Positions 1-64,000 of a DNA stretch of 64,000 nucleotides are shown piece after piece; the first letter of the stretch is position 1, and every line of letters starts with the position of its first letter. The stretch lies in the IMG/VR virus record IMGVR_UViG_3300024259_002152, positions 286,867 to 350,866 of that record; one strand, written 5' to 3'. The notes beneath the pieces are model-generated. The model saw only the letters and a program-made list of their open reading frames with translations. It did no database searches and was not told the DNA's origin. The position numbers and the translations under genes were made by a program.

Positions 1-2
1 AG

Positions 3-626
3 TGTAATTATGAGCAAATTAAGTGGGAAGCGTCATATATGGGAACTCGGTATGTGAAGCAATATAACTTTGAAGATATGGAAACCATAGTCAATACTGC
101 TAAAACTTTAGATAGCAATAATGAGGGTTATGTCATACGCTTCAAAAGCGGAATACGTTTAAAAATTAAAGGCGATGAGTATGTCCGCGTGCATAGACTA
201 ATTTCTCAAGTCACACCTCTTGCTATATGGGAATCTATGGTTAATGGTGACGACTTAGAAGGGATAAAAAAAGATTTGCCAGAAGAGATGGAAAAAGACT
301 TTGATACTATAAGAGCAATTTTTAATGCAAAATTAGAAGCTTTTATAAAAGAGGTAGAAAGTCTTTGTGAGCGAACTAAATCTATGTCAGATAAGGAATT
401 AGGCATATATATGCAACAGGGTCTTGTGGCATTCGGAAACACAGTTTTTAAAGATTCTTTTAAATTTATTTTCCATATGAGAAAGAATAAATTCTATGAA
501 TCTCTTAACGATGTGCCATCGTATGGTCGTAGAAGAATTTTTGCTGCATTTAGACCAAAAGCTAATATATTGGAAGGATATAAGCCTTCGTCAGTAGTTA
601 ATAGATTCGCCAATATGGACAACTAA
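3..626 (+). CDS. RNA ligase, T4 Rnl1-like (5' truncated by window edge)
   Basis: Frame open from base 3; ligase motifs EGYVIRF and RLKIKGDEYVRVHR. Confidence 0.8.
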   Translation, partial: CNYEQIKWEASYMGTRYVKQYNFEDMETIVNTAKTLDSNNEGYVIRFKSGIRLKIKGDEYVRVHRLISQVTPLAIWESMVNGDDLEGIKKDLPEEMEKDFDTIRAIFNAKLEAFIKEVESLCERTKSMSDKELGIYMQQGLVAFGNTVFKDSFKFIFHMRKNKFYESLNDVPSYGRRRIFAAFRPKANILEGYKPSSVVNRFANMDN

Positions 627-716
627 CTAAATCACTTTCCAAAAAACTGATTTGTAAGTGAAAGTGATTTAGTTATAATTCACCTAGTAATATTAGTTGT
701 TTATTTAGGTGTATTT

Positions 717-1151
717 ATGAAAAGTGAATATGGGTGCTATGTTTTAATGTTGTCGTATATTGATGAAAATTGGATGGATATAGGAGGTAATATTTATCCA
801 ACAGAAGGTTTTATAGTAGCTAAAAATTTTACGAGAGATATTGATGTCAGATTTGGATTGAATGGAATTCTATGGGGTAAAACTTGCTATTTTCCATATG
901 AAAAAATAGATAAGGGACACTGGGCAGTAGTAAAAATAGAATTAACTGAAGATTTAATACAAACTGATTATCGTTATAATCGTTATAAATTTTCTAATGG
1001 ATTTGTAGTTTATACTGGTAGTCTGAGGTTTGCTGCTGATTACATCCTTGAACATAAAAATGATTCTGATTTTGGAGAAGAAGGAGGATGGTTGCAGCCA
1101 GAAGAGATAGCAGGATCTCAACAATGGATGCAAGACCATGCTCTTGTATAA
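717..1151 (+). CDS. hypothetical protein
   Basis: 144 aa ORF after a sigma70-like promoter. Confidence 0.7.
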   Translation: MKSEYGCYVLMLSYIDENWMDIGGNIYPTEGFIVAKNFTRDIDVRFGLNGILWGKTCYFPYEKIDKGHWAVVKIELTEDLIQTDYRYNRYKFSNGFVVYTGSLRFAADYILEHKNDSDFGEEGGWLQPEEIAGSQQWMQDHALV

Positions 1152-1192
1152 GAATAAGTTTAATATTTAATTAAGAAAAATAGGGAAGCATT

Positions 1193-1981
1193 ATGATAGG
1201 TTCCATAATAGGCGATGTAATTGGTTCTCCTTATGAGGGGAGAAGGATGAATTTCTTTGATTATGATTTCCCTCTCTTTAATGAAAGATCTACATTTACA
1301 GATGATACTATACTAACTGTTGCTACAGCTAAAGCTATACTTGAAGATATTCCTTACAAAGATGTTTATCTTGAGTTTGGTAGAAAGTATAAACGTAAGG
1401 GTTATGGTGGAGCTTTTGAAGCATGGTTATGTTCTGATGATCCTCAACCTTATGATAGTTGGGGAAATGGTTCTGCTATGAGGGTGGGCCCTATAGGTTT
1501 TTATTTTGACGAAGATGATGAAATCTTAAAAGAAGCAAAAGCAAGTTCAGAAGTAACTCATAATCATCCACATGGAATAGACGGTGCTCAAGCAATAGCT
1601 TTAGCTATTCATCATGCTAAAATAGGAGACAGCAAAGAACAGATAAAAAAAATTGTTTTTGCTGTGACTGGTTATTATGATTTGAATAAAACTGTAGATG
1701 ATTATAGAAAGAATTATAAGTTTGATACTAGTTGTAAAGTAACTGTTCCCCAAGCATTAACTGCCTTCTTTGAATCTGATAGTTTTGAAGATTGTATTAG
1801 AAAGGCAGTTTTAATGGGGGGAGATACAGATACGCTGGCGTGTATAGCAGGGTCAGTAGCAGAAGCATATTATAAGATTATTCCTAATAATATTAGCATG
1901 AAAGCTTTAGAAAAACTACCTGTAGAATTTTCAATTATAATAAATCGTTTTTATAGGGAAGTTTTAGAAGGAAATATATGA
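1193..1981 (+). CDS. ADP-ribosylglycohydrolase (DraG/ARH family)
   Basis: GDVIGSPYE, FTDDT, SWGNGSAMR, THNH, GGDTDT motifs. Confidence 0.93.
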   Translation: MIGSIIGDVIGSPYEGRRMNFFDYDFPLFNERSTFTDDTILTVATAKAILEDIPYKDVYLEFGRKYKRKGYGGAFEAWLCSDDPQPYDSWGNGSAMRVGPIGFYFDEDDEILKEAKASSEVTHNHPHGIDGAQAIALAIHHAKIGDSKEQIKKIVFAVTGYYDLNKTVDDYRKNYKFDTSCKVTVPQALTAFFESDSFEDCIRKAVLMGGDTDTLACIAGSVAEAYYKIIPNNISMKALEKLPVEFSIIINRFYREVLEGNI

Positions 1982-2673
1982 TGCTGATTACTGTCATTGC
2001 AGATATGCATGGAAATTTGAAGTTTAAAGTTCCAGAAACGGATTTGCTTTTGATAGCGGGAGATATATGTCCAGCTTCTCATGATCGTTATATATCTATT
2101 GGTATGCAAAGAACATGGTTGGAAAACAAATTTAAAAAATGGATTTATGAACAACCTGTTGATCATGCTATTGCTATAGCTGGAAACCATTGTTGGATAT
2201 GGGAATGTGCTGAAAGTGAAGTTCCTATATGGTTTCCTAAAAATTGTGTCGATAAAGAAATGGTGGAGGATAATAAGATTGAATATATAGAGGACTTTTT
2301 AGTTTTCTATAAGGATTTAAAAATATATGGGACTCCTGTTCAGCTTTCTTTTAATAATTGGGCTTTTAATCGGGAAGAAGAATCACTACAAAAGTATTGG
2401 GATAATATCCCTGAAGGACTAGATATACTTCTTCTACATAGTCCTCCATATGGAATATTAGACCAAACTCATCATCCTAAATATCCTTCTAAGCGTATAG
2501 GTAGTAAAAGTTTGTTAAAAAGAATAAAACAGGTTAAACCTAAACTGGTAGTTTTTGGTCATAATCATGGAGACCATGGGGTGGTTGAAGAAGATGGTAT
2601 TAAGTATATTAATGCTTCTTTAATTGACGAGCATTATAAAATGGTAAGAAAACCGATTGTTATAGAAATATAA
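1978..2673 (+). CDS. calcineurin-like metallophosphoesterase
   Basis: DMHG, AGD, GNH, HSPP, GHNH motifs. Confidence 0.9.
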   Translation: MMLITVIADMHGNLKFKVPETDLLLIAGDICPASHDRYISIGMQRTWLENKFKKWIYEQPVDHAIAIAGNHCWIWECAESEVPIWFPKNCVDKEMVEDNKIEYIEDFLVFYKDLKIYGTPVQLSFNNWAFNREEESLQKYWDNIPEGLDILLLHSPPYGILDQTHHPKYPSKRIGSKSLLKRIKQVKPKLVVFGHNHGDHGVVEEDGIKYINASLIDEHYKMVRKPIVIEI

Positions 2674-2754
2674 CACTTAAAGGATATTTATAGGTATTTT
2701 AAGAATTATAATAATTATAGATATTTGATTTTACTAGGATTATAAAAAAGACAA

Positions 2755-5535
2755 ATGAGAATAGCTGATATATACCAGACTGTAGCTGATAATATAAATA
2801 GCGCTCAGGATAGAGGTGGGGATATAGTGTCTTATGTTGATCAGATGATGACAGACATTAATGATTCTGAGATACCTACTAATGACACAAACAAGAAAAC
2901 ACTAGAAAGTCAAATTAATGCGACTTCCCACCTTCTCATTTTAAAGAATAATACCTATACTGTTGAAGTGCTAAATTTTGTCCGAGAGTTACAAAAATAT
3001 GTAACGGAAGAGTATGGTTCAATAAATACTTTTTTAAGAGATCATGGCATACTAGTGGGAGTTACTTTTGCTGATATATCTAAAACTGTAGGATATCCAA
3101 TCGATGCAGATAATATCGTTGTAGATTATGGGTGCGATTTTTATGTGTCTAATAGTGGTAATGATTCAAATGATGGACGCACTGCGGCAACCGCATGGGC
3201 TACTCTTGATAAAGTTAGTAGCGTTCTTACTGATGCTACATTGAGTGTGGATAATGCAATTAGTGCTGGTGATATTGTTGGTTTTCGTACAGATGATATT
3301 TTTGTTGGAACATTAGATACTTCTGAAGTTGACGGTAGTTCTGGAAATCCTATTACTTTTACTTCATATGGGACGGGAAATAAACCAGTAATTACTGGTA
3401 AGATTACTTTAGGAGATAATTGGGTTCATCATTCTGGTAATATTTGGAGATATGATGTTTCATCTTTGTCTGCCACTCATGTTAGATATTTATTGTTGGA
3501 TGGTGTCGATCAAACAATGTCTCAATCAGAAGTGGGATATGCAGACAATGCGACATATAGTTCTTTCCAAGACTATAATTTAAGCTTTAATCCAAGCTTT
3601 AATCCTAGTGTAGATCCCGATTATAATCCTAGCGATTATGACAGTATTTATGTGGGTGCTGAAGTATTGATGAGAACAACAATTTTTACATGGGATATAC
3701 GAACTGTTACAGATTATGATCCTTATTCGGGGACAATATGTTTTGCACCAACTGTAAGTTATATTCTGGGAACAACAGGATCTTCTAAGGGGGGTTATTT
3801 CTTTCAGAATTCTTTATATATTTTGGAACAAAATGAGATTCAGGGGGAATGGGTAAATGAAGGTGATTATATTTATTATTATTCAATAACTGATCCTTAT
3901 GATTTAGGAACCATTGAAGTAAGTTCAGTAGATACTTTAATGGAAATTGAAAATTCAGAATATATAACTGTTAATAATCTAAAGTTTATGTATGCTAATG
4001 ATTATGCCATATTAGGGGATGGAGCCAATTATAAAAATATAAATAATTGTCATTTTGAGCAATGTAACACTGGTATTTTTGAGGCAATCACAGGTTCATC
4101 AAATTCAATAATAGATAATAATATTTTTACAGATATGGGTAGCATTGCTATTCATCAACGTGATTCAGTTGATGTGACAATTACAAATAATACTATTACT
4201 AATATCGGTTTGACAATTGGCAGGATGGCTTATGTAGAAGATTCTAATACTTGGAATCCTAATATGTGGTATTCGGGTATACATTGTATAGATGCGTCAG
4301 GAGGATTGATTAAATATAATAATATTACAAATGTTGGTTATATAGGATTTAATTTCACCAGACCTACCGATCAAGTGCTTATACAATATAACTATATGAA
4401 AAATCCTTGTTTTTTACTCGTCGATGGTGGATCATTTTATTCTTATAGTAATGCTCAACCTACTGTAACTTCAAATATTAATCAAATAACCTATAGAAAT
4501 AATATTGCCGAGTATGATGATTATGATAATGTAGATCGTTTGATTGGACTTGAAGGTTCTACTTATGAGGAAAGTTCTGCCGGAGTTGTTGGTCTATTTA
4601 AAGATGGATATCTAAGAGCTGCTAATTATTATGATAATTTTGCATTTGGTTTTTTCTTTGCTATTAGAAGCAATGCTTCGATGTATTCTGTGTGGTCAGG
4701 AAATATTGGAGTAGATAAATATTACATTTCTGGAACTGCTAGATCTTTTTATATGGCTGATGCGGCTTCAGTATTTTGGGTTAATAATATTTGTGAAAAT
4801 AATGTTTTTGTTTCTAATTATGTAGGTAGTTCTAGAGTGGGTTTGGTATATGATGATCAATTAATTGCTGCTAGTGGCAATTCATTTGATTATAATAAGA
4901 TGTTAAATCCATTTACTATACTTCCAGAACGTATTTCTACTTTGCCAAGCTTCAACTATTTAACAATAGAAGAATGGAAAGCATATGATGCAGTAGGACC
5001 TCATGAAACTTCTAATGTATTTTTGTATTCTATATCTGGACTATCTTCTGAGTCCGAATTTATCTGGTATGCTACTAATCCTACAAAATCAACAGTTAGT
5101 GTCAGTTTCCCTGCTGGCTATCGTTACTATACTGTTGATGGAGACGCAGTTACAAGTGATACCCTATCTTTATATGAAGGTAAGGTTTATTACAGGACTA
5201 TAGATGAAGGAATGCCTCAGGCTAGTAGTGTTACTATAAGTGAAAATATAAGCGCTAATCCTTCTAGCGGTGGAGTTTATGATGCTTCTTATGATTATAA
5301 CCATGCCGAAGGGAATACTGAATCAGGTTCTACTTATCAGTGGTATCGTTCAATAGATGGGACTGTTGAAGCGAGAGTAACAATTTCAGGTGCGAATAGC
5401 TTATCATATGACACAACTAGTATGGATATCGATCAATATGTCTTATTTGGTGTGACACCAAAATCTGCTGCTGGAGCGGGAAGTTTAGTTACCGGAGTGG
5501 AAAGATTTAGCAATACCATGTCTGTAGTTTGGTAA
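2755..5535 (+). CDS. parallel beta-helix (pectin lyase-like) protein with C-terminal Ig-like domain; possible virion appendage
   Basis: YVSNSGNDSNDGRT-AWATL start, Asn/Ile beta-helix repeats, YQWYR Ig-like end. Confidence 0.75.
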   Translation: MRIADIYQTVADNINSAQDRGGDIVSYVDQMMTDINDSEIPTNDTNKKTLESQINATSHLLILKNNTYTVEVLNFVRELQKYVTEEYGSINTFLRDHGILVGVTFADISKTVGYPIDADNIVVDYGCDFYVSNSGNDSNDGRTAATAWATLDKVSSVLTDATLSVDNAISAGDIVGFRTDDIFVGTLDTSEVDGSSGNPITFTSYGTGNKPVITGKITLGDNWVHHSGNIWRYDVSSLSATHVRYLLLDGVDQTMSQSEVGYADNATYSSFQDYNLSFNPSFNPSVDPDYNPSDYDSIYVGAEVLMRTTIFTWDIRTVTDYDPYSGTICFAPTVSYILGTTGSSKGGYFFQNSLYILEQNEIQGEWVNEGDYIYYYSITDPYDLGTIEVSSVDTLMEIENSEYITVNNLKFMYANDYAILGDGANYKNINNCHFEQCNTGIFEAITGSSNSIIDNNIFTDMGSIAIHQRDSVDVTITNNTITNIGLTIGRMAYVEDSNTWNPNMWYSGIHCIDASGGLIKYNNITNVGYIGFNFTRPTDQVLIQYNYMKNPCFLLVDGGSFYSYSNAQPTVTSNINQITYRNNIAEYDDYDNVDRLIGLEGSTYEESSAGVVGLFKDGYLRAANYYDNFAFGFFFAIRSNASMYSVWSGNIGVDKYYISGTARSFYMADAASVFWVNNICENNVFVSNYVGSSRVGLVYDDQLIAASGNSFDYNKMLNPFTILPERISTLPSFNYLTIEEWKAYDAVGPHETSNVFLYSISGLSSESEFIWYATNPTKSTVSVSFPAGYRYYTVDGDAVTSDTLSLYEGKVYYRTIDEGMPQASSVTISENISANPSSGGVYDASYDYNHAEGNTESGSTYQWYRSIDGTVEARVTISGANSLSYDTTSMDIDQYVLFGVTPKSAAGAGSLVTGVERFSNTMSVVW

Positions 5536-5572
5536 TTTGTATTTAAGAAAGCGTAAACTATCTATTAATATT

Positions 5573-6133
5573 ATGGAATACAGAGAAAAAATAAAAAGAG
5601 AAAAACAAATGATAGATAGTTGGGAAGAGATGGAAACCAGCAAACAACAACTGTCCCAACTTTTACTCAATCAAAGACAATTAGGTCCACAAGATTTTAT
5701 TCTTTTTTTTCAGTGTATGATCTTGGTTGTAGAAAATGTGGAAATACATAAAGAAGAGATAGAAGATTCTCCAGATAGATTAGAAGTAGAGAATACAGAT
5801 GAAAAATTTTATAATATTTTTGGTCCTTTATCAGAGAATGTGGAGAAACTTTGCGGTAAAGAAATAATTGGAGAGATAGAATATTTTCTTATGTCAATGG
5901 ACGATTCTAAGACTATAAACGAAAGATTCGATGCTATTGAGAAAATAAGGATGTCGGCATGGAAGAATATGTCTAATAAAAAAGATGAGATTGTAGAGTT
6001 GTTAGAAAGATATCCCAAGGATATATGTGCTGATGATTTTATGCTTATTTTTAAATGTATCTCTATGATATTACTAGAGTTAGATATGAAAAACCAAGAG
6101 AGGCAAATGCTGAAAAAGCTCAAATTTGAGTAA
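5573..6133 (+). CDS. hypothetical protein, internally duplicated helical module
   Basis: Two similar segments (DFILFFQCM / DFMLIFKCI). Confidence 0.7.
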   Translation: MEYREKIKREKQMIDSWEEMETSKQQLSQLLLNQRQLGPQDFILFFQCMILVVENVEIHKEEIEDSPDRLEVENTDEKFYNIFGPLSENVEKLCGKEIIGEIEYFLMSMDDSKTINERFDAIEKIRMSAWKNMSNKKDEIVELLERYPKDICADDFMLIFKCISMILLELDMKNQERQMLKKLKFE

Positions 6134-6203
6134 AATTCCAGACAATGAATTTTTCAAACATATAGGTAGAAATGTGTCGTTATAACAATTATAGGAGTAT
6201 AAG

Positions 6204-6614
6204 ATGTATAGAAAGATGTCTCGACGAGGGGAAATTGATGGATTCTGGCTATTCATGATCTTGATTTTTGCCATAATTCCAGCTATAAAATATTTTGCAG
6301 GAGATGACAAAGTAGAAGAACCAGAAGGTGCAGCCCCTACGGTTAAAATAATTGACAATAAGGGCGTTATTCTATCTGTCAGAGATAATAGGACAACTGC
6401 TCCTATTAATAGTCAAGTTAAAATACCTCTCCCAAAAGATGCGGTATATACTATTAATAGAATTTCCCCAGATGATAAAGATCCAGAGATTTTGCCTGTT
6501 GTTTTTTCGACTGGATATCTTATAACTTCTTTCGATAAGAGGGGAACATGGGAAATAAATATGTATGATGAGAATGATTTGTTAGTTGAGTGGATTAGAG
6601 TAACTGTTTATTAG
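6204..6614 (+). CDS. membrane-anchored hypothetical protein
   Basis: GGAG RBS, N-terminal hydrophobic helix. Confidence 0.7.
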   Translation: MYRKMSRRGEIDGFWLFMILIFAIIPAIKYFAGDDKVEEPEGAAPTVKIIDNKGVILSVRDNRTTAPINSQVKIPLPKDAVYTINRISPDDKDPEILPVVFSTGYLITSFDKRGTWEINMYDENDLLVEWIRVTVY

Positions 6615-6622
6615 AAAGCAAA

Positions 6623-7120
6623 ATGATGTTAAAAAATAAAGCTGAAAAAGATATTAAAAAAATGTGGGCTTTAATCCAAAAGGATTCAGAAGCCTTAGGC
6701 TATTATTTATCAACAGGGAAGTTTATGGACGGAGTAAATGAACAAGATATTTTTATGATGATGGTGGTTTGTCTAAAAATTGTAGTGGGTGAGTTGTATG
6801 TCAATACCGAAAAATATGAGAAATATCCAGCAAAGCATTATACAGAAGATGAGTTTGTGAATATGGTGATCGATTCTATCGGAAAAAAATTGCCCGACAA
6901 AAATGATTTTGATGGGACTATCGCACATATAAAGAGTATAAAATCTCTTATGTGGGGTTACGCAAAATATAACTGTGAGAATTATCTTAAATTATATATG
7001 GCATTTAATCAGCATGATACAGGAAATTGTACTTTTGGTCATCTTAAGTCATGTGCTGCCATAGTCCTTGTGGAATGTATTTTAAGAAGAACTCAAAAAA
7101 ATAGGAATATCTGTTTGTAG
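6623..7120 (+). CDS. hypothetical protein, resembles 5573..6133
   Basis: Similar W...DIFMMMVVC module. Confidence 0.7.
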   Translation: MMLKNKAEKDIKKMWALIQKDSEALGYYLSTGKFMDGVNEQDIFMMMVVCLKIVVGELYVNTEKYEKYPAKHYTEDEFVNMVIDSIGKKLPDKNDFDGTIAHIKSIKSLMWGYAKYNCENYLKLYMAFNQHDTGNCTFGHLKSCAAIVLVECILRRTQKNRNICL

Positions 7121-7171
7121 AAGAGTACTGGTAAAAGTTATCAAAAACATAAAAAATCTTTGGAAAAACAC

Positions 7172-7567
7172 ATGAGTAAATTAAAAATTGGAATAGATAT
7201 AGATAATACCATTGACGCGTCTAAAACAAGTGTTAATTTTTTCTCTTTGTTTACTAATGCTATAAGGCATGTTGCCCAAATTTATATTATCACCAACAGA
7301 GATCCTGGAGAAGATAGTAGGGCAGACACTATGTCGGAGCTAGATATGTTTGGTATTTATTATGATGAGTTGATTATAACTGCTGAAAAATCTCAACACA
7401 TTCTGCAATTAGGTGTTGATGTTTATTTTGATGATACGGATGAATATTTTCTAGATCTTCCTGAGTCCGTTGCTGTATTTAAAATCAGAGAGTTTGGTAA
7501 TTTTGATTTTAAAGAACATAAATGGCTGTATGGAGATAAGACGGGTATCAATATTGACAAGAAATAA
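7172..7567 (+). CDS. HAD-superfamily phosphatase
   Basis: IGIDIDNT, ITNR, K, YFDD motifs. Confidence 0.8.
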   Translation: MSKLKIGIDIDNTIDASKTSVNFFSLFTNAIRHVAQIYIITNRDPGEDSRADTMSELDMFGIYYDELIITAEKSQHILQLGVDVYFDDTDEYFLDLPESVAVFKIREFGNFDFKEHKWLYGDKTGINIDKK

Positions 7568-7605
7568 ACAGAAGGAAAGTGGAGCGTTTTTCAGAATATA
7601 ACTTT

Positions 7606-8184
7606 ATGAACTGGTATAAACGAGCAAATTTACAAACTACTCTTCCATATTTCCAAGAATTTGAAGATATGGGGGAGTATACTCCAAATGAAGAAAGTAT
7701 CAATAAAGTTCTGGAGAACCAGTTTGGAGCCACCATTGTCTCAGATATTGGGCAAGGAGATTCGGGAGTGGCTTATCTTCTATCTAATGGAGATATTTTA
7801 AAAATCACCACTAATACTCAAGAGGGTCAAGTAGCAGATTATCTATGGGAGCATCCTAATCCCAATGTGGTGGAGTATAAATTAGTTTGGAAAGAAGGGG
7901 ACCTTTATTATATTGTGATGGATAATATCCAGACTATGGCGAGTGATTATATTTCAGATGATTTTAATCATATTGCCGAAATTTTAGAGACAAATCAGTG
8001 CTATAAGCCCCAGTGTGCTTATTCCATCGTCCAAAATGATAATACTCTTGATGCTTCGATCAAGTATCAAATTTTATCATATTTATCCTCTTTGATGGAA
8101 ATCCCAATTCCAATATTTGATTTTTTAAACGAAAATAATGTTGGTATAAAAGATGGAAAACTCATATTCTTTGATATAACATAA
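7606..8184 (+). CDS. protein kinase-like fold protein
   Basis: IGQGDSGVAY, ILKIT, YIVMD, DFLNENNVG, FFD; starts MNWYKRA. Confidence 0.7.
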   Translation: MNWYKRANLQTTLPYFQEFEDMGEYTPNEESINKVLENQFGATIVSDIGQGDSGVAYLLSNGDILKITTNTQEGQVADYLWEHPNPNVVEYKLVWKEGDLYYIVMDNIQTMASDYISDDFNHIAEILETNQCYKPQCAYSIVQNDNTLDASIKYQILSYLSSLMEIPIPIFDFLNENNVGIKDGKLIFFDIT

Positions 8185-8259
8185 TTGAAAAGTGATTATA
8201 TTTCCTTTATTCTAATACTATCTGTATGAATGGACGATATATTAGAAAAAGGATAATAT

Positions 8260-9327
8260 ATGAAAATAGAAGATGTTGGTAATAGCTCTTTTAAATGTAA
8301 ATTATTGTTAGGGAATGCTAAAAATGTTTTGCAAGATATCCCTGAAAATACTTTTCATATGGCAGTGACAAGTCCTCCTTATTGGGACCAAAGAGACTAT
8401 AACGTAGATGGTCAATTAGGTCAAGAAAATAGCCCTGAAGAGTATGTAGAGAATTTAGTCGCTATCTGTAGAGAAGTAAGAAGAGTTATTAGGGAAGATG
8501 GCACTTTTTGGCTTAATATCGGAGACGGTTATTGTAAGAAAACTATTAAATCTTCAAATCTTAAACAAAAAGATTTAGTAGGTATACCGTGGATGGTTGC
8601 GTTTGCTCTTAGGCAAGATGGGTGGTATTTACGAAGTGATATTATTTGGAAAAAAACAAATCCTATGCCCGAGAGTGTAAGAACAAGACCTTCTAAATCT
8701 TATGAACATTTATTTCTTTTCTCCAAATCGGAAAATTATTTCTATGATGCAGAAGCTATAGCAGAGCCACAGAAAGAGATTTCTGTTAAAAGAGCTTATT
8801 CTAAAAATAGAGTAGAAAAGAGAAAAGATTATCAAAATGATAATTATGCTATTAGTGGTAAGTCCCAAGATAAAACATATAGAAAGATGAGAAAAATATT
8901 AGACGAGATGGGAGAAGATGAGGTCATCACGTGTAATAAAAAAGATGTTTGGGAAATAGCTACTGCCGACAATAAGGTTAAACATTTTGCCATCTATCCA
9001 AGAGAATTAGTTAAGCCTTGCATTTTGGCAGGTAGTTCTTCGAAAGGTTGTTGTCCAAAATGCCAATCTCCATGGATTATGGAAAAGGGAAAAAATTGGG
9101 AACCAAGTTGTAATTGTGGAGAAACAGAAGTAAAAGAATGTATTGTTCTAGATCCTTTCAATGGGTCAGGAACTACAGGAATGATATGTAGAGAATATGG
9201 TAGAAAGTATGTAGGAATAGATATTAGTGAGGAATATTTATCTTATGCAAGAGATGCTTTGATAGGAGAGAGGAGAGCAGAAATGGCAGAAGAAGTAGAT
9301 TCTATTCAACAACTTAAAGTTTTGTAA
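8260..9327 (+). CDS. DNA methyltransferase (N4-C/N6-A, beta class)
   Basis: TSPPY then DPFNGSGTT. Confidence 0.92.
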   Translation: MKIEDVGNSSFKCKLLLGNAKNVLQDIPENTFHMAVTSPPYWDQRDYNVDGQLGQENSPEEYVENLVAICREVRRVIREDGTFWLNIGDGYCKKTIKSSNLKQKDLVGIPWMVAFALRQDGWYLRSDIIWKKTNPMPESVRTRPSKSYEHLFLFSKSENYFYDAEAIAEPQKEISVKRAYSKNRVEKRKDYQNDNYAISGKSQDKTYRKMRKILDEMGEDEVITCNKKDVWEIATADNKVKHFAIYPRELVKPCILAGSSSKGCCPKCQSPWIMEKGKNWEPSCNCGETEVKECIVLDPFNGSGTTGMICREYGRKYVGIDISEEYLSYARDALIGERRAEMAEEVDSIQQLKVL

Positions 9328-9446
9328 AATAAGAACTTACAGAAATCTTACAATTTAGGAGTGAAAAATTCCAGACAACGCTTTTCTTAAAATTATAGCA
9401 TAGAAAGTGTGTTTTTGAAGAAAGTATAGATATAGAAAGGGCTGTT

Positions 9447-10136
9447 ATGGTAGTTAAATTGACTCATCCATTTTTGATGGAATGTATTGATCCTAAGGGT
9501 CTTTTAAGGAATAACCTTAAAAGCAAATCTATGACATTCTCCATGTTTTCTGGCCGACTTAGAAAGCAAGCTACAAAGTATGCGACAGGTGGGGATGGTA
9601 AAGTAAACGAAGATAAAGAAAATAAATACAAAGGTAATGGGTTTGAGTTATTCTGTGAGATATTTGTAAGAATATTTGGTTTTGATATGCTGGTTTCAAT
9701 AAATCCCGATTCTTATGAAATAGTTGCTGATGGTGATGATACAGGAGTTGATGGAATAGGAATAGGTAACAATGGAAAAATTCATACCTTACAAGCCAAG
9801 TTTTGTATCGGCACAGAAGAATTAACAGCTAATAGGCAACATCTTACAAATTTCACTTCTGCATCTATGCTTAGGTATAATGTTAATAAAGATGAAGTAT
9901 GCAATCTTAATAGGCCTGGGATAAAAAGTAAAATTAATATGACGATCATGCATACTGGTAAGGGTATTAATCATTATACTGAGAATGATATGCTTTGTGG
10001 GCTTATCAGAGAGATAGGTTTAAAGGATATCAAAAATAAAGTAGATGGTAATAATATTTTTTGGGAATGTTTTAGGAAATCATGGGACAAACATCTTACA
10101 GAACTTATGAAGAAAAAGAGAAATGATGAAAAATAG
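9447..10136 (+). CDS. PD-(D/E)XK restriction endonuclease-like protein
   Basis: GNGFE...DTGVDGIG...LQAKF (Mrr-like D-QxK). Confidence 0.65.
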   Translation: MVVKLTHPFLMECIDPKGLLRNNLKSKSMTFSMFSGRLRKQATKYATGGDGKVNEDKENKYKGNGFELFCEIFVRIFGFDMLVSINPDSYEIVADGDDTGVDGIGIGNNGKIHTLQAKFCIGTEELTANRQHLTNFTSASMLRYNVNKDEVCNLNRPGIKSKINMTIMHTGKGINHYTENDMLCGLIREIGLKDIKNKVDGNNIFWECFRKSWDKHLTELMKKKRNDEK

Positions 10137-11877
10137 ATATTTGTATCCATATCAAGAATTGCTTATTGAAAAAAGTTTAGACCCATCTATGGAAAAAGGC
10201 AGAATAATATTACCTACTGCTTCTGGTAAGGGTGTTATTTGCAGAGATATCATACGCAGAATGATTATATCTTCTGAAAATAAACTCAATCAGTTTCTGG
10301 GGGCTATTTTCACTCCTCGTCTTCTTTTAAATAAACAGTGGACAAATGATTGTAGGGAATATTTTGAAAAAATAGATAGACCTTATAATTTTGCTCTTGT
10401 TGGTTCTTTAGGATTTAATAAGGAAGAAGCGATATCTATTGAAGAGGCGTTATATTTCATATCAGGAGTTGGGGTTGATGCTCCCTGTCATGCTAAAACA
10501 GCTAAAGATTTAAAAGAGTTTGTAGAAAGCAACAGGACAAAAGGTGTTAATACAATTGTAATTTCTACTTATCACTCTAATAGAATTGTTAGAGCCTCAG
10601 GACTGGTTTTTGATTGTGCTGTGTATGATGAAGCTCACTACCTGCCTGGCAGAGAGCCTCAGGCAGGAGCTACAAGAGCTATTGATGAATTGTTTGAAGC
10701 AACAGAAGTGTTAACAAAGAAAAAAATATTTACTACTGCTACAGAAAAACTTGGAGATGATCTGTTTGATATTGAAGAGGATAATATAGAGTATAATGGC
10801 AGAGGTATGGAAAATGAAGATATTTATGGTGCTGAGATATTTGGATGGATAGATAAAAAAACAGGACGACATAGACGTGTTTCTCCAAGAGATTTAATTG
10901 AATTCGGCTCAATATTGGAACCTAGAGTTTATGTTATTACAGATAATGACATAGACAAATATGAGCTTGATAGTCTTAGCGATGTTCCTAAAATAACTCC
11001 TGATCAGCCTCTGGGGCAACGTCAGGCAGAAGAAGTAGCTAAGGTTACTTTTATATCTTTTGAGGGCCATAAAAAAGAACTTAAAAAAGAGTCTGATTTT
11101 CCTGAGAAAATTGGGGCTAAGATGATGGTTGTTTGTGATGGTTTTAAAGAACTCGAGGGAATTAGAAACTCAAAAGAACTGCAAAATTTTAGGAGTAAAA
11201 ATCCTAAGGTGAAATTATATTTTATTAGTTCTGATTCTGATGGAGGCATATATATTCATGGGCAAGAAAAACAAAATTACAGTAATAAATCTAAAAAAGA
11301 TTTTTTAGATGCTCTGAATAATTTGAGTTCTGAAGAAGATGCTATAATTTACCATATTGATATCCTTACTTGCGGAATTGATGTCCCTTCATTAACAGGT
11401 GTTTTATTCTTTAAAGAATGCAAGTTAATAAAATTGCTTCAAAATATAGGTAGGGGTTCAAGACTTCATATCGAAGATAGAATAAGATGGGAAAATGGAG
11501 AGATCGAACCTGGAGGAAAAGGGTATATTAAACCTAGTTTTCATGTTTTACTCCCAATACTCAAACAGGACACTGAAGATTTTGTTAATAAATTTGTCAA
11601 AATAATAAATAGAATGAGGGATAATTATGGTTTTAAGGCTTATGAATTCTTACATATTGGGGCCACCAAAGAGCCTGGTGGAAAAGTGCCTATTGAAATT
11701 GCTGGACTAAAAACTCCTTTAAGTCAACTGAAAGATAAAGCTGGTAGAGTCTATTATGAGTGGATAGAAGATAAAAGGATTAAAAGAGAAGAAAGAAAAA
11801 TACAGGAAGAGATAGATAATCTTAAAAGATGGGTAGAGAATGGAGAATGGGATAAAATTGCAGAATATAAGAAATAA
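10123..11877 (+). CDS. SF2 helicase/ATPase (restriction-type)
   Basis: PTASGKG, DEAH, TAT, GIDVP, QNIGRGSR. Confidence 0.88.
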   Translation: MMKNRYLYPYQELLIEKSLDPSMEKGRIILPTASGKGVICRDIIRRMIISSENKLNQFLGAIFTPRLLLNKQWTNDCREYFEKIDRPYNFALVGSLGFNKEEAISIEEALYFISGVGVDAPCHAKTAKDLKEFVESNRTKGVNTIVISTYHSNRIVRASGLVFDCAVYDEAHYLPGREPQAGATRAIDELFEATEVLTKKKIFTTATEKLGDDLFDIEEDNIEYNGRGMENEDIYGAEIFGWIDKKTGRHRRVSPRDLIEFGSILEPRVYVITDNDIDKYELDSLSDVPKITPDQPLGQRQAEEVAKVTFISFEGHKKELKKESDFPEKIGAKMMVVCDGFKELEGIRNSKELQNFRSKNPKVKLYFISSDSDGGIYIHGQEKQNYSNKSKKDFLDALNNLSSEEDAIIYHIDILTCGIDVPSLTGVLFFKECKLIKLLQNIGRGSRLHIEDRIRWENGEIEPGGKGYIKPSFHVLLPILKQDTEDFVNKFVKIINRMRDNYGFKAYEFLHIGATKEPGGKVPIEIAGLKTPLSQLKDKAGRVYYEWIEDKRIKREERKIQEEIDNLKRWVENGEWDKIAEYKK

Positions 11878-11945
11878 CTCTTTCCAGGCGATGAGATTTT
11901 CAGTTTAGTAAAGTGTAAATGATGTTATAAATATAAGGAAGCAAG

Positions 11946-13133
11946 ATGGAGCTTACTGAAAAGTTAAAGAAAGAAGCTGTAAGGGGACTTATTAAAGAGA
12001 TATGCAAAGAAGATGGCTCTATACAAAATGTCCATACTCCTTATTCTCTTTGTGAAGATATAATAGAAAAGGCAGTTGATTATATTGAAGATTTAGAGAA
12101 TAAAAGTATTCTTGTTATGTTTAACCTTGAATTTATTGATAGTCTTATTGACTTGGGTATAGATCCTAAGAATATAACTTTTATGTCAGATTCAGAACAA
12201 AGAAGAGGTTTGGCAGAAAATTTTTATGAAGTTGAAGCTATTGAATTTAAATTATCAGATTTAAATGGAGATAATATAATGGGTAAACAATTCGACCATG
12301 TGATTGGTAATCCTCCTTATCATAAAAAAGGAAATGAAAAAGACACAAAGACGCAAGCGATATGGCCATCATTTGTTGATTTGTCTTTACAGTATTGTAA
12401 GGATGATGGGCATTTGTGTTTTGTGCATCCATCAGGGTGGAGAGGAAATGGAATGTATAAAAAAATAGGTAGGTTGATGAAATCAAAGCAGATAGAATAT
12501 TTAGAAATTCATGATGAAAAAGATGGGATGAAAGTATTCGATGCTGAGACAAGATATGATTGGTATGTTTTGCAAAATAAATATAATGAAGATGTTACCG
12601 AAATTAAAGACCAAATAGGGAAAATCTCTAAAATAAATATAAGAGACATGGAGATAATTCCTAATTTTAACATTATAGATGTTCAGAATCTCATTGCTAA
12701 AGATGGGGAGGAAAAGGTTACCGTTCTGTCAGATTCTACATATCATACTCAATCTGGTGTTAAAAAAGGGTTTATGAGCGAAACAGAAACAAAGACACAT
12801 AAATATCCGTGTGTGTATGTGGTTAACTCTGTGGGAGAAATGCAATTATGGTATTCTTCTGTAAAAAAAGGACATTTTGGGACAACCAAGCTTATATTTT
12901 CTAATGGCAGAATATCTTCTGCTAATTATTTTGTAGATCAAAATGGAGAATACGGTTTGACTCAATTTTCTTATGGGATTATAGACAGTATCGAGAATTT
13001 GAGAGATATATATAAAGCAATGAGAACTAAAGAATTTAAAAATTTAATGGAGGCATGTTCGATAGGAATGCTTACTATTAATAAAGATGTTTTAAAAACA
13101 TTCCGTAAAGATTTTTGGAAGGAGTTTGTATAA
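11946..13133 (+). CDS. N6-adenine methyltransferase, catalytic/TRD part (Eco57I-like)
   Basis: FDHVIGNPPY, FVHPSGW; no DPxxGxG motif I. Confidence 0.8.
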   Translation: MELTEKLKKEAVRGLIKEICKEDGSIQNVHTPYSLCEDIIEKAVDYIEDLENKSILVMFNLEFIDSLIDLGIDPKNITFMSDSEQRRGLAENFYEVEAIEFKLSDLNGDNIMGKQFDHVIGNPPYHKKGNEKDTKTQAIWPSFVDLSLQYCKDDGHLCFVHPSGWRGNGMYKKIGRLMKSKQIEYLEIHDEKDGMKVFDAETRYDWYVLQNKYNEDVTEIKDQIGKISKINIRDMEIIPNFNIIDVQNLIAKDGEEKVTVLSDSTYHTQSGVKKGFMSETETKTHKYPCVYVVNSVGEMQLWYSSVKKGHFGTTKLIFSNGRISSANYFVDQNGEYGLTQFSYGIIDSIENLRDIYKAMRTKEFKNLMEACSIGMLTINKDVLKTFRKDFWKEFV

Positions 13134-13738
13134 TGGTGAAAGAAATAACAAATACAGAACAAGTTTTAAAGAATGAGGAAAGAAGAAAAAAAGAGCAGAA
13201 GCAAACCGCAGAAGTATTCACACCTGATTCATTAGTGAATGAAATGTTAGATAAATTGCCTGAGGAATCGTGGAAAGAGAGGAAAACTTTTATAGACCCT
13301 GCTTGTGGTAATGGTAATTTTTTAGTTCATATATTAAATAGAAAATTAAAAAGAGGCCATGATTCAGTTGGAGCTTTAAAATCTATTTATGGGCTTGATA
13401 TTGAACAGAGTAATATTTTTGAATGTAGATTAAGACTTTTAAAAATTGTTAGTTTGCAAGAAGAACTAACTGAAGAACATCTTAAAGCAGTTACTATAAA
13501 TATTAAATATTTAAATAGTAAAAAGTGGCCTAATGGTTCTCTTGACTATGATATGGAATTTAGAAATAATGCTAATCTTCAAACTATTAAAGAATGGTTA
13601 GAAGATATTAAAAAAAATGGTCTCGATCATGTGGCTATACCTGATAATATTGAATACACTATCGCAACCCCAGCTTTGGAAAATGGGAAAATATCAAACA
13701 GGAATGTAGAAAGTATTGATATGTTTGGAGATGATTAA
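13133..13738 (+). CDS. N6-adenine methyltransferase, SAM-binding part
   Basis: AEVFTP, DPACGNGNF, IYGLDI; no NPPY. Confidence 0.82.
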   Translation: MVKEITNTEQVLKNEERRKKEQKQTAEVFTPDSLVNEMLDKLPEESWKERKTFIDPACGNGNFLVHILNRKLKRGHDSVGALKSIYGLDIEQSNIFECRLRLLKIVSLQEELTEEHLKAVTINIKYLNSKKWPNGSLDYDMEFRNNANLQTIKEWLEDIKKNGLDHVAIPDNIEYTIATPALENGKISNRNVESIDMFGDD

Positions 13739-13829
13739 AAATTCCAGACAACGCTTTTCTTAAAATAGTAGCATAGAAAGTGTGTTTTTCAACTAGAACA
13801 GTGTTTTTTAAAGAAACGAAGGCGCAAAA

Positions 13830-14150
13830 ATGGCATTAGAAGTTACAATTATTCCCATCAAATGGCAAAAATTAGATGACAATATCCCTACTCTTAACTG
13901 TCCTGTTTGTGGAAAAGAGTGGGAACAAGAAGGAGGATATCCAGTAACTCCTTGTGAGCATCTAAAGTTTCGTTATCTAGAGGGAATTAATGTTGAATAC
14001 TTCGGAGACTGGGATCATAACAATTTTGATTTGGATGAAGTTTTGAAGGGCAAAATAACTGATCAGATTAGTGTTATATATCTATTTGAAGGGACCTCTA
14101 TGTCTTGCGGTCCCGTTTTTACGAGTATTTACTATGGCGTAAAAGAGTAA
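13830..14150 (+). CDS. hypothetical protein (CxxC...CxH)
   Basis: ORF between two TTCCAGACAA motifs. Confidence 0.7.
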   Translation: MALEVTIIPIKWQKLDDNIPTLNCPVCGKEWEQEGGYPVTPCEHLKFRYLEGINVEYFGDWDHNNFDLDEVLKGKITDQISVIYLFEGTSMSCGPVFTSIYYGVKE

Positions 14151-14196
14151 TATTTCGTAAAAATTCCAGACAACGCTTTTTTCAGGGTTGTAAGAT

Positions 14197-14409
14197 ATGA
14201 AAAAGTTAATTGAAGCATTACAAATATTGTTGAAATATGGTAATCCTGCTTATCCTACTCATTGCGAACATGATGTATTGATTATTTGTGGAATAGAACC
14301 TAAGAATGTCTCTCAAGAAGATATTGAGAAATTGGGTGAATTAGGATTTATTATTAGTAAAGAATACGGGACCGAGTCTTTCAGTTCATTTCGATATGGA
14401 TCTGCATAA
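14197..14409 (+). CDS. hypothetical protein
   Basis: ORF between two TTCCAGACAA motifs. Confidence 0.7.
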   Translation: MKKLIEALQILLKYGNPAYPTHCEHDVLIICGIEPKNVSQEDIEKLGELGFIISKEYGTESFSSFRYGSA

Positions 14410-14501
14410 AATTCCAGACAACGCTTTTCTCAGAATTATAGCATAGAAAGTGTGTTTTTTTAACAATAGAGTGGTTTTTAACAAGAAACGGAGATGTAGC
14501 G

Positions 14502-14957
14502 ATGAACGATGCAAAAAAGAAGTCGATTTTGGACAAGTATGAGAGTTGGGAAAGTGTTCCTGCCGCTATTAAGGCATGGATTACTACGGATGCCATAAAA
14601 GAGGGTAAAAACCCTGTTATGGTTCGGGCTGGCTACAAAGCAGCATTCAAGAGAATCCAGAACAATACCACTTTTACCATCGTGAGAGAAGATGGTGGGT
14701 ATCTGGGCGGCTGTGTGAGTTCGATTCCTCTTCATCATGTCATTAAGGCAAGAAGTGAACAGATGCTCACGGACAAGATTGGAAGAATCTATGAGGACAT
14801 CCTGGAAGGTAGTAATAAGGATTCCAAGGGATATTGGAAGGCAATGTCTTTGAAAAAAGAGAATATTACTTCTCTAGTCGAAGATTTAGAAGCTATTACT
14901 GTTGATGGTGTCGAACTCCAAATCATCAGCGATCCTGAGCATGTAGAGATCCTCTAA
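14502..14957 (+). CDS. hypothetical protein
   Basis: GGAG RBS; terminator downstream. Confidence 0.7.
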   Translation: MNDAKKKSILDKYESWESVPAAIKAWITTDAIKEGKNPVMVRAGYKAAFKRIQNNTTFTIVREDGGYLGGCVSSIPLHHVIKARSEQMLTDKIGRIYEDILEGSNKDSKGYWKAMSLKKENITSLVEDLEAITVDGVELQIISDPEHVEIL

Positions 14958-15023
14958 CGTATAAGAGAATATGGATCAGCGTCTTAAACAACTATAAAAA
15001 TAAAGTAGACGCTACCCTAGATC

Positions 15024-15055
15024 AAAGGCACAAGCTAATAACTTGTGCCTTTTTT
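15024..15055 (+). terminator. intrinsic terminator
   Basis: AAAGGCACAAG/CTTGTGCCTTT hairpin plus T tract. Confidence 0.8.
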
Positions 15056-15123
15056 CATTTTTCCAGACAACGCTTTTCTCAAAGTTGTATAATAAATGTG
15101 CTAATAAAGGTTGATAGAAAAGT

Positions 15124-15375
15124 ATGGAACAAAGTTATTTTTTAAGTAAATTAAAGACTCATATAGATAGAACGGCCAATGCTCATGACCCTCAAATCAC
15201 CGCCAATGCTATTTATTTTATAACTAAACAATATCCTGTAAGTGTAATCAGCAAAGAAGCTTACAGAGAAACCCTTAAGAAGATAAGAACTCATTTAGTA
15301 GAGAATTTTGGGTGGAAGATGACTGAGGTTCATAGATGTGTTTGTATCCTACATAGATTGATGAAAATATTTTAA
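15124..15375 (+). CDS. hypothetical protein
   Basis: ORF after motif. Confidence 0.65.
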   Translation: MEQSYFLSKLKTHIDRTANAHDPQITANAIYFITKQYPVSVISKEAYRETLKKIRTHLVENFGWKMTEVHRCVCILHRLMKIF

Positions 15376-15384
15376 AAAAACATC

Positions 15385-15413
15385 TTGACATGAAAGTGGA
15401 AGAAGGGTAAAAT
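15385..15413 (+). promoter_or_regulatory. sigma70-type promoter
   Basis: TTGACA-17-TAAAAT; ATG 7 nt downstream (possibly leaderless). Confidence 0.7.
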
Positions 15414-15420
15414 AGACATT

Positions 15421-15657
15421 ATGACATGGAAATCTATAAAAGGTGTAAAACCCCCTTCTTTGAAAAGAGTATGGATATCCTATTATATAGATGGGATTTT
15501 AACTAAACAATATCAAACTTATGCTAAAGCTGTAGGAAAAGATCCTCATGGAGATATTTTTTGGCATGATTTTATGACTGGCAAAGTTCTTGATAATAGT
15601 AGAATTACAGTGTCTCATTGGATGGCAATTCCTGATAATCCAATTCTTAATTTATGA
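15421..15657 (+). CDS. hypothetical protein (DUF551-like)
   Basis: MTWKS...VSHWMAIP pattern. Confidence 0.65.
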   Translation: MTWKSIKGVKPPSLKRVWISYYIDGILTKQYQTYAKAVGKDPHGDIFWHDFMTGKVLDNSRITVSHWMAIPDNPILNL

Positions 15658-15704
15658 TGATTAGTAGTCGTAACTCACAATATTTTTTTGAAAGGTTTGG
15701 TATC

Positions 15705-16988
15705 ATGGCGAAGAGTAGTAAATCACGTAGGAAAAAAGGCGGGTCTGCCCCTGTAACTCCTAGGCAGACAATTGTTCACGAAATCTCTCAAGCAACTAAT
15801 GAGACAATCGTTCCCGAAAAAATGAGAACCCCAAAAATCTCTCATTTTTTTATCGATGTCGTGAAGAAAGTTCAAAAAGGGGTGGCTTATTATTCGGGGG
15901 ATATGAGTTTGGCTGAGTTAGCAGCTTTGACTCATGTGGATAATTACGATGGGGAGTGTGCGGATGTGGCAGGTAAGGGTCAAAGAGCATTGTGCGAAAC
16001 GAGAGGTAAGCAATTTATGAATTTTATTGCTGACCGAGACAATCTATGTTTTATGGAGATCCTTCTTAATGAACGTGAAAAAGAGATAACATTCACGTCT
16101 CTAAAACAAATGGGAATTTCTGTTCCTCAATATGACAAATTGTCAGCTATGCATGGGGTTCTTGAGATTCCTATTTCTGTTAGATTGTATGTCTATGATG
16201 GGCAAACAAGACGGTTTGGTTATTTAAGTTTGCTTCATTTTGATCTAGACATGTTGGGAACAGATGCTTATAAGAGTTTTAAACATATGAGAGTTCCTTT
16301 CTGTTTATGTCAGGTATCTGCTGGTCAAGAAACAACTTTGTTTCTTCATCACAATAAGCAAACTTCAGTGCCTAATGATCATAAGGCAATGGTTTCTTGG
16401 CATGCAAATAAATCATCAAGTCAGGTAAAGACTGATAGTTATTCCGAGAAAACACGTTCCGTCATTGCTGGTATGACATTCATGATGGATAGAGATAGAA
16501 CTAATCCATGGTATGGAAGAATTGGTATGCCCGATCTTCCTAAGGAAGAAAATAAGCTACGCTTGGGAACACAGGGCAGCTTTAATACAGGACTGAAACG
16601 TTTTGTTGGATGGTTGAATAACCAATATTGGAGTCCTGAAACTTCTTACGAGGAAAAGAGTCAGGACTTGAAAGAAATATGCACCGTATTCTGGAGATCA
16701 GTGCAAAAAGTTTGCCCCAAGATATGGAGAACTCCTGAAGATTATATTCAGTTAAAATCTTTTGGAATTGCAACTTTAAGTTTGCTGATGCATACTCTGT
16801 ATATCGATTTTTTCGATAGAGATATCGAATGGACTATTGATAACATTCATAAGCATTTGAAGAAGAGTAAAATTATTACAACTCCTAAAATGTGGGAATG
16901 TGGCGGAGAACTCTCCAAAAGGGGAGGTAATTACAAATCTCTTCAATCTCTTGAGCGGGATATATATGACCAGATCAGAAGGAATTAG
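15705..16988 (+). CDS. DGQHR-domain (DndB/ParB-like) protein
   Basis: GQR, YVYDGQTRR, LFLHHNKQTSVP. Confidence 0.75.
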   Translation: MAKSSKSRRKKGGSAPVTPRQTIVHEISQATNETIVPEKMRTPKISHFFIDVVKKVQKGVAYYSGDMSLAELAALTHVDNYDGECADVAGKGQRALCETRGKQFMNFIADRDNLCFMEILLNEREKEITFTSLKQMGISVPQYDKLSAMHGVLEIPISVRLYVYDGQTRRFGYLSLLHFDLDMLGTDAYKSFKHMRVPFCLCQVSAGQETTLFLHHNKQTSVPNDHKAMVSWHANKSSSQVKTDSYSEKTRSVIAGMTFMMDRDRTNPWYGRIGMPDLPKEENKLRLGTQGSFNTGLKRFVGWLNNQYWSPETSYEEKSQDLKEICTVFWRSVQKVCPKIWRTPEDYIQLKSFGIATLSLLMHTLYIDFFDRDIEWTIDNIHKHLKKSKIITTPKMWECGGELSKRGGNYKSLQSLERDIYDQIRRN

Positions 16989-16995
16989 AAGCTAC

Positions 16996-17029
16996 GGGGA
17001 GTGGTTAATATCCACTCCCCTTCTTTTTT
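16996..17029 (+). terminator. intrinsic terminator
   Basis: GGGGAGTGG/CCACTCCCC plus T tract. Confidence 0.75.
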
Positions 17030-17196
17030 CCAGACAATGAGTTTCTCAAAATGGTGATATATAAATGTTAATTCTGATAAACTTATTTTCGAGGAGATAA
17101 AGATGCCAAGAAATCGGACAATCTTATGGGAGCAATAACAGATCGTCTTGATGGTGTTCCTTCTATTTTTAATGAATTTGAATTGGAAAAAAAGTA

Positions 17197-17514
17197 ATGG
17201 TAGAGCCAATTAAACCTAGAGAACTCACATCGTTACCTAATCAAGTTCGATTATTGCCTAATGAAGTCATAGAAGCTTTTAATGAGTTAATAGTGGAAAA
17301 GTGGGATGGCAGTTCTTCTGTTATTTTGCAAATTGAGGCAATATCAAAAATTTTAAGAAAATTTAAATTTCAAGGGCTTACTAGGCAACAAATATTTAGA
17401 AGAAGATATCTGGAGATAGAGGGCATTTTTAGAAAAGTGGGTTGGAAAGTAACTTATAGTAGACCCTCTCATAGTCAAGATCCTTTTGAACCATTTTTCA
17501 AGTTTGAAAAGTAA
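17197..17514 (+). CDS. hypothetical protein
   Basis: 105 aa ORF. Confidence 0.7.
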   Translation: MVEPIKPRELTSLPNQVRLLPNEVIEAFNELIVEKWDGSSSVILQIEAISKILRKFKFQGLTRQQIFRRRYLEIEGIFRKVGWKVTYSRPSHSQDPFEPFFKFEK

Positions 17515-17569
17515 GTAAAAAAGTTATGAATTGGAAATACGAAGTAAAACTGAATGGTAGGAGAATATA

Positions 17570-17929
17570 ATGTTATTGTCTAGTAAGATAAGATGGTCGA
17601 TGCTATCTGTATTGGCTTTTGTTGTTGGTATAATAATCACTGTCCAATGGATAGGAACAGAGCATGGGATGAGAGTATGGGACTTATTTAAAAGACCTGA
17701 TGTGGTAGAAAAGATTGTAGAAGTAGAAACTATAAAAGTTATAACTATCTCCGATGACTCAACAATACAAATCATTAATCAAGAGTATAGAGATGCTCTT
17801 CTACAAATTTCTGCGGTAACTTTTAATAATGATAGATATGGTGAAAATACATATAACACTATGCACCAATATGCTATAACAGCCCTGGCGATACCAAAAA
17901 CTTTGGATAGAGAAAAAAATAAAGAATAG
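17570..17929 (+). CDS. membrane-anchored hypothetical protein
   Basis: AGGAG RBS, N-terminal TM. Confidence 0.7.
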   Translation: MLLSSKIRWSMLSVLAFVVGIIITVQWIGTEHGMRVWDLFKRPDVVEKIVEVETIKVITISDDSTIQIINQEYRDALLQISAVTFNNDRYGENTYNTMHQYAITALAIPKTLDREKNKE

Positions 17930-18062
17930 TCATATCTTCTTATTCTTCATAGGGTTATAGAAATCTAATTATTTTTATTTTCTCTATTGCAAATAAAAGT
18001 AGAATACAGTATAATTGTCAAAGTGAAAGTCGGAAGTAGTAATCTTATTGAAAGGATATGTG

Positions 18063-18452
18063 ATGAGAGTTAAAGGATGGATTTTGTTGGTGCTTATAGT
18101 TTTATTGTGTTGCTTTTGTGTTTATACTTATAAACTCAGGACAGCTTTTAATGTTGATAAGCAAGATGCTCAAATAGAAGTATCTGATTATCAGTTAGAA
18201 GTTGTTCAGTATGCTCTTTCTTTATTCCCTCAAAAGGATAAAGGCGACATCTTTTTCAATTCCATAGGAAATGAATATCCTGATTTTAAGGAAGATGAAA
18301 GACTTTGCGAAATCTTGGGATATCAAAAAACTCCAGCAGAAATAGAGCAAAATAAAGCAGAACAAGAGGCAGAAGATAAAAAGGGAATTCCCGATACAAC
18401 AGTAGCTAAAGTTATGGATAACATTCTTACCATCGAAATTGAGGAGGAGTAA
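18063..18452 (+). CDS. membrane-anchored hypothetical protein
   Basis: N-terminal TM. Confidence 0.7.
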   Translation: MRVKGWILLVLIVLLCCFCVYTYKLRTAFNVDKQDAQIEVSDYQLEVVQYALSLFPQKDKGDIFFNSIGNEYPDFKEDERLCEILGYQKTPAEIEQNKAEQEAEDKKGIPDTTVAKVMDNILTIEIEEE

Positions 18453-18457
18453 TAATT

Positions 18458-19522
18458 ATGATGCTTGGTATTTCAAACAGTAGTTTCCATTATAAATATT
18501 ATGAGTTACTTCGCAAAATGTGGGCGTTGGACCCACAAGATGATCGACAATTAAGTCTTTGTGTGTATTCTCAATTTATATTCTGGATGACAATTGTAAC
18601 TACCATTTGCTCCCCTCTTATATTGATGGGATGGCTTATCTTGAAGTCAGGGAGACTATTTTATAAGGCATGTTCATGGACAAAGATAGGAAGAGTCATC
18701 ACCGATGGCTTAGATTGGTTGTGTGGTCTTGGAGATAAAATTGACGAGAGATCTAATAATATGATAAAATCTCCTGCGGTTTATCTCGTTGCTACGACAC
18801 TGCAAGTATTATGTGTTGTAATAGTTGTTTTTCTTGTTGTTCTGCTTTTAAGCATAGGAATTACAGCATTTGTGCGAATTTTTATGAATATCCCAGAATA
18901 TCTTGGAGGATTTCTTTCTTGTATAGCATTGGGTATTTTTTATATCTTTTGCGGTTTGGGATGGTGCATTTGTCAAATGTTTTCAGGTATATGGATTGGT
19001 CTGAAATGGTTAGGAATGATTGCGGTAATGTATGCCACAACTGTTATATTTGTGGCGTTTATGGTAGCTTTGGCTGCTGCTGTTACATTAGTAGTAATTA
19101 AAATATCTTTGTGTTTTGAGCGTGTGCGACAATTTTTAGGGTTTAGAATTAATGGTTTTCGTGAAGCCAGAATATCTGCCCAAAAACGTAAAACAGAATT
19201 AGAGAAGCTTCGCCAACAAAGACAAGCGGAGCTAGAAGAAATACGTAGGAAAAAAGAGATTGGGGAAATTCCTCTTACTGGTTGGGAGCAAGTCCTTGCA
19301 AGTATTGGTGAGATGTTCTGTAAATTTGGAACATGGCTCAGGAGGTCAGCGGTCAGCAAAACTACTCAAGTTAAGGGTGGCTCTGTGAAAGTTTTAGGCG
19401 TATTCGGCATTCTCTGGAATGTCGTTATATCTCTTTATCATGGAGTTTGTCCACTTCTGCAAGTTGTTGATGATAAGGATATTGATTATCAGGAATTACC
19501 ATCCACAAAGAAAGAAGCATGA
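18458..19522 (+). CDS. multi-pass membrane protein
   Basis: Several hydrophobic helices plus coiled coil. Confidence 0.8.
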   Translation: MMLGISNSSFHYKYYELLRKMWALDPQDDRQLSLCVYSQFIFWMTIVTTICSPLILMGWLILKSGRLFYKACSWTKIGRVITDGLDWLCGLGDKIDERSNNMIKSPAVYLVATTLQVLCVVIVVFLVVLLLSIGITAFVRIFMNIPEYLGGFLSCIALGIFYIFCGLGWCICQMFSGIWIGLKWLGMIAVMYATTVIFVAFMVALAAAVTLVVIKISLCFERVRQFLGFRINGFREARISAQKRKTELEKLRQQRQAELEEIRRKKEIGEIPLTGWEQVLASIGEMFCKFGTWLRRSAVSKTTQVKGGSVKVLGVFGILWNVVISLYHGVCPLLQVVDDKDIDYQELPSTKKEA

Positions 19523-19725
19523 TGGAATTGTTGCTGTTATGGCCGATACTTGGGATATTAGGATTTGCTCTATATTGTAGCAATCCTAATACTAGACCTA
19601 AAAAATGGTATCTTCTAATGATTGCTTTTTGCACTCATACTTTCTTTGGTTTAATCGGTTTATTCTATGGTTTTGTGTGTTTCTCAGGAAGAAAATATAA
19701 ACCCAGAGGAATCCGTAATGACTAG
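19519..19725 (+). CDS. small membrane protein
   Basis: ATGA overlap, two TM segments. Confidence 0.65.
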   Translation: MMELLLLWPILGILGFALYCSNPNTRPKKWYLLMIAFCTHTFFGLIGLFYGFVCFSGRKYKPRGIRND

Positions 19726-19888
19726 TTGCAAATATTGTAGTTCTAGAATAGATGACTTTGCTTTTGTGTGTCCTTTCTGCATGAGAAAACAACCCGATCA
19801 GATTGTGGTCTCGAATCTTAATAGAAAATTCGTAATATGGATAGTTATTATAGCTGTTCTTTTTGGGGTTATTGTTCTTTGTTTTTAA
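19718..19888 (+). CDS. zinc-ribbon membrane protein
   Basis: CKYC...CPFC plus C-terminal TM. Confidence 0.6.
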   Translation: MTSCKYCSSRIDDFAFVCPFCMRKQPDQIVVSNLNRKFVIWIVIIAVLFGVIVLCF

Positions 19889-19906
19889 TAAAAGGTAAAA
19901 ATAGCG

Positions 19907-20302
19907 ATGAGTAAAAGTGGTAAAATAACAATAGCTTCCTTTTTTTGTCTTACAGTGATTGCAATACTATATGGAATCGGTAGTTTCGTTCCGTCAGAGG
20001 CTGAAGCCGCAAGAAAAGACGCACCCACATGGATACTTCGAAGATCAGGTAAGATTATGGATATAGACCCTCTTTTTGGGGATTATAGTAATATTTTGGG
20101 TATTATGATCCATTTTGATAAGGAAAATTGGATTTGCGTATACGATGCAATATGGGATATCAAGCATCGAGGACCTTGGCCAAATATCGGAGAAGAAGGT
20201 TCTTTGTATACGGAAAAAGAGAGAAAGGAACGTCCTTGGAAATTGAGGTGGAAGTGGGTAGAAGGAACAGCCCCTAAAAGAATACATCTAGATGAAAACT
20301 AA
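19907..20302 (+). CDS. exported hypothetical protein (paralog 1)
   Basis: MSKSGKITI start shared with next gene. Confidence 0.7.
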   Translation: MSKSGKITIASFFCLTVIAILYGIGSFVPSEAEAARKDAPTWILRRSGKIMDIDPLFGDYSNILGIMIHFDKENWICVYDAIWDIKHRGPWPNIGEEGSLYTEKERKERPWKLRWKWVEGTAPKRIHLDEN

Positions 20303-20363
20303 ACATTGACCCGAATAACGCAATTTCTTTTTTAGAAGTTGTTAATGAAAGGTAGAAATAGCG

Positions 20364-20969
20364 ATGAGTAAAAGTGGTAAAATAACAATTGGATTTCTTT
20401 TCAGCTTTATGCTAATTGCAGTTGTATTAGGTGGTATTGTTGCCTCCAATGCTAAAGCTGCAAAAGATGGAGAATGGGAATTATGGACTTCAGCAAAAAT
20501 TATAGATGTAGATCCTCTTTATTCTATAGGAGGTTTTGGCATGATGGCTCATTTTGACAACATGGCATGGGCGGTAATATGGCGACAGGATATTGTAGGG
20601 AAATGGCCAGCTATAGGACAAACAGGGTCTCTTTATAAGAAAGGAAGCGAAGATAAAACAAAATGGAAATGGGTAAGAAAAAAACTCTCGAAAAAAATCA
20701 AAGCCAAAGTTAAACGCAAAACAAAGCATGATCCAAATAATGTAATTTCATTACCTCCCCAAATAATATTACCAGAAAATACAGAATGGGAGAGAGCCTC
20801 TACTACTCCTGAAATAGATAAAATCGTAGTAGTAAGATTCGATGATGGTAGAACTTCTACGGCTTATATTAATAATGATAAAGAGTGGAAGTTAGACATA
20901 GAAAGAAATAAATATCGCGGAGGCAAAACTATTAATAATGTCAAAGAATGGAAAGATATAGGTATCTAA
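20364..20969 (+). CDS. exported hypothetical protein (paralog 2)
   Basis: Paralog of 19907..20302. Confidence 0.7.
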   Translation: MSKSGKITIGFLFSFMLIAVVLGGIVASNAKAAKDGEWELWTSAKIIDVDPLYSIGGFGMMAHFDNMAWAVIWRQDIVGKWPAIGQTGSLYKKGSEDKTKWKWVRKKLSKKIKAKVKRKTKHDPNNVISLPPQIILPENTEWERASTTPEIDKIVVVRFDDGRTSTAYINNDKEWKLDIERNKYRGGKTINNVKEWKDIGI

Positions 20970-20970
20970 A

Positions 20971-21345
20971 ATGGAGAATAATCTTAAACAAACAAGACAG
21001 AAACTTAATAACGAAGCAGAGCACCTTAAACAAGTAAGGCAAAAACTCAATACGGAAATAGAGCAACTTAACCAAAATCTTCGTGAAAAAGAATATCTAT
21101 TAAACGCTATAGATAAAAAATGTTCTCATATGTGGGGAGAAACCATCCCTGATCACATTGAACATAAAGCACATACAATCCCAGGAGATCCTCCAGGAAC
21201 GATGGGTGTAGATTGGAGGGGTCCAATTAATGTTCCTGCAAAAACAGAAGAACGTTGGAAACGTATTTGTAAAATATGCGGCAAAATCGAATATAGTAAA
21301 GAAACTACAGAACAAGTAATTCATGCTCCTAAATTTTCGACATGA
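20971..21345 (+). CDS. hypothetical protein
   Basis: Coiled coil plus CxH...CxxC. Confidence 0.7.
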   Translation: MENNLKQTRQKLNNEAEHLKQVRQKLNTEIEQLNQNLREKEYLLNAIDKKCSHMWGETIPDHIEHKAHTIPGDPPGTMGVDWRGPINVPAKTEERWKRICKICGKIEYSKETTEQVIHAPKFST

Positions 21346-21539
21346 TAAAATTAGAAAATCTAACTGATAAAAACGTTGGCAGAGAAGTTATTTATACTTC
21401 TGCAAAAGGAAAAGAAGAACATGGAAAAATAACTTCCTGGAATTCTAAATTTATCTTTGTTGATTATGGAAATAATTGTGGCAGAGGAACTGCTACTTCT
21501 CCTGAAGATTTAACATTTACATATGAAGTAAAAAGATGA
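21342..21539 (+). CDS. hypothetical protein
   Basis: ATGA overlap in packed array. Confidence 0.65.
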   Translation: MIKLENLTDKNVGREVIYTSAKGKEEHGKITSWNSKFIFVDYGNNCGRGTATSPEDLTFTYEVKR

Positions 21540-21542
21540 TCT

Positions 21543-21746
21543 ATGAAATATTTTAAAGACATATATGACTTATGCAAAGGCTTCATTACAACAATAATCA
21601 TTTATGGGATACTATTGGGAATAGTAATAATTCCAATTCTATTTATCGAATCCTTTAATTCTAACAATAAGGATAATGCTTCTGAAAATTCTGAAAATAA
21701 ATCTTCAAAAATAATAATTGCAAAAGAAAATAAAATATCATCATGA
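21543..21746 (+). CDS. small membrane protein
   Basis: Single TM. Confidence 0.6.
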   Translation: MKYFKDIYDLCKGFITTIIIYGILLGIVIIPILFIESFNSNNKDNASENSENKSSKIIIAKENKISS

Positions 21747-21982
21747 AAAATAAAAAAGCATTTTTTAGTCCTTGTCAATGGGTGAGATTTTGTGCAAAAT
21801 TATCTCTATGTGTGTTTCTATTTTTAATGTCTTTAGGTATAGTTGACTGCAATGTAAGAATGATAAAGCATCGCTATAAAACAGTAAAAGATACTGACGA
21901 AAAGGCAATAGTAGATGTTCAAAAAAAAGAAACTACTGAAAATTCTTATACAGGTATAAATTATAATCCTTTGCAAAAGTAG
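21743..21982 (+). CDS. small membrane protein
   Basis: ATGA overlap, single TM. Confidence 0.6.
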   Translation: MKNKKAFFSPCQWVRFCAKLSLCVFLFLMSLGIVDCNVRMIKHRYKTVKDTDEKAIVDVQKKETTENSYTGINYNPLQK

Positions 21983-21991
21983 AATATTATC

Positions 21992-22501
21992 ATGAGTATA
22001 CCTTTTTATAGATATGTTGAATATTTGGATGATGGACACAGCCTCTATCAATGTCTTCAATGTGGCACAAAAATAGATGTGGGAGAATGGTTTGAACCTA
22101 ATTTTTGTTGGGATTGTGGAGTAAAATTTAAGGGTATGATACTTCGTAAACAAACTGATTATATTTCTCTTCCCATAACTAATGAATTGTGGTTTCAAAT
22201 TGAGTCGGGTTATGATTGGGGAGAAGGAGAGGGTGTCCATTGGGGACCAACTTGGAGAGGACATCATAATGCTCATCAAGCAATAAAATATTTAAAAAAA
22301 GCACGAGAGGAAAGAGAAGAAGAGAATAAAAGAATTATAAAACAAACAGGGAAGGAAGGATATAAATTTAGGGTAACTGCCCAAATAAAAGAGAAATCTC
22401 ATGGTGCTGTCATTATTGATACTGCTAAGTATTATAAAAAAACAGGAAAAAAGTTTGATAAGAAAATACGAGAAAGGCATATGAATGGCAATAAAAGATG
22501 A
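21992..22501 (+). CDS. zinc-ribbon hypothetical protein
   Basis: CLQCG...CWDCG. Confidence 0.7.
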   Translation: MSIPFYRYVEYLDDGHSLYQCLQCGTKIDVGEWFEPNFCWDCGVKFKGMILRKQTDYISLPITNELWFQIESGYDWGEGEGVHWGPTWRGHHNAHQAIKYLKKAREEREEENKRIIKQTGKEGYKFRVTAQIKEKSHGAVIIDTAKYYKKTGKKFDKKIRERHMNGNKR

Positions 22502-22790
22502 AATTATAAGGATATATGAAAGACCAGTTATTGCTCATCCTGGTGGCGCTGTAGTGCATATGGGAGATTGTCATATCTATGATTCTTGGCTGGGAATATG
22601 CACATGTGGTTTACATCATTTGCTACAACAAGCAGGGAGCGAAGTTGCCCAGGAAGTTTATCCTCGTTTCCAAGAAGAAAAAACAAATGAGAGTTTTGTT
22701 GTATATCTTTTGCAAGAATTTCGTGATGGTAATCTTTACGTTAAAAATAAGGGAAAATTCGTCCAAGTTGAAACAAAAGAGGTTTATTAA
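22485..22790 (+). CDS. hypothetical protein
   Basis: HMGDC...CTCGLHH. Confidence 0.65.
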   Translation: MAIKDEIIRIYERPVIAHPGGAVVHMGDCHIYDSWLGICTCGLHHLLQQAGSEVAQEVYPRFQEEKTNESFVVYLLQEFRDGNLYVKNKGKFVQVETKEVY

Positions 22791-23096
22791 GTGGAAGTAA
22801 AAGAAAAGAAAATAGAGAAAGAAGATAAGGTGGAAAAGAACAGTACTGACGAAAGAGAACAATTAGAGTCTATTACTTCTTTTCTCCGCGAATCTATTCC
22901 TGCCCCCGAAGGGAGTATAATTGATGTAAAGCATCTTTGGGGGAAATTTTATAGGATTAATTATTGGAGAGAAGATAAAATACGAGCAGAAAGTAAATTA
23001 AATAGTGACATTTCTATGAACAGAGTAATAGAATCAAAATTTGTTCGAGTAGAGATAGTCATAGATGGCTATATTTTTGAGGATTATGATGCCTAA
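22791..23096 (+). CDS. hypothetical protein
   Basis: GAGG RBS, GTG start. Confidence 0.65.
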   Translation: MEVKEKKIEKEDKVEKNSTDEREQLESITSFLRESIPAPEGSIIDVKHLWGKFYRINYWREDKIRAESKLNSDISMNRVIESKFVRVEIVIDGYIFEDYDA

Positions 23097-23538
23097 AAAA
23101 ACGCCCCTAAAAAATGAAACAGCAAAAGCATGGGACAAAAGCGTAAAAAGAGCCATGGCTGTCCTAGAAAAAACAGCAAAGAAGCGAGCGTTTGATTGCT
23201 CCCATACTGCTGATGGAAAAATCTTAAAAATAGGACTGAAGGTTTATAGTATCGATGATCCCACTATTCAATTGGTTATTTCGAATATTGAAGATGAGAT
23301 TACTCGTAGAGGAAAAAGAGTAACCCTAACTAGTAAAGAACAACAATCTTCTAAACAATATTGTAGTAAATTATTTGTTAATCAGGCAAAAGCTGTTGAT
23401 GCTTGTATTATAGATATAGAACAAGCACGACGTGCTATACTTAGGGACGCTCAAGAATCCCTCGATAGGTTAGATGCTGACAATATGCTTAAAAAATTAA
23501 AAAGGCAACGTAAAAAATTAGAAAAAACGAAAGGTTAA
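23086..23538 (+). CDS. hypothetical protein
   Basis: Packed array. Confidence 0.65.
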   Translation: MMPKKTPLKNETAKAWDKSVKRAMAVLEKTAKKRAFDCSHTADGKILKIGLKVYSIDDPTIQLVISNIEDEITRRGKRVTLTSKEQQSSKQYCSKLFVNQAKAVDACIIDIEQARRAILRDAQESLDRLDADNMLKKLKRQRKKLEKTKG

Positions 23539-23540
23539 CA

Positions 23541-23831
23541 ATGAAAGATCAAATGATAATTAATGAATTTTTAGCAAAAATCAGGGATGCAAAGCTTAAT
23601 CAGCCAGAAGCAATTGCTATGGCAGGTATGTTTATTGCAGCGGCTATTGATAGACAGACAGAATTGCAAAAAATAAGTCTTGAAATACAAATGAAAATGT
23701 CTGGCTCGGCTACTGATATGTTTGAGAAAATGAGTAGATCAGTAGATAATATGAACGAAGGGGACGAATGGAAAAACGGTCGAGATGATGATGATGGTTA
23801 TGACTCTAACACGGGTTCATTTGAATGTTGA
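23541..23831 (+). CDS. hypothetical protein
   Basis: Packed array. Confidence 0.65.
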   Translation: MKDQMIINEFLAKIRDAKLNQPEAIAMAGMFIAAAIDRQTELQKISLEIQMKMSGSATDMFEKMSRSVDNMNEGDEWKNGRDDDDGYDSNTGSFEC

Positions 23832-23946
23832 TATGGAAAAATATAATCTTTCAATACTAACTGTGATAGCCATACTGGTAGCAATCTGGGCAATTATGAT
23901 TATAGATATTTTTGCTTAAACGATAAAAATATTAAGGAGTAACATT

Positions 23947-24177
23947 ATGATTATAGGTTCGTGTCATACTAATTTAGACGATTACGATAGGGAAGAATGG
24001 CCTACACAATTTGTTGCTGTTCCAAGAGAAGGAGAATGGGTAGAGTCTAAAAATAGAAAAATTCTTAAGGTTGTTAAAGTTACACATGTTGTGGTGAAAA
24101 AAAATATTTATGGCGGAGAATGTGAACAAGGTTATCCGCAAATACGAGTAGAATTGCACAAACCATCAGGTGGGTAG
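23947..24177 (+). CDS. hypothetical protein
   Basis: AAGGAG RBS. Confidence 0.65.
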   Translation: MIIGSCHTNLDDYDREEWPTQFVAVPREGEWVESKNRKILKVVKVTHVVVKKNIYGGECEQGYPQIRVELHKPSGG

Positions 24178-24189
24178 AAAGGATGAATA

Positions 24190-24453
24190 ATGGGTAGGTG
24201 GATAGATACATTAAAAAAATTGCCAGAATCAAAGTCATTTTGGGCATTATATATGGTGGGCTTTGGAATCTGTCTTTCTTTGGCTTTAATCTCTGATATT
24301 ATCCCCGAGGAAAGTAGAGATGAATGGGGACGTACCTCTTGCGCTTATCCTATATTTCAGGTGGCTTTAGTATTAATTGCGAGTGTTCATTTTCTCGCGG
24401 CAGTGGTATTTTTGGTAGCATTTATAGTGGATAAAATAGAAAATATACCCTAA
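24190..24453 (+). CDS. small membrane protein
   Basis: Two TM segments. Confidence 0.65.
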   Translation: MGRWIDTLKKLPESKSFWALYMVGFGICLSLALISDIIPEESRDEWGRTSCAYPIFQVALVLIASVHFLAAVVFLVAFIVDKIENIP

Positions 24454-24725
24454 TGGAAGTAAAAGTAAAATTAATTGTTCCTGATGGTTTGCATATGAGG
24501 CCATCTATGATGGTTGCTGATTTGGCTAATACTTTTGAGAGCCAGATTGAAATAAGCAAAAATGGAATAAAAGTAGATGGTAAAAGCATTATGGATTTAA
24601 CTATGCTCGCAGCAGTGGTGAACGAAGAATTAACAATCACTGCTAAAGGAAAAGATGAGCAAGAAGCTATAATAGCTCTTGAAAAATTAATTAGTAGTGA
24701 TTTTGATAACTATTTAGAGAAATAA
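24453..24725 (+). CDS. ptsH: HPr phosphocarrier protein
   Basis: GLHMRP (His15) and VDGKSIM (Ser46) motifs, 90 aa. Confidence 0.92.
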   Translation: MEVKVKLIVPDGLHMRPSMMVADLANTFESQIEISKNGIKVDGKSIMDLTMLAAVVNEELTITAKGKDEQEAIIALEKLISSDFDNYLEK

Positions 24726-24742
24726 GAATGGGAGAATAAATA

Positions 24743-25009
24743 ATGGGCGAAGGAACGAAAATAACTAAGGAAGAAATGTTAATAGAAGAGATACGGAATG
24801 TAGTAGCTAATTTTGAAAAAGACTCCGCAATAGCTAAAGGAATAGCCAGGGATAGGGCTGAGAGAGTTGCTGAACTTATAAGTTCTACCAGCGAAGAAGG
24901 GATAAAAAAAAGAGACTCAGCACACATGGACTTTCAACGTTGGAGAGAAAGGTCAGAAGTTTTTGCACAAGCGGCAAAAGAATTAAAAAAGATACTAATA
25001 CCACATTAA
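24743..25009 (+). CDS. hypothetical protein
   Basis: GGAG RBS. Confidence 0.65.
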   Translation: MGEGTKITKEEMLIEEIRNVVANFEKDSAIAKGIARDRAERVAELISSTSEEGIKKRDSAHMDFQRWRERSEVFAQAAKELKKILIPH

Positions 25010-25024
25010 GTAAGGATATAAAAA

Positions 25025-25630
25025 ATGTATGAAAAATTTACCGATAGGGCAAAAAGGGTATTAGCACTAGCCAATCAAACTGCACAAGGATGGAACCACG
25101 AGTATATTGGGACTGAACATATTCTTATGGGTTTAATTAAGGAAGGAAGTGGTATAGGATGCAATGTCCTAAAACAGTTTAATATTAATCTAGATCATGC
25201 CAGAAAAAAGATTGAAGAAATTGTTCAGACAGGTCCCGACATAGTTAGTATGGGCAAACTGCCGATGACTCCGAGAGGAGAGAAGATCATTCGTCTAGCA
25301 ATAGATTGTGCTAAAAAAATGAATTGCAATTATGTTGGAACAGAACATTTAATGCACGGGTTGCTTGAAGAAAAAGACGGTGTGGCATCCCATGTTTTGA
25401 TGGATTTATCACTCACTTTGGAAAAATATGAGAAAAATCTAGAATTTACACTAGGACCCAACACCAGGGAAAACGGATGTAAAAATTGTGTTAGTTATGA
25501 AGTATGTGTGATAGTTAAACATATAAATAAAACTCCATTGCTTGTTATCTCATCAAATCTTAATGATGTTCGAAAAGAAATGGAGAAGGTAGTCGCGAGT
25601 TCCTGCAAATGTTATAAGGAAAAAGAATGA
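25025..25630 (+). CDS. stand-alone Clp N-terminal repeat domain (ClpC-like) with Cys-rich tail
   Basis: MYEKFTDRAKRV...HEYIGTEHIL...YVGTEHL; no AAA domain. Confidence 0.9.
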   Translation: MYEKFTDRAKRVLALANQTAQGWNHEYIGTEHILMGLIKEGSGIGCNVLKQFNINLDHARKKIEEIVQTGPDIVSMGKLPMTPRGEKIIRLAIDCAKKMNCNYVGTEHLMHGLLEEKDGVASHVLMDLSLTLEKYEKNLEFTLGPNTRENGCKNCVSYEVCVIVKHINKTPLLVISSNLNDVRKEMEKVVASSCKCYKEKE

Positions 25631-25806
25631 TGAAAAAGGGTTTTTCTCTTATAGAATTAATGGTCGTCGTTATAATTGTGATAATTCTGCTATGTTTGGT
25701 AGTGAAAGCAGGATGGTATATGGCAATTGGACCAATTTTTAGAAACATAATACCACTATTAATCGGTGGTTTTGTAGGGTATGTTGTTGGAAAGAAAAAT
25801 AGATAG
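25627..25806 (+). CDS. 59 aa prepilin-type N-methylation motif protein
   Basis: MMKKGFSLIELMVVVIIV; ATGA overlap; not in the ORF track. Confidence 0.7.
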   Translation: MMKKGFSLIELMVVVIIVIILLCLVVKAGWYMAIGPIFRNIIPLLIGGFVGYVVGKKNR

Positions 25807-25993
25807 GAAATTTATACTTAACTCTAAAACAAAAGTCTGAAACTCCTATGTTCTTTCAAAAGTGAAAGGCATGCCAACATGATACATAACTCCTTGCTTA
25901 TAAAGGAGTTATGTATTTTTTTTATATTGTGATTGTTTTTATCTCCCAAGTGATTATAATAATTTTTGAAAGTGATAATTTTGTGGAAGAAAA

Positions 25994-26740
25994 ATGATGC
26001 CAATTTTGGACGATTATATAGCAGAAACAGAGTTTCTAAAATCAAAAGAAACTGATGAAACAGGAGGCAAAGAGAATGCTATTTGCGTAATAGCTGTTTC
26101 TGCCACTGGAGATGCTCTGGTGATTACTACTATTAATGCAAAACAAGCTGCATGGTATTATGATGACTATCTACAAGATGGGATGCCTTGTCTTGATGAA
26201 GAACCTGGTATTTATATTATTGAATTTGCAGTAGAAGAAAAAAGAGATTACTGGGGAGAATGTGATTCATGGTTAGAATATAAGAATATTATAAAATACA
26301 AAGTCATCATTAATGATAAAAGAAATTCACATGATAAGAATATAACATATGCAAATGATGGCATACTAGTAGATGGTAATGACAATTTTGGCTCTGAATA
26401 TCCTCGTTGTTTGTTTGTGGTTACAGATAGTGGTATGGGTTTTGTCCTTGATATCTTGAATGAAGATAAAGCTTATAAAAGTATTATTGAAGAAATTACG
26501 TGGTATATGGAAGATATTGATAATGCTGATCCCATAATATGCTGTGAAGGCATATATATAGCAACATGTTCTATTGTTGGAGATATGGTTAATCTGCTAG
26601 ATCGAGATGAAAATGAAGATATTAAATTGACAAATATAGAACAAGTAGAACTCATACCCGAAAAAGATGATTCTCCAAAGTCAGAAACATTCATACGAAA
26701 GGAACAAGAATGGCGGACGAACAGGCTCCTGAAGAAATAA
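25994..26740 (+). CDS. acidic hypothetical protein with two similar halves
   Basis: PGIYI / EGIYI repeated module. Confidence 0.7.
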   Translation: MMPILDDYIAETEFLKSKETDETGGKENAICVIAVSATGDALVITTINAKQAAWYYDDYLQDGMPCLDEEPGIYIIEFAVEEKRDYWGECDSWLEYKNIIKYKVIINDKRNSHDKNITYANDGILVDGNDNFGSEYPRCLFVVTDSGMGFVLDILNEDKAYKSIIEEITWYMEDIDNADPIICCEGIYIATCSIVGDMVNLLDRDENEDIKLTNIEQVELIPEKDDSPKSETFIRKEQEWRTNRLLKK

Positions 26741-26925
26741 CTATTCAACTATGGTGGAATTCAGGCGGAGGAATGTCGGTAAGAAGAGACTGTCTTGACC
26801 CAGATCACCCTGAACATACCTATAATTATATATTAAGAGAGTTTGGAGTTAGACCCGAACAGTATGGAATCGAAAAACCAAAAAATTATATGGAAACATG
26901 CCCCTCATGCGGTTGTAGATTTTGA
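26710..26925 (+). CDS. hypothetical protein
   Basis: AAGGA RBS. Confidence 0.6.
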   Translation: MADEQAPEEITIQLWWNSGGGMSVRRDCLDPDHPEHTYNYILREFGVRPEQYGIEKPKNYMETCPSCGCRF

Positions 26926-26933
26926 GGAATATT

Positions 26934-27239
26934 ATGATAGAATTAATACTAAAAATTCTTTTCAGTATACTTGTAATTGGAGCATTTGTGTGGTCATCCC
27001 TTAAGGCTTATTTCGCCTCTAAAGCATATTTTACACGAATTAACCAAATTCGAATTGAACGACGAAAAGATGCTGAAGAAATAATAGCACAAATAGATGT
27101 TCTTATAAATCAACAAAATGAGATTCTCGAAGAGATAAAAACTCTCAAAACTGAGCAAAACCAATCTCTAAATTTAACAAATATTAATGAGATATATGAG
27201 GAAGCCATTAATGACGACAAAAAAGAAAAAGAAGATTAA
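26934..27239 (+). CDS. TM plus coiled-coil protein
   Basis: GAGG RBS. Confidence 0.65.
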   Translation: MIELILKILFSILVIGAFVWSSLKAYFASKAYFTRINQIRIERRKDAEEIIAQIDVLINQQNEILEEIKTLKTEQNQSLNLTNINEIYEEAINDDKKEKED

Positions 27240-27471
27240 AAACTGTTTAGATTGTAGTTGTCATGAAATTATTGATGATCGAGATCCTCATGACTCGTTT
27301 TGTAGTGATGATATAGCAGTAGTATGCACAATAACCCAAAATCCTAACTGCAAACCAAAATCTAAATATCTAGCAAGTAGAAGTAAATTTCATATAGTAG
27401 CTTGTGCTTGTAGACCTTATAATGCGAAAAAAGAAGCAACAGTGCCCGATTGGTGCCCAAAAAACAAATAA
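27211..27471 (+). CDS. Cys-rich hypothetical protein
   Basis: CxxC...VPDWCP. Confidence 0.65.
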   Translation: MTTKKKKKIKNCLDCSCHEIIDDRDPHDSFCSDDIAVVCTITQNPNCKPKSKYLASRSKFHIVACACRPYNAKKEATVPDWCPKNK

Positions 27472-27481
27472 GGAATTGTCC

Positions 27482-28417
27482 ATGGCAAATGTAGTAATGA
27501 TTGTAGGATATCCCGCAGCAGGAAAATCAGCGATAGCACAAGGATATATAGACCATGGATATACCATTCTAAATAGAGATACAGAGGGAGGAACTATCTC
27601 TGCCCTTGTGCCTAAGATGGTAAAACTTATTAGACAATATACAGACGTTGTCCTAGATAATACTTTCCCTACCAAACAAGTTAGAAAACAATTCATAGAA
27701 GCATGTAAAGATAATAATACTCCTATCTATTGTAATTGGGTTAATTCTTCTATAGAAGAAGCTCAGTTTAATGCCTGTCAAAGAATGATAAAGACAAGGG
27801 GCAAACTTCTCTCTTCAGAAGAGATTAAAAAAGAAAAAAGTCCTAATATGTTCCCTCCTATGGTCCAATTCAAATACCGTAAAGAGTTTGAAGAACCATC
27901 AGAAAAGGAGGGTTTTGGTATGGTGACTATAACAGAATTTGAAAGAAGATTTCCCCCTAATTGGAAGAATAAAGCCCTATTCCTTGACTATGATGGAACA
28001 CTTAGAACTACAAAAAGCGATAAGAAATGGCCTACCAAACCCAATGACATTCAAATACTTCCTAATCGAAGAGCCGTCCTTGATTACTATAAATCTCAAG
28101 GATATATTCTGTTGGGAGTTAGTAATCAATCGGGAATAAGAAAAGATAATCCAACCGAAGAACAAGCAATAGTTTGCTTCGATAAAACTAATACTATGCT
28201 TGGACATAAGATAGATTATAAGTATTGCCCCCATAGACCAGCTCCCATTAGCTGCTATTGTAGAAAACCTATGCCAGGAATGGCAATAGAATTTTTCCAT
28301 AAATATAAACTAGATCCTACTCAGTGCATTATGGTGGGAGATATGACCTCTGATGAAACGTTTGCTAAGAGATCCCATATGCAGTTTGTTCATGCTGATG
28401 AATTTTTTAAGTCATAG
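27482..28417 (+). CDS. polynucleotide kinase / HAD 3'-phosphatase (PNKP-like)
   Basis: GYPAAGKS P-loop, LDNT; DYDGT, SNQSG, RKPMPGM, MVGD. Confidence 0.88.
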   Translation: MANVVMIVGYPAAGKSAIAQGYIDHGYTILNRDTEGGTISALVPKMVKLIRQYTDVVLDNTFPTKQVRKQFIEACKDNNTPIYCNWVNSSIEEAQFNACQRMIKTRGKLLSSEEIKKEKSPNMFPPMVQFKYRKEFEEPSEKEGFGMVTITEFERRFPPNWKNKALFLDYDGTLRTTKSDKKWPTKPNDIQILPNRRAVLDYYKSQGYILLGVSNQSGIRKDNPTEEQAIVCFDKTNTMLGHKIDYKYCPHRPAPISCYCRKPMPGMAIEFFHKYKLDPTQCIMVGDMTSDETFAKRSHMQFVHADEFFKS

Positions 28418-28429
28418 AACGGAGATGAA

Positions 28430-28654
28430 ATGACGACAGGAACAGCCAGAAAGTTTTGGAGTTTAGATGGGTTTGTGGCTATTATCTTTACTATTTTTAC
28501 CATTAGTGCTCTGCTCCGTGGAAGTATCCTAGGTGCCATGTTAATGGGTATATTCTCCTATTGGTGGATAAAAAGAGTATTAGCAAAACCCACGATAATC
28601 AGACGTAGAGGTGGGTATTCTCAGAATCACGGACCAAGGGATTTAGACCTATGA
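28430..28654 (+). CDS. small membrane protein
   Basis: GGAG RBS, two TM. Confidence 0.6.
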   Translation: MTTGTARKFWSLDGFVAIIFTIFTISALLRGSILGAMLMGIFSYWWIKRVLAKPTIIRRRGGYSQNHGPRDLDL

Positions 28655-29295
28655 AAAAACTTGCATCAGATGTAAGAGTCGGAGTAGTTTCAGAAGTGAG
28701 AAGATTCTCTATTTCGGAAAATGGAGCAATTATTTCAAAAGCGAAAGTGAGAGACAACAAAGATGGCAAACCTGTCTATCTGTTTGGTCTTAGAACTAAT
28801 AAATCTCATAGAAGACGATATTGTGCTACAGAACTTTTGAATAGTATTATAAAAACGTATTCTGACAGAGGAATAACCCTAAAGGTATTCTCTGAACATG
28901 GTGGTCCTTCTAACAATACCTTGATGAATATCTATAGGAAGTTTGGATTCAAAAGAAAAGGCAAAACTAACGTTATGTATGTGTCTCCTCCCCGAAAATG
29001 GGAAGAGGGAGATAGAACGAGAATCAAATGCCCTAATTGTGGTAACTGTATGACTATTACTCCTATGCCTTATTATAGATATTATAGAGATGCTAGGGAA
29101 GATATTTGTGAAATAACAAGCGATTATGATCCATGTGCTATGCAATGTAAAAAATGTGAATTGTCATATGCTGGAGGATGCCTTGTAAAATATAAAGGCT
29201 TTTCTACAAACCAATGGTCACCAATACTACCACTTAAAGAATGGATAGATGATATTAACCAAGGGAAAGGTAAGAATAGGAATGGTTATGGCTAA
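28651..29295 (+). CDS. GNAT-like acetyltransferase fused to a zinc ribbon
   Basis: HRRRYCATELL, IYRKFGF, CPNC...CKKC. Confidence 0.6.
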   Translation: MKKLASDVRVGVVSEVRRFSISENGAIISKAKVRDNKDGKPVYLFGLRTNKSHRRRYCATELLNSIIKTYSDRGITLKVFSEHGGPSNNTLMNIYRKFGFKRKGKTNVMYVSPPRKWEEGDRTRIKCPNCGNCMTITPMPYYRYYRDAREDICEITSDYDPCAMQCKKCELSYAGGCLVKYKGFSTNQWSPILPLKEWIDDINQGKGKNRNGYG

Positions 29296-29632
29296 AAAAA
29301 GAGAAATAGTAAAAAGACTCCAAATGATAGACTTTGAGGGAGAAGTGGAGGAAGTGCTATATACTCTTCAATCTCTTGTGGAATCTTATAAAAAGCAAGA
29401 TTATCTCAGATTCCATATCATATATGGATACGGTAATGGCGATGTGAGCGATGAATATTATCTCTTTGGGACAAGATTAGAAACTGATAAAGAATTTGAA
29501 AAACGACTGGCAAAAGAGAAAAAAGAAAGAGCAGCAAAAAAAACCAAGGTAGATAAAAGAAAAAAAGAAGAAGAACAAAAGGAAAAAGAACTATATAAAA
29601 AATTACATGATAAATATAAGGATGTAGTATGA
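29288..29632 (+). CDS. hypothetical protein
   Basis: RLETDKE plus charged coiled coil. Confidence 0.65.
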   Translation: MAKKREIVKRLQMIDFEGEVEEVLYTLQSLVESYKKQDYLRFHIIYGYGNGDVSDEYYLFGTRLETDKEFEKRLAKEKKERAAKKTKVDKRKKEEEQKEKELYKKLHDKYKDVV

Positions 29633-30048
29633 GTCATATATCGGTGCTACTAGAACAATATAGAATAAAACAGATCTACCGATCTAATGCTAATAAAGAG
29701 GATTTGATCCAATGTGGTCGCAATAATCATGTGCCAGAAGATGAACATTTTCAAAAAAATATGTCTCCAGGTCATCCCTCAATGAACGAACTGCTTAAAG
29801 ATAGTTACCCTCGAAGATGCAAACACTGTGGAGTCCTTTTAAGGCCTGAAGAATGGGAACCTATAGACCCAACTTGCCCACATGTAGAACCTATAGACCC
29901 AACTTGCCCACATGTAGAACCCACAAAATCACAATGTATACATGAAAATATAGGATATTATGGGGATAGACAAGGATGCCGATTCCCACAAAAATGTAAA
30001 CATTGCGGAATACTCTTAAAACCCAAAACATGGACAACAAAACATTAA
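29629..30048 (+). CDS. hypothetical protein with CKHCG repeats
   Basis: ATGA overlap. Confidence 0.65.
   Translation: MSHISVLLEQYRIKQIYRSNANKEDLIQCGRNNHVPEDEHFQKNMSPGHPSMNELLKDSYPRRCKHCGVLLRPEEWEPIDPTCPHVEPIDPTCPHVEPTKSQCIHENIGYYGDRQGCRFPQKCKHCGILLKPKTWTTKH
29857..29921 (+). repeat. 30-bp in-frame tandem duplication
   Basis: GAACCTATAGACCCAACTTGCCCACATGTA x2. Confidence 0.9.
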
Positions 30049-30057
30049 GGAGTTGTT

Positions 30058-30366
30058 ATGAAAGTCGTGTTAAAACAAAGTTTCAAAATTGGTACTGATA
30101 TATTGAGATATGTAACGTTATGCAAAGAAATTGATATGCCATTCATGCCACAACTGGGTATATATATAGTAACTAAGCCGTGTTTTGCTGCTCGTCAGGT
30201 GTCTTATGGTACATGGGACGCAGAGACAGAACGGGCAGAGGCATATTTCTGTGAGAAAACATATGGATCTCCTAAAAAGAAACGCAAAGTCCAATTAGCA
30301 GAAACACTGAGATTTGAAGCAGATATTGAAGAATATAAAAAACATGGATGGACAGAAGAAGCATAA
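30058..30366 (+). CDS. hypothetical protein
   Basis: AAGGAG RBS. Confidence 0.65.
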   Translation: MKVVLKQSFKIGTDILRYVTLCKEIDMPFMPQLGIYIVTKPCFAARQVSYGTWDAETERAEAYFCEKTYGSPKKKRKVQLAETLRFEADIEEYKKHGWTEEA

Positions 30367-30369
30367 AAC

Positions 30370-30780
30370 ATGGGTAATATCAATACAATTAAAGATAAAG
30401 ATGGAAATGTAATAGGACAAGCTGATCTTGGACTAGCCTGTTACGCAGTGGTTATAGAGATTATAAAAAAATATAATCCAGATAAGACTATTACATTCCC
30501 AAAACCTGGAGAAATAAATGGGTTACTTGAACCAGCCTATGAAAAAGGAAAAGATTATGAAGTAATACAACTCCAAGTATTTATCAATGATAAATCTACT
30601 TTTACAGAAGAAGATATAGAAGCATTTGAGATGGCTGCTGAAAAATGCTTATCACAAAATGAAGAAAAAGGACCAAAGAGAGTCCTGATTGCCGTAAAAG
30701 AATTGATAGAAAAATATGGCGAAATAACGATGGAATATGTGGCAGTAACCCCTCCAAAAATTACTGTTACGAAGGAATAA
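30370..30780 (+). CDS. hypothetical protein
   Basis: Packed array. Confidence 0.65.
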   Translation: MGNINTIKDKDGNVIGQADLGLACYAVVIEIIKKYNPDKTITFPKPGEINGLLEPAYEKGKDYEVIQLQVFINDKSTFTEEDIEAFEMAAEKCLSQNEEKGPKRVLIAVKELIEKYGEITMEYVAVTPPKITVTKE

Positions 30781-30855
30781 ACAATGAATTATACGTTTAT
30801 ATTAACTAATGGATATATGGAACAACATCATAAATGGTTGTATTGGAAATAGACG

Positions 30856-31743
30856 ATGGAACTAATAGTAGAAACAGATATAGGAAGAGATCCTGATGAT
30901 TTCTTTACCCTCTGCTACCTAATCTCAGCAGGGGTGCAAATAAGGGCTATTACTGTCTCTCCTGGAGATCTAGATCAAGTAGCGGTAGTTAAATTTTTAC
31001 TTAAAGAAGTAGGTCTAACTATACCAGTAGGAGTAGGTAGACTAAATAGAATTAAATCATCAGTAGGAGGAGTTCATACCGAACTACTAAGAAAATATAA
31101 ATTTCCATCTGTTTTTCATGATGATGGTTTCGGACCTATAGTAATAAGAGAAACATTTAATAGATATAGAAATGCAGAACTACTCTGTATAGGACCTCTT
31201 TTGAGCGTAGGAGAATATCTTTCACCTCACTCTTCCCAAAAAATATTCTTTGTTAAAAGAGCAACTATGCAAGGAGGTTTTATAGGATATGATATACATG
31301 GTGTAAAAGTCCCAGAATTAGATAAATTTAAAGGACTTACAACATGCTTAACTTTTAACCTCGGAGGAGATAATGAAGGAGCTATGACGTATATCTCCTC
31401 TAAAATGATTAGAGAACGTAATTGGATAGGAAAAAATATCTGCCATACTATCGAATATGATGAAAATGTTCATAATTTTATCCTGTCCATCAAACCCCAT
31501 GATAGAGCAGGAGAATTATTGAGAGAAGGCATGGGCATGTATCTGGCAAAACATAAATCTAAAAAATTCCATGATCCAACAGCAGCAGTGTGTATGCTTC
31601 ATCCAGAAATAGCTACATGGACAAAAGGTAAAATGTATTATGATAGAGGGAAGTGGGGAGCTACTCTTAATGAAAATGGAGATAATATAGCTATTGATGT
31701 AGATAGATCACAATTATGGAATTTTATCGCGAAAGGAGAATAA
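30856..31743 (+). CDS. nucleoside hydrolase (IU-NH family)
   Basis: ETDIGRDPDD, IGPL, MQGG, FN, FHDP. Confidence 0.85.
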   Translation: MELIVETDIGRDPDDFFTLCYLISAGVQIRAITVSPGDLDQVAVVKFLLKEVGLTIPVGVGRLNRIKSSVGGVHTELLRKYKFPSVFHDDGFGPIVIRETFNRYRNAELLCIGPLLSVGEYLSPHSSQKIFFVKRATMQGGFIGYDIHGVKVPELDKFKGLTTCLTFNLGGDNEGAMTYISSKMIRERNWIGKNICHTIEYDENVHNFILSIKPHDRAGELLREGMGMYLAKHKSKKFHDPTAAVCMLHPEIATWTKGKMYYDRGKWGATLNENGDNIAIDVDRSQLWNFIAKGE

Positions 31744-31744
31744 T

Positions 31745-31927
31745 ATGATCGCCAAATATAAACATTTTGCTACTGCTGATCTATATTCTGCTGCTACTGA
31801 GTTTATTAACCAAATAGGTGAAGAACGATTGATTACTGTTACATCAAATGCCTATCAATCGAATTCTAGCCCAGGAAACCTAAGAAACGGGGAAAAAGTT
31901 ACTGTTTGGTACTGGGGAGAAAAATAA
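31745..31927 (+). CDS. hypothetical protein
   Basis: AAGGAG RBS. Confidence 0.6.
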   Translation: MIAKYKHFATADLYSAATEFINQIGEERLITVTSNAYQSNSSPGNLRNGEKVTVWYWGEK

Positions 31928-31932
31928 ACACC

Positions 31933-32196
31933 ATGAAAAGTCCTAAATGTAGTAAATTAATGAAAAAAAGACATGGAGAAGATCTTCCTAAATTTACTAG
32001 GTGTATCCAATGCTTTTGGAGTTTTATATGCGATGATAAATTCGGGAAAAATACCTTTTGGGACGATACCTTCTGTCATTATAAAAAATCAAGATTCCAA
32101 GAACATGATAAAAAACCCAAAAAATATGTGAGCCATACTAGCTATTGTAATTATCCCAATGATCCGTGTTGTTGCGATTTGAATTATGGCGGATAA
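31933..32196 (+). CDS. Cys-rich hypothetical protein
   Basis: Packed array. Confidence 0.55.
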   Translation: MKSPKCSKLMKKRHGEDLPKFTRCIQCFWSFICDDKFGKNTFWDDTFCHYKKSRFQEHDKKPKKYVSHTSYCNYPNDPCCCDLNYGG

Positions 32197-32219
32197 AATT
32201 ATAGACTAAAGGAGAATCT

Positions 32220-32426
32220 ATGATATTTGGGAAAACATATTCACAACGATTGAGAGAAAGAGATGAGATCAAAGAAAAACAATCAAAAGAAATTAAGTGG
32301 TTTGCCTGGAGACCAGTTGAGTTAAAGGATGGACGAATTGTATGGCTACAATATGTATATCGAACCTATCGATATGGTCGGATCTCAGGGCGGCGGTACT
32401 GGGTATATTCAACTAGAAAAAAATAA
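32220..32426 (+). CDS. hypothetical protein
   Basis: WFAWRPV...VWLQYV phage-type motif. Confidence 0.65.
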   Translation: MIFGKTYSQRLRERDEIKEKQSKEIKWFAWRPVELKDGRIVWLQYVYRTYRYGRISGRRYWVYSTRKK

Positions 32427-32456
32427 ATTATATCTAACTCGAAAGGAAAATAACCT

Positions 32457-32675
32457 ATGATCTTTCTGAAAAAAAAGACAAAAAAAGAATGGACAATTAC
32501 TGCAAAAGAAGCAAAAGCACTAGCCAAAGAACTCGACTATATAGCAGATGAAGCTAATAGTCATAACTGTGCCTATCCCTCAAGAGTAATATTTGCGGGA
32601 GATCCAGATAATCTCAAAATCCCAAAACGTAGAGAATTTAGAATAGTAGCATTGCCAGATCAGGAGGTAGAATGA
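32457..32675 (+). CDS. hypothetical protein
   Basis: AAGGA RBS. Confidence 0.6.
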   Translation: MIFLKKKTKKEWTITAKEAKALAKELDYIADEANSHNCAYPSRVIFAGDPDNLKIPKRREFRIVALPDQEVE

Positions 32676-33088
32676 AAATCATATCAAAAAACACTATTAA
32701 AACAATGGAAGGCTATGAAGATATTCCACTATTCCTCGATGTCTTTAAACTAGAGCCTCAATATGAAGAAGATGAAGAGGGGAAACTGAGATTTAAACCA
32801 AATTCTGTAATAAAATATCTTCTTGATTATCATAAAATACAAACAATGATGACCTGCGAGAGCGGAGGGCTTGCAATTGTATGGGAAGATGCAGAAAAAG
32901 GAGAATATACCCTTAGAGAAATGATCGAACTCTATATCCATATGGGATACTCCCTCTGCGGATTTACAGCGATATTCGGGGAGGCAATGGACAAAGTCCT
33001 AAATATCGAAAGAGATGACGAGGGAGGAGTTATATCTAAATATGGACCAAGCACCATCTCAAAAGAATTTGTAGATCAACCAATCTAA
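32672..33088 (+). CDS. hypothetical protein
   Basis: AGGAGG RBS; LRFKPN...MGYSLCGF. Confidence 0.7.
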   Translation: MKIISKNTIKTMEGYEDIPLFLDVFKLEPQYEEDEEGKLRFKPNSVIKYLLDYHKIQTMMTCESGGLAIVWEDAEKGEYTLREMIELYIHMGYSLCGFTAIFGEAMDKVLNIERDDEGGVISKYGPSTISKEFVDQPI

Positions 33089-33105
33089 TCCTATGGAGAA
33101 TAATA

Positions 33106-33336
33106 ATGAGTATCGAATTTGAATATGAATGTAGAGAAGGAAATCTTAATCCAGAACATAGATTAATCTATCTCTACAGTAGAGTGAATGGGGCAGATAA
33201 AACATTGGGCTATTTATGGATGTCACAAGAAGAATTTGATCGCTTCTGTATTCTTATGGCCAAAGGTAAAGTATTCGAAGAGTTTGAAGAAGCCTTTAGA
33301 GATACTATAAAAGAAAAACTAATCGGAACAGGATAA
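33106..33336 (+). CDS. hypothetical protein
   Basis: GGAG RBS. Confidence 0.6.
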   Translation: MSIEFEYECREGNLNPEHRLIYLYSRVNGADKTLGYLWMSQEEFDRFCILMAKGKVFEEFEEAFRDTIKEKLIGTG

Positions 33337-33340
33337 TTAT

Positions 33341-33526
33341 ATGATAGAACCATCATCCCCTAATATCTCAATGTCTGGAGAATTAACTACCTTCGCAGAA
33401 ACAGCAATGACTATATTTAAGTATGGAATTATAATCTTAGCAATAGTCGTCTGCATATCACTGATTGCTAATTTAATTGGAAAGAGAATAAAAAACGGAG
33501 ATAATGATGAAAATACTAGAAATTGA
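33341..33526 (+). CDS. small membrane protein
   Basis: Single TM. Confidence 0.55.
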   Translation: MIEPSSPNISMSGELTTFAETAMTIFKYGIIILAIVVCISLIANLIGKRIKNGDNDENTRN

Positions 33527-33731
33527 ATATTGTAATTCTTGTCCTTATTTTGAATGCTATTTTCTTGATAGTAAAAATTTTACCCTATTGTGTAAAAAAT
33601 GCACCGAACGCACTATAAAACATTATGATGTAGAGAGTGAAGAATATCAAAATATAATTATGAATCGGGATAAAGTGGCTTCTATTACTCCTCCCGAATG
33701 GTGCCCACTACCAGATAAAATCACTGATTAG
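33504..33731 (+). CDS. Cys-rich hypothetical protein
   Basis: CNSCPY...PEWCPL. Confidence 0.65.
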   Translation: MMKILEIEYCNSCPYFECYFLDSKNFTLLCKKCTERTIKHYDVESEEYQNIIMNRDKVASITPPEWCPLPDKITD

Positions 33732-33765
33732 TAGATTTTTAAACAAATATACCATGGCGATCATG

Positions 33766-33830
33766 GTGGAACAAAGTGGAAAAGAATGGCAATCAGTGGA
33801 AAAAAGTAGAAAAAACCCACTTTTTACTAC
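33766..33830 (+). promoter_or_regulatory. 10-nt periodic GTGG box array (MraZ-operator-like)
   Basis: GTGG/ATGG/GTAG at 33766, 33776, 33786, 33796, 33806; inverted CCAC/CTAC at 33817, 33827. Confidence 0.55.
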
Positions 33831-33838
33831 TTTAACCC

Positions 33839-33866
33839 TTGACAAAACCCAAATACCCCCTATAAT
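33839..33866 (+). promoter_or_regulatory. sigma70-type promoter
   Basis: TTGACA-16-TATAAT. Confidence 0.7.
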
Positions 33867-33923
33867 ACATATTGATTTGTCCAAAATATTTTAATAAATA
33901 AATCTAAAAGAAAGCAACTTATA

Positions 33924-34193
33924 ATGTTCTATGTATGTATAGAAAGAAAAAATAGGGAAAGAACTGTAGCATCATCAGCTACAAGTAAAATTAAACTTGA
34001 TAGAACCCTACAAGCACTAATAATAGAAGGACCAAGGAATGCTGTGACAGAATATACTTCAGAATTTGACTCTGCCTTCTTCACAGAATCAGATGAAATA
34101 GCTATTAACTTCCTACTCAGAAGACCAATCGATACAAGTAAAATTAGAGATAAAATATTTACTCCAAAATGGGAAGAAAGAAAACAAAGATAA
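33924..34193 (+). CDS. hypothetical protein
   Basis: Downstream of promoter. Confidence 0.6.
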   Translation: MFYVCIERKNRERTVASSATSKIKLDRTLQALIIEGPRNAVTEYTSEFDSAFFTESDEIAINFLLRRPIDTSKIRDKIFTPKWEERKQR

Positions 34194-34206
34194 GGAATAA
34201 ATCATT

Positions 34207-34728
34207 ATGTGCTTATCCACTGTAATGACAGATAAAGAAATGAAAAAAGAAGTAGCTACAATACCTAGAGAAGGGATAGTAGTCTATAAAATGGTGCAGG
34301 TAGGTAAAGAAGTATATATGACTGTAATTAAAAACGGAGTAAAAAATTTGGTAGTAGATAATAGATACTATCCAGTATTTTTCGGAAACGATCCGTATAA
34401 AGAAGGGGTAAATAAAGCCTGTACCGAACATAAACCATGGACAAGCCATCAAACACAAACAGATATAATAGATGGAGTAAAATATATAAGAAATGTAACA
34501 TATGAGTCAGGATTTCATTTCTATAAAACAAAATCTGCAGCAAAATCTCACCTAAAAGGACTTACAGAATGTAACACAAGAGATTATTGTCACCCCTGCT
34601 CAAGATATACTGTTATCGAATGTATTGTTAAAAAATCATGGATAACTGCCATAGGAACAGAAAATATTCTAAAACAATCAGAAGATGTTATTGTCGCTAA
34701 AAAAGCAATATTTCCGAAAGCAGCATAA
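34207..34728 (+). CDS. hypothetical protein
   Basis: MCLS...VYK...YESGFH phage-type motif. Confidence 0.7.
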   Translation: MCLSTVMTDKEMKKEVATIPREGIVVYKMVQVGKEVYMTVIKNGVKNLVVDNRYYPVFFGNDPYKEGVNKACTEHKPWTSHQTQTDIIDGVKYIRNVTYESGFHFYKTKSAAKSHLKGLTECNTRDYCHPCSRYTVIECIVKKSWITAIGTENILKQSEDVIVAKKAIFPKAA

Positions 34729-34937
34729 TGCCTGATAAAGAACTATACAATATAATAGATCAATATGGACTACCAAGAGATGAAGTCTCCTGCCCATCAT
34801 GCGGACATCTCTATGGAACTCATAACAGACTAGTCTGCTCGACATGCGAAGAATGCTCCAAATGCTGTCACTGCCCAAAACCTAATCACATCAATCCTGA
34901 TGATTTTGTAGGTAAATATTTATTATCAGAAGAATAA
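34728..34937 (+). CDS. Cys-rich zinc-finger protein
   Basis: CPSC...CSTCEECSKCCHC. Confidence 0.65.
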   Translation: MPDKELYNIIDQYGLPRDEVSCPSCGHLYGTHNRLVCSTCEECSKCCHCPKPNHINPDDFVGKYLLSEE

Positions 34938-34938
34938 T

Positions 34939-35433
34939 ATGTTCTACCAAAACCAAAAAAATATAAATACTATAGGGTGGTTGTTGATTGTAATAAACCT
35001 CCTCATAACAATATCTATAGGAATGAAATTTGGAATTATCTTTATTCTCCCTGTTCTAATAGGTATTATTATAACTGTTCTTGTATATAAGAAAAATACT
35101 AAAATTGGTAATATCCTCTGCACAAATTGTAAATACTTCAAAATCTCAACTATAGATACACTTTCAGAATGCTTAGCCCCCGAAAATACTAAAATAGATG
35201 ATACTTCACTAGGAACTATGAAAGTAAAAACAAAAATACAAATACAAACTAATGAAAATTTAAATGAAAATAATGACTGTAAATTCTATAAATATGATTG
35301 CAGCCTTTATGCAATAGATGAAGAACATGCGTCAGAAATATGCTGGGAAACAGGAGCAATATTTACAGTAATAACTATTTTTCTAACTTTTATTGCTCTG
35401 ACTATAAGATTAGTATTCGTAATGCCAAAATAA
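34939..35433 (+). CDS. membrane protein with Cys motif
   Basis: TM segments, CTNCKY. Confidence 0.65.
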   Translation: MFYQNQKNINTIGWLLIVINLLITISIGMKFGIIFILPVLIGIIITVLVYKKNTKIGNILCTNCKYFKISTIDTLSECLAPENTKIDDTSLGTMKVKTKIQIQTNENLNENNDCKFYKYDCSLYAIDEEHASEICWETGAIFTVITIFLTFIALTIRLVFVMPK

Positions 35434-35593
35434 ATAATAAGGAATAATACTATGAAACTACTCGATAAATTCGAAAAACACTGGCATAAATATGAAAAAA
35501 TCTATAACAAAGCTTTCTGGATATTTATTATATCTATACTTGCAATTATTGCCATAGGATGGATAGGTATATTTATTTAAATCGCGGAGAAAA

Positions 35594-36403
35594 ATGATGA
35601 ACCCTACCCCCTCAAATGATCTTCCAGAAAATGCTCAAGCATATGGGAAAAGAATCGGACAAAATTTTGTTAAAAAATTTGATGCGAAAGAACAATCCTA
35701 TAACCTTAATGCAAGAGGACTACAAACAGGTAAAGCAGCTACTGCTATAGCAGAAATGTTATACCAATGCTATAAAAAAGAACAAGAAACAAACTGCGGA
35801 GAATTACTGAATAAATGGATAGCTGAACACCTGTGGGCAATTATACTACTAGACTATATGCCTAAACTACAAAAAATATGGCAATATCTATATGATAATA
35901 AATATAATAAAAGTCATACTCTGCCCTATGGAGATGCAGATGGAAATATATGGGTAGAATACCCTAAACAAATATCTAAATGGACAGATAATAGAAAAAT
36001 CCTTATACATACCTCTCATTGCACTATGGCCGATGATAATACTCATATCTTTATGATGGATAAAGATAGTGCTCTAAATACCCTAGAAATTAGAACTGTA
36101 TGGCCAAGACAAAATCTTAAAGGCGGATATAAAGTAGAAAAATCAGAAGAATATCCAAATGGATGGTTCTCGTGGGGAGATGATAGAGATGTTAAAATAC
36201 CTTCTCTGCAAACCTATAGAGATAGAAATTTCGAATATGGATACCATGATGCAACAGATAAAGGATATGTCGTAACTCTACAAACTATTGGAGAACCAAA
36301 AGCAAAAAGAGCAGATATATATCAACAAGAAATACAACATGCCGTATGGCTTATTAATATTATGGAAAATGTCATAGAAGATAAAGTCAATACTAAACCC
36401 TAA
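35594..36403 (+). CDS. hypothetical protein
   Basis: GGAG RBS, 269 aa. Confidence 0.75.
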   Translation: MMNPTPSNDLPENAQAYGKRIGQNFVKKFDAKEQSYNLNARGLQTGKAATAIAEMLYQCYKKEQETNCGELLNKWIAEHLWAIILLDYMPKLQKIWQYLYDNKYNKSHTLPYGDADGNIWVEYPKQISKWTDNRKILIHTSHCTMADDNTHIFMMDKDSALNTLEIRTVWPRQNLKGGYKVEKSEEYPNGWFSWGDDRDVKIPSLQTYRDRNFEYGYHDATDKGYVVTLQTIGEPKAKRADIYQQEIQHAVWLINIMENVIEDKVNTKP

Positions 36404-36613
36404 CTAATTTCGCGGAAAATAATGTAAACCCAAACTACTACTAAAATGAATATATTCACTAACCTAATAGAAGCATTCGATAAAGCATGGAAACATCTAT
36501 CTAATACTAATAAAGTAATAATAACTACTCTACTTATTATACAAGCTATAAATGGACTACAAATAATCATAAGTATAATAAAATACATAACTTATAGTAT
36601 ATTATGATAGGAA

Positions 36614-36982
36614 ATGATAATGGAAGTAAATGAATCACTATACCCTAAGGCAGTATGTATCTTCTGTGAGCATTGTGTAGATGAAGAAGGAGATGAAGAA
36701 TTTGTCTTTCAATCAGATTGTGATACCTATCTATGTAAAAAACATCCCACTCAAAGAACTATTCATCCTGTTACTGGAAAACCTTGCTATGCCTTTCAAC
36801 ATGAAGAACATATAGAATGGAATGTAGGAAGTAAATATAAATTATGTATACATGTTAATCATGATGGACAATGCTCACATTTCTCCAAAATAGGAGAAAA
36901 AGAACAAAAAGAAAGGAAATTGTCAGTAGGTGAGCAAGAAGAAGTAGTAGAAGTAGAAGAAGTAGAAGAAGGAAATATATAG
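36614..36982 (+). CDS. Cys-rich hypothetical protein
   Basis: CIFCEH...HPVTG...NHDGQC. Confidence 0.65.
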   Translation: MIMEVNESLYPKAVCIFCEHCVDEEGDEEFVFQSDCDTYLCKKHPTQRTIHPVTGKPCYAFQHEEHIEWNVGSKYKLCIHVNHDGQCSHFSKIGEKEQKERKLSVGEQEEVVEVEEVEEGNI

Positions 36983-36998
36983 TGTTCCACGTGGAACA
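36983..36998. promoter_or_regulatory. parS: parS centromere-like site
   Basis: Perfect 16-bp palindrome TGTTCCACGTGGAACA matching the bacterial chromosomal parS consensus. Confidence 0.85.
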
Positions 36999-37252
36999 AT
37001 TGTAGTAGGTTATAGGAAAAATGGAAATTCCTGGCACCAAAATAGGAAATTCATTATATCAATTTTTTGGTTCTATATAGAAAAATTAGCGTTTCATTAC
37101 ACTAAAATTTTTGGTTCTCGGTGGACCTTTAAAAAATGGATCAAAAATTCCCCAAAAAATAATAGATTTTTTTATTAAAATTTTCAATAAAGGAGAAATA
37201 AATTGTCTGGAAAATCGATAGTGTCGATAAATTCCAGACCACGAGAAAACAC

Positions 37253-37281
37253 TTGCAAAAGTGATTAGTAAATGGTAAAAT
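37253..37281 (+). promoter_or_regulatory. sigma70-type promoter between two inverted-repeat pairs
   Basis: TTGCAA-17-TAAAAT. Confidence 0.55.
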
Positions 37282-37382
37282 AGAGAAGAATCGATAGTCT
37301 GGAAAAAATAGGAGCAAAAATAATTCCAGACAAGTATTTTACCATCACCCCTTGATTTCCCCCTAGGAGAAAGGTTTTTGAG

Positions 37383-38102
37383 ATGATTGAGATTATGTAC
37401 TCACCAGAAGATGTAGGCAAAGAAGTTAAAAATAGTCATGGAAAACATACAATAATTAGAAAATACCATATGACAGAAAAAGAAAAGGAGATAGCACGAA
37501 ATAAGTGGTTAGTAATAACAGCAAAAATAAATAAAAGAATAGTTAAGCAAGCAGGAGATTTATTTTATAATCCATACCGAAAGGGAGTATATTACTATCA
37601 GATCTATTCTATGTTCTTATTAGGAGCTAATAAATGGCATAGTTTAAATGCTGTCCTAAAGAAGATGGAAAGTATTATGTCAAAGATAGTAGTTAAAAAA
37701 GATGGATATCAGATAACAGCATGGGACAAATTTCGAGGTAAGGGTAGCAGAGACAGTGCTATCAGATGTAAAGATTTTGTTGGCAGGGTGCAGGAGAATA
37801 TGGTATTCTTTCAACGTCTTACTAGACTACATCCTTATGGTTATAAGCTATGGCAGGTTGGTTCTGCTGTAGATATTAAGAGAGTAAGTAGAAGAGGGTT
37901 TGTAAGTGGTTGTTATTACTACAGGTTATCTACTTATGGCACATCAAAAGAAGCATTACCTATAAGAGATTATAGAGAATTTAACTTTCCTCAGCATGAG
38001 AGGAAATATGTTAGTTATAAGTTCATTGGGACTGTTATCACTAAAGATAAAGTCATAACTGAAGGGAAAATAAATGAGATGTCACAAATGCAATCAGGAT
38101 AG
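37383..38102 (+). CDS. basic hypothetical protein next to the candidate origin
   Basis: 239 aa, K/R/Y rich. Confidence 0.75.
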   Translation: MIEIMYSPEDVGKEVKNSHGKHTIIRKYHMTEKEKEIARNKWLVITAKINKRIVKQAGDLFYNPYRKGVYYYQIYSMFLLGANKWHSLNAVLKKMESIMSKIVVKKDGYQITAWDKFRGKGSRDSAIRCKDFVGRVQENMVFFQRLTRLHPYGYKLWQVGSAVDIKRVSRRGFVSGCYYYRLSTYGTSKEALPIRDYREFNFPQHERKYVSYKFIGTVITKDKVITEGKINEMSQMQSG

Positions 38103-38640
38103 TATAAAGATTGATAATGGACATATTATTTGTGAGATATGTGGTTTAGATATAGATGTTAGTTCTTTAGAAGATCCATTATTTGATTTATTCTTCTATA
38201 ATGAAAATTTGCAAGAAGCAGAGAAGTTAGGTAAGGAGTCGTATATAGAGGGTAAGGACATGGGAGATAATCCTTATTCTATTGCTTCTGATCAGCTTAT
38301 GCTTAATAAGAGGTGGGAGGCAGGTTATAGCACCGAAAGGGATATAGAGGAAAAAGAGGCATTATTAATTTCTGCCGAAAATTTAAAAAATGTCCTTGAA
38401 AAACTAGAAAAACTACAAACTGCTATAAAAGAGAAGGAACAAGTCTCTGATCAGACCATAGAAGAACTAAGAGAAGGTAATTCTATTCTCGTAGAAAGAA
38501 TAGATAATCTTAATTCTCTTTGTGTTAATTTAGAGAAGATAGTTAAAAGAGTTAAGATACTAGAAAAGACAAAATATCTCCTTCCTGGGCGATACAGGAG
38601 GGAAATAGCTAAGATTACGATAAAAATTCCAGACAAGTGA
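38074..38640 (+). CDS. zinc-ribbon plus coiled-coil protein
   Basis: CHKC...CEICG; NPY...WEAGY. Confidence 0.7.
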   Translation: MRCHKCNQDSIKIDNGHIICEICGLDIDVSSLEDPLFDLFFYNENLQEAEKLGKESYIEGKDMGDNPYSIASDQLMLNKRWEAGYSTERDIEEKEALLISAENLKNVLEKLEKLQTAIKEKEQVSDQTIEELREGNSILVERIDNLNSLCVNLEKIVKRVKILEKTKYLLPGRYRREIAKITIKIPDK

Positions 38641-38697
38641 TTTTTTATAATGGTATAATGTGGCAATAGTAAAAGCAGTTATATTAGGAGAAAAATC

Positions 38698-39198
38698 ATG
38701 AGTGACTTTCAGAGTAAAGCTAATGAAGTAGTAACATATGGAGCATTGGGTTTTGGAGCAAGTATAGTTGTATGTTTTATAATTGTTTGGTATCCTGCTT
38801 TAATGCTAACATTATCGGCTGTTGATCATATGTGTGATTGGAAGAATGTAACGACATTTCGTGAGCAGGGGTATTCTCGTCAAATGCCTGAAGGTTATTA
38901 TGGAGAATATCTTGGTTTGTCTGACGCTGAGGCTCGTGCAAAGTATGCAAAAAGTTTAGATGATCCAATTGTTCTTATAGATGAAGATAAATTTAATAGT
39001 GCCTGTTGGGCAGGAGTTATAATAGGGATTATTATATGGGGGTTTCTTGTCTTTTTAGTTAAGAATATAAAGGACACATGGCCTATTGTGGTAGGTTTGT
39101 ATGTGTTTTCTTTCTATCCTTTCATGAAGTGGATAGGATGGGCAATAGACTCTGATGCTGGTCGTTTTCCTGGTGTTGATTGGATACCATGGTGGTAA
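38698..39198 (+). CDS. membrane protein
   Basis: AGGAG RBS, three TM segments. Confidence 0.7.
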   Translation: MSDFQSKANEVVTYGALGFGASIVVCFIIVWYPALMLTLSAVDHMCDWKNVTTFREQGYSRQMPEGYYGEYLGLSDAEARAKYAKSLDDPIVLIDEDKFNSACWAGVIIGIIIWGFLVFLVKNIKDTWPIVVGLYVFSFYPFMKWIGWAIDSDAGRFPGVDWIPWW

Positions 39199-39231
39199 AT
39201 TCCAGACAATGAGTTTTAGTTAACAGTAGGT

Positions 39232-40242
39232 ATGGAAACTACAATGACTATTGAAGTAAAAAAATTATCGGACATGGATGCTGCTCCTATTCGTAGAAAT
39301 AGGACTTGGTTTAATGACATTGATATCATCTACGGATACAGTCAGTTCCCAGACTATTTGGAATGGGGAATGCCAAAGGGTAAGATCAGCTTATGGGCAG
39401 GAACTGCTGGAGTAGGTAAAAGTCGTCTTTGTATCGATGTTGCTAAGAATTTTAGCACTCGTTATGAGAATGGTAGAGTTCTTTATTTCCAAACAGAATC
39501 GACTATGGAAGATTTTGCTGGATGGGCAAAGGATACTAAGAAGTATGATAATATTGAGTGTTGTGGGGCTAGTGCGATAGAAGATATTATCGATGTTATT
39601 TATCTTAAGAAACCCAAGCTAGTTTTTATTGATAGTGTTAATGAAATTGATGAATTTGAGAATGGTAATAAAAGAGAGGCTCGAAGACTTATTAAGGGAG
39701 AGAATAGTAAGCCAGGATTGAAAAAAGCAGCTAATGATGTTGGTTGTCATATTATTTTGTTAGGTCAAATAAATCAAGATGGCAAGACTATTAAGGGTGG
39801 TACATCTTTACCTCACTTAGTAGATATAGCATTGCATCTTCGTTCCTTATCTCCTGAGGAGGTAAAGGGTTATGTAGGAGAAGCATTATCGGGAATGTTT
39901 AGGATGTCGGTAGGTGAGAAGCATAGACATGGTTCTAAGGAGAATTTTGCTTGGTTCCAGCATCATGATAATGGGGTTAGGCAGTGGTCGATTCGTTCTA
40001 ATGAGAATATTAAATGGCAAGAGACTTTTCATGATGCTCCACCACCTCCGCCTCCTATTGAGCCAGGGCATAATATTGATGGGACTTGGGACCAAAGCTC
40101 TCCTGAGTTTAGAGCTTCATGTGAGGCATATAAGAGAAGTCCTGAGGGTCAGAAATTGATTAGACAGTGGTATAAAGATCATAGTCCTACTGCTTATCAG
40201 AAGATAGGAAACTTCTTTGATGAGATATTTAATAAGAAGTAA
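39232..40242 (+). CDS. RadA/Sms-like RecA-fold ATPase
   Basis: GTAGVGKS, LYFQTE, FIDSVN, GQINQDG, HLVD. Confidence 0.8.
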   Translation: METTMTIEVKKLSDMDAAPIRRNRTWFNDIDIIYGYSQFPDYLEWGMPKGKISLWAGTAGVGKSRLCIDVAKNFSTRYENGRVLYFQTESTMEDFAGWAKDTKKYDNIECCGASAIEDIIDVIYLKKPKLVFIDSVNEIDEFENGNKREARRLIKGENSKPGLKKAANDVGCHIILLGQINQDGKTIKGGTSLPHLVDIALHLRSLSPEEVKGYVGEALSGMFRMSVGEKHRHGSKENFAWFQHHDNGVRQWSIRSNENIKWQETFHDAPPPPPPIEPGHNIDGTWDQSSPEFRASCEAYKRSPEGQKLIRQWYKDHSPTAYQKIGNFFDEIFNKK

Positions 40243-40407
40243 GTTCTTTTTTTACAAGAAGTTAGAAGAAAGTAGAGATTTTTTTAGGAAAGTAGTTGAA
40301 AAGTGAAAGGGAATGGGTATAATCATAGTTATTGATTTTGCCCTCCTCCAGTTTTTGGGGAGAATAGAATTTCTTTTATTTTCCCCAAAAAATTATTAAA
40401 ATAGGGC

Positions 40408-40436
40408 TTGACAGTAGTAAGAGAAAGTAGTATAAT
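40408..40436 (+). promoter_or_regulatory. consensus sigma70 promoter
   Basis: TTGACA-17-TATAAT. Confidence 0.85.
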
Positions 40437-40441
40437 ACAGA

Positions 40442-40578
40442 AGATGTCAAGAGAGCCTTCAAATCGGTCGGCTAGTTTACATTTTTCTCATCTTCTATAT
40501 TGCAGATAAGGATATGAGGAAAGTGTAGTGGTAAGTAGGTCTTCTTTCGAGGGGACTTACTTATCCATTATTTTTTTT
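40442..40578 (+). ncRNA. candidate small RNA
   Basis: Between promoter and terminator; long hairpin; no convincing ORF. Confidence 0.5.
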
Positions 40579-40659
40579 CAAGAAAAAAGAAGGAATTTAC
40601 GATAGTATATAATAACTAGTATGATAATAGTTTTTGTATAAGGAAATTAAGAACTAAGG

Positions 40660-40884
40660 TGAACAAGAGATGACTATCTCAACCAGAAATCCAGTTGTCA
40701 TAAAAACAAGAAGAAAACAGCATACATTTACTGTGCAACCGTTATCGAGTTGTGCATTTATTGGGCAAATGTATGCGGAGATACTCTGGTCTAATCGTCC
40801 TGAAAAGAAAGATGGATCGGGGTAGTCGCTTTTGAATCTATATTCCTCGTTCAAAGGCGACTCTTAAAGGAGTTGCCTTTTTTT
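40660..40884 (+). ncRNA. candidate rod-like structured RNA (6S-like size)
   Basis: Nested 5'/3' complementarity; ends in terminator at 40853-40884. Confidence 0.45.
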
Positions 40885-41039
40885 ATGGTTAAAATGAAAG
40901 GTTAAATAAATGACAAGAGAGCAGAAAGATAGGGAACAGGATATGAAGAATTTCTATTCTCTAGCAAAGAAGTATGGTTTTTATAGTCTTTGTCTATGTG
41001 ATGGAGATTGTGGTAAAGATTGTAGTTGTAAGTAAGTAT

Positions 41040-41111
41040 TACCTCGTAGTGTAATTGGTAACACAATGGTTTTTGGAGCCATTATTAGAGGTTCAAGTCC
41101 TCTCGGGGTAG
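41040..41111 (+). tRNA. tRNA-Gln(TTG)
   Basis: Cloverleaf, loop TTTTGGA. Confidence 0.9.
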
Positions 41112-41127
41112 TTTGAAAAGTAAATAT

Positions 41128-41200
41128 TCCAGGATAGCTCAGTTGGAAGAGCGCTTGATTGTTAATCAAGATGTCGCAGGTTCAAGTCCTGCTCCTGGAG
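41128..41200 (+). tRNA. tRNA-Asn(GTT)
   Basis: Cloverleaf, loop TTGTTAA. Confidence 0.93.
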
Positions 41201-41206
41201 CTTGAA

Positions 41207-41242
41207 CTGTTGCACCGAATGCAACGGTTAGTTCTTTGAAAA
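41207..41242 (+). promoter_or_regulatory. boxB-like hairpin plus boxA-like antitermination element
   Basis: CTGTTGCA-CCGAA-TGCAACGG then GTTCTTTGAAAA. Confidence 0.5.
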
Positions 41243-41371
41243 TTGAATAGGGGTTCCTAGAAGGAACACACAAGTTGTTGTTATGAGTATTAACACATGA
41301 GAGATCTTCGGAGCTATGTTAGTTCGGAGTTTTGAGCTTATATAGCACCGAATTTGATCTCTCATGTTTCT

Positions 41372-41442
41372 AGGGCTATGAATTAACGGAAAATTACCGT
41401 CCTGATATGGCGGGTATATAGGTTCGATTCCTATTGGCCCTA
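41372..41442 (+). tRNA. tRNA-Ile(GAT), atypical D arm
   Basis: Cloverleaf, loop CTGATAT. Confidence 0.75.
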
Positions 41443-41533
41443 TTCTAAAAAAGTTATCTTTATAGAAAATAAAAGAGGATTCCAAAATAGATAACAGAAT
41501 ATAAGGTATATTTATAATTTTTGGAGAATAAAT

Positions 41534-42070
41534 ATGCCTTCTAAAGATAGAGAAAAAGTAAAAGAGAGTAGAAAAAACAATTATGAAAAATATAAAGATT
41601 ATTATTTAGAAAAAAGTAAATATCAAAAAGCAAAAAATAATATTTTTTATTTCGAATATAAGAAAAAATTAAAATGTTCTAAGTGTCCTGAAAATCATAT
41701 ATCTTGTTTAGAATTCCACCACTTAGATCCCAATGAAAAAGAATATACCATTTCTAATTTAAGAACAAAATCTTTGAAAAAAGCTATGAAAGAAATGAAA
41801 AAATGTATTATTCTATGTTCAAATTGTCATAAAAAGGAACATTGGAATGATAATAAAATAGATGAAATGAAACAAAATATTGTTTTATTTGAAGAGAAAA
41901 AAAAGATATCGAAAGAACAAAATAATATTTGTAGAGGTTGTGGCAAGGATAGAGATGAAACTTTATTTGTAAAAAAAAGATGTTTTTGTGAGCAATGTTA
42001 TAGAGATTATCAGAAGGAGAAGATGAGAGAAAGAAGAGAAAAACAATTTAAGCAGGTTGATTGTGAGTAA
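41534..42070 (+). CDS. HNH endonuclease
   Basis: CSKC...LEFHHLDP...LCSNCH. Confidence 0.88.
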   Translation: MPSKDREKVKESRKNNYEKYKDYYLEKSKYQKAKNNIFYFEYKKKLKCSKCPENHISCLEFHHLDPNEKEYTISNLRTKSLKKAMKEMKKCIILCSNCHKKEHWNDNKIDEMKQNIVLFEEKKKISKEQNNICRGCGKDRDETLFVKKRCFCEQCYRDYQKEKMRERREKQFKQVDCE

Positions 42071-42183
42071 GTTATCGATTTTAGGAATCCGAGAATGTAG
42101 GTTCGAGTCCTACTCCCCTGATAACCAGGGGATAGCTTAATTGGCAGAGCGCGAAAAACGCTTATTCCTCCACCATATCTGCT
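42051..42183 (+). ncRNA. Y RNA (YrlA)-like RNA 1 with permuted tRNA module
   Basis: Bulged terminal stem, GTTATCG, T arm - closed acceptor - D arm. Confidence 0.75.
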
Positions 42184-42188
42184 TTTTT

Positions 42189-42262
42189 ACCCGTGTAGTT
42201 TAGTTGGCTAAAGCGTCTGTCCTACAAACAGAAGATCGTTGGTTCGAGTCCAACCTCGGGTA
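42189..42262 (+). tRNA. tRNA-Val(TAC)
   Basis: Cloverleaf, loop CCTACAA. Confidence 0.9.
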
Positions 42263-42263
42263 T

Positions 42264-42337
42264 TCATTAGTAGTTTAACGGGCAAAACACTCCAGCGCTT
42301 ATTGGTAGAGATGATGGTTCGAGTCCATCCTATTGAG
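42264..42337 (+). ncRNA. tRNA-like RNA with irregular anticodon arm
   Basis: Acceptor, D and T arms intact; no 5-bp/7-nt anticodon arm. Confidence 0.65.
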
Positions 42338-42339
42338 TT

Positions 42340-42458
42340 ACACAGGTTGATTGTAGAAGGTTATCGGTCAAAACATTTTTTAAACAAGAATGCACAGTAG
42401 GGTTCAAGTCCTTACACCCCAGTAATGGGTCTTATCTTTTACCACCACATATCTGTGT
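42340..42458 (+). ncRNA. Y RNA-like RNA 2 (T arm plus short hairpin)
   Basis: Same terminal stems and GTTATCG; GTAGGGTTCAAGTCCTTAC. Confidence 0.7.
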
Positions 42459-42461
42459 TTT

Positions 42462-42532
42462 CCCTCGTTGGTGTAATGGAAGCATAGGACATTGTCGATG
42501 TTCAGGCAGCGGATCGTTACCGCTACGAGGGG
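42462..42532 (+). tRNA. tRNA-Asp(GTC)
   Basis: Cloverleaf, loop TTGTCGA, atypical T loop. Confidence 0.82.
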
Positions 42533-42537
42533 TTTAA

Positions 42538-42621
42538 GGGAGTCCGCCAAAGCGGGAGAGTTGGGACAGGTTGTAACCCTGTTGTCGAAAGACTGAGTAG
42601 GTTCGAATCCTATGACTCCCA
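42538..42621 (+). tRNA. tRNA-Tyr(GTA)
   Basis: Loop TTGTAAC, long variable arm. Confidence 0.88.
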
Positions 42622-42624
42622 TTT

Positions 42625-42711
42625 GGAAGAGTTGGCAGAGTTGGCATGCCGAGCTGATTGCTAATCAGTCCTGCCTTCGGGGCAGTGCAGGATCGTCCCC
42701 TGTCTCTTCCG
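42625..42711 (+). tRNA. tRNA-Ser(GCT)
   Basis: Loop TTGCTAA, long variable arm, atypical T loop. Confidence 0.82.
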
Positions 42712-42717
42712 TTCATT

Positions 42718-42812
42718 GGATAGCGTGGTAACTATTGGTAGGTTACACTAGTCTTGAAAACTAGGTTCCCTTTCACAAAAGGGGAATAAGAGTTCGATTC
42801 TCTTCCTATCCG
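42718..42812 (+). tRNA. tRNA-Ser(TGA)
   Basis: Loop CTTGAAA, long variable arm. Confidence 0.88.
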
Positions 42813-42814
42813 TT

Positions 42815-42945
42815 AAGAGATCATATGGTGGAATTGGTATACACCTCTCCTATGCAGGGGAGCTTGATTGCGTTCAAGCGGTTTGATTCCGAAAATAGGT
42901 TGGATTCCTATATTAATACTGGTTCGAGTCCAGTTGTGATCTCTT
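42815..42945 (+). ncRNA. tRNA-like RNA with four hairpins between D and T arms
   Basis: 11-bp terminal stem, Leu-type D arm, canonical T arm. Confidence 0.7.
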
Positions 42946-42950
42946 ATTAC

Positions 42951-43023
42951 GGCGGTATAGTATAGTTGGTTAAAACATTCCTTTCATACGGGAAAGTCCC
43001 TGGTTCGATCCCAGGTATCGCTA
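42951..43023 (+). tRNA. tRNA-Met(CAT) (elongator or Ile2)
   Basis: Loop TTCATAC. Confidence 0.88.
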
Positions 43024-43054
43024 TTGTTAAAAACAAGTATGTAGCACCGAATAA

Positions 43055-43125
43055 GGCCCATTAGTTTAGTGGTAGAACGGTAGGTTTTCAGCCTATTAGC
43101 AGGGGTTCGACTCCCCTATGGGTCA
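43055..43125 (+). tRNA. tRNA-Glu(TTC)
   Basis: Loop TTTTCAG. Confidence 0.9.
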
Positions 43126-43131
43126 GTTTTT

Positions 43132-43203
43132 GCTCCTATCGTCTAGTGGTTAGGACATCTGGTTCTCAGCCAGAAAACGTGAGTTCGATCCTCATTAGGA
43201 GTA
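43132..43203 (+). tRNA. tRNA-Glu(CTC)
   Basis: Loop TTCTCAG. Confidence 0.92.
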
Positions 43204-43400
43204 TTTTCCCAAGTTTTTTCTCTGGTTTGACCACTCTAACTTTTTACTACTAAAAGGATTAGAGCGGCGAGTAAAAAACCTCATAAAAACTAATAAAAAA
43301 GCAGGAAAAAACTATTGGAAAGTGAAAGAAAAGACGATAGATTATTACTATAGTAACATTGGTTATGATAGTCTTTTACAAGTAAATAGAGAGAGAATTT

Positions 43401-43468
43401 ATACGGGTTGAAGTTTTAAAGTTATCGTTAAGGTCAACAAAATGCTTTTTAACATCCCACATCCGTAT
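43401..43468 (+). ncRNA. Y RNA-like RNA 3 (minimal, stem only)
   Basis: ATACGGGTTG/CACATCCGTAT plus GTTATCG. Confidence 0.65.
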
Positions 43469-43482
43469 TTTTAGAACAAGCA

Positions 43483-43720
43483 TGTGGGTTGATTGATGTC
43501 GGTTATCGATTATTCTATTTTTAATGCGTGTAAGAATCGAAAAAGCGAATCAGGTAACAGTCAAGTTGAGATAACGCCAATCGATATATTTGACGGGAAG
43601 ACTGGCTAGTTTTGAGAGAACCAGGTTGAAATATACTAATGGCTATGCACTTGAAATTTCCTAAGACAATGATTTTTAGCTCAATAACAGAGCGTTTCCG
43701 ATTTCTTCCACACATCCACA
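43483..43720 (+). ncRNA. Y RNA-like RNA 4 (long insert, D-arm remnant)
   Basis: TGTGGGTTG/CACATCCACA plus GTTATCG; TAGCTCAATAACAGAGC near 3' end. Confidence 0.65.
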
Positions 43721-43730
43721 GGCGTTTTTT

Positions 43731-43805
43731 TGTCGGGTAGTTTAAGCATAAAATGGCCACCGTAAGGTGGTTGATGGTAGGTGAGATGCCTGCCCCCTGA
43801 CACCA
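43731..43805 (+). ncRNA. tRNA-like RNA, anticodon loop replaced by GNRA tetraloop, ends CCA
   Basis: GGCCACC-GTAA-GGTGGTT arm. Confidence 0.7.
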
Positions 43806-43906
43806 TATTGGGTAGTTTAAATGTAAAATGCCTGACAAGGACCATAGGTAACCATTCCGTGGTCAAGTTCAGGAGATGATAGGATCAATGCCTATCCCCG
43901 ATGCCA
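43806..43906 (+). ncRNA. tRNA-like RNA with extended anticodon arm, ends CCA
   Basis: CCTGA...TCAGG encloses GACCAT/GTGGTC helix. Confidence 0.7.
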
Positions 43907-44013
43907 TTGGGTAGCTTATAGGTAAAGCAGTTGTTGAGTTATATCTCGATTTATAGTGTTGAGATAATATGACTTAATAACAGAAAAGGCGGTTCGATTC
44001 CCCTTCCCGATAT
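43905..44013 (+). ncRNA. tRNA-like RNA with about 20-bp anticodon arm
   Basis: GTTGTTGAGTTATA/TATGACTTAATAAC plus TCTCGA/TTGAGA. Confidence 0.7.
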
Positions 44014-44102
44014 TGCGGGGTTGAGTAGTCCGGCTTAACTCACGGGTCTCATAAGCCCGTAGATCCTTCAAGATCTCGGAGGTTCAAATCCTCCCCCCGC
44101 TA
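44014..44102 (+). tRNA. tRNA-Met(CAT), initiator-like, long variable arm
   Basis: T1:T72 mismatch, loop CTCATAA, T loop TTCAAAT. Confidence 0.85.
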
Positions 44103-44159
44103 TTACGAGTATTTTTATACTCATAAACAATGATGCGGCAACGGTTGCCGTGAAGGGAT

Positions 44160-44378
44160 GTGTGTGTTATGGTAAGGTGTTTTACAAAGACCGTTTCAAC
44201 GTACGGAAAACAAATTGGACATGGTGCCGATGGAGAGCCTATCGTTGAGCCCAAACTTCGACTAACAGCCGAAGAGTTTGATGTATCTACGGAAGATATG
44301 TATAAGCTAGAGGGTGCAACTAAGGCAATTTTTGATGAGCGTCTAGCTGATCAGATGAAGAAAGAAATAGATGACTAA
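44160..44378 (+). CDS. hypothetical protein
   Basis: ORF in gap between tRNAs; start uncertain. Confidence 0.5.
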   Translation: MCVMVRCFTKTVSTYGKQIGHGADGEPIVEPKLRLTAEEFDVSTEDMYKLEGATKAIFDERLADQMKKEIDD

Positions 44379-44518
44379 TCTATTTTTATGATGTAGCAAT
44401 TTTTTAGTATTGAAAAAGGTAGTTGTTCGGTATTTTGTGGTGAGTATACACAGATTCTTCAACCATAATTAATCTTAATCTTAGGATATCGACTGGCCAA
44501 CTATCTTTTTCTTTTTTA

Positions 44519-44593
44519 CAGGCCGTAGCTCAGCTTGGTCAGAGCGCCGCATTTGGGATGCGGAAGTCGGACGTTCAAATCGTCTCGGCCTGA
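44519..44593 (+). tRNA. tRNA-Pro(TGG)
   Basis: Loop TTTGGGA. Confidence 0.93.
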
Positions 44594-44629
44594 GTTTTTC
44601 ATTACATAGCACCGAATAGGAGATCTCAT

Positions 44630-44827
44630 ATGATGCCTACTGGTCGCGTTAAATGGTTCAATAAGAAGAAGGGTTATGGTTTTGTAGACCATGAAGGTAA
44701 TGATATCTTTATTCATCATTCTGAGATAGAAGGCACAAATCTTCTTGAAGATAATGATCTTATCACTTTCGATATTGTCGATGGTGAAAAAGGTCTTAAG
44801 GCAAAAAAAATAACTAAAATGGGTTGA
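44630..44827 (+). CDS. csp: cold-shock domain protein
   Basis: [13 protein letters not shown] (RNP1), DIFIHHS (RNP2). Confidence 0.93.
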
Positions 44828-44944
44828 TTTAGAGTAGGTTATCGAATTTAACGAAAGGATATGGGTTCGAGTCCCATTGCTCACCTCGGTGAGTATAGCT
44901 CAATTGGCAGAGTTTACATTGTTTATTCTTACTAACACATCCAT
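44819..44944 (+). ncRNA. Y RNA (YrlA)-like RNA 5 with permuted tRNA module
   Basis: T arm ATGGGTTCGAGTCCCAT, TGCTCAC/GTGAGTA, D arm TAGCTCAATTGGCAGAG. Confidence 0.75.
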
Positions 44945-44958
44945 AAGTTATTTTTTAT

Positions 44959-45031
44959 GGGGGCTTAGCTCAGTCGGGAGAGCGATTGCTTTGCAAGCAA
45001 TAGGTCGCAGGTTCGATTCCTGTAGCCTCCA
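44959..45031 (+). tRNA. tRNA-Ala(TGC)
   Basis: Loop TTTGCAA, G3:U70. Confidence 0.93.
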
Positions 45032-45048
45032 CTTTTCATTTCCAGTAT

Positions 45049-45121
45049 GGGCCATTGGTGAAACTGGGATCACACTTGGTTTGCACCCAGGAATTACGGG
45101 TTCGAGTCCCGTATGTGTCCA
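45049..45121 (+). tRNA. tRNA-Ala(TGC), bulged acceptor stem
   Basis: Loop TTTGCAC, G3:U pair. Confidence 0.8.
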
Positions 45122-45127
45122 TTTCTT

Positions 45128-45198
45128 GGGCCTATAGTTCAATGGTAGAACGCACTCCTTATAAGGGTGTCACGCAAGTTCAATTCTTGCTAGGCCTA
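45128..45198 (+). tRNA. tRNA-Ile(TAT)
   Basis: Loop CTTATAA. Confidence 0.88.
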
Positions 45199-45202
45199 CT
45201 TA

Positions 45203-45309
45203 GACAGGTTGAATGTGAAAAAGTTATCGTAAGTTCGAATCTTATCTCCCCCTCATTTATGGGGGAGTTGCTCAATGGGAGCGTCTTTTTTTACTATCCC
45301 ACATCTGTC
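45203..45309 (+). ncRNA. Y RNA (YrlA)-like RNA 6 with permuted tRNA module
   Basis: GACAGGTTGAATG...CACATCTGTC; T arm, CTCCCCC/GGGGGAG, D arm. Confidence 0.78.
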
Positions 45310-45315
45310 ATTTTC

Positions 45316-45387
45316 GCCTTCTTAGTTCAATTGGCAGAATACTAGATTTGTAATCTTGAGATCTCAGTTCGATTCTGAGAGAAGGCT
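45316..45387 (+). tRNA. tRNA-Thr(TGT)
   Basis: Loop TTTGTAA. Confidence 0.88.
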
Positions 45388-45391
45388 TCAT

Positions 45392-45463
45392 GGAAAGATG
45401 GTGTAGGTGGTCGCACGCGGCACTGAAAATGCCGAGGTACCAGTTCAACTCTGGTTCTTTCCA
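45392..45463 (+). tRNA. tRNA-Phe(GAA)
   Basis: Loop CTGAAAA. Confidence 0.88.
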
Positions 45464-45540
45464 TTTTTTCCAGACAACGCATTTCTCGAAATGATTATAT
45501 GTAGCACCGAATAAGTTATTTCTTATAGGAGATTTGTTCA

Positions 45541-45795
45541 ATGTTTTTTGCAATAAAATTAGCTCTTATGTTGGTATGGTTGGGTATGGGAGCATTTGGT
45601 TATCATATCTCTTATGAATACCAAATACATCTTTATAGGAGAAAATGGAGTAATAATCAAAATCTCATTCACCTATTAAGAGTGCTCTTAGGTCCTATTA
45701 ATTGGGTTTGGTGTTATTTGACAAGAAAAGGAGAAATGACTTACTGGGCAGATTATCAAAGATCTTCTGCATATGACCATAGGAAAGAAGAGTAG
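45541..45795 (+). CDS. small membrane protein
   Basis: AGGAG RBS, N-terminal TM. Confidence 0.65.
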   Translation: MFFAIKLALMLVWLGMGAFGYHISYEYQIHLYRRKWSNNQNLIHLLRVLLGPINWVWCYLTRKGEMTYWADYQRSSAYDHRKEE

Positions 45796-45800
45796 TTTTT

Positions 45801-45874
45801 AGGTCCATAGCTCAGCTAGGTAGAGCATCTGGCTTTTAACCAGAGAGTCGTGGGTTCGATTCCCACTGGACCTA
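45801..45874 (+). tRNA. tRNA-Lys(TTT)
   Basis: Loop CTTTTAA. Confidence 0.94.
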
Positions 45875-45881
45875 TTAGAGA

Positions 45882-45956
45882 GGGGATGAAGCTTATTGTG
45901 GTAAAGCACCAGGTTCTTACCCTGGGTTCTTGAGAGTTCGAATCTCTCTATCCCCA
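45882..45956 (+). tRNA. tRNA-Lys(CTT)
   Basis: Loop TTCTTAC. Confidence 0.87.
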
Positions 45957-45959
45957 TTC

Positions 45960-46092
45960 AAGGTGGCAGCATGGTAAAGCTGGAATTGACGACACGGCTG
46001 ACGCGAGGGAACCCCTCGATGCGTGGAGATCGACACCCACTTAGATATATGGCTTACCACTGTGTATTGAAAAAGTCAATTCTTTCCGCCTT
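45960..46092 (+). ncRNA. unknown multi-helix structured RNA
   Basis: AAGGTGG/CCGCCTT, GAATTGAC/GTCAATTC, internal hairpins. Confidence 0.55.
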
Positions 46093-46096
46093 TTAT

Positions 46097-46168
46097 GTCA
46101 GAGGTAGTGTAATGGAAGCACACAAGATTGTGGATCTTGGAGAGCGAGTTCAAATCTCGTCCTTTGAC
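46097..46168 (+). tRNA. tRNA-His(GTG)
   Basis: Loop TTGTGGA, G-1:C73. Confidence 0.9.
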
Positions 46169-46174
46169 CTTTTT

Positions 46175-46246
46175 GAGCAAGTAGCCAAGCGGCCAAGGCA
46201 ATAGGTTGCAACCCTATGATCGTGGGTCCGAGTCCCACCTTGCTCT
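46175..46246 (+). tRNA. tRNA-Cys(GCA)
   Basis: Loop TTGCAAC, U73. Confidence 0.9.
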
Positions 46247-46439
46247 TTTTCCAGACAATGAGTTTCTTAGAATGGTATAGTAGACAAGGGCGTATTAGTC
46301 CTTTTGTTGAGCAGATGCTTAACTACCCATATTAATGTCGTAATTATAATCGACAGAAGGAGTTAGGTGATTTGCTCAACATTTATTTTATCACAAAAAG
46401 TATAGTAAAATTTGTGACATTTTGTCGGAAAAATAAAAA

Positions 46440-46943
46440 ATGACTAGCGAAGAAATAAAAATAGCCAATAAGACAGCCAGAAGTGGTGGAGCAGTAGGTA
46501 AAAATGCTATTCTTCCTAGGATCATAAAAGCTAGATATTCTCCTGTAAGTTGTGAGATTCTAGATTTTGGAGCGGGACCTAAAGCTCTACATACTCTAGA
46601 GTTAGATAAAAACAACTTTCGGTGTTGGCCTTATGAGATGGGAGATAATTATGATTCTGATATCCATTTTAATGATAAAGAGTTAGGTGATCGGCAATTT
46701 GACCTAGTTTTTGCTTCTAATGTCATCAATACTCTGAGTTCTTTATCTGCTATTCGAGAGACTCTAGATAAGATCTATAGTTTTGTAGATACTTATGGAG
46801 TAGCGTTGATTAATCTTCCTGTTTCTCCGAGAAAATATAAAGGTCTCACCAAAGAGTTACTTATGGATCTTATTATGGAGAAATTTAATTCGGTAATGGT
46901 AGAGAACCACAATGGGACTAAGGTATTTTTTTGTGAGAAGTAA
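46440..46943 (+). CDS. class I SAM-dependent methyltransferase
   Basis: ILDFGAG, FDLVFASNVIN. Confidence 0.75.
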   Translation: MTSEEIKIANKTARSGGAVGKNAILPRIIKARYSPVSCEILDFGAGPKALHTLELDKNNFRCWPYEMGDNYDSDIHFNDKELGDRQFDLVFASNVINTLSSLSAIRETLDKIYSFVDTYGVALINLPVSPRKYKGLTKELLMDLIMEKFNSVMVENHNGTKVFFCEK

Positions 46944-46948
46944 TAGTT

Positions 46949-47455
46949 ATGCATAGAAGACTTCCAATAGGAAAACTAATAGGAGGATCTATTTATGTTC
47001 ATAGGGACTATGTAGATCGTGTAGTTCCTGGGGATATTTTCCGAGAAGCGAAGAAAATTGGACATATTAAAGATTTTCATGAATGGTATCCTCAATGGAC
47101 AATAGTCAAATGGAACAAATATAAAGAGATGGTCTCATTTGTTTATTGTCCTTATTTTGATAGACAATTTGAGCCAGGGATTCATCATGTAGTTACTGTT
47201 GATTTAAGGACTAGGACTAGTCAAATAAGGTGTTATAGGGGTATTAAGAATCGTCCTATTTATCATTATAAATGGCTTATGGTTGGTGTTGGTTATAGGA
47301 AATTTCAAGTAAGTCAATGTATGATGAGGAGTTATGAGATTGAAAGAGTTCTAAAGAAATACAATATTAATAGATCAAAAATTGGTTATAGGAGATATTG
47401 GGATGATGTAGTTATTCCTTTAATTCAGAAAGAGAGGATTCCAGATGGTAGATAA
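46949..47455 (+). CDS. protein resembling the accessory domain of phosphorothioation-associated methyltransferases
   Basis: GKLIGGSIYVH, SFVYCPYFDRQFEP, NRPIYHYK. Confidence 0.55.
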   Translation: MHRRLPIGKLIGGSIYVHRDYVDRVVPGDIFREAKKIGHIKDFHEWYPQWTIVKWNKYKEMVSFVYCPYFDRQFEPGIHHVVTVDLRTRTSQIRCYRGIKNRPIYHYKWLMVGVGYRKFQVSQCMMRSYEIERVLKKYNINRSKIGYRRYWDDVVIPLIQKERIPDGR

Positions 47456-47690
47456 AGAATCAAAGATGATAAATACTATGTTAGTATATAGTATTAAGTG
47501 TTTTAAGTGTGGAATTCTTGAGGAAGAGATGGTAAAAGCAGGTCCAATAAAGTTTTGTAAGAAATGTTTTGGGGAAGAGTTTAAGGATTGTGTATCTCCG
47601 AAAGGACAGATATATTCTGGCTCTAAGGTATATAAAGAATGGATAGGTAAATATAGAATGCATATGAATGCATTAACTCATGATAGATAA
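47445..47690 (+). CDS. zinc-finger hypothetical protein
   Basis: CFKC...CKKC. Confidence 0.6.
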   Translation: MVDKESKMINTMLVYSIKCFKCGILEEEMVKAGPIKFCKKCFGEEFKDCVSPKGQIYSGSKVYKEWIGKYRMHMNALTHDR

Positions 47691-47717
47691 ATGTAAACCT
47701 TTTGTTGTAGGAGAATT

Positions 47718-47897
47718 ATGATGGCTATGGATCATTATGGTAACACGGTAGATGTAGGTGACACTGTAAGAAAGGTCGGTTACAGTGATGAGTATACTGT
47801 AATTGATACAGAGTATGGAGGAGAAATGCTCAGTTTGAGTGGGGAGAATTGGGTAGAAAATAATGTTCGTGTTCAGGATGTGATGAAAATAGGTTAA
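47718..47897 (+). CDS. hypothetical protein (59 aa)
   Basis: AGGAG RBS; DHYGNTVDVGDTV. Confidence 0.6.
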   Translation: MMAMDHYGNTVDVGDTVRKVGYSDEYTVIDTEYGGEMLSLSGENWVENNVRVQDVMKIG

Positions 47898-47912
47898 TTT
47901 AAGCGGGTGTAA

Positions 47913-47983
47913 TCTCCATAAGTGTATTGGTCGCACGTGACCCTTCCAAGGTTGAAGGCTCAGTTCGATTCTGAGATGGAGAA
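47913..47983 (+). tRNA. tRNA-Gly(TCC), atypical acceptor
   Basis: Loop CTTCCAA. Confidence 0.8.
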
Positions 47984-48074
47984 TTTATTTTGGCTATATG
48001 CAAAAATAAATAAAGGTATATAGCATGTTTCTCCGAATATATTAATAGTTAATGATATATTTTGGAGAAATAAA

Positions 48075-48659
48075 ATGAGAAAAAGAACAAGTCCAATATG
48101 GACAATATCTAAAGATAAGCTAGAAAGGATTGTTAAAAATAGTGATAGTCTCGCTAAAGTCTTAAAACAAATTAATTTAGATCCATATGGTAGCGGTAGC
48201 CGTTATCGATCTTTGAAAGAAAGATTAAAAATAGATAGTATTGATTACTCTCATATACGGTTGGGATCTTTCTCTAATAGTGGTAGAAATTTTGATAGTA
48301 AGGCAATTTCTTTAAAAGAAATTATGGTGGAAAATTCTACTTATAGTAGAAATCATCTTAAGCGAAGACTACTAGAAAATAATATATTAGAAAATTGTTG
48401 TGCCATATGTGGTCAAGAACCCACTTGGAAAAATATAAAATTAGTAATGGTGTTAGATCATATTAATGGTGTTAGAAATGATAACAGATTAGAGAATTTG
48501 AGATTATTATGTCCTAATTGCAATAGTCAACAGAAAACTTTTGCAGGAAAATGTAATAAGAGACCTCTTCCTGTATGCAAAAATTGCGGTAAAGAGGTAT
48601 CTAGAAGATCAAAAACTAAATTATGTAAAAATTGTTATGTAAATAGGAGAATAACATGA
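48075..48659 (+). CDS. HNH endonuclease
   Basis: CAICG...LDHINGVRNDNRLENLRLLCPNC. Confidence 0.92.
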   Translation: MRKRTSPIWTISKDKLERIVKNSDSLAKVLKQINLDPYGSGSRYRSLKERLKIDSIDYSHIRLGSFSNSGRNFDSKAISLKEIMVENSTYSRNHLKRRLLENNILENCCAICGQEPTWKNIKLVMVLDHINGVRNDNRLENLRLLCPNCNSQQKTFAGKCNKRPLPVCKNCGKEVSRRSKTKLCKNCYVNRRIT

Positions 48660-48862
48660 TAATTACTCTTGATGAAAATACGATGATAAATACTAATTTC
48701 ATACAATATGTGGATAAAAAAGATGATCAAACAGTTGTTATAACAATGGCAGATAGTAAGAGATATGAAAAAAAAGAAACAATGGAACAGGTTAAAAAAT
48801 GGTTATTACATTATGAACAACATCCCCCTGTTACTCATAATATAAAGATAGTTGATAAATAA
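48656..48862 (+). CDS. FlbD-like small protein
   Basis: INTNFIQYV...TVVITM...KETMEQV. Confidence 0.5.
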   Translation: MIITLDENTMINTNFIQYVDKKDDQTVVITMADSKRYEKKETMEQVKKWLLHYEQHPPVTHNIKIVDK

Positions 48863-48870
48863 GATTTTTT

Positions 48871-48942
48871 GCAGCTATGGTATAACGGATATTACGTGAC
48901 CTTGCCAAGGTCAAAATGTGAGTTCGATTCTCACTAGTTGCT
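48871..48942 (+). tRNA. tRNA-Gly(GCC)
   Basis: Loop TTGCCAA. Confidence 0.9.
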
Positions 48943-48947
48943 TACAA

Positions 48948-49021
48948 GCCCAGGTAGCCCAAATGGCAGAGGCACATGCCTTAGGAGCATGGTGATGGTG
49001 GTTCGAATCCACTTCTGGGTA
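48948..49021 (+). tRNA. tRNA-Leu(TAG), short variable loop
   Basis: Loop CTTAGGA. Confidence 0.9.
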
Positions 49022-49067
49022 TTTATTAGTGTTTTAGAAATAAGTAGCACCGAATCGGAGTAATATT

Positions 49068-49304
49068 ATGGATGTTGTAATGCTTTTACTTAGTACTCTT
49101 TCTATTATAATTGGTATATATTGTATAATAGTGAGTTTTGTTCCAATTTTAGGTATTGCTTGGGGTTTTGTACCATCTATTATTGGAATAGTATTAGGAG
49201 CTATTGCTGGTAGTACAGCAGGAGTAGTTCTCAATATAATAGCTATTGTTATTATGATTGTTTGGAATCTTATTTGTATTTTGTTTTTAGCTAAGAATGG
49301 TTAA
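49068..49304 (+). CDS. small membrane protein
   Basis: GGAG RBS, almost entirely hydrophobic. Confidence 0.65.
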   Translation: MDVVMLLLSTLSIIIGIYCIIVSFVPILGIAWGFVPSIIGIVLGAIAGSTAGVVLNIIAIVIMIVWNLICILFLAKNG

Positions 49305-49318
49305 AAAAACTGTTTTTT

Positions 49319-49393
49319 ACTCCTGTAGCTCAATTGGATTAGAGCATCTCCCTTCTAAGGAGAAAGTTAGGGGTTCGAGTCCTCTCAGGAGTG
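49319..49393 (+). tRNA. tRNA-Arg(TCT)
   Basis: Loop CTTCTAA. Confidence 0.93.
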
Positions 49394-49603
49394 TTTTTCT
49401 CTATTTTTCACTTTTCCCGAAAAATATAAATCTTTATTACAAAGGAAGTTATAGAGAATTTTTAATATTTATAACAGGAAAATAGTGAATTTACTTGATT
49501 ATTCTTTCACTTTTGACTATATTATACATAGTCATATGACAAGTGTAGTAGTTAGTAAATGTTAACCTAAGTAGTATGTGGCAGAGCCACGGAGGTAACA
49601 ACA

Positions 49604-50026
49604 ATGCAAAGTGTTCAAGTAGGTAAGGAAGCCTCACGAACTGGTAGTGAGTCTTATATCCAGACCTACCAGAACCTGTTGAGGCAAAAAGAGCGTATTG
49701 ACAGGAATCTGATGAAGCTTCAGAGCAAATTATTAAGGGCTATGGCTGGTCAAAAGCCAGTCAGTAGTCCTGCGAAATATGTTTCGAGGCTTCCCAACAC
49801 GACCATTTTGGTCAGAGCTATTAGAGAGTGTATGACTCCGAATAAAGAGATGACTATGAGTGACATTCTAGAATCTCTTCATAAAAAGGATTTGTATCAC
49901 ACTCAGAGCCAGTATTTCTATACGATGGTTAATAATAAACTTAACCGTGATAGTCTTATTCATAAGGTTCGTCGCGGTGTCTTTATGTTTAAACCTCGCA
50001 GAAAAAAAGGAAGTGCTGTGGCATAA
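49604..50026 (+). CDS. coiled-coil plus winged-helix-like DNA-binding protein
   Basis: GGAGG RBS; MTMSDILESL...KVRRGVF. Confidence 0.6.
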   Translation: MQSVQVGKEASRTGSESYIQTYQNLLRQKERIDRNLMKLQSKLLRAMAGQKPVSSPAKYVSRLPNTTILVRAIRECMTPNKEMTMSDILESLHKKDLYHTQSQYFYTMVNNKLNRDSLIHKVRRGVFMFKPRRKKGSAVA

Positions 50027-50050
50027 AAATCTAAAAACATTTAAGTTTTT

Positions 50051-50094
50051 AATGCCCAGTCTTCTTAGGAAACAGGATGATTGGGCATTTTTTT
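50051..50094 (+). terminator. intrinsic terminator
   Basis: AATGCCCAGTC/GATTGGGCATT plus T tract. Confidence 0.7.
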
Positions 50095-50210
50095 ATACTT
50101 TTTTCCTAAAATTGGGAAAAAAAGACTTGCAAAAGTAGGGAAAGTGTGTAGAATACTGGGGTCATGTGAGAGGCATGTATATTTTACACCTATGGATAAT
50201 GGAGATTATT

Positions 50211-50483
50211 GTGGAGCAAAGCGAAAGGACCAAGAACACCTACAGATTAAGATGTGAGAAGATAGTCAACGAATCATGGTCAAAAGTTGAGGAGCATGTA
50301 AATGAGATTATGAAAGCATTAGAGAAAGATATTCTTGATGAGAGAGATATTTTACTTTTAAGGCTTGCTTCTGGGGCTTTTGTTCAGAGAGTTCAGTTAA
50401 ATCAGTTAGAAAGTGATGAGCTTTTTCAGATAGATCCTAACGAGGGTCGTCGAGATAAAGATCTTGATCTTGATGTTTGTTAA
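50211..50483 (+). CDS. hypothetical protein
   Basis: GGAG RBS, GTG start. Confidence 0.6.
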   Translation: MEQSERTKNTYRLRCEKIVNESWSKVEEHVNEIMKALEKDILDERDILLLRLASGAFVQRVQLNQLESDELFQIDPNEGRRDKDLDLDVC

Positions 50484-50557
50484 GCTCCTGTAGTCTAATA
50501 GGATAGGCACTGGTTTCCTAAACCAGATATATGCAGGTTCGAGTCCTGTCAGGAGTA
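50484..50557 (+). tRNA. tRNA-Arg(CCT)
   Basis: Loop TTCCTAA. Confidence 0.92.
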
Positions 50558-50560
50558 TAA

Positions 50561-50635
50561 GTCCCTATCGCCTAATTGGATATGGCACTCCGCTACGGAC
50601 GGAGAATAGTGTGGGTTCGAATCCTACTAGGGATA
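50561..50635 (+). tRNA. tRNA-Arg(ACG)
   Basis: Loop CTACGGA. Confidence 0.92.
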
Positions 50636-50640
50636 TTGCT

Positions 50641-50712
50641 AGGTCGTTGGTGAAATTGGTATCATTGGACTCTCCAAAAGTTCGGTTCAGGGTTCGAGTC
50701 CCTGGCGACCTG
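50641..50712 (+). tRNA. tRNA-Trp(CCA)
   Basis: Loop CTCCAAA, G73. Confidence 0.9.
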
Positions 50713-50786
50713 TTAAAATTCCAGACAATGAGTTTGTAGAAATGGTAGTAGTATAGCACCGAATCCTTTTTTAGCGGAAAAAATAA

Positions 50787-50981
50787 ATGACAATTACAGA
50801 GCTGTATAAAAAATTAGGAAATATGGTAAAACATGGCTTAGGAGATGAGTCAGTAAAGATATCTATTCCTTTTAGAGATGGAATAGGTATTCATTATGAA
50901 GATATTGTGAATGTTACTACTCATGATGGGATAGTAGATATACATACTACTGTGTCAGAATATGATGATGTGAAAAAATGA
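50787..50981 (+). CDS. hypothetical protein
   Basis: MTITELYKKL phage-type start. Confidence 0.6.
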   Translation: MTITELYKKLGNMVKHGLGDESVKISIPFRDGIGIHYEDIVNVTTHDGIVDIHTTVSEYDDVKK

Positions 50982-50987
50982 ATAGAA

Positions 50988-51061
50988 GCCCACGTAGACC
51001 AATCGGCAGAGTCATAGCATTTAAAATGCTAGTAGTGGTGGTTCGAGTCCACTCGTGGGTA
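50988..51061 (+). tRNA. tRNA-Leu(TAA), short variable loop
   Basis: Loop TTTAAAA. Confidence 0.9.
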
Positions 51062-51077
51062 TTAAAATACTAGATAG

Positions 51078-51150
51078 GCCCAGGTGACCCAATGGCAGAG
51101 GTGAACGTTTCAAAAGCGTTTTGTTGGTGGTTCGAGTCCACTTCTGGGTA
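51078..51150 (+). tRNA. tRNA-Leu(CAA), short variable loop
   Basis: Loop TTCAAAA. Confidence 0.9.
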
Positions 51151-51270
51151 TTATGAAATTTACATTCCTCCCCTTGCTAATTGCTCCTCATCTTTTTCCC
51201 TCCAAAATTAGCAAGGGGTCTTTTTTTGTCCATTTTTCCAGACAATGAGTTTTCCAAAAAGGTAAGTATT

Positions 51271-51462
51271 ATGATAACTGATCAAAAGAGATATATAATA
51301 ATGGAGACAAGTTGTTTCCCTAAGTCATGGAAAGTTCTTTCTGTTATAGGCAGAGATAATAATGCTGCTTATTTGTTTCATCCTACTCCTGAGCAAGCCA
51401 GGGAACAAGTAGAGAATGATTTCCATGGAGAAGTAGTTGAAATAGTAAAGCTAGGAGAATAG
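51271..51462 (+). CDS. hypothetical protein
   Basis: ATG just after TTCCAGACAA element. Confidence 0.55.
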   Translation: MITDQKRYIIMETSCFPKSWKVLSVIGRDNNAAYLFHPTPEQAREQVENDFHGEVVEIVKLGE

Positions 51463-51464
51463 AA

Positions 51465-51653
51465 ATGAATGAGCAACAAAAGCAAAAATTAGAGCATCTA
51501 TGTTATCTTTGTAAAAAAGGTTATGGTTATAGACCTACTTCTGAAGAAAATGAGTTTCTTGCTGATATGTCTCGAAAATTTCCTCAAGAATATGATAAAA
51601 TTCATGACAAAGCAGTAAAGAAGGCAGTTAAAGAAATAAATCCATTAGGTTAA
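51465..51653 (+). CDS. hypothetical protein
   Basis: AGGAG RBS. Confidence 0.6.
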   Translation: MNEQQKQKLEHLCYLCKKGYGYRPTSEENEFLADMSRKFPQEYDKIHDKAVKKAVKEINPLG

Positions 51654-51659
51654 ATATAA

Positions 51660-51950
51660 GTGAAAAAAGAGAAAGTATATATTACTAGGGATGAGTTGGA
51701 TGATTTCATCTATGTATGGAGAAAACCATCTAAAGGTAATTGGGCTCCTACTCAGATGGTGGGTTGTGATGTAGTTAATTGGCAGAGGGAAGATATAGAG
51801 AATATGGATATATATCCTACTGCTAGTTTTAAGAAGAAATTTGGTATTACTATTTCTCGGAAAATTAAAAAATGTGTCCATCTCTCTTCTGAACTAGTTA
51901 ATAGTGAGGATTATAAGCTTATGTCTGATGACAAGAACAGGAAACAGTAA
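51660..51950 (+). CDS. hypothetical protein
   Basis: Packed array. Confidence 0.6.
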   Translation: MKKEKVYITRDELDDFIYVWRKPSKGNWAPTQMVGCDVVNWQREDIENMDIYPTASFKKKFGITISRKIKKCVHLSSELVNSEDYKLMSDDKNRKQ

Positions 51951-51952
51951 GG

Positions 51953-52168
51953 ATGGAAATGAAGAATCTTAAAACAATGAAGATAGAAAAAGAGCATATG
52001 CAATATTATGCTTCTGAAATTGTTGATAAGAGTGTCTCAAAAGGAGATATTTTTAAAGTAGTTAGAAAGGTTCAATCTGAGGCTAAAGAGAATGGAATTT
52101 ATCTATCTAATTGTGCTGATCTCTATTGGTTCTTGATAGAGTGTAGGGAGAAAATTCCAGACAAGTAG
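51953..52168 (+). CDS. hypothetical protein
   Basis: Ends in the TTCCAGACAA motif (KIPDK). Confidence 0.6.
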   Translation: MEMKNLKTMKIEKEHMQYYASEIVDKSVSKGDIFKVVRKVQSEAKENGIYLSNCADLYWFLIECREKIPDK

Positions 52169-52239
52169 TTTTTAGAAATGGTGTAGTGTTGTTAGTGTGT
52201 TCAGAGAAGTAAAATAACATTTCTTAGAGAGGTTAAACC

Positions 52240-53910
52240 ATGTCTGTTACAGAAGTTATAACAGAAACAAGACAGTTGGGAATGCACCCAAAACTCTTAA
52301 TGGATACTATTCAGAGGCAAGCAGGAAGTCTCCAAAAGGCTAATCTTGAAGGAGTCATGAATGCTATTGAGGCAGGCAGTCCTGAAGTTAGAATTAAGTT
52401 AGTAGTAGATGATGGCAAGGCTCTGCTTTCCATAGAGGATGATGGAAAAGGCATTGAAAATGAGCAAGAGATTTATGATTTTTTTGAGATTTTTGGCACT
52501 CCTCACGATGAGAGTGAGAATATGATATGGAAGCAATTCCGTATGGGTCGTGGGCAAATGTTTGCCTATGGCAGAAATACGTGGAGAACATCAACATTCA
52601 AAATGATTGTTGATATTAAGCACAAAGGGCTGGATTACGAATTGCAAAAGGGATTACCTTTTGTTAATGGGTGTCAGATTGACATTGAGTTGTATAGGAA
52701 TCCTATTGGTTCTTCCCATAATAGTATGGATTCTTATAAAGAAATGATTACGGAGCAAGTTAGATTCATGGAAGGAAGAGTCCTGTTTAATGAGGAGCAA
52801 ATAAATCTTCCTGCTTCTGAATGCAAATGGGATTTTGAAGATGATGATGCTTATTATCTGTTTAATGCTGGCTTAGATTTTAAGATTTATAATCTTGGAG
52901 CATTCGTCACAAAACCTTGGAATATAGGTATGAGTGGTATTGCTGTTTCTAAGCAACAGTTGGTAGTAAATTTTGCCAGAAATGATGTTCAGGATGATTG
53001 TGAAGTATATTGCAGAATGAAAAAGGTTATTCGAGAGAATCGTATTAAAACGACTCGTCGGACTCGGAGAACCTTGACTACTTCTTTAAGATTTGCTACT
53101 CTTAGAGATTTGAGAGATAATACTCAAGATATTAAAGGTATTCAGAGTTTGTCTCTTATTCCAACTGCTCAAGGAAGGCATATCTCTCTTAGTGATATAA
53201 GAAAGGTAAAGCAACAATGGTGTTTTGCTCCTCAGGGAGATAGACGTGCTGATAAGATGATGGAGAGAGGTGATGCTTTATGTATTTGTCAAGACCTTTT
53301 GGTTGATTTGGGATACACGGGCATACCTGAAATGTTTTTTGTATGGCTCACTCATACTGAGCAGTGGCGTTATGGCAATAATATATGGGAAGATATTGCT
53401 AAACTATACGTTGATTTTGAAGATTTGACAAGCAATATGTCTGACTCTTATGTTGTTTTGCCTGATAAAAAACAGACAGTAACAGAGAGAAGAATTATTA
53501 CAGTTCTTCAAAAGATGGCATGTTGGAATCAAAGACGTATTCTCCTGGGTTCCTCTGATACAGCCGCGGCTTGGACAGATGGTAGCACCTATATCTGTAT
53601 TGACCGCACTTGGCTGAAAAGCAAACATCTTACTTGTGGCACTCATATTAATCAACTCTTGATGACAATGGCTCATGAAATGGCTCATGATATTGATACA
53701 AGAGGCACTCATTATCATGGTCCTGAGTTCGATAGGAATATGATACAAATATTAGAATCTGATAGTTCTCCTACTTGTTGGGCAGCTAATTTCTGCCATA
53801 ATATGAGTAAGAGTCGGATAGAGGAAAGAAGAGTAAAAGAAGCTCAGCAACAGGAGAAAGCAAAGCATAAAGTTAATAAAAAATTAGGTATTGCGGCAAA
53901 AGAAAAGTAA
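52240..53910 (+). CDS. GHKL (HATPase_c) ATPase with C-terminal HExxH motif
   Basis: EGVMNAIEA, IEDDGKG, FRMGRGQ; AHEMAH...HGPEF. Confidence 0.8.
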   Translation: MSVTEVITETRQLGMHPKLLMDTIQRQAGSLQKANLEGVMNAIEAGSPEVRIKLVVDDGKALLSIEDDGKGIENEQEIYDFFEIFGTPHDESENMIWKQFRMGRGQMFAYGRNTWRTSTFKMIVDIKHKGLDYELQKGLPFVNGCQIDIELYRNPIGSSHNSMDSYKEMITEQVRFMEGRVLFNEEQINLPASECKWDFEDDDAYYLFNAGLDFKIYNLGAFVTKPWNIGMSGIAVSKQQLVVNFARNDVQDDCEVYCRMKKVIRENRIKTTRRTRRTLTTSLRFATLRDLRDNTQDIKGIQSLSLIPTAQGRHISLSDIRKVKQQWCFAPQGDRRADKMMERGDALCICQDLLVDLGYTGIPEMFFVWLTHTEQWRYGNNIWEDIAKLYVDFEDLTSNMSDSYVVLPDKKQTVTERRIITVLQKMACWNQRRILLGSSDTAAAWTDGSTYICIDRTWLKSKHLTCGTHINQLLMTMAHEMAHDIDTRGTHYHGPEFDRNMIQILESDSSPTCWAANFCHNMSKSRIEERRVKEAQQQEKAKHKVNKKLGIAAKEK

Positions 53911-53969
53911 ATGTAAAGCATTAAGAGAACAGGAGTTATAAAAAATATCTCCTGTTTTCTATTTTTTTC

Positions 53970-53997
53970 TTGACAGCAAAGTGAAAGTAAGTATAAT
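53970..53997 (+). promoter_or_regulatory. sigma70-type promoter
   Basis: TTGACA-16-TATAAT. Confidence 0.7.
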
Positions 53998-54042
53998 GAT
54001 GGCACCAAAAGTGATAATATAAACAAATGAAAGGAATGTCAG

Positions 54043-54336
54043 ATGTATAGAGTAATAATTCTTGTAGGGATAGTGATAGGTATAATATATCTTGTTGTTA
54101 AATTGGTGAGAAGCCCGAAGTTCGACAAGTTTTGTAAAGATCTTTCTGAAGGCAAGGTGGAGGAAGATGTGGCACCGAAAGAGACTATCAAAGAGATTAC
54201 TCAGGCTGAGATAGAATTGAATAGAGTAGCAAAAGAAAATCAACGTAAAGCTGAAAAACTTACTGCTGAGGGTGGAAGTATTAACAAATTTTTAGAAAAA
54301 CGGGGTGTGGTTAAGCCGAAGAAGGAGGATAGTTAA
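54043..54336 (+). CDS. TM plus coiled-coil protein
   Basis: N-terminal TM; upstream of SPFH gene. Confidence 0.7.
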   Translation: MYRVIILVGIVIGIIYLVVKLVRSPKFDKFCKDLSEGKVEEDVAPKETIKEITQAEIELNRVAKENQRKAEKLTAEGGSINKFLEKRGVVKPKKEDS

Positions 54337-54418
54337 TGAAATAAGCTATGGAGGTTGTTTGTAGTATAGTAGATAGTGTGGTAAGAAACAAATATTAATT
54401 TTTGAATTGGAGTAAACA

Positions 54419-55756
54419 ATGAGTCCGAAACAGATTGTAATTGCAGTAATTGTGGTAATAGCTATCGCTCTTGTAGGGTCGCTATTCATGGGAATGGTGT
54501 CCGTTAATGACGGTCAGAATTGGGTCTACCTTCAGCATCTGAGCGGTAAGGTGGTTATTGTTGATGAGCCTGGTGTGTATTGGAAATTCTTTGGCACTGA
54601 TTGGGTATATCCTCGTTATATCGAATTTCGATATAATGACGATCCTGAGGACGGAGATTTAGCTAAAGAATCTATTCAAGTCACATATAATGATGGTGGT
54701 ATGGCAGATATTTCTACCTATATCCGTTTAGCAACTCCATCGACCCAAAAGCGACGTATTGCTTTTCATGAGCAATTTGGCGGAAATAAGGATAATATTA
54801 AAGCTTCTACCAAATCATATATGATTGATTGTTTACAATCGACAGCACCGATTATGAGTTCCTCTGAGAATCAGTCGGCACGAAAGGCTGAGTTTAGGCA
54901 GGTTGTAGAAGGACAATTGAAGTATGGCACATATAAAATGCGTAAAGAAATAATTGTTCAGAAAGACACAACTGACGCGACTGGGAAGGGTATTACTATT
55001 TTCAAGACAGAGATTATCAATGATGCAGACGGCATGCCTATTGTCGTTACTAGATCTCCTATTGCCGAAGATTTTGGTATGACCGTTGTTCAATTCTCGG
55101 TTACCGACACCGATTATGATCCTGAGACTCGTAAGCAATTTGCGGCCAAGAAGGCATCTTTTTTGCTTACAGAGCAGGCTAAGGCAGATCGTGAGAAAGA
55201 AACTCAAGAACGTCTAATGGTTATTGAGAGAGGTTTGAAGGAGAAAGCCATCGAGACTGCTAAAGCGAATGTGTTAAAAGCTAAGGCAGTTATCGCGGGA
55301 GAGTTGAAAGCCGAAGTTGCACTTCAAACTAAACTTGAAGCTGAGACCAAGGCTGCCCAGAAGCTATCGGTTGCCGAGATTAACAAACAAGAGCAGTTGA
55401 TGATTGCAAGTGCTAAGCTTGAAGTAGCTCAGATTAAAGCTAAGGAAGCTGAGCAAGAAAAGGTTGCAGCAATTTTGAGGGCTGAAGGCAAAAAAGAAGC
55501 TATTCAGTTGTCGGGGGCCATAACTGAATTGGAACAGGCGATGATCGATGCTGAAGTTGAGAAGGCAAGGGTTGTTTCCGAAGCATTAGCAAAGATCAAG
55601 GTTCCTTCGACAATGATTATCGGTGGTGGTGAAGGAAAAGGTAATACCCTTATGGAAAACCTGATCAATATGAAACTTATGACTGATACAGGTATTCTGA
55701 ATAAGACTGATATCAATGCCTCCGATGTCGATCGTAGGGTTGACAGGACAAAGTGA
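54419..55756 (+). CDS. SPFH/band 7 (flotillin-like) protein
   Basis: N-terminal TM, EPGVYWK, AEA-rich coiled coil, VPSTMIIGGG. Confidence 0.82.
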   Translation: MSPKQIVIAVIVVIAIALVGSLFMGMVSVNDGQNWVYLQHLSGKVVIVDEPGVYWKFFGTDWVYPRYIEFRYNDDPEDGDLAKESIQVTYNDGGMADISTYIRLATPSTQKRRIAFHEQFGGNKDNIKASTKSYMIDCLQSTAPIMSSSENQSARKAEFRQVVEGQLKYGTYKMRKEIIVQKDTTDATGKGITIFKTEIINDADGMPIVVTRSPIAEDFGMTVVQFSVTDTDYDPETRKQFAAKKASFLLTEQAKADREKETQERLMVIERGLKEKAIETAKANVLKAKAVIAGELKAEVALQTKLEAETKAAQKLSVAEINKQEQLMIASAKLEVAQIKAKEAEQEKVAAILRAEGKKEAIQLSGAITELEQAMIDAEVEKARVVSEALAKIKVPSTMIIGGGEGKGNTLMENLINMKLMTDTGILNKTDINASDVDRRVDRTK

Positions 55757-55785
55757 CACCTATGACCTCCATGGGTTATTTAGCG

Positions 55786-55835
55786 AACCCCCTTATTGTT
55801 TGAATAGTTATATTTAGATAGTAAGGGGGTTTTTT
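55786..55835 (+). terminator. intrinsic terminator
   Basis: Long hairpin AACCCCCTTATT/AGTAAGGGGTT plus T tract. Confidence 0.75.
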
Positions 55836-55906
55836 ATTAAAATTCCAGACAATGAGTTTTAAGTTATTATAGAATGTAAACAATAACTTTTTGTCGGAGA
55901 AATAAA

Positions 55907-56740
55907 ATGTCGAAACCTATCGGAATCATCTTGTGGCAAGGGAAATCCCTAATAGACAATGAGAGAATAGCGGTAATCGCTACAGGGATTGGTAGAGAAT
56001 CGGAAAACAGAAAAACAGGGGATATGATTCAAACCTACATTATTCGTAGGGATATTCACCCAATGTTGGCACGACGGATGGGAGAGGACAAAAGTATTTG
56101 TGGGGATTGCAAACATAAAGAAGGTAGCACATGCTATGTTAATCTCTGTCATGGTCCTATTGGGGTGTTCCATGCTCTGATTGATGGTAGTTATCGACCG
56201 TATGGGGATAAGGATATTGAGCTATTCCGAGACCGTTTCTTCAGAATTGGTTCTTATGGGGACCCTGCGGCGGTACCATATGAAGTATGGGAGAATATTT
56301 GCAGTGTTGCTAAGGGATATACTGGTTATACTCATCAGTGGAAAAACTGCGATCAAAGACTGAAAAACTATTGTATGGCAAGTGTTGATAGTATCAAGGG
56401 TTATATGAAGGAATATAATCAAGCTCAAGCAATGGGCTGGAGGACTTTCAGAATCAGAGAGAATGAAGATAATGTTTTGATGGAAAATGAAATGATTTGT
56501 CCTGCTAGTAAAGAAGCAGGGGCATTAACTACTTGTGAGCAGTGTAATCTATGTGGTGGTTTGAATAGGGCTAATGGTAGAAACCCTGTTATAATGCTCC
56601 ATGCCGATAGTGAAGCAATGGGTAGCATGTGGCGTCGTGATAGATATATCAAGATGATGAAAAAGATCAAAAACAAAAAAGCATGGCGTAGGAATTACAA
56701 AGCAGAACGTAAAGAATTTAAGAAGGTGTGTAGATTCTAA
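55907..56740 (+). CDS. Cys-rich phage protein (gp88/radical-SAM-like fold suspected)
   Basis: NRKTG, CGDC...CYV, RIGSYGDP, GYTHQW, CPAS...CEQCNLC. Confidence 0.6.
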   Translation: MSKPIGIILWQGKSLIDNERIAVIATGIGRESENRKTGDMIQTYIIRRDIHPMLARRMGEDKSICGDCKHKEGSTCYVNLCHGPIGVFHALIDGSYRPYGDKDIELFRDRFFRIGSYGDPAAVPYEVWENICSVAKGYTGYTHQWKNCDQRLKNYCMASVDSIKGYMKEYNQAQAMGWRTFRIRENEDNVLMENEMICPASKEAGALTTCEQCNLCGGLNRANGRNPVIMLHADSEAMGSMWRRDRYIKMMKKIKNKKAWRRNYKAERKEFKKVCRF

Positions 56741-56802
56741 TTTCCAGACAATGCGTTTGTTATAATGATAGATTGTAGTAATAACTTTTTTGGAGAAATA
56801 AA

Positions 56803-56967
56803 ATGACATTTACAATTGAAATCAATGCAAAAACAATTGAAGAGGCTACCTTAGTGGTTGAGAAGGGTATAAAGAGGGGTGATTTTCAACCATTTATAAC
56901 AATGGAAAATGATAAGGGTCGGGTAGTGGTTCAGGCGGATACAGTGAAATTTAGTTCGGAGAAATAA
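56803..56967 (+). CDS. hypothetical protein (54 aa)
   Basis: GGAGAAATAAAATG start. Confidence 0.55.
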   Translation: MTFTIEINAKTIEEATLVVEKGIKRGDFQPFITMENDKGRVVVQADTVKFSSEK

Positions 56968-56968
56968 A

Positions 56969-57343
56969 ATGTCCGATAGTGAGAAAAACAACGGTCCTTG
57001 GTATGTGTATTGTCAAACTTGTAAAGAGCTTATAGGAAAATGTAATAGTGTAGAAATTGCTTTTGCGATAGAACATGAACATAAAGAATCTGTAGGGACT
57101 AAATGCTGCGTTATTACAACTGGGATAAAGTGGTATTTCGATAATGCTTTTCCCGATATAGAGTTGGAACCTAGCGCTGTCCTTATCACTGTTAGTGGGG
57201 GAGTAGCAGAAGTAGTAGATCAACCCTTTGGAGTTAAGGTAGAGATTAGAGATTATGATGTCGAAGAGCCTGATGCAGAGAATAGTGATAATTGCAAACA
57301 AGACGATGATGGGAATTGGTATCAAGAAATAATATGGAAGTAA
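56969..57343 (+). CDS. hypothetical protein
   Basis: GGAGAAATAAAATG start; VSGGVAE...IRDYD. Confidence 0.7.
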   Translation: MSDSEKNNGPWYVYCQTCKELIGKCNSVEIAFAIEHEHKESVGTKCCVITTGIKWYFDNAFPDIELEPSAVLITVSGGVAEVVDQPFGVKVEIRDYDVEEPDAENSDNCKQDDDGNWYQEIIWK

Positions 57344-57383
57344 TCAAAACAACAACCATTGATCAATTACAGGAGTAACAACA

Positions 57384-58160
57384 ATGGGAACCAGAGGTAA
57401 GAAAATTTGTGAATGTGGCACCGAAGTAGGGGCAAGAACTCGTGTATGTTCTTGTGGTTATGAATTTTATGAGAAGAGAGTCGCTGAGCCTAAAAAGGTA
57501 GAAGTAGTTGAACAATCCCCAGGTGAAGGTAGGAAACAATGTTCTTGTGGTTTCTTTATGAACTCAAGAATAAAGTTCTGTCCTACTTGCAATGAAAGAG
57601 TGGTTTGCAAACCAAAAGAGCGCAAAGCTATAGAGCAAGTCCCAGGTCCTGGTAGAAAACAGTGTGCTTGTGGGGTGTTTGTAGCTTTGAGAATCAAAAT
57701 TTGTCCTTCTTGTAATCAGGAGATTGTTACTAAACCCAAAGAGCCAAAAGAAGTTAAGCCAGTAGAGCAGTCCCCAGGGATAGGTAGAAAACAATGTGTT
57801 TGTGAGTTGTTTGTTGGGGGAAGAACAGGTATTTGTCCGTCGTGTGGTCATGTTTTTGTTCCTGGCGAAAGGCAAGAAAGAGAGAAGAAAGAAAGAGCAG
57901 CAAGAAAGGCAGAAAAGGCTGAGATTCAGAGACCTATGACTCGAGCTGAGAAATTTACTCAGCAACTATTAAAACAGTTTTATGATAATCCTCCAGAAGT
58001 GTTGGAAATGAAGGGTTTAACTGCTGATGATCATGCCCATCGGGTATTGGGACTAGGTGAGGAAAGAGCTGGGATTTTACTTTTTCAGCACAAAACCAAA
58101 CAAGGAGAAAGTTGGTCCCATGTTAATTGGAAACTTGTTGAAGAGCAACTAACCAAATAA
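57384..58160 (+). CDS. zinc-ribbon repeat protein
   Basis: Four G(R/K)KxCxC...RxxxC(P)xC repeats. Confidence 0.75.
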   Translation: MGTRGKKICECGTEVGARTRVCSCGYEFYEKRVAEPKKVEVVEQSPGEGRKQCSCGFFMNSRIKFCPTCNERVVCKPKERKAIEQVPGPGRKQCACGVFVALRIKICPSCNQEIVTKPKEPKEVKPVEQSPGIGRKQCVCELFVGGRTGICPSCGHVFVPGERQEREKKERAARKAEKAEIQRPMTRAEKFTQQLLKQFYDNPPEVLEMKGLTADDHAHRVLGLGEERAGILLFQHKTKQGESWSHVNWKLVEEQLTK

Positions 58161-58221
58161 TTCCAGACAACGCGTTTATTACTTTGATAGGTTGTAATAT
58201 CAACTTTTTGGAGAAATAAAA

Positions 58222-58401
58222 ATGGCAATAGACAGAACAAAGAACACCACAATAATAGTGAATAAAGAGGATATTGATAGTCCCGATCACCCTAACTTGT
58301 GGAGTAGTTGGCTAGACACTTTGGGGATAGACCCAGAAGCCACAGAAATCTGTTTGAGAAGGTCTTCTTTGGACCACAATAGAAATGATGATAGGGAGTA
58401 G
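58222..58401 (+). CDS. hypothetical protein (59 aa)
   Basis: GGAG RBS after TTCCAGACAA element. Confidence 0.55.
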   Translation: MAIDRTKNTTIIVNKEDIDSPDHPNLWSSWLDTLGIDPEATEICLRRSSLDHNRNDDRE

Positions 58402-58403
58402 TT

Positions 58404-59735
58404 ATGTCAGCGATAACAGAACATAAGAAATGTATTTGTGTAGAATTTGGAGATACTAACAACAACAAGGTATGGCAATATACTTTGTATGATGATGACA
58501 CTGCCTTAACAGAGTGGGGGAGAGTTGGGAAAGGTCTACAAAGTAAGATAACAAGTCATTCTCAGGCTCTTAAAAAGTGGAGAGAAAAAACCAATTCCAA
58601 TAACAAACCCGACAAAATGTATACTGAAGTAAAAGCAGTTGATACGGGGGGTTCTGTTTCTGTCGGCTCTGTTAAAAATGCAGAATTGAAAGATGTTGCT
58701 AAGAAACAGATTAAATCTAAAAATCCTGTTATTGCACAACTTATTGATTTTCTTGTTCAAGTCAATGCCCATCAGATTTTGAAACAATCGGGTGGCAAGA
58801 TCATGTATGATGCAAACTCCGCACAATTCAAAACACCACTCGGAGTTATTGACCCAGTGCAAGTAGCAGAAGCTAGAGATTTGCTTGTTATGATTTCTGA
58901 TTTTGTAAAGGCTGAGGACTTTGATAATAAAGAATTTGGTAGGATTCTTAATTCCTATCTTAGACTTATTCCTCATGATGTAGGAATGTCTAAGATTTCT
59001 ACTGGACGAATATTTCCTAATACTCAAACAGTTATTGCAGAGAATGATTTGCTTGATGGTTTGGAAACTTCCTTTATTGATATTACGACAAAGCCGACAA
59101 AGAAGAAAACCAAAAAGAAAGATGCTCCACAAATTTTTAATGTTGAAATGGAGATTGTAAGTGATAAGCAAATCTTGTCTCATGTCAAGCACCTTTATCA
59201 ATCGACAAGAAAGAGTATGCACCAATCTAACAATCTTTCTGTTCAAACAGTTTATGCTGTAACGATCAAGAACATGAAAGATGGATATGATAAGCATGGT
59301 GCTAAGATGAGTAACATTTGGCAGTTGTGGCACGGAACAAAGGCAAGTAATCTTTTGTCTATTATGAGGCAAGGTTTGATTATTCCTTCTTCCAGTTCTG
59401 GTCATGTGACAGGTCGAATGTATTCCGATGGGGTGTATTTTTCTGACATTAGTACTAAAGCACTGAATTATGCTACGAACTACTGGGGAGGTGGAGGCAA
59501 TACTGATAAAACGTTTATGTTTTTGGCGGACGTAGCGATGGGTAATTACCATATCGCCAAAAGTAGTTGGACTAAATATCCTATTCCTGGTTCGGATAGT
59601 ACATGGGCGAAAGGCAGAGATAAAGGGGGAGTTAATTCTGGAGTGGTCAACGATGAAATGATAGTATATCGTCTTGATCAGTGTAATCTTGTTTATTTGG
59701 TAGAATTTGTGCCAAATTCTCAGCTTAGAACATAA
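58404..59735 (+). CDS. WGR-domain poly(ADP-ribose) polymerase (PARP)-like protein
   Basis: NNNK...EWGRVG; YLRLIPH regulatory domain; LWHGT, GRMYSDGVYFS, KALNY, DEMIVY. Confidence 0.9.
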   Translation: MSAITEHKKCICVEFGDTNNNKVWQYTLYDDDTALTEWGRVGKGLQSKITSHSQALKKWREKTNSNNKPDKMYTEVKAVDTGGSVSVGSVKNAELKDVAKKQIKSKNPVIAQLIDFLVQVNAHQILKQSGGKIMYDANSAQFKTPLGVIDPVQVAEARDLLVMISDFVKAEDFDNKEFGRILNSYLRLIPHDVGMSKISTGRIFPNTQTVIAENDLLDGLETSFIDITTKPTKKKTKKKDAPQIFNVEMEIVSDKQILSHVKHLYQSTRKSMHQSNNLSVQTVYAVTIKNMKDGYDKHGAKMSNIWQLWHGTKASNLLSIMRQGLIIPSSSSGHVTGRMYSDGVYFSDISTKALNYATNYWGGGGNTDKTFMFLADVAMGNYHIAKSSWTKYPIPGSDSTWAKGRDKGGVNSGVVNDEMIVYRLDQCNLVYLVEFVPNSQLRT

Positions 59736-59803
59736 ATAAAGGATTTTTATTTGTATATTAGAATATATACTTCATAACAAGAATTATATATGGAGTATAT
59801 AAA

Positions 59804-60610
59804 ATGAGTAAATATCCTTTATTAGATAACAAAGAATGGCTTTATAGTAAGTATATTCAAGAATATCTTGGTTTTAGAGCGATATGTAAATTAGTAGGAG
59901 CACAAAGCACTAATTCTGTTAGACAATCATTAATAAAGCACTCTATTCCAATTAGAACTATTGGAGATGGTATCAGAATTAATAGAGTAGATGATGGTTT
60001 TATTATTAACAAAGAAGTTATAGAAGGTTGTTTATTAGGAGATGGTTTCTTATGTAAGTGGAATAAAAAAAATGATAATTCTTTTCCTTATTTCGCGAAA
60101 AGAAATAAATATTATGATCATATAATATATGTTTCTAGAATTCTTTTTGGTAATAAGTGGAAGGAAAGGACAAAAGAGAATGATGAAAAAAGTTTAGGAA
60201 AAAGACATGTAGTATTTACTTTAAGAAGTTTGTCAAATAAGCTTTTACAATCATTTTATAAAAGGTGGTATCCTGAGTGGAATAATTATAAAAAAGTAAT
60301 ACCTGATGATATTGATATAACACCAACATTACTACTACATTGGTTTTTAGATGATGGTAATTCTTACCAAAGAAGAAAAAATAGTAGCACCAAACAAATA
60401 GTTATAACTCTTTGTAGTGAATGCTTTAATAAAGATGATCAACAAATGATAGTGGAAAAAATAAACTACATTTTTGGTTTAGTTTGCACTTTGAAGAAGG
60501 TTAATTATGGCACTGGATATCAGATACGTATTCCTCAATCTCAAGCATCTTTGTTTTATGATATTATAGGTCCTTGCCCTGTTCCAAGTATGAAATATAA
60601 ATGGAAGTAA
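59804..60610 (+). CDS. free-standing LAGLIDADG homing endonuclease
   Basis: GCLLGDG and WFLDDG motifs. Confidence 0.87.
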   Translation: MSKYPLLDNKEWLYSKYIQEYLGFRAICKLVGAQSTNSVRQSLIKHSIPIRTIGDGIRINRVDDGFIINKEVIEGCLLGDGFLCKWNKKNDNSFPYFAKRNKYYDHIIYVSRILFGNKWKERTKENDEKSLGKRHVVFTLRSLSNKLLQSFYKRWYPEWNNYKKVIPDDIDITPTLLLHWFLDDGNSYQRRKNSSTKQIVITLCSECFNKDDQQMIVEKINYIFGLVCTLKKVNYGTGYQIRIPQSQASLFYDIIGPCPVPSMKYKWK

Positions 60611-60685
60611 AATTCCAGACAATGAGTTTCTTAAAACAATAGAGTAGTTACGAATAAAAACTAATAATTTTACGGAGAAACAAAA

Positions 60686-61270
60686 ATGTGTACGACAGCA
60701 ACAGCATCTTTAATTGTTGAGACTATTGAGAAATTTTGCCAGGACGATGATGTTTTTACTGCTTTTGATATTACGAAAGAAGTAAGAGCAAAAACTTCTG
60801 AGCGTATTTCTCATAATGATGTAAGAAGAATTGTTGTTAATGAACTCGCTCCAAATGCTGATTACGACAAAGATCTTTGTGTTCTTAATGTGCCGAGCAA
60901 TCCAACTGCTTTGGTTTATTTTCCTGATGGAAAATCTGCCACGGACCATCCTTTGGTCTCTGCTGGCACTGTTGTCGATGATGGGACTGATGTTGATGAT
61001 GACGATGATGACGAGGAGGATGATAATAACGATTTAGCAGATGATGAGTATGAACTTACGTCGGAAGGTAGGGTTGAAATTCCTAAGACCATATTGACTC
61101 AAGTGACTGCTAATGCAGGTAGTTACGACATTTTGGTCAAAGGATCGTTGAAATGTGTAACACCGAATGCTGATGGTCGTGTCAGGGTATGCTTGAAACA
61201 GATGGGTATTAGTGATAAGGTGACATTATCGGTAGATTCGACTAATAACACTATCAACATTACGAGTTAA
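60686..61270 (+). CDS. putative DNA-binding protein with acidic linker and tandem AbrB/MraZ-like C-terminus
   Basis: FTAFDIT N-terminus; LTSEGRVEIP and NADGRVRV repeats. Confidence 0.55.
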   Translation: MCTTATASLIVETIEKFCQDDDVFTAFDITKEVRAKTSERISHNDVRRIVVNELAPNADYDKDLCVLNVPSNPTALVYFPDGKSATDHPLVSAGTVVDDGTDVDDDDDDEEDDNNDLADDEYELTSEGRVEIPKTILTQVTANAGSYDILVKGSLKCVTPNADGRVRVCLKQMGISDKVTLSVDSTNNTINITS

Positions 61271-61354
61271 CAACAGTTTCTGTTTGGAGGAGCAGGTTGA
61301 CAATTTCCGTCGTCTTCCTGCTCCTCATTTTTCAAAATGGTATAAGGAGTAAAT

Positions 61355-61546
61355 ATGTATCTTTTAAGGTTCCATGATAGAGAGGAGTTGTCAGATATGA
61401 GAATTTCTGATCACATAGAAACTTTGAAGGCATTTGCTCGGAACGATATAGATGGAGAGTTGCAATTCAAAGGATTTTTTGATATAGTTTCTGTCAATTG
61501 TAAGGGACAAGAGATAGGGATTATTGGGGAAGTGACTGAAATATAA
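61355..61546 (+). CDS. hypothetical protein
   Basis: AAGGAG RBS. Confidence 0.6.
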   Translation: MYLLRFHDREELSDMRISDHIETLKAFARNDIDGELQFKGFFDIVSVNCKGQEIGIIGEVTEI

Positions 61547-61574
61547 GAAGTTGTGTAGCATTTTATTTCTCTGT

Positions 61575-61610
61575 AGGGAGTAGGCGTGGTTTCCTACTCC
61601 CTTATTTTTT
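61575..61610 (+). terminator. intrinsic terminator
   Basis: AGGGAGTAGG/CCTACTCCCT plus T tract. Confidence 0.75.
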
Positions 61611-61630
61611 CTAGACAATGAGGTTGTTAT

Positions 61631-61936
61631 ATGAGAATTCAAACAGAAGTAGAGCATATATTTAGAGTTTTTGTATATTGTCCGAAAGGACATAAAGTTA
61701 AAGGACATTCTGAATGGATATTTTCTCATCCAAAATGTATTTCATGTCAAAAAAGAAAACATGAGGGCAAAACTTTTTTCAGAATAGATTTTTTAGGTGT
61801 TGCCCCACAGGACAGGGTTAAAATAAGAAAATATTGTAGAGACCAATTAAGAGAATATTATGAAAAATATATCATTATGAACAGGAAAAAGGAAAATAAT
61901 TCCAGACAACGTGTTTCTCAGAATGGTATAGTGTAG
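61631..61936 (+). CDS. hypothetical protein
   Basis: CPKGH...CISC. Confidence 0.6.
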   Translation: MRIQTEVEHIFRVFVYCPKGHKVKGHSEWIFSHPKCISCQKRKHEGKTFFRIDFLGVAPQDRVKIRKYCRDQLREYYEKYIIMNRKKENNSRQRVSQNGIV

Positions 61937-61966
61937 CACTGATTAAAACTCTTTTGGAGAAATAAA

Positions 61967-62278
61967 ATGAACCAGATACCTGAATTAAAATCCTACCAGG
62001 ACAATGAGATCAAAGAGGGAAGTGAATTTGCCAAGATGGTGGCAGATAAGATCAATAGTGGTTATGGGACTAGTAAGTTATTCCGAAAGGGATTTGCTGC
62101 CACTATAGCAGGTCCAAAGACCCACAATACAGTTCAGCAACTATTTTTTAAGTTGGTTCAAGAGTGTATTAAAGAAATGGCTAATGCTAGGTTTGTTGAT
62201 GGTCGAAACCAGGATAGTCATGAATTTGCAAAAGAGTGTTTGGATACAATAGAGAAGCACTGTTTGCCATATATCTAA
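61967..62278 (+). CDS. hypothetical protein
   Basis: HNTVQQ...DGRN...LPYI phage-type motif. Confidence 0.7.
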   Translation: MNQIPELKSYQDNEIKEGSEFAKMVADKINSGYGTSKLFRKGFAATIAGPKTHNTVQQLFFKLVQECIKEMANARFVDGRNQDSHEFAKECLDTIEKHCLPYI

Positions 62279-62294
62279 TTTTCGGAGAAATAAA

Positions 62295-62513
62295 ATGAGC
62301 AAAGAAACAAAAGCAGTCCAAAAGAAATGTTTTAATAAGTGTCCTAGATGTGAGGCTGGGATAAAAGATATTGAATATGTTGAATGGGGAGCATATGAAT
62401 GCTCAGGAGAGACAATCATACAAAAGGCTGTATGTAAACAATGTGGACAAGAATTTACAGAGAATTATGTCTATTCTTACTCTGAGATAGAATTTGAGGT
62501 AGAAACAAAATGA
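62295..62513 (+). CDS. zinc-ribbon protein
   Basis: CPRC...CKQCG. Confidence 0.65.
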   Translation: MSKETKAVQKKCFNKCPRCEAGIKDIEYVEWGAYECSGETIIQKAVCKQCGQEFTENYVYSYSEIEFEVETK

Positions 62514-62689
62514 CTGTTAAAGAACTAATAGACGAACTTTCACAAATGCCTATGGACACAAAGGTTGTAACTACAGAATATGCAAGCCCCGAGGATTCTG
62601 TACCGTATGTAAAAGATATAACGGAACCAATGTATCATAAAAATGGTATTTTAGGAACACATGGAGAGCCAGTTGTAGATATCTCATAA
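62510..62689 (+). CDS. hypothetical protein (paralog A)
   Basis: MTVKELIDELSQMPMD. Confidence 0.6.
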   Translation: MTVKELIDELSQMPMDTKVVTTEYASPEDSVPYVKDITEPMYHKNGILGTHGEPVVDIS

Positions 62690-62757
62690 TAATTCCAGAC
62701 AATGAGTTTCTTATTATGATATACTGTAAACAATAACTTTTTTGTCGGAGAAATAAA

Positions 62758-62928
62758 ATGACTGTTAAAGAACTAATAGAGGAACTTTCTCAACTACCTA
62801 TGGATGCACAAGTTATAGCAACTGTGCGTGGAGGTGATAGTTCGTATTCGGATTATATTAGCACTACAGTATGTCACGAGAAAGGTCTTGCAGGAATTAC
62901 TGAAGAAACAGTTGTGGAAATAGATTAG
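62758..62928 (+). CDS. hypothetical protein (paralog B)
   Basis: MTVKELIEELSQLPMD. Confidence 0.6.
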   Translation: MTVKELIEELSQLPMDAQVIATVRGGDSSYSDYISTTVCHEKGLAGITEETVVEID

Positions 62929-62953
62929 TAGAACTTTTTTTTGGAGAAATAAA

Positions 62954-63511
62954 ATGAGTTTTGGTTCAACTGAAAGTATAAAAAAGATACTAGATAATCC
63001 ATGTCTTCCAGGTCTCCTAAAAACAGTAGAGGGAGATGCTACAGACCCCCAATTCATAAAATCGAATGAGATAGCTATCATTCCTCATTGTTGTAATAAC
63101 AAAGGACAATGGGGAAAAGGTTTTGTTCTAGCACTGAGCAAAAAGTGGAAAAGACCAGAGAGTATATATAGAAATTTTTGTAAAATACACCAAGAAGAAA
63201 ATATTTTGGGTAGGAATTGTTCTGCTAAAATAGATGATCATCTTGCTATTGTTAATATGATAGCTCAAGATGGGACTGTTTCGGAAGATAATCCTAAACC
63301 CATTAGATACAAAGCACTTGTGCAATGTATGACACGGGTAGTTGATTATATTGAAATGATAAAATCTCAGAATACTAATCCTATTGCTATACATTGTCCC
63401 AAGTTTGGAAGTGAACTCGCGGGCGGGACATGGTCTTTCATATTAGAGCTTATCCATGAAATATGGATAGATGCTGGTATCGATGTTGTAATCTATGAGT
63501 ATAAGGGTTAA
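62954..63511 (+). CDS. macrodomain protein (ADP-ribose processing)
   Basis: GDAT, IPHCCNNKGQWGKGF, CPKFGSELAGGTW. Confidence 0.88.
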   Translation: MSFGSTESIKKILDNPCLPGLLKTVEGDATDPQFIKSNEIAIIPHCCNNKGQWGKGFVLALSKKWKRPESIYRNFCKIHQEENILGRNCSAKIDDHLAIVNMIAQDGTVSEDNPKPIRYKALVQCMTRVVDYIEMIKSQNTNPIAIHCPKFGSELAGGTWSFILELIHEIWIDAGIDVVIYEYKG

Positions 63512-63515
63512 AAAA

Positions 63516-63821
63516 ATGAGTAATTATGTATTTGTAGATATTATCGAATGTCGAAAAATGTATGAGAGAAAAGATTCTGCATGGATATGTGTAAGAATGC
63601 AGGACGGTTACAGCACTGGGCAAGTGGATATTCCTACTGAAGATAGTGGAGTGAATATTTATGATAATCTGGGCATTTTAGAATGGTGTAAAGACTTTGG
63701 TTCAGATGATAGTGTAGAGATGGCTGATCTTATTGATTACATTATTGAGGAGGAATGCTCTGTTACTATTAACGGCACCGAGTATAGTTGGGATGAAATA
63801 AAGCACTTATTTGGAGAATAA
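63516..63821 (+). CDS. hypothetical protein
   Basis: Packed array. Confidence 0.6.
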   Translation: MSNYVFVDIIECRKMYERKDSAWICVRMQDGYSTGQVDIPTEDSGVNIYDNLGILEWCKDFGSDDSVEMADLIDYIIEEECSVTINGTEYSWDEIKHLFGE

Positions 63822-64000
63822 AATGCTTAATATAGCCTTAACGACAATATGTTTTGTGATAGCAGTAGCAACTACTTCCAGGGTTTATCATATGGCGATG
63901 AATAAAATAGAGGCTAGTGAAGCTACAGTAGGTATTTTATTATTCTCTTGGGGAGCATTTATGTTCTTATTTCTATTCTGTTTCAAGGTATGGTTATCAT

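What the first reader, a model, noticed from the sequence alone, without database searches (positions are those of the whole stretch)
42051..45309. Six Y-RNA (YrlA)-like RNAs: one conserved bulged stem carrying interchangeable cargo, including circularly permuted tRNA modules
Seen: six elements (42051-42183, 42340-42458, 43401-43468, 43483-43720, 44819-44944, 45203-45309) share 5' GGTTGA, a second stem, then GTTATCG, and 3' CA(C/T)ATC. The outer helix covaries fully (GCAG/CTGC, ACACAG/CTGTGT, ATACGG/CCGTAT, TGTGG/CCACA, ATGG/CCAT, GACAG/CTGTC). All keep G:U, U:A, one bulged pyrimidine, U:A, G:C, and a T tract lies just downstream. The cargo differs. Copies 1, 5 and 6 hold T arm, then an acceptor stem closed by a loop, then D arm, with no anticodon arm. 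Copy 2 has only a T arm and a short hairpin, copy 3 is nearly empty, and copy 4 has about 170 nt plus a D-arm remnant. Copies 1 and 5 overlap the 3' ends of the HNH and csp genes. Known: bacterial YrlA Y RNAs bind Ro60/Rsr through a terminal stem with GNCGAAN(0-1)G and carry this permuted tRNA-like domain. The motif here is GTTGA(A/T)N(0-1)G-like, with C changed to U. Inference: a phage repertoire of Y RNAs that tether a Ro60-type protein to different partners, or act as tRNA-elbow decoys. No Ro60/TROVE gene is in this window. tRNA scanners would probably miss these elements.
Basis: partly seen in the sequence, partly recalled or inferred. Interest (0 to 1): 0.92.

Follow-up and report, generated by a model that had tools for sequence, protein, structure and literature searches.

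The report
Six phage Y RNAs among tRNAs
Six small structured RNAs packed between the tRNA genes of a 350-kb phage are Y RNAs, partner RNAs of the Ro60 protein that the same phage encodes 44 kb away; this is a variant of a known system, with a changed protein-binding motif and four kinds of cargo domain.

Summary
The pattern GGTTGA-N-GTTATCG occurs exactly six times in the window, all on the + strand inside the tRNA array (0.01 expected). Each copy is closed by a covarying helix and CA(C/T)ATC.

The Y-RNA reading is supported.
- The window is the last 64 kb of a 350,866-bp viral contig. That contig encodes a Ro60 ortholog (TROVE plus vWA_Ro60, 575 aa) 1.75 kb upstream of the window start, beside an Rnl1-type RNA ligase.
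- A covariance model built only from the tRNA-array RNAs finds 92 matches in 80 unrelated Ro60-encoding viral loci. All are on the Ro60 strand and most lie within 1 kb upstream of Ro60. It finds none in 886 kb of control loci.
- Ro60-adjacent RNAs share the handle (terminal helix, GGNCGA, second stem, GGUUAUC box) and the same cargo classes.
- Two related huge phages carry orthologous RNAs and a Ro60 of the same clade.

Differences from known Y RNAs:
- The conserved bulged C is U in all 14 copies, with a matching 3'-strand change.
- The RNAs lie 44 kb from Ro60, interleaved with tRNAs.
- The Ro60 mRNA leader carries a hairpin that mimics the variant handle.

Verdict: a new variant of a known kind. 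Binding is not shown.

The parts
42050..42184 (+). Y RNA copy 1: handle plus permuted tRNA-like cargo (T arm, loop-closed acceptor stem, D arm). It ends 4 nt before tRNA-Val.
   Evidence: R1 score 121.8 bits. Rfam YrlA partial match, 27.5 bits. The ortholog L250:11860-12002 has fully compensated T and acceptor stems.
42340..42458 (+). Y RNA copy 2: handle plus T arm plus GNRA-capped hairpin. It sits 1-2 nt from the flanking tRNAs.
   Evidence: R1 score 34.8 bits, E 8.8e-5. The ortholog is L250:12190-12313. A Ro60-adjacent counterpart of the same type is L353:4587-4707.
43401..43468 (+). Y RNA copy 3: minimal form (handle, second stem, small loop), YrlB-like.
   Evidence: R1 score 33.4 bits. 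Orthologs are L251:418-494 and L245:2198-2266(-). It has the same size and layout as Ro60-adjacent L347:4920-4988 and seven others.
43483..43720 (+). Y RNA copy 4: handle plus a conserved structured cargo of about 190 nt and unknown type.
   Evidence: Handle pattern. The ortholog L251:507-761 shows 7 compensatory pairs. There is no Rfam match. R1 does not find it because the cargo is too large.
44819..44944 (+). Y RNA copy 5: handle plus tRNA-like cargo. It overlaps the stop codon of the cold-shock gene.
   Evidence: R1 score 101.9 bits. Rfam YrlA partial match, 25.7 bits. Orthologs are L251:1846-1972 and L245:696-825(-).
45203..45309 (+). Y RNA copy 6: handle plus compact tRNA-like cargo. It lies between tRNA-Ile and tRNA-Thr.
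   Evidence: Rfam YrlA full-length match (positions 1-114), 34 bits. R1 score 96.4 bits. The ortholog is L251:2160-2268.
1..626 (+). 3' part of an Rnl1-type RNA ligase gene. This is the downstream edge of the Ro60 gene cluster. Ro60 itself lies outside the window, 1,753-3,480 nt upstream of position 1 (contig 283,387-285,114).
   Evidence: L376:11073-12284 matches RNA_lig_T4_1. L376:8179-9906 matches vWA_Ro60 (211 bits) and TROVE (112 bits). Its belonging to one functional system with the RNAs is inferred.
27404..28417 (+). Polynucleotide kinase-phosphatase (Pnkp-like). This is RNA-repair context and possibly part of the same pathway.
   Evidence: Pfam PNK3P plus AAA_33. The functional link is inferred only.

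Best explanation
The six elements are Y RNAs of the bacterial and phage YrlA/YrlB kind, and they serve the Ro60 protein encoded by the same phage.

Proposed mechanism:
1. They are transcribed as part of the polycistronic tRNA array. Cleavage of the neighbouring tRNAs, which lie 1-14 nt away, releases them. This step is inferred from the spacing.
2. The 5' and 3' ends pair into a terminal helix followed by a conserved bulged helix, 5' GGUUGA against 3' CA(Y)AUC. This is the counterpart of the Ro60-binding helix of known Y RNAs. A second stem and a GUUAUC box follow. This handle docks on the outer face of the Ro60 ring. Docking is inferred by homology.
3. The variable cargo is presented to other factors, so one Ro60 can be directed to, or gated for, different partners. 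The cargo is a tRNA-like elbow in copies 1, 5 and 6, a T arm plus GNRA hairpin in copy 2, almost nothing in copy 3, and a 190-nt domain in copy 4. The known example of such a partner is PNPase. The adjacent Rnl1 ligase and the Pnkp suggest tRNA or RNA repair and quality control during infection. This last step is speculative.

In this phage clade the normally bulged C of the motif is U. It can pair with an A that replaces a U on the 3' strand, which moves the bulge to the 3' strand. The clade's Ro60 presumably co-adapted to this change.
For: - Ro60 ortholog on the same contig and strand.
- All three phages that carry the variant RNAs encode a Ro60 of one clade, 74-100% identical.
- Model R1, built from tRNA-array RNAs only, gives 92 hits at E<=1 (64 at E<0.01, best 81 bits) in 80 TROVE loci. 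All are on the TROVE strand and cluster within 1 kb upstream of TROVE. It gives 0 hits in 886 kb of control loci.
- The handle pattern GNCGA N8-12 GYTAYC occurs 115 times on the TROVE strand against 8 on the opposite strand.
- In the joint alignment of 48 RNAs, 93.4% of cells are paired against 39-46% when slid, and 32 of 34 pairs are compensated.
- Rfam YrlA aligns copy 6 over its full length.
- Every cargo class has a Ro60-adjacent counterpart elsewhere.
- The Ro60 leader hairpin reproduces the variant helix in 5 of 6 clade members, and its closing stem covaries.
- A phage Ro60 binding upstream Y-like RNAs has been shown experimentally, and C-to-U in CGAA weakened binding only about 3-fold (PMC12135203).
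Against: - No expression, end-mapping or binding data exist. The sequence is a metagenomic contig with an unknown host.
- The literal GNCGAA motif is not met.
- The Rfam score is below the gathering threshold.
- The RNAs lie about 44 kb from Ro60, whereas published YrlAs lie within 4 kb (PMC4201824).
- Part of the R1 score comes from the tRNA-like domain, and tRNA dimers give weak hits of up to 29.5 bits.
- Alignment A8 is fitted to the model, which inflates the pairing counts.
- The leader hairpin is thermodynamically weak in the AU-rich members.
Confidence: 0.8

Rival explanations
1. The elements are tRNA-like decoys or sponges that act without Ro60. Their elbows or T arms would titrate host tRNA-directed nucleases, modification enzymes or defence sensors. 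The shared stem would be only a structural clamp and processing signal.
For: Three copies keep an intact T-loop/D-loop elbow. They sit in a tRNA array of a phage with Rnl1 and Pnkp repair genes. M. smegmatis YrlA is a substrate of RNase P and of CCA addition (PMC4201824).
Against: The handle is strictly conserved in copies 3 and 4, which have no tRNA-like part. The same handle is found next to Ro60 in dozens of unrelated contigs. The leader of Ro60 carries the same variant helix.
Confidence: 0.1
2. The variant handle (U for C) binds a protein other than Ro60, for example another product of the cluster such as the 531-aa AAA ATPase or the ankyrin-like protein. On this view the family descends from Y RNAs but has been repurposed.
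For: The otherwise invariant C is changed in 14 of 14 copies. The RNAs have moved away from Ro60. No canonical Y RNA is left next to this Ro60.
Against: If so, this Ro60 clade would have no Y RNA at all. The Ro60 leader mimic links the variant helix to the Ro60 gene. C-to-U cost only about 3-fold in affinity in phiLo. The KY..R segment of the Ro60 RNA-binding face is conserved; the residue assignment comes from my own memory.
Confidence: 0.07
3. The elements are decayed or permuted tRNA genes, or transcription or processing punctuation (terminator-like stems with U tracts), without a function of their own.
For: They are embedded among tRNAs. T tracts lie downstream. The T and D arms look tRNA-derived.
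Against: All six are conserved as orthologs in a phage whose Ro60 is only 84% identical. Their stems show compensatory changes and their 6- and 7-nt boxes are invariant. There is no anticodon arm. The simple terminator scan calls none of the closing helices.
Confidence: 0.03

Closest known systems
YrlA and YrlB Y RNAs of Salmonella, Mycobacterium smegmatis and mycobacteriophages (Chen et al. 2014, PMC4201824; Rfam RF02553)
   Same: Both have a terminal helix carrying a short conserved 5' motif. Both have a tRNA-like module in the order T arm, loop-closed acceptor stem, D arm. In both, a short partner RNA lacks that module. Both occur in genomes that encode Ro60, on the same strand.
   Different: The motif is GUUGA(A/U)NG rather than GNCGAAN0-1G. 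The RNAs lie about 44 kb from Ro60 rather than within 4 kb. There are six paralogs with four cargo classes. The Rfam score is 34 bits against a threshold of 69. A GUUAUC box after the second stem does not appear among the passages of that paper that I searched.
Thermus phage phiLo Ro60 with Yrl1 and Yrl2 (PMC12135203, 2025)
   Same: A phage-encoded Ro60 with phage-encoded Y-like RNAs of stem-bulge-stem form. The paper shows binding and a ternary complex with host PNPase.
   Different: There are two RNAs directly upstream of Ro60, both with the CGAA motif, and no tRNA-like cargo is reported. Here there are six RNAs inside a tRNA array, with UGAA.
Ro60-adjacent RNA arrays in IMG/VR viral contigs
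   Same: The handle is identical in layout: helix, GGNCGA, a 9-10 nt stem strand, then GGUUAUC, with UUAUC or UUGCC plus the helix on the 3' side. The cargo classes are the same. There are up to six copies per locus, often interleaved with tRNA genes.
   Different: Those RNAs have the bulged C and sit within about 1 kb of Ro60. In the joint alignment, the pair at handle position 4 exists only in the ten variant sequences (UA:10). It is unpaired or gapped in 32 of the other 38.
Metazoan Y RNAs (bulged helix GGUCCGA / UUGACC bound by Ro60; Stein et al. 2005, as cited)
   Same: A conserved bulged helix is formed by the RNA ends. The G:U and U:A pairs and the pyrimidine bulge are retained.
   Different: The bulge is predicted on the 3' strand rather than the 5' strand. 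The cargo is tRNA-derived. The RNAs are released from a tRNA precursor rather than made as Pol III transcripts.

Membership tests
Bacterial/phage Y RNA (YrlA type, Rfam RF02553) | Reaches the Rfam gathering score (69 bits) | tested here: not met
   Copy 6 scores 34 bits over the full length, E 2.4e-4. Copies 1 and 5 score 27.5 and 25.7 bits as partial matches. The same threshold detects no YrlA in 12 loci where such RNAs lie next to Ro60, so it is uninformative for phage members.
Bacterial/phage Y RNA (YrlA type) | 5' motif GNCGAAN0-1G | tested here: not met
   All 14 copies in three phages read G-U-U-G-A-(A/U)-N-G. The C is replaced by U.
Bacterial/phage Y RNA (YrlA type) | The 5' and 3' ends pair into a terminal helix that encloses the motif, with covariation | tested here: met
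   The variable pairs of the outer helix covary: 4 of 10 pairs are compensated within the 7-sequence set and 8 of 9 in the 48-sequence set.
Bacterial/phage Y RNA (YrlA type) | tRNA-like domain: T arm, acceptor stem closed by a loop, D arm | tested here: met
   Met for copies 1, 5 and 6. The T, acceptor and D helices are 92-96% paired with compensatory changes. The T loop GUUCGA and the D-loop GG are conserved. Copy 2 has only the T arm. Copies 3 and 4 lack the domain (YrlB-like and other).
Bacterial/phage Y RNA | A Ro60 (TROVE) ortholog is encoded in the same genome | tested here: met
   L376:8179-9906 on the same contig matches vWA_Ro60 (211 bits) and TROVE (112 bits). It scores 392 bits against Xenopus Ro60 1yvp.
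Bacterial/phage Y RNA | Encoded within about 4 kb of Ro60 on the same strand (criterion of Chen et al. 2014) | tested here: not met
   The strand is the same, but copies 1 to 6 lie 43.8 to 47 kb downstream of the Ro60 stop codon (coordinates).
Bacterial/phage Y RNA | Detectable homology to RNAs that lie next to Ro60 genes | tested here: met
   Model R1, built without any Ro60-adjacent sequence, gives 92 hits in 80 TROVE loci, all on the TROVE strand, and 0 hits in 886 kb of controls.
Bacterial/phage Y RNA | Physically bound by Ro60 | not testable with these tools
   This needs EMSA or co-immunoprecipitation.
tRNA (RF00005) or circularly permuted tRNA gene | Anticodon arm and a full cloverleaf that can be aminoacylated | tested here: not met
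   ARAGORN calls none of the six. The only Rfam tRNA match is 18.4 bits over copy 1. No anticodon arm is present, and the position is taken by the handle stems.
Two-piece (permuted) tmRNA | tRNA-like domain joined to a tag reading frame and pseudoknots | tested here: not met
   ARAGORN finds no tmRNA. The Rfam tmRNA match is 10.7 bits over the T loop only. The RNAs are 68-135 nt long with no room for a tag.

The most novel reading that the evidence does not exclude
This clade of huge phages runs a private Ro60 system. The recognition helix has been rewired (U:A in place of the bulged C, with the bulge moved to the 3' strand). This would let the phage Ro60 and its six Y RNAs work orthogonally to any host Ro60 and Y RNAs. 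Ro60 would control its own translation through a leader hairpin that mimics the handle. The four cargo classes would send one Ro60 ring to different clients: tRNA-handling enzymes or the Rnl1/Pnkp repair pair through the tRNA elbows, and something else through the 190-nt domain. Release from the tRNA precursor would couple Y RNA supply to tRNA production.
Probability: 0.25. Interest if true: 0.75.

Novelty: new variant of a known kind. Interest (0 to 1): 0.55.

Why it matters
Y RNAs are thought to work as adaptors that gate Ro60 and tether it to effectors, but few natural sets allow that idea to be tested. This phage offers six RNAs with one handle and four different cargo types, together with their cognate Ro60 and orthologs in related phages. 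It is a ready-made panel for asking what the cargo does.

The systematic C-to-U change in the otherwise invariant nucleotide, with a correlated 3'-strand change and a matching hairpin in the Ro60 leader, is a natural specificity variant for studying Ro60-RNA recognition.

The survey also indicates that arrays of up to six Y-like RNAs, often mixed with tRNA genes, are common next to phage Ro60 genes. The Rfam YrlA threshold misses them, so phage Y RNAs are probably under-annotated.

The practical consequence is modest. This extends a known system rather than founding a new one.

Tried and rejected
- Megablast of the region against GenBank phages found no match.
They were useful later only as control loci. 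As a control for the 5' pattern itself they are biased, because they were selected for it.
- The tighter three-box pattern gave 56 stretches. Most were two conserved coding families (111-nt and 107-nt groups), and I rejected those after reading them.
- The search for homologous proteins with the Bxz1 Ro protein returned only close actinobacterial relatives and did not help.
- The six-protein TROVE alignment was too diverse for the search for related loci.
- The four-protein alignment worked, but it was capped at 80 of at least 413 loci, and the source contig was not among them.
- A look-up of the truncated first ORF failed.
- MAFFT did not align the second stem of the minimal RNAs, so no model was built from the Ro60-adjacent set. 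I ran the reciprocal test instead.
- Rfam at the permissive threshold gave nothing for the cargo of copy 4.
- The Xenopus residue numbers K170 and R174 could not be verified in the paper library and are marked as memory.
- Permuted tRNA, tmRNA, terminator and ribozyme readings were considered and dropped (see the membership and rival sections).

Full report

The region lies in a 10-kb tRNA array of an AT-rich, phage-like sequence in which all genes are on the + strand. There are 31 ARAGORN calls between 41039 and 51150.

The two-box pattern GGTTGA N5-20 GTTATCG matches exactly six times, all on the + strand between 42055 and 45229. Shuffles give 0.01 expected. Allowing one mismatch per box adds nothing convincing.

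Each copy ends with CA(C/T)ATC followed by a 4-6 bp complement of the bases just upstream of GGTTGA, and that helix differs from copy to copy.

The cargo descriptions hold:
- Copies 1, 5 and 6 contain a T arm, an acceptor stem closed by a loop, and a D arm.
- Copy 2 has a T arm and a GNRA-capped hairpin.
- Copy 3 is 68 nt with almost no cargo.
- Copy 4 has about 190 nt of cargo.

Copies 1 and 5 overlap the last codons of ORF 41534-42070 and of a cold-shock gene at 44630-44827. The stop codon of the cold-shock gene is the TGA of the motif. Pfam does not confirm HNH for the first ORF.

The RNAs sit 1-14 nt from neighbouring tRNAs.

**2. Where does the window come from, and are there relatives?**

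The window is the last 64 kb (286,867-350,866) of IMG/VR contig 3300024259_002152, which is 350,866 bp long.

A three-box pattern scan of the viral collection returned true relatives only in two other huge-phage contigs. These are 3300035698_029839 (297,710 bp) and 3300033145_003233 (547,943 bp).

The first of these carries orthologs of all six elements in a syntenic tRNA array. The second carries at least two in the stretch fetched.

Across the 14 copies the boxes are invariant, while the outer helix, second stem, T stem and acceptor stem change in a compensatory way.

For the seven tRNA-like copies, a hand-specified five-helix structure is 91.8% paired, against 42-57% when the partners are slid. 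21 of 35 pairs show changes on both sides, and no shuffle out of 500 reaches the observed values.

The large cargo of copy 4 is conserved and has 7 compensated pairs against its ortholog.

**3. Is there a Ro60?**

There is none in the window. Pfam scans of all ORFs of 336 aa or more found no TROVE domain, and tblastn with mycobacteriophage Bxz1 Ro gave a best E-value of 1.2.

I built a TROVE alignment from annotated records and used it to fetch 80 Ro60 loci from the viral collection. One of them, L340, has homologs of the first two window ORFs 2.7 kb downstream of its Ro60.

An exact-protein look-up of window ORF 717-1148 then showed a 326,829-bp contig with the same gene order as the window. 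It has a 575-aa TROVE plus vWA_Ro60 gene three genes upstream.

Fetching the upstream part of the source contig itself (L376) confirmed this. Ro60 is at L376:8179-9906, which is contig 283,387-285,114, on the + strand. That is 1,753 nt before window position 1. It matches vWA_Ro60 at 211 bits and TROVE at 112 bits. It scores 392 bits against Xenopus Ro60 (1yvp), more than against Deinococcus Rsr at 286 bits.

It is flanked by an AAA ATPase, a TnpB-like gene, an ankyrin-like protein, and an Rnl1-type RNA ligase whose 3' end is window 1-626. A Pnkp-like gene lies at window 27404-28417.

No Y-like RNA lies beside this Ro60.

The two related huge phages encode Ro60s that are 84% and 74% identical. 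Three more contigs belong to the same Ro60 clade, and the next nearest Ro60 is 47% identical.

**4. Are the elements the same kind of RNA as Ro60-linked RNAs?**

Rfam YrlA aligns copy 6 over all 114 model positions, but at 34 bits against a gathering score of 69. Copies 1 and 5 match only in the tRNA-like part. That threshold also finds no YrlA in 12 viral loci where such RNAs lie next to Ro60, so failing it says little here.

Reading the 80 Ro60 loci showed the same handle on the Ro60 strand. It consists of a helix, GG(U/C)CGA, 9-10 nt of a second stem, and GGUUAUC. On the 3' side there is UUAUC or UUGCC plus the helix complement.

The pattern GNCGA N8-12 GYTAYC occurs 115 times on the Ro60 strand and 8 times on the other strand. 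It is present in 44 of the 80 loci, with up to six copies per locus, mostly in the kilobase upstream of Ro60.

All four cargo classes of the window have counterparts there:
- minimal, for example L347:4920-4988;
- T arm plus GNRA hairpin, L353:4587-4707;
- full tRNA-like, L360:4493-4630 and L312:4765-4899;
- large, L331:2643-2894.

tRNA genes are often interleaved with these RNAs.

As a formal test, I built a covariance model (R1) from the seven tRNA-array RNAs only. In the 80 Ro60 loci it found 92 matches at E<=1 and 64 at E<0.01, with a best score of 81 bits. Every match is on the Ro60 strand. It found none in 886 kb of unrelated viral loci.

In the window R1 scores copies 1, 5 and 6 at 96-122 bits and copies 2 and 3 at about 34 bits. 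tRNA dimers score at most 29.5 bits.

A joint alignment of 48 RNAs is 93.4% paired, against 39-46% when slid, and 32 of 34 pairs are compensated. The caveat is that this alignment is fitted to the model.

**5. What is different?**

In the canonical RNAs the conserved helix reads 5' G-G-N-[C]-G-A over 3' U-U-N'-Y-C, with the C unpaired. This is the same register as the metazoan GGUC[C]GA / UUGACC helix. That register is my own reading, combined with the description in PMC4201824.

In the tRNA-array family the C is U in 14 of 14 copies, and the 3' strand reads C-A-Y-A-U-C. The U can therefore pair with the new A, and the pyrimidine bulge moves to the 3' strand.

In the joint alignment this pair is U:A in exactly the ten variant sequences. 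It is unpaired or gapped in 32 of the other 38.

For Thermus phage phiLo, C-to-U in the CGAA motif raised the KD only from 16.6 to 49 nM (PMC12135203). The change is therefore compatible with Ro60 binding.

The other differences are the 44-kb distance from Ro60 (published YrlAs are nearly all within 4 kb) and the number and variety of paralogs.

**6. An independent link between the variant helix and Ro60**

The Ro60 leader contains an invariant island UUAAUUAGGUUGAUUU just before the Shine-Dalgarno sequence in three clade members that otherwise diverge.

With two more members the pattern becomes (U)AUAUC, stem, loop, stem, GGUUG(A/G). This is the two strands of the variant helix joined by a small hairpin. 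The closing stem covaries: UAA/UUA in four members and UGACC/GGUCA in L380. The minimum-energy fold shows the hairpin in all five.

The hairpin is weak in the AU-rich members (-2 to -4 kcal/mol). An operator for Ro60 autoregulation is therefore an inference, not a finding.

**7. Mechanism, with status of each step**

- Shown by sequence: the family, its structure, its conservation, its homology to Ro60-linked RNAs, and the presence of a cognate Ro60.
- Inferred from known biology (PMC4201824, PMC12135203, PMC7824862): the handle binds the outer surface of Ro60, and the cargo recruits or mimics other factors.
- Inferred from spacing: the RNAs are released by RNase P and by 3' processing of the flanking tRNAs.
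- Speculative: the tRNA-like cargo connects Ro60 to tRNA repair by the neighbouring Rnl1 and Pnkp, or to host PNPase.

**8. Verdict**

Phage Ro60-Y RNA systems are already known. This is a new variant of that kind, because it has a rewired recognition helix, is dispersed in the tRNA array, and has six paralogs with four cargo classes. It also carries a plausible autoregulatory leader mimic. Interest is moderate.

Noticed in passing
L376:8140-8165 (source contig, about 3.5 kb upstream of window position 1); also L379, L382, L380 and L340 just upstream of their Ro60 start codons: The Ro60 mRNA leader carries (U)AUAUC, stem, loop, stem, GGUUG(A/G) about 10 nt before the Shine-Dalgarno sequence. 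This is a hairpin version of the variant Y RNA handle. The closing stem covaries (UAA/UUA against UGACC/GGUCA). It may be an autoregulatory operator. The hairpin is weak in the AU-rich members.
   Followed up: partly
window 43731-43808, 43809-43907, 43907-44012 (+): Three tRNA-shaped RNAs that ARAGORN does not call. They share a 5' UGGGUAG(U/C)UUA, an acceptor-like stem and a T-arm-like hairpin. The first has a GNRA-capped hairpin where the anticodon arm should be and ends in ACCA. The second has a long hairpin and ends in GCCA. The third looks like a tRNA with an insert of about 45 nt in the anticodon loop (Rfam tRNA 22.7 bits). Fold z-scores are -3.5, -1.7 and -4.4.
   Followed up: partly
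80 Ro60 loci L293-L372, mostly positions 3600-5000: Arrays of Y-like RNAs lie upstream of phage Ro60 genes in at least 44 of 80 viral contigs, with up to six handle matches per locus, and are often mixed with tRNA genes. None reaches the Rfam YrlA gathering score in the 12 loci tested, so they are probably unannotated.
   Followed up: partly
window 42071-42077 and the same box in the other five copies; also Ro60-adjacent RNAs in other contigs: The GUUAUC box after the second stem is conserved across the whole phage family, even in minimal RNAs. It contains the same AUC that pairs with GGU in the 3' handle strand. An alternative pairing (a switch) or a second protein contact is possible. This remains unexplained.
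   Followed up: no
window 41343, 43042, 44607, 45502, 49045, 50754 (+): The 12-mer TAGCACCGAAT(A/C/T) occurs six times (0.15 expected). All copies are on the + strand and all lie inside the tRNA array, several just upstream of small genes or tRNAs. It is probably a phage promoter, leader or processing motif.
   Followed up: partly
window 42263-42338, 42538-42621, 42819-42942 (+): Odd tRNAs. ARAGORN reports one with a two-base 'anticodon' (tRNA-???). Rfam tRNA matches span 84 and 124 nt at two places that ARAGORN does not call, which suggests inserts or long extra arms.
   Followed up: no
window 1193-1981, 27404-28417, 58404-59735; L376:2926-3876 and 4720-5481: RNA-repair and NAD-related genes lie around Ro60: an ADP-ribosylglycohydrolase, a Pnkp-like kinase-phosphatase, a PARP-like protein with PARP catalytic and regulatory domains, a queuosine salvage protein and a TnpB-like gene.
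   Followed up: no
L376:8179-9906: The phage Ro60 is closer in sequence to vertebrate Ro60 (Xenopus 392 bits, human 374 bits) than to Deinococcus Rsr (286 bits). The KY..R segment is conserved. The position aligned with Xenopus H187 is R.
   Followed up: partly

Follow-up and report, generated by a model that had tools for sequence, protein, structure and literature searches.

A WGR-containing PARP gene of a marine jumbo phage, its conserved downstream partner gene, and candidate ADP-ribose erasers

The PARP gene and its genomic setting

The window that we analyzed, a stretch of 64,000 nucleotides, was the final 64 kb of a 350,866-bp IMG/VR virus record that is 73% complete, which agreed with the original prediction that the PARP gene at this locus is phage-encoded. 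The locus occurs in seawater metagenomes and in no RNA run, and the carrier of the PARP gene is a marine jumbo phage. A megablast search of window positions 52000-64000 against a phage collection yielded no match, which indicated that the phage has no close cultured relative. The features of the locus are listed in Table 1; translations were made with genetic code 11 only.

Table 1. Features of the PARP locus and of the candidate eraser loci in the window
Feature	Position	Strand	Details
ARH3-like ADP-ribosylglycohydrolase (ARH)	1193..1981	+	PF03747, 133.9 bits (cut-off 26.2)
Calcineurin-like metallophosphoesterase	1978..2673	+	4-bp overlap with the ARH stop
PARP-family ADP-ribosyltransferase	58404..59735	+	443 aa; WGR / PARP_reg / ART
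WGR domain, motif W38-G39-R40	58404..58643	+	roughly aa 4-76; sub-threshold in Pfam; relatives, model, conservation
Disordered linker of PARP			aa 81-95
PARP_reg, autoinhibitory helical domain (HD)	58776..59123	+	aa ~100-240; PF02877
PARP catalytic (ART) domain	59178..59735	+	aa ~245-443; PF00644; H310, Y345, E418
Free-standing LAGLIDADG homing endonuclease	59804..60610	+	PF03161, 70.3 bits; between PARP and partner
Conserved PARP partner	60686..61270	+	194 aa; neighborhood clustering, HMM iteration, AF2
Predicted partner domains			winged helix, aa 1-83; acidic disordered linker, aa ~97-122; all-beta AbrB/B3-like, aa ~125-194
Terminator-like hairpin	61575..61602	+	10-bp stem and T run; 3' of partner and one small ORF
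Macrodomain, SCO6735/BT1257 subclass (TARG1/ALC1 branch), candidate eraser	62954..63511	+	

The original prediction had described an open reading frame with the WGR, helical regulatory and catalytic layout of PARP2/3, and the frame and the layout were both borne out. In Pfam searches, the catalytic domain (PF00644) scored 87 bits against a cut-off of 26.7 over aa 259-412, and PARP_reg (PF02877) reached 33 bits (cut-off 26.8) over aa 125-240, covering profile positions 19-127 of 135. The WGR domain (PF05406) scored 16.9 bits, which was under the cut-off of 22. Despite this sub-threshold score we concluded that the WGR domain is present, because close relatives of the window PARP passed the PF05406 cut-off, the AF2 model superposed full length on the PARP1 WGR-HD-ART structure at a DNA break (4dqy_C; TM 0.67, 485 columns) and also on PARP2, and the motif was conserved, with G39 invariant in 88 homologues and R40 found in 43/45 phage and 43/43 bacterial sequences. 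The pLDDT across aa 1-70 of the model, the WGR region, was 76-94.

The quoted motifs were all present (YLRLIPH at aa 185-191, LWHGT at aa 308-312, KALNY at aa 352-356, and DEMIVY at aa 417-422), and the LIPHD motif aligned with the PARP1 HD. The H-Y-E triad was intact, as had been claimed, but its tyrosine was not the one in KALNY. H310, Y345, and E418 aligned with PARP1 H862, Y896, and E988 (E 1.9e-18), so that the triad tyrosine is Y345 of the GVYFS motif, and Y356 of KALNY corresponds to the second nicotinamide-stacking tyrosine (PARP1 Y907). H310, G311, Y345, K352, Y356, and E418 were invariant across 45 phage and 43 bacterial homologues. The H-Y-E triad alone does not reveal whether an enzyme makes poly- or mono-ADP-ribose; PARP3 is a mono-transferase.

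The domain order was that of human PARP2, PARP3, and the WGR-CAT part of PARP1, and the catalytic H, G, Y, Y, and E aligned with theirs. In contrast, identity to human PARP1-3 was only ~20%, and the phage protein lacked an N-terminal extension, zinc fingers, and a BRCT domain. Its loop before the catalytic Glu was ~20 residues shorter, the position of PARP1 Y986 was an Asn that is invariant in the phage/bacterial family, and that of PARP1 S904 was an Ala (A353). The last change was ruled out as inactivating, since Ser and Ala are both widespread at this position in the family. Based on these comparisons, we assigned the protein to the DNA-dependent PARP/ARTD clade as a WGR-HD-ART member.

Homologues of the PARP were numerous (1,255 at E<=1e-5), and many were located on 100-394 kb contigs; in IMG/VR, 37 loci were found. 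Bacterial homologues showed 35-40% identity. To our knowledge, no phage PARP has been functionally characterized. Annotated phage proteins labelled poly(ADP-ribose) polymerase, from Xanthomonas phages XacN1 and Xoo-sp13, Klebsiella phage FBKp34, Cellulophaga phages phi4:1/phi17:2, and Aeromonas phage Aeh1, were 31-37% identical to the window PARP. Since phage PARPs were already annotated in several phages and covered by two surveys (PMC4245714 and PMC7824862), the novelty implied for the phage PARP had been overstated.

PARP was surrounded by early/middle nucleic-acid metabolism genes, and its recurrent neighbors were RNA ligases, topoisomerase, a non-specific endonuclease, and homing endonucleases. 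NAMPT/NAPRTase genes were not found in the 73% complete phage record. A sigma-70 promoter scan was uninformative (31 sites versus 31.7 expected), and a scan by consensus alone found 6 terminator-like hairpins where 3.5 were expected. It is possible that the hairpins at 55785-55832 and 61575-61602 bracket one transcription unit.

A conserved partner gene downstream of PARP

The strongest association of the PARP gene was with a conserved downstream partner gene, which the original prediction had overlooked. In an unbiased clustering of the neighborhoods of 40 phage PARP loci, the partner was the most conserved neighbor. An HMM detected it in 20/40 loci, on the same strand as PARP in all of them and no more than 1 kb downstream in 18 of the 20. 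The PARP-partner gap in relatives was 0-800 nt, and in several loci the PARP stop and the partner start overlapped or nearly abutted. The window gap held the LAGLIDADG gene, and the same gap in two other loci (L041/L042) held a GIY-YIG endonuclease gene; the LAGLIDADG gene is a selfish insertion and no functional part of the PARP module.

The linkage was reciprocal and extended to bacteria. When contigs were looked up from the partner, a WGR-PARP gene was found upstream in 7/7 cases, and the partner lay directly 3' of PARP in 10/47 bacterial PARP loci; the protein search behind the partner covered only ~107-340 aa, so that relatives that are fused or consist of the N-terminal domain only are under-counted. 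The order of PARP followed by partner was also found in megaphage LR756511. In rIIB-carrying contigs, DUF3307 recurred 3' of the partner; it was absent among the small open reading frames of the window.

The partner was nevertheless not universal. Among 24 PARP-positive whole phage records, 16 carried it somewhere and 8 did not, and the annotated phages XacN1, Xoo-sp13, FBKp34, phi4:1/phi17:2, and Aeh1 were without it, whereas the clade of the window has the arrangement PARP-partner-macrodomain. On the PARP tree, the partner was scattered over most deep lineages, and one 12-member clade lacked it entirely. In the loci without a partner, a search of 220 open reading frames lying at most 3 kb from PARP revealed no divergent hidden copy (best E 0.3). 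Because the partner was missing nearby in half of the phage loci and from 8/24 records, it seemed that PARP can work without it.

The partner matched no Pfam or PHROG family. Its AF2 model had a pLDDT of 85.7, and the N-terminal half was modeled with three helices and two strands (H4-19, H26-36, H43-54, E60-67, and E74-80; pLDDT 86-96). This half matched the winged helices of FUR, PadR, BrxR, and TFIIE with Z 5.4-7.1 (VIA), which is a generic match at the level of the fold only, and an ESM Atlas search with the N-terminal domain gave generic matches only, all <0.9. The N-terminal half is thus modeled as a winged-helix fold. The linker between the two halves is flexible and, in the window protein, strongly acidic. 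For the C-terminal half, a weak match to AbrB was obtained in a profile search against PDB (E 0.0085-0.011), Pfam AbrB-like and MazE_antitoxin each matched 1/16 partner members (3e-4), and the best Foldseek match of the partner was a B3 pseudobarrel (E 6e-3).

Prediction of a PARP-partner complex gave a weak signal. The score was 0.43 versus 0.00 for the best of 3 controls, with one of three runs at 0.00; the mark used was reached by 58/80 solved complexes and 2/110 mismatched pairs, but with a score of <=0.60 it was reached by only 7/80 solved complexes and by both of the mismatches that passed. Contact agreement between runs was at least 0%, and the partner pLDDT was at least 69. The partner was not HPF1-like, in which it differed from the accessory factor of human PARPs.

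Macrodomain, ARH, and PARG genes in PARP-positive phages

The original prediction had joined PARP to two kinds of eraser, a macrodomain and an ADP-ribosylglycohydrolase, in a reversible writer/eraser circuit. NAD drain and action against DarT-like defenses, two further roles that it had raised, are speculative. Both eraser genes were confirmed to be where the prediction had put them. The macrodomain was missed by Pfam (no match at E<=0.1, PF01661 included) but showed a full-domain match to solved macrodomains of the SCO6735/BT1257 type, with conserved glycine-rich loops (2afc/2fg1, E 2e-28, with 2afc at 2.3e-28; 5e3b, E 3.1e-25), and a further match to the CHD1L macrodomain (E 9e-6). By sequence it belongs to the SCO6735/TARG1-ALC1 branch, and it differs from SCO6735 and BT1257 in being phage-encoded and in having an activity that is predicted. 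SCO6735 itself is DNA-damage-induced and strips glutamate-linked mono-ADP-ribose in vitro (PMC8120803). In the case of the ARH, the PF03747 match was supported by ARH3 as the closest solved relative and by TDDT and DTDT metal-binding motifs that aligned with those of ARH3. The metallophosphoesterase that overlaps its stop is probably co-translated with it.

The two genes differed in their linkage to PARP. Five separate PARP lineages had a macrodomain gene no more than 10 kb from PARP (the window with L005 and L004; L024 with L046; L015; FBKp34; and L036), which gave the circuit moderate support with respect to the macrodomain. In FBKp34, the gene in question is annotated as a macro-like 'phosphatase' and lies 2.4 kb upstream of PARP. 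In L015 (record G008), the macrodomain is of a different, canonical PF01661 type and lies 177 nt 3' of the partner, so that the same PARP-partner-macrodomain array was built with another macrodomain subtype. In contrast, the ARH lay 57 kb from PARP, was present in 8/24 PARP-positive phage records, and was never linked to PARP, and this part of the circuit was not supported.

The original prediction had proposed co-occurrence as a check. At least one eraser (ARH, macrodomain, or PARG) was found in 19/24 PARP-positive records, and the SCO6735/BT1257-type macrodomain was found in 11/24. However, no ARH, macrodomain, or PARG was detected in three complete PARP-positive phages (G005, G018, and G021), and the macrodomain type of the window occurred in 278 phage records that were mostly PARP-negative; we therefore concluded that erasers are not obligate companions of PARP. 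PARG (PF05028 and PF10021) was absent from the 73% complete record of the window phage, although PF05028 matched no control either, and PF10021 was found in 1/24 PARP-positive records.

These data bear on the possibility that the erasers are unrelated to PARP and instead reverse host ADP-ribosylation by DarT-like or other ART defenses, break down signals derived from ADP-ribose, or take part in RNA repair, roles of the kind proposed for jumbo-phage macrodomains (PMC7824862). In addition to the remote ARH and the many PARP-negative carriers of the macrodomain type, the genes of that type that lie beside Sir2/ART genes in Streptomyces phages pointed in this direction, as did a second canonical macrodomain gene of the window's phage record (G000:20675-21016), located 325 kb away. 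The ARH adjoined a T4 gp63-like RNA ligase gene and the phosphoesterase gene, but this arrangement was kept solely in the closest relative. Linkage of a macrodomain to PARP was itself a minority feature (7/40 loci in the PARP-first survey). Nevertheless, its recurrence in five lineages, one of them with a non-orthologous macrodomain, argued that at least the PARP-proximal macrodomain is coupled to PARP. We consider it possible, but doubtful, that the erasers as a group have nothing to do with PARP. It is plausible that the PARP-proximal macrodomain is a dedicated eraser in some lineages, whereas the ARH and the second macrodomain more likely process ADP-ribose in general than belong to a dedicated module.

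A possible DNA-break-activated ADP-ribosylation module

The closest characterized systems are HaPARP of Herpetosiphon aurantiacus and CdPARP of Clostridioides difficile, which share the WGR, helical, and H-Y-E catalytic domains of the phage PARP. HaPARP cannot be activated without DNA, and a cognate hydrolase undoes its modification; the activity of both enzymes is DNA-dependent and PARG-reversible (PMC8120803). They differ from the window phage in that the eraser described for them is a bacterial PARG, and no winged-helix/AbrB partner was described for them in the literature that we found.

We propose, with a probability of about 0.55, that the PARP and its neighbors form a DNA-break-activated ADP-ribosylation module with the PARP as writer, the partner as DNA-binding adaptor or substrate, and a macrodomain as optional eraser. 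The WGR domain would meet DNA breaks or 5'-phosphorylated ends and switch the PARP on, as in PARP1-3 and HaPARP, and the activated PARP would spend NAD+ to add mono- or poly-ADP-ribose to itself and other targets. The partner would bind DNA, most likely as a DNA-targeting adaptor and/or as the main acceptor, and its ADP-ribosylation would alter its hold on DNA. In several lineages, including the window phage, the macrodomain hydrolase encoded a few genes further on would reset the modification. The probable gain for the phage would be a means to regulate DNA transactions or gene expression when ends of host or phage DNA arise in the course of infection.

A view given for jumbo-phage PARPs (PMC7824862) is that of stand-alone host takeover, in which the PARP acts like the T4 enzymes Alt and Mod but makes chains, modifies host RNA polymerase or other proteins, and has a merely syntenic transcription factor gene downstream, with the erasers serving other ends. 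T4 Alt, ModA, and ModB are likewise phage-encoded NAD+-dependent ADP-ribosyltransferases. However, they are of the R-S-E (cholera-toxin-like) type, as the original prediction had stated, and are mono-transferases that act on host proteins and have no DNA-sensing domain (PMC8120803), whereas the window PARP is of the H-Y-E (diphtheria/PARP-like) type and has a WGR domain and an HD. The setting of PARP amid early/middle genes and the absence of a nearby partner in 20/40 loci and of any in a whole clade are in line with a takeover role. In contrast, the WGR domain and the autoinhibitory HD indicate activation that depends on DNA ends rather than constitutive modification of the host, and chance synteny would hardly account for the 7/7 reciprocal linkage, for the occurrence of the pair on bacterial chromosomes as well, or for frames that abut or overlap. 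Thus, we regard host takeover as unlikely.

PARP1-3 modify DNA phosphate ends, and the phage PARP might likewise ADP-ribosylate DNA or RNA termini, either shielding phage ends or marking or blocking host fragments, with macrodomain or ARH3-type enzymes removing the mark. A PARP2/3-like layout without an extra targeting domain would suit such a role, as would recurrent neighbors that make or join nucleic-acid ends, and reversible nucleic-acid ADP-ribosylation by PARPs is reported in PMC6582358. However, neighbors of this kind are usual in the early region of any phage, and the conserved partner would be left unexplained unless it is an end-binding factor, which makes end modification less likely still. 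It is highly improbable that the PARP gene came in by horizontal transfer and is now inactive or decaying: although PARP genes are sporadic among phages and bacteria (PMC4245714) and the WGR score was sub-threshold, the reading frame is uninterrupted, the residues H, G, Y, K, Y, N, and E do not vary among 88 homologues (33-80% identity), and the homologues number >1,000.

The DNA-break-activated module can be extended, tentatively and with rather less than even odds, to an ancestral two-component ADP-ribosylation switch common to bacteria and large phages and made up of the PARP and a winged-helix/AbrB-like protein. In such a switch, DNA targeting, and possibly an acceptor surface as well, would come in trans from the partner, functions for which eukaryotic PARP1 has zinc fingers and an automodification region in cis or borrows HPF1 or histones. 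Sensing of a DNA end by the WGR domain would lead to ADP-ribosylation of the partner and to its release or re-targeting on DNA. Phages might use the switch so that gene expression or DNA transactions are timed by the emergence of DNA ends in infection, with the macrodomain as the reset.

Catalogues have listed PARPs of phages and bacteria for >10 years, and the activity data come from in vitro work on two bacterial enzymes only. The results of our analysis corrected the earlier picture in that, in some lineages, the macrodomain could plausibly be an eraser dedicated to PARP, unlike the ARH. The partner, which is linked tightly and reciprocally to PARP in phages and bacteria and has no family annotation, offers a testable handle on the targets of prokaryotic PARPs, and the PARP-partner pair bears on the possible beginnings of the eukaryotic DNA-damage PARP system.

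Architecture and distribution of the PARP

The original prediction assigned a WGR domain, a helical regulatory segment, and a catalytic domain to the candidate ADP-ribosyltransferase (PARP) of the window, and the ORF had the extent originally given. In Pfam searches, the catalytic domain scored 87 bits and PARP_reg scored 33 bits, each above its gathering score; the WGR match was sub-threshold (16.9 bits against a cut-off of 22), and close relatives passed this cut-off. In a phmmer search of the PDB, amino acids 19-389 aligned to the WGR-HD-ART chains of PARP2 and PARP1 (E ~1e-17 to 1e-18). The AF2 model (pLDDT 72, pTM 0.67) matched 4dqy_C, which is PARP1 WGR-CAT bound to a DNA double-strand break, along its full length on superposition (TM 0.67, 485 columns), and it also matched PARP2/HPF1 complexes. 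The three-domain layout was accepted because of the PDB alignment, the model superposition, and the WGR scores of the relatives.

Residue conservation was examined in an alignment of 22 relatives and then in 45 phage and 43 bacterial homologues. H310, G311, Y345, K352, Y356, N416, and E418 were invariant, and they corresponded to PARP1 H862, G863, Y896, K903, Y907, Y986, and E988, respectively. The predicted H-Y-E triad was intact, but the tyrosine in KALNY corresponded to PARP1 Y907, and the triad tyrosine was Y345 in GVYFS. PARP1 has Tyr at position 986, whereas the window PARP and its homologues have Asn. The counterpart of PARP1 S904 was A353, which was rejected as a defect because Ser and Ala were both widespread in the family. 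The PARP is predicted to be active and to be activated by DNA breaks; poly- and mono-transferases could not be discriminated from the sequence.

At a threshold of E<=1e-5, a word-indexed protein search yielded 1,255 homologues; the best 120 of these showed 52-80% identity, and several were on 100-394 kb contigs. Full-length homologues were present on at least 37 IMG/VR contigs, a dozen of which were 300-476 kb. When the phage collection was searched with tblastn, matches were found in Xanthomonas XacN1 and Xoo-sp13, Stenotrophomonas CM1/RAS14, three Klebsiella phages, and Cellulophaga phages, as well as in two uncultured megaphages, and several of these phage proteins were already annotated as poly(ADP-ribose) polymerase. 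Phage PARPs (Aeh1, phi4:1) were listed by Perina et al. 2014 (PMC4245714), and PARPs in a few jumbo phages were noted by Iyer et al. 2021 (PMC7824862). Our literature search found no functional study of a phage PARP; the window PARP belongs to an already known, uncharacterised class. In vitro data exist for only two bacterial PARPs, both active; HaPARP activation requires DNA, and the PAR made by HaPARP and by CdPARP is removed by the cognate PARG in each case (PMC8120803). Bacterial full-length WGR-PARP homologues (loci L048-L094; 35-40% identity) were concentrated in Armatimonadota/Chthonomonadales and Pleurocapsales cyanobacteria, and the cyanobacterial genes were flanked by TetR, GST, and Uma2 genes, not by the partner gene described below.

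The window forms the 64-kb end of an IMG/VR virus record of 350,866 bp, whose completeness CheckV put at 73%. The G+C content of the window was ~33%, almost all genes were on the plus strand, and genetic code 11 alone was used in the analysis. A dense tRNA cluster covered most amino acids and included tRNA-Ile(TAT), and G+C rose to 41% at 42-46 kb, coinciding with this cluster. No cultured phage close to the window at the DNA level was found. More than 20 studies contributed seawater metagenomes that contained the stretch with PARP and partner; none of the RNA runs searched contained it.

Features of the window
Feature	Coordinates	Strand	Remarks
T4 gp63-like RNA ligase, 144-aa ORF without known function, ARH, phosphoesterase	3-2673		ligase 5'-truncated at window edge
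ARH	1193..1981		133.9 bits; metal-binding motifs
DNA methyltransferase-like genes	8260-9327; 11946-13133		on both sides of helicase-like gene
Helicase-like gene	10123-11877
Polynucleotide-kinase-like ORF	27404-28417
tRNA cluster	41039-51150		31 genes
tRNA call	42263-42338		two-base anticodon
tRNA-Met	44013-44103		91 nt, unusually long
Terminator-like hairpins	55785-55832; 61575-61602		consensus scan only
Zinc-ribbon protein	57384-58160		258 aa; just upstream of PARP
PARP	58404..59735	+	443 aa
LAGLIDADG homing endonuclease	59804..60610		70 bits; between PARP and partner
Partner	60686..61270	+	194 aa; most widespread PARP neighbour
Small paralogous ORFs	62510-62689; 62758-62928		59 aa; 56 aa
Macrodomain	62954..63511		PDB matches

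The methyltransferase-like pair may belong to a set of genes for anti-restriction or DNA modification. The adjacent small ORFs were clearly paralogous; their N-termini (MTVKELI.ELSQ.PMD) were almost identical, and neither had a family match. The zinc-ribbon protein contained four tandem CxC...CPxC units spaced by Lys/Pro/Glu-rich stretches and followed by a helical tail; its Pfam zinc-finger matches were weak only, and in the other loci, it was not a conserved PARP neighbour.

A conserved partner gene downstream of PARP

When every ORF lying up to 10 kb from PARP was clustered across 40 loci, the partner gene emerged as the most widespread neighbour. An iterated HMM search placed the partner in 20 of the 40 loci, on the PARP strand every time; 18 of the 20 copies were no more than 1 kb downstream of PARP, and several abutted or overlapped its stop codon. 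Among 24 whole records, 16 carried the partner (two of them 11-14 kb downstream), and a sensitive search of the remaining loci detected no cryptic partner beside PARP. In the reverse test, 21 partner homologues, none with a Pfam domain, were found independently, and a WGR-PARP was directly upstream in 7/7 contig look-ups. The phage database gave a single match, which was in the megaphage LR756511 (595 kb) and followed the PARP gene of that phage at a distance of ~1.6 kb. The partner HMM also matched at 10/47 bacterial PARP loci (Armatimonadota, Blastocatellia, and Omnitrophota), mostly right after PARP in ordinary chromosomal contexts, and some of these partners had the N-terminal domain only. 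In the PARP tree, the partner was present in most deep lineages and absent from a single well-supported clade of 12 members, among them Xoo-sp13.

The partner, which has no Pfam or PHROG family, gave a confident AF2 model (pLDDT 85.7). Amino acids 1-83, which contain the best-conserved motif of the family, were modeled as three helices and a beta-hairpin resembling many winged-helix DNA-binding domains (Z 5.4-7.1). The linker (aa ~97-122) was disordered and consisted almost entirely of Asp and Glu in the window phage; in relatives, it was either acidic or rich in Ala/Pro/Thr. The C-terminal domain was all-beta, with a weak profile match to the AbrB DNA-binding domain (E 0.0085) and DNA-bound B3 pseudobarrels as its best Foldseek matches. 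Complex prediction for PARP and partner lent weak support to an interaction (score 0.43; best of three controls 0.00; contact agreement between runs at least 0%; partner pLDDT at least 69). The mark used was passed by 58/80 solved complexes and 2/110 mismatched pairs, and passing scores of 0.60 or below came from only 7/80 solved complexes and from both mismatches.

The gap between PARP and partner, which holds the LAGLIDADG gene in the window, was occupied by a GIY-YIG endonuclease in L041/42 (L041:3167-3862), and GIY-YIG genes adjoined PARP in four further loci (L006, L011, L020, and L034). This site, beside a gene for a predicted DNA-break sensor, appears to be a preferred point of insertion for selfish endonuclease genes. 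The two hairpins bracket a possible transcription unit that starts at ORF 55907 and ends shortly after the partner, so the macrodomain gene would fall in the next unit. Downstream of the partner, at a distance of 0.6-1 kb, a DUF3307 gene recurred in relatives with rIIB beside the locus (among L046, L047, L095, and one further contig). L047 and L095 had, immediately upstream of PARP, a gene of the metallo-beta-lactamase fold that matched Anti-Pycsar Apyc1 faintly, and another contig had a NUDIX gene near the locus.

Candidate erasers and their positions

Both predicted erasers were borne out as domains. The macrodomain had no Pfam match and matched the solved structures of BT1257 (2afc/2fg1; E 2e-28) and SCO6735 (5e3b; E 3e-25), and the CHD1L/ALC1 macrodomain more weakly. 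SCO6735, of the TARG1/ALC1 branch, is DNA-damage-induced and strips glutamate-linked mono-ADP-ribose in vitro (PMC8120803). The ADP-ribosylglycohydrolase (ARH), identified by its score and motifs, was closest to ARH3. It overlapped a calcineurin-like metallophosphoesterase gene by 4 bp and was preceded by the RNA ligase gene. Only G002, the nearest relative, shared this arrangement; the cluster may serve RNA repair or the processing of ADP-ribose. Outside the window, the full record (G000) encoded a second, canonical macrodomain (Macro PF01661, 131 bits; G000:C1:20675-21016) ~325 kb from PARP. Neither PARG nor NAMPT/NAPRTase was found in this 73% complete record.

Co-occurrence was examined in 24 phage records, all PARP-positive and none shorter than 100 kb, and the counts cover PARP-positive records alone. 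ARH was present in 8, the window's macro type in 11, Pfam Macro in 13, and bacterial-type PARG in 1; at least one of the four was present in 19. Erasers were thus frequent but not obligatory, because three complete records (G005, G018, and G021) contained none of them.

Gene position is more telling than presence. PARP had a macrodomain gene no more than 10 kb away in the window, L004, L005, L015, L024, L043/44, L046/47, FBKp34, and L036, which represent five separate lineages in a quick PARP tree; the L015 macrodomain gene, of a different (canonical) subtype, was 177 nt after the partner gene. ARH was never close to PARP (57-99 kb apart in the window's clade), and its neighbourhood was kept only in the closest relative. 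The original observation was confirmed, and the proposed writer/eraser circuit was supported in part, moderately for the macrodomain in some lineages and not for ARH. A role of the erasers in counter-defence or RNA repair, independent of PARP, is likely for ARH and the distal macrodomain. Of the 278 phage records with the window's macro type, most were PARP-negative. In Annadreamy and Faust (H18 and H19), which are Streptomyces phages, this macro type was directly beside genes annotated as Sir2 or ADP-ribosyltransferase. This suggests that it pairs with various NAD-consuming writers in different phages.

A predicted DNA-end-responsive module

Iyer et al. (PMC7824862) suggested a different role for phage PARPs, that of a stand-alone host-modifying enzyme. 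Another rival is that the PARP ADP-ribosylates nucleic-acid ends. A decaying PARP gene is very unlikely because the PARP is conserved.

The best-supported reading is that PARP and partner, with the macrodomain in some lineages, form a DNA-end-responsive ADP-ribosylation module. The analysis established the domain architecture, the invariance of the catalytic residues, their broad conservation in the family, and the linkage of the genes; from these, we infer the interaction of PARP with partner, DNA binding, the eraser substrate, and a benefit to the phage. A description of the PARP-partner(-macrodomain) arrangement was not found in the literature searched. In such a module, the PARP2/3-like enzyme would be the writer, the partner would be a dedicated DNA-binding protein that serves as adaptor and/or acceptor, and the macrodomain would be the eraser in some lineages only.
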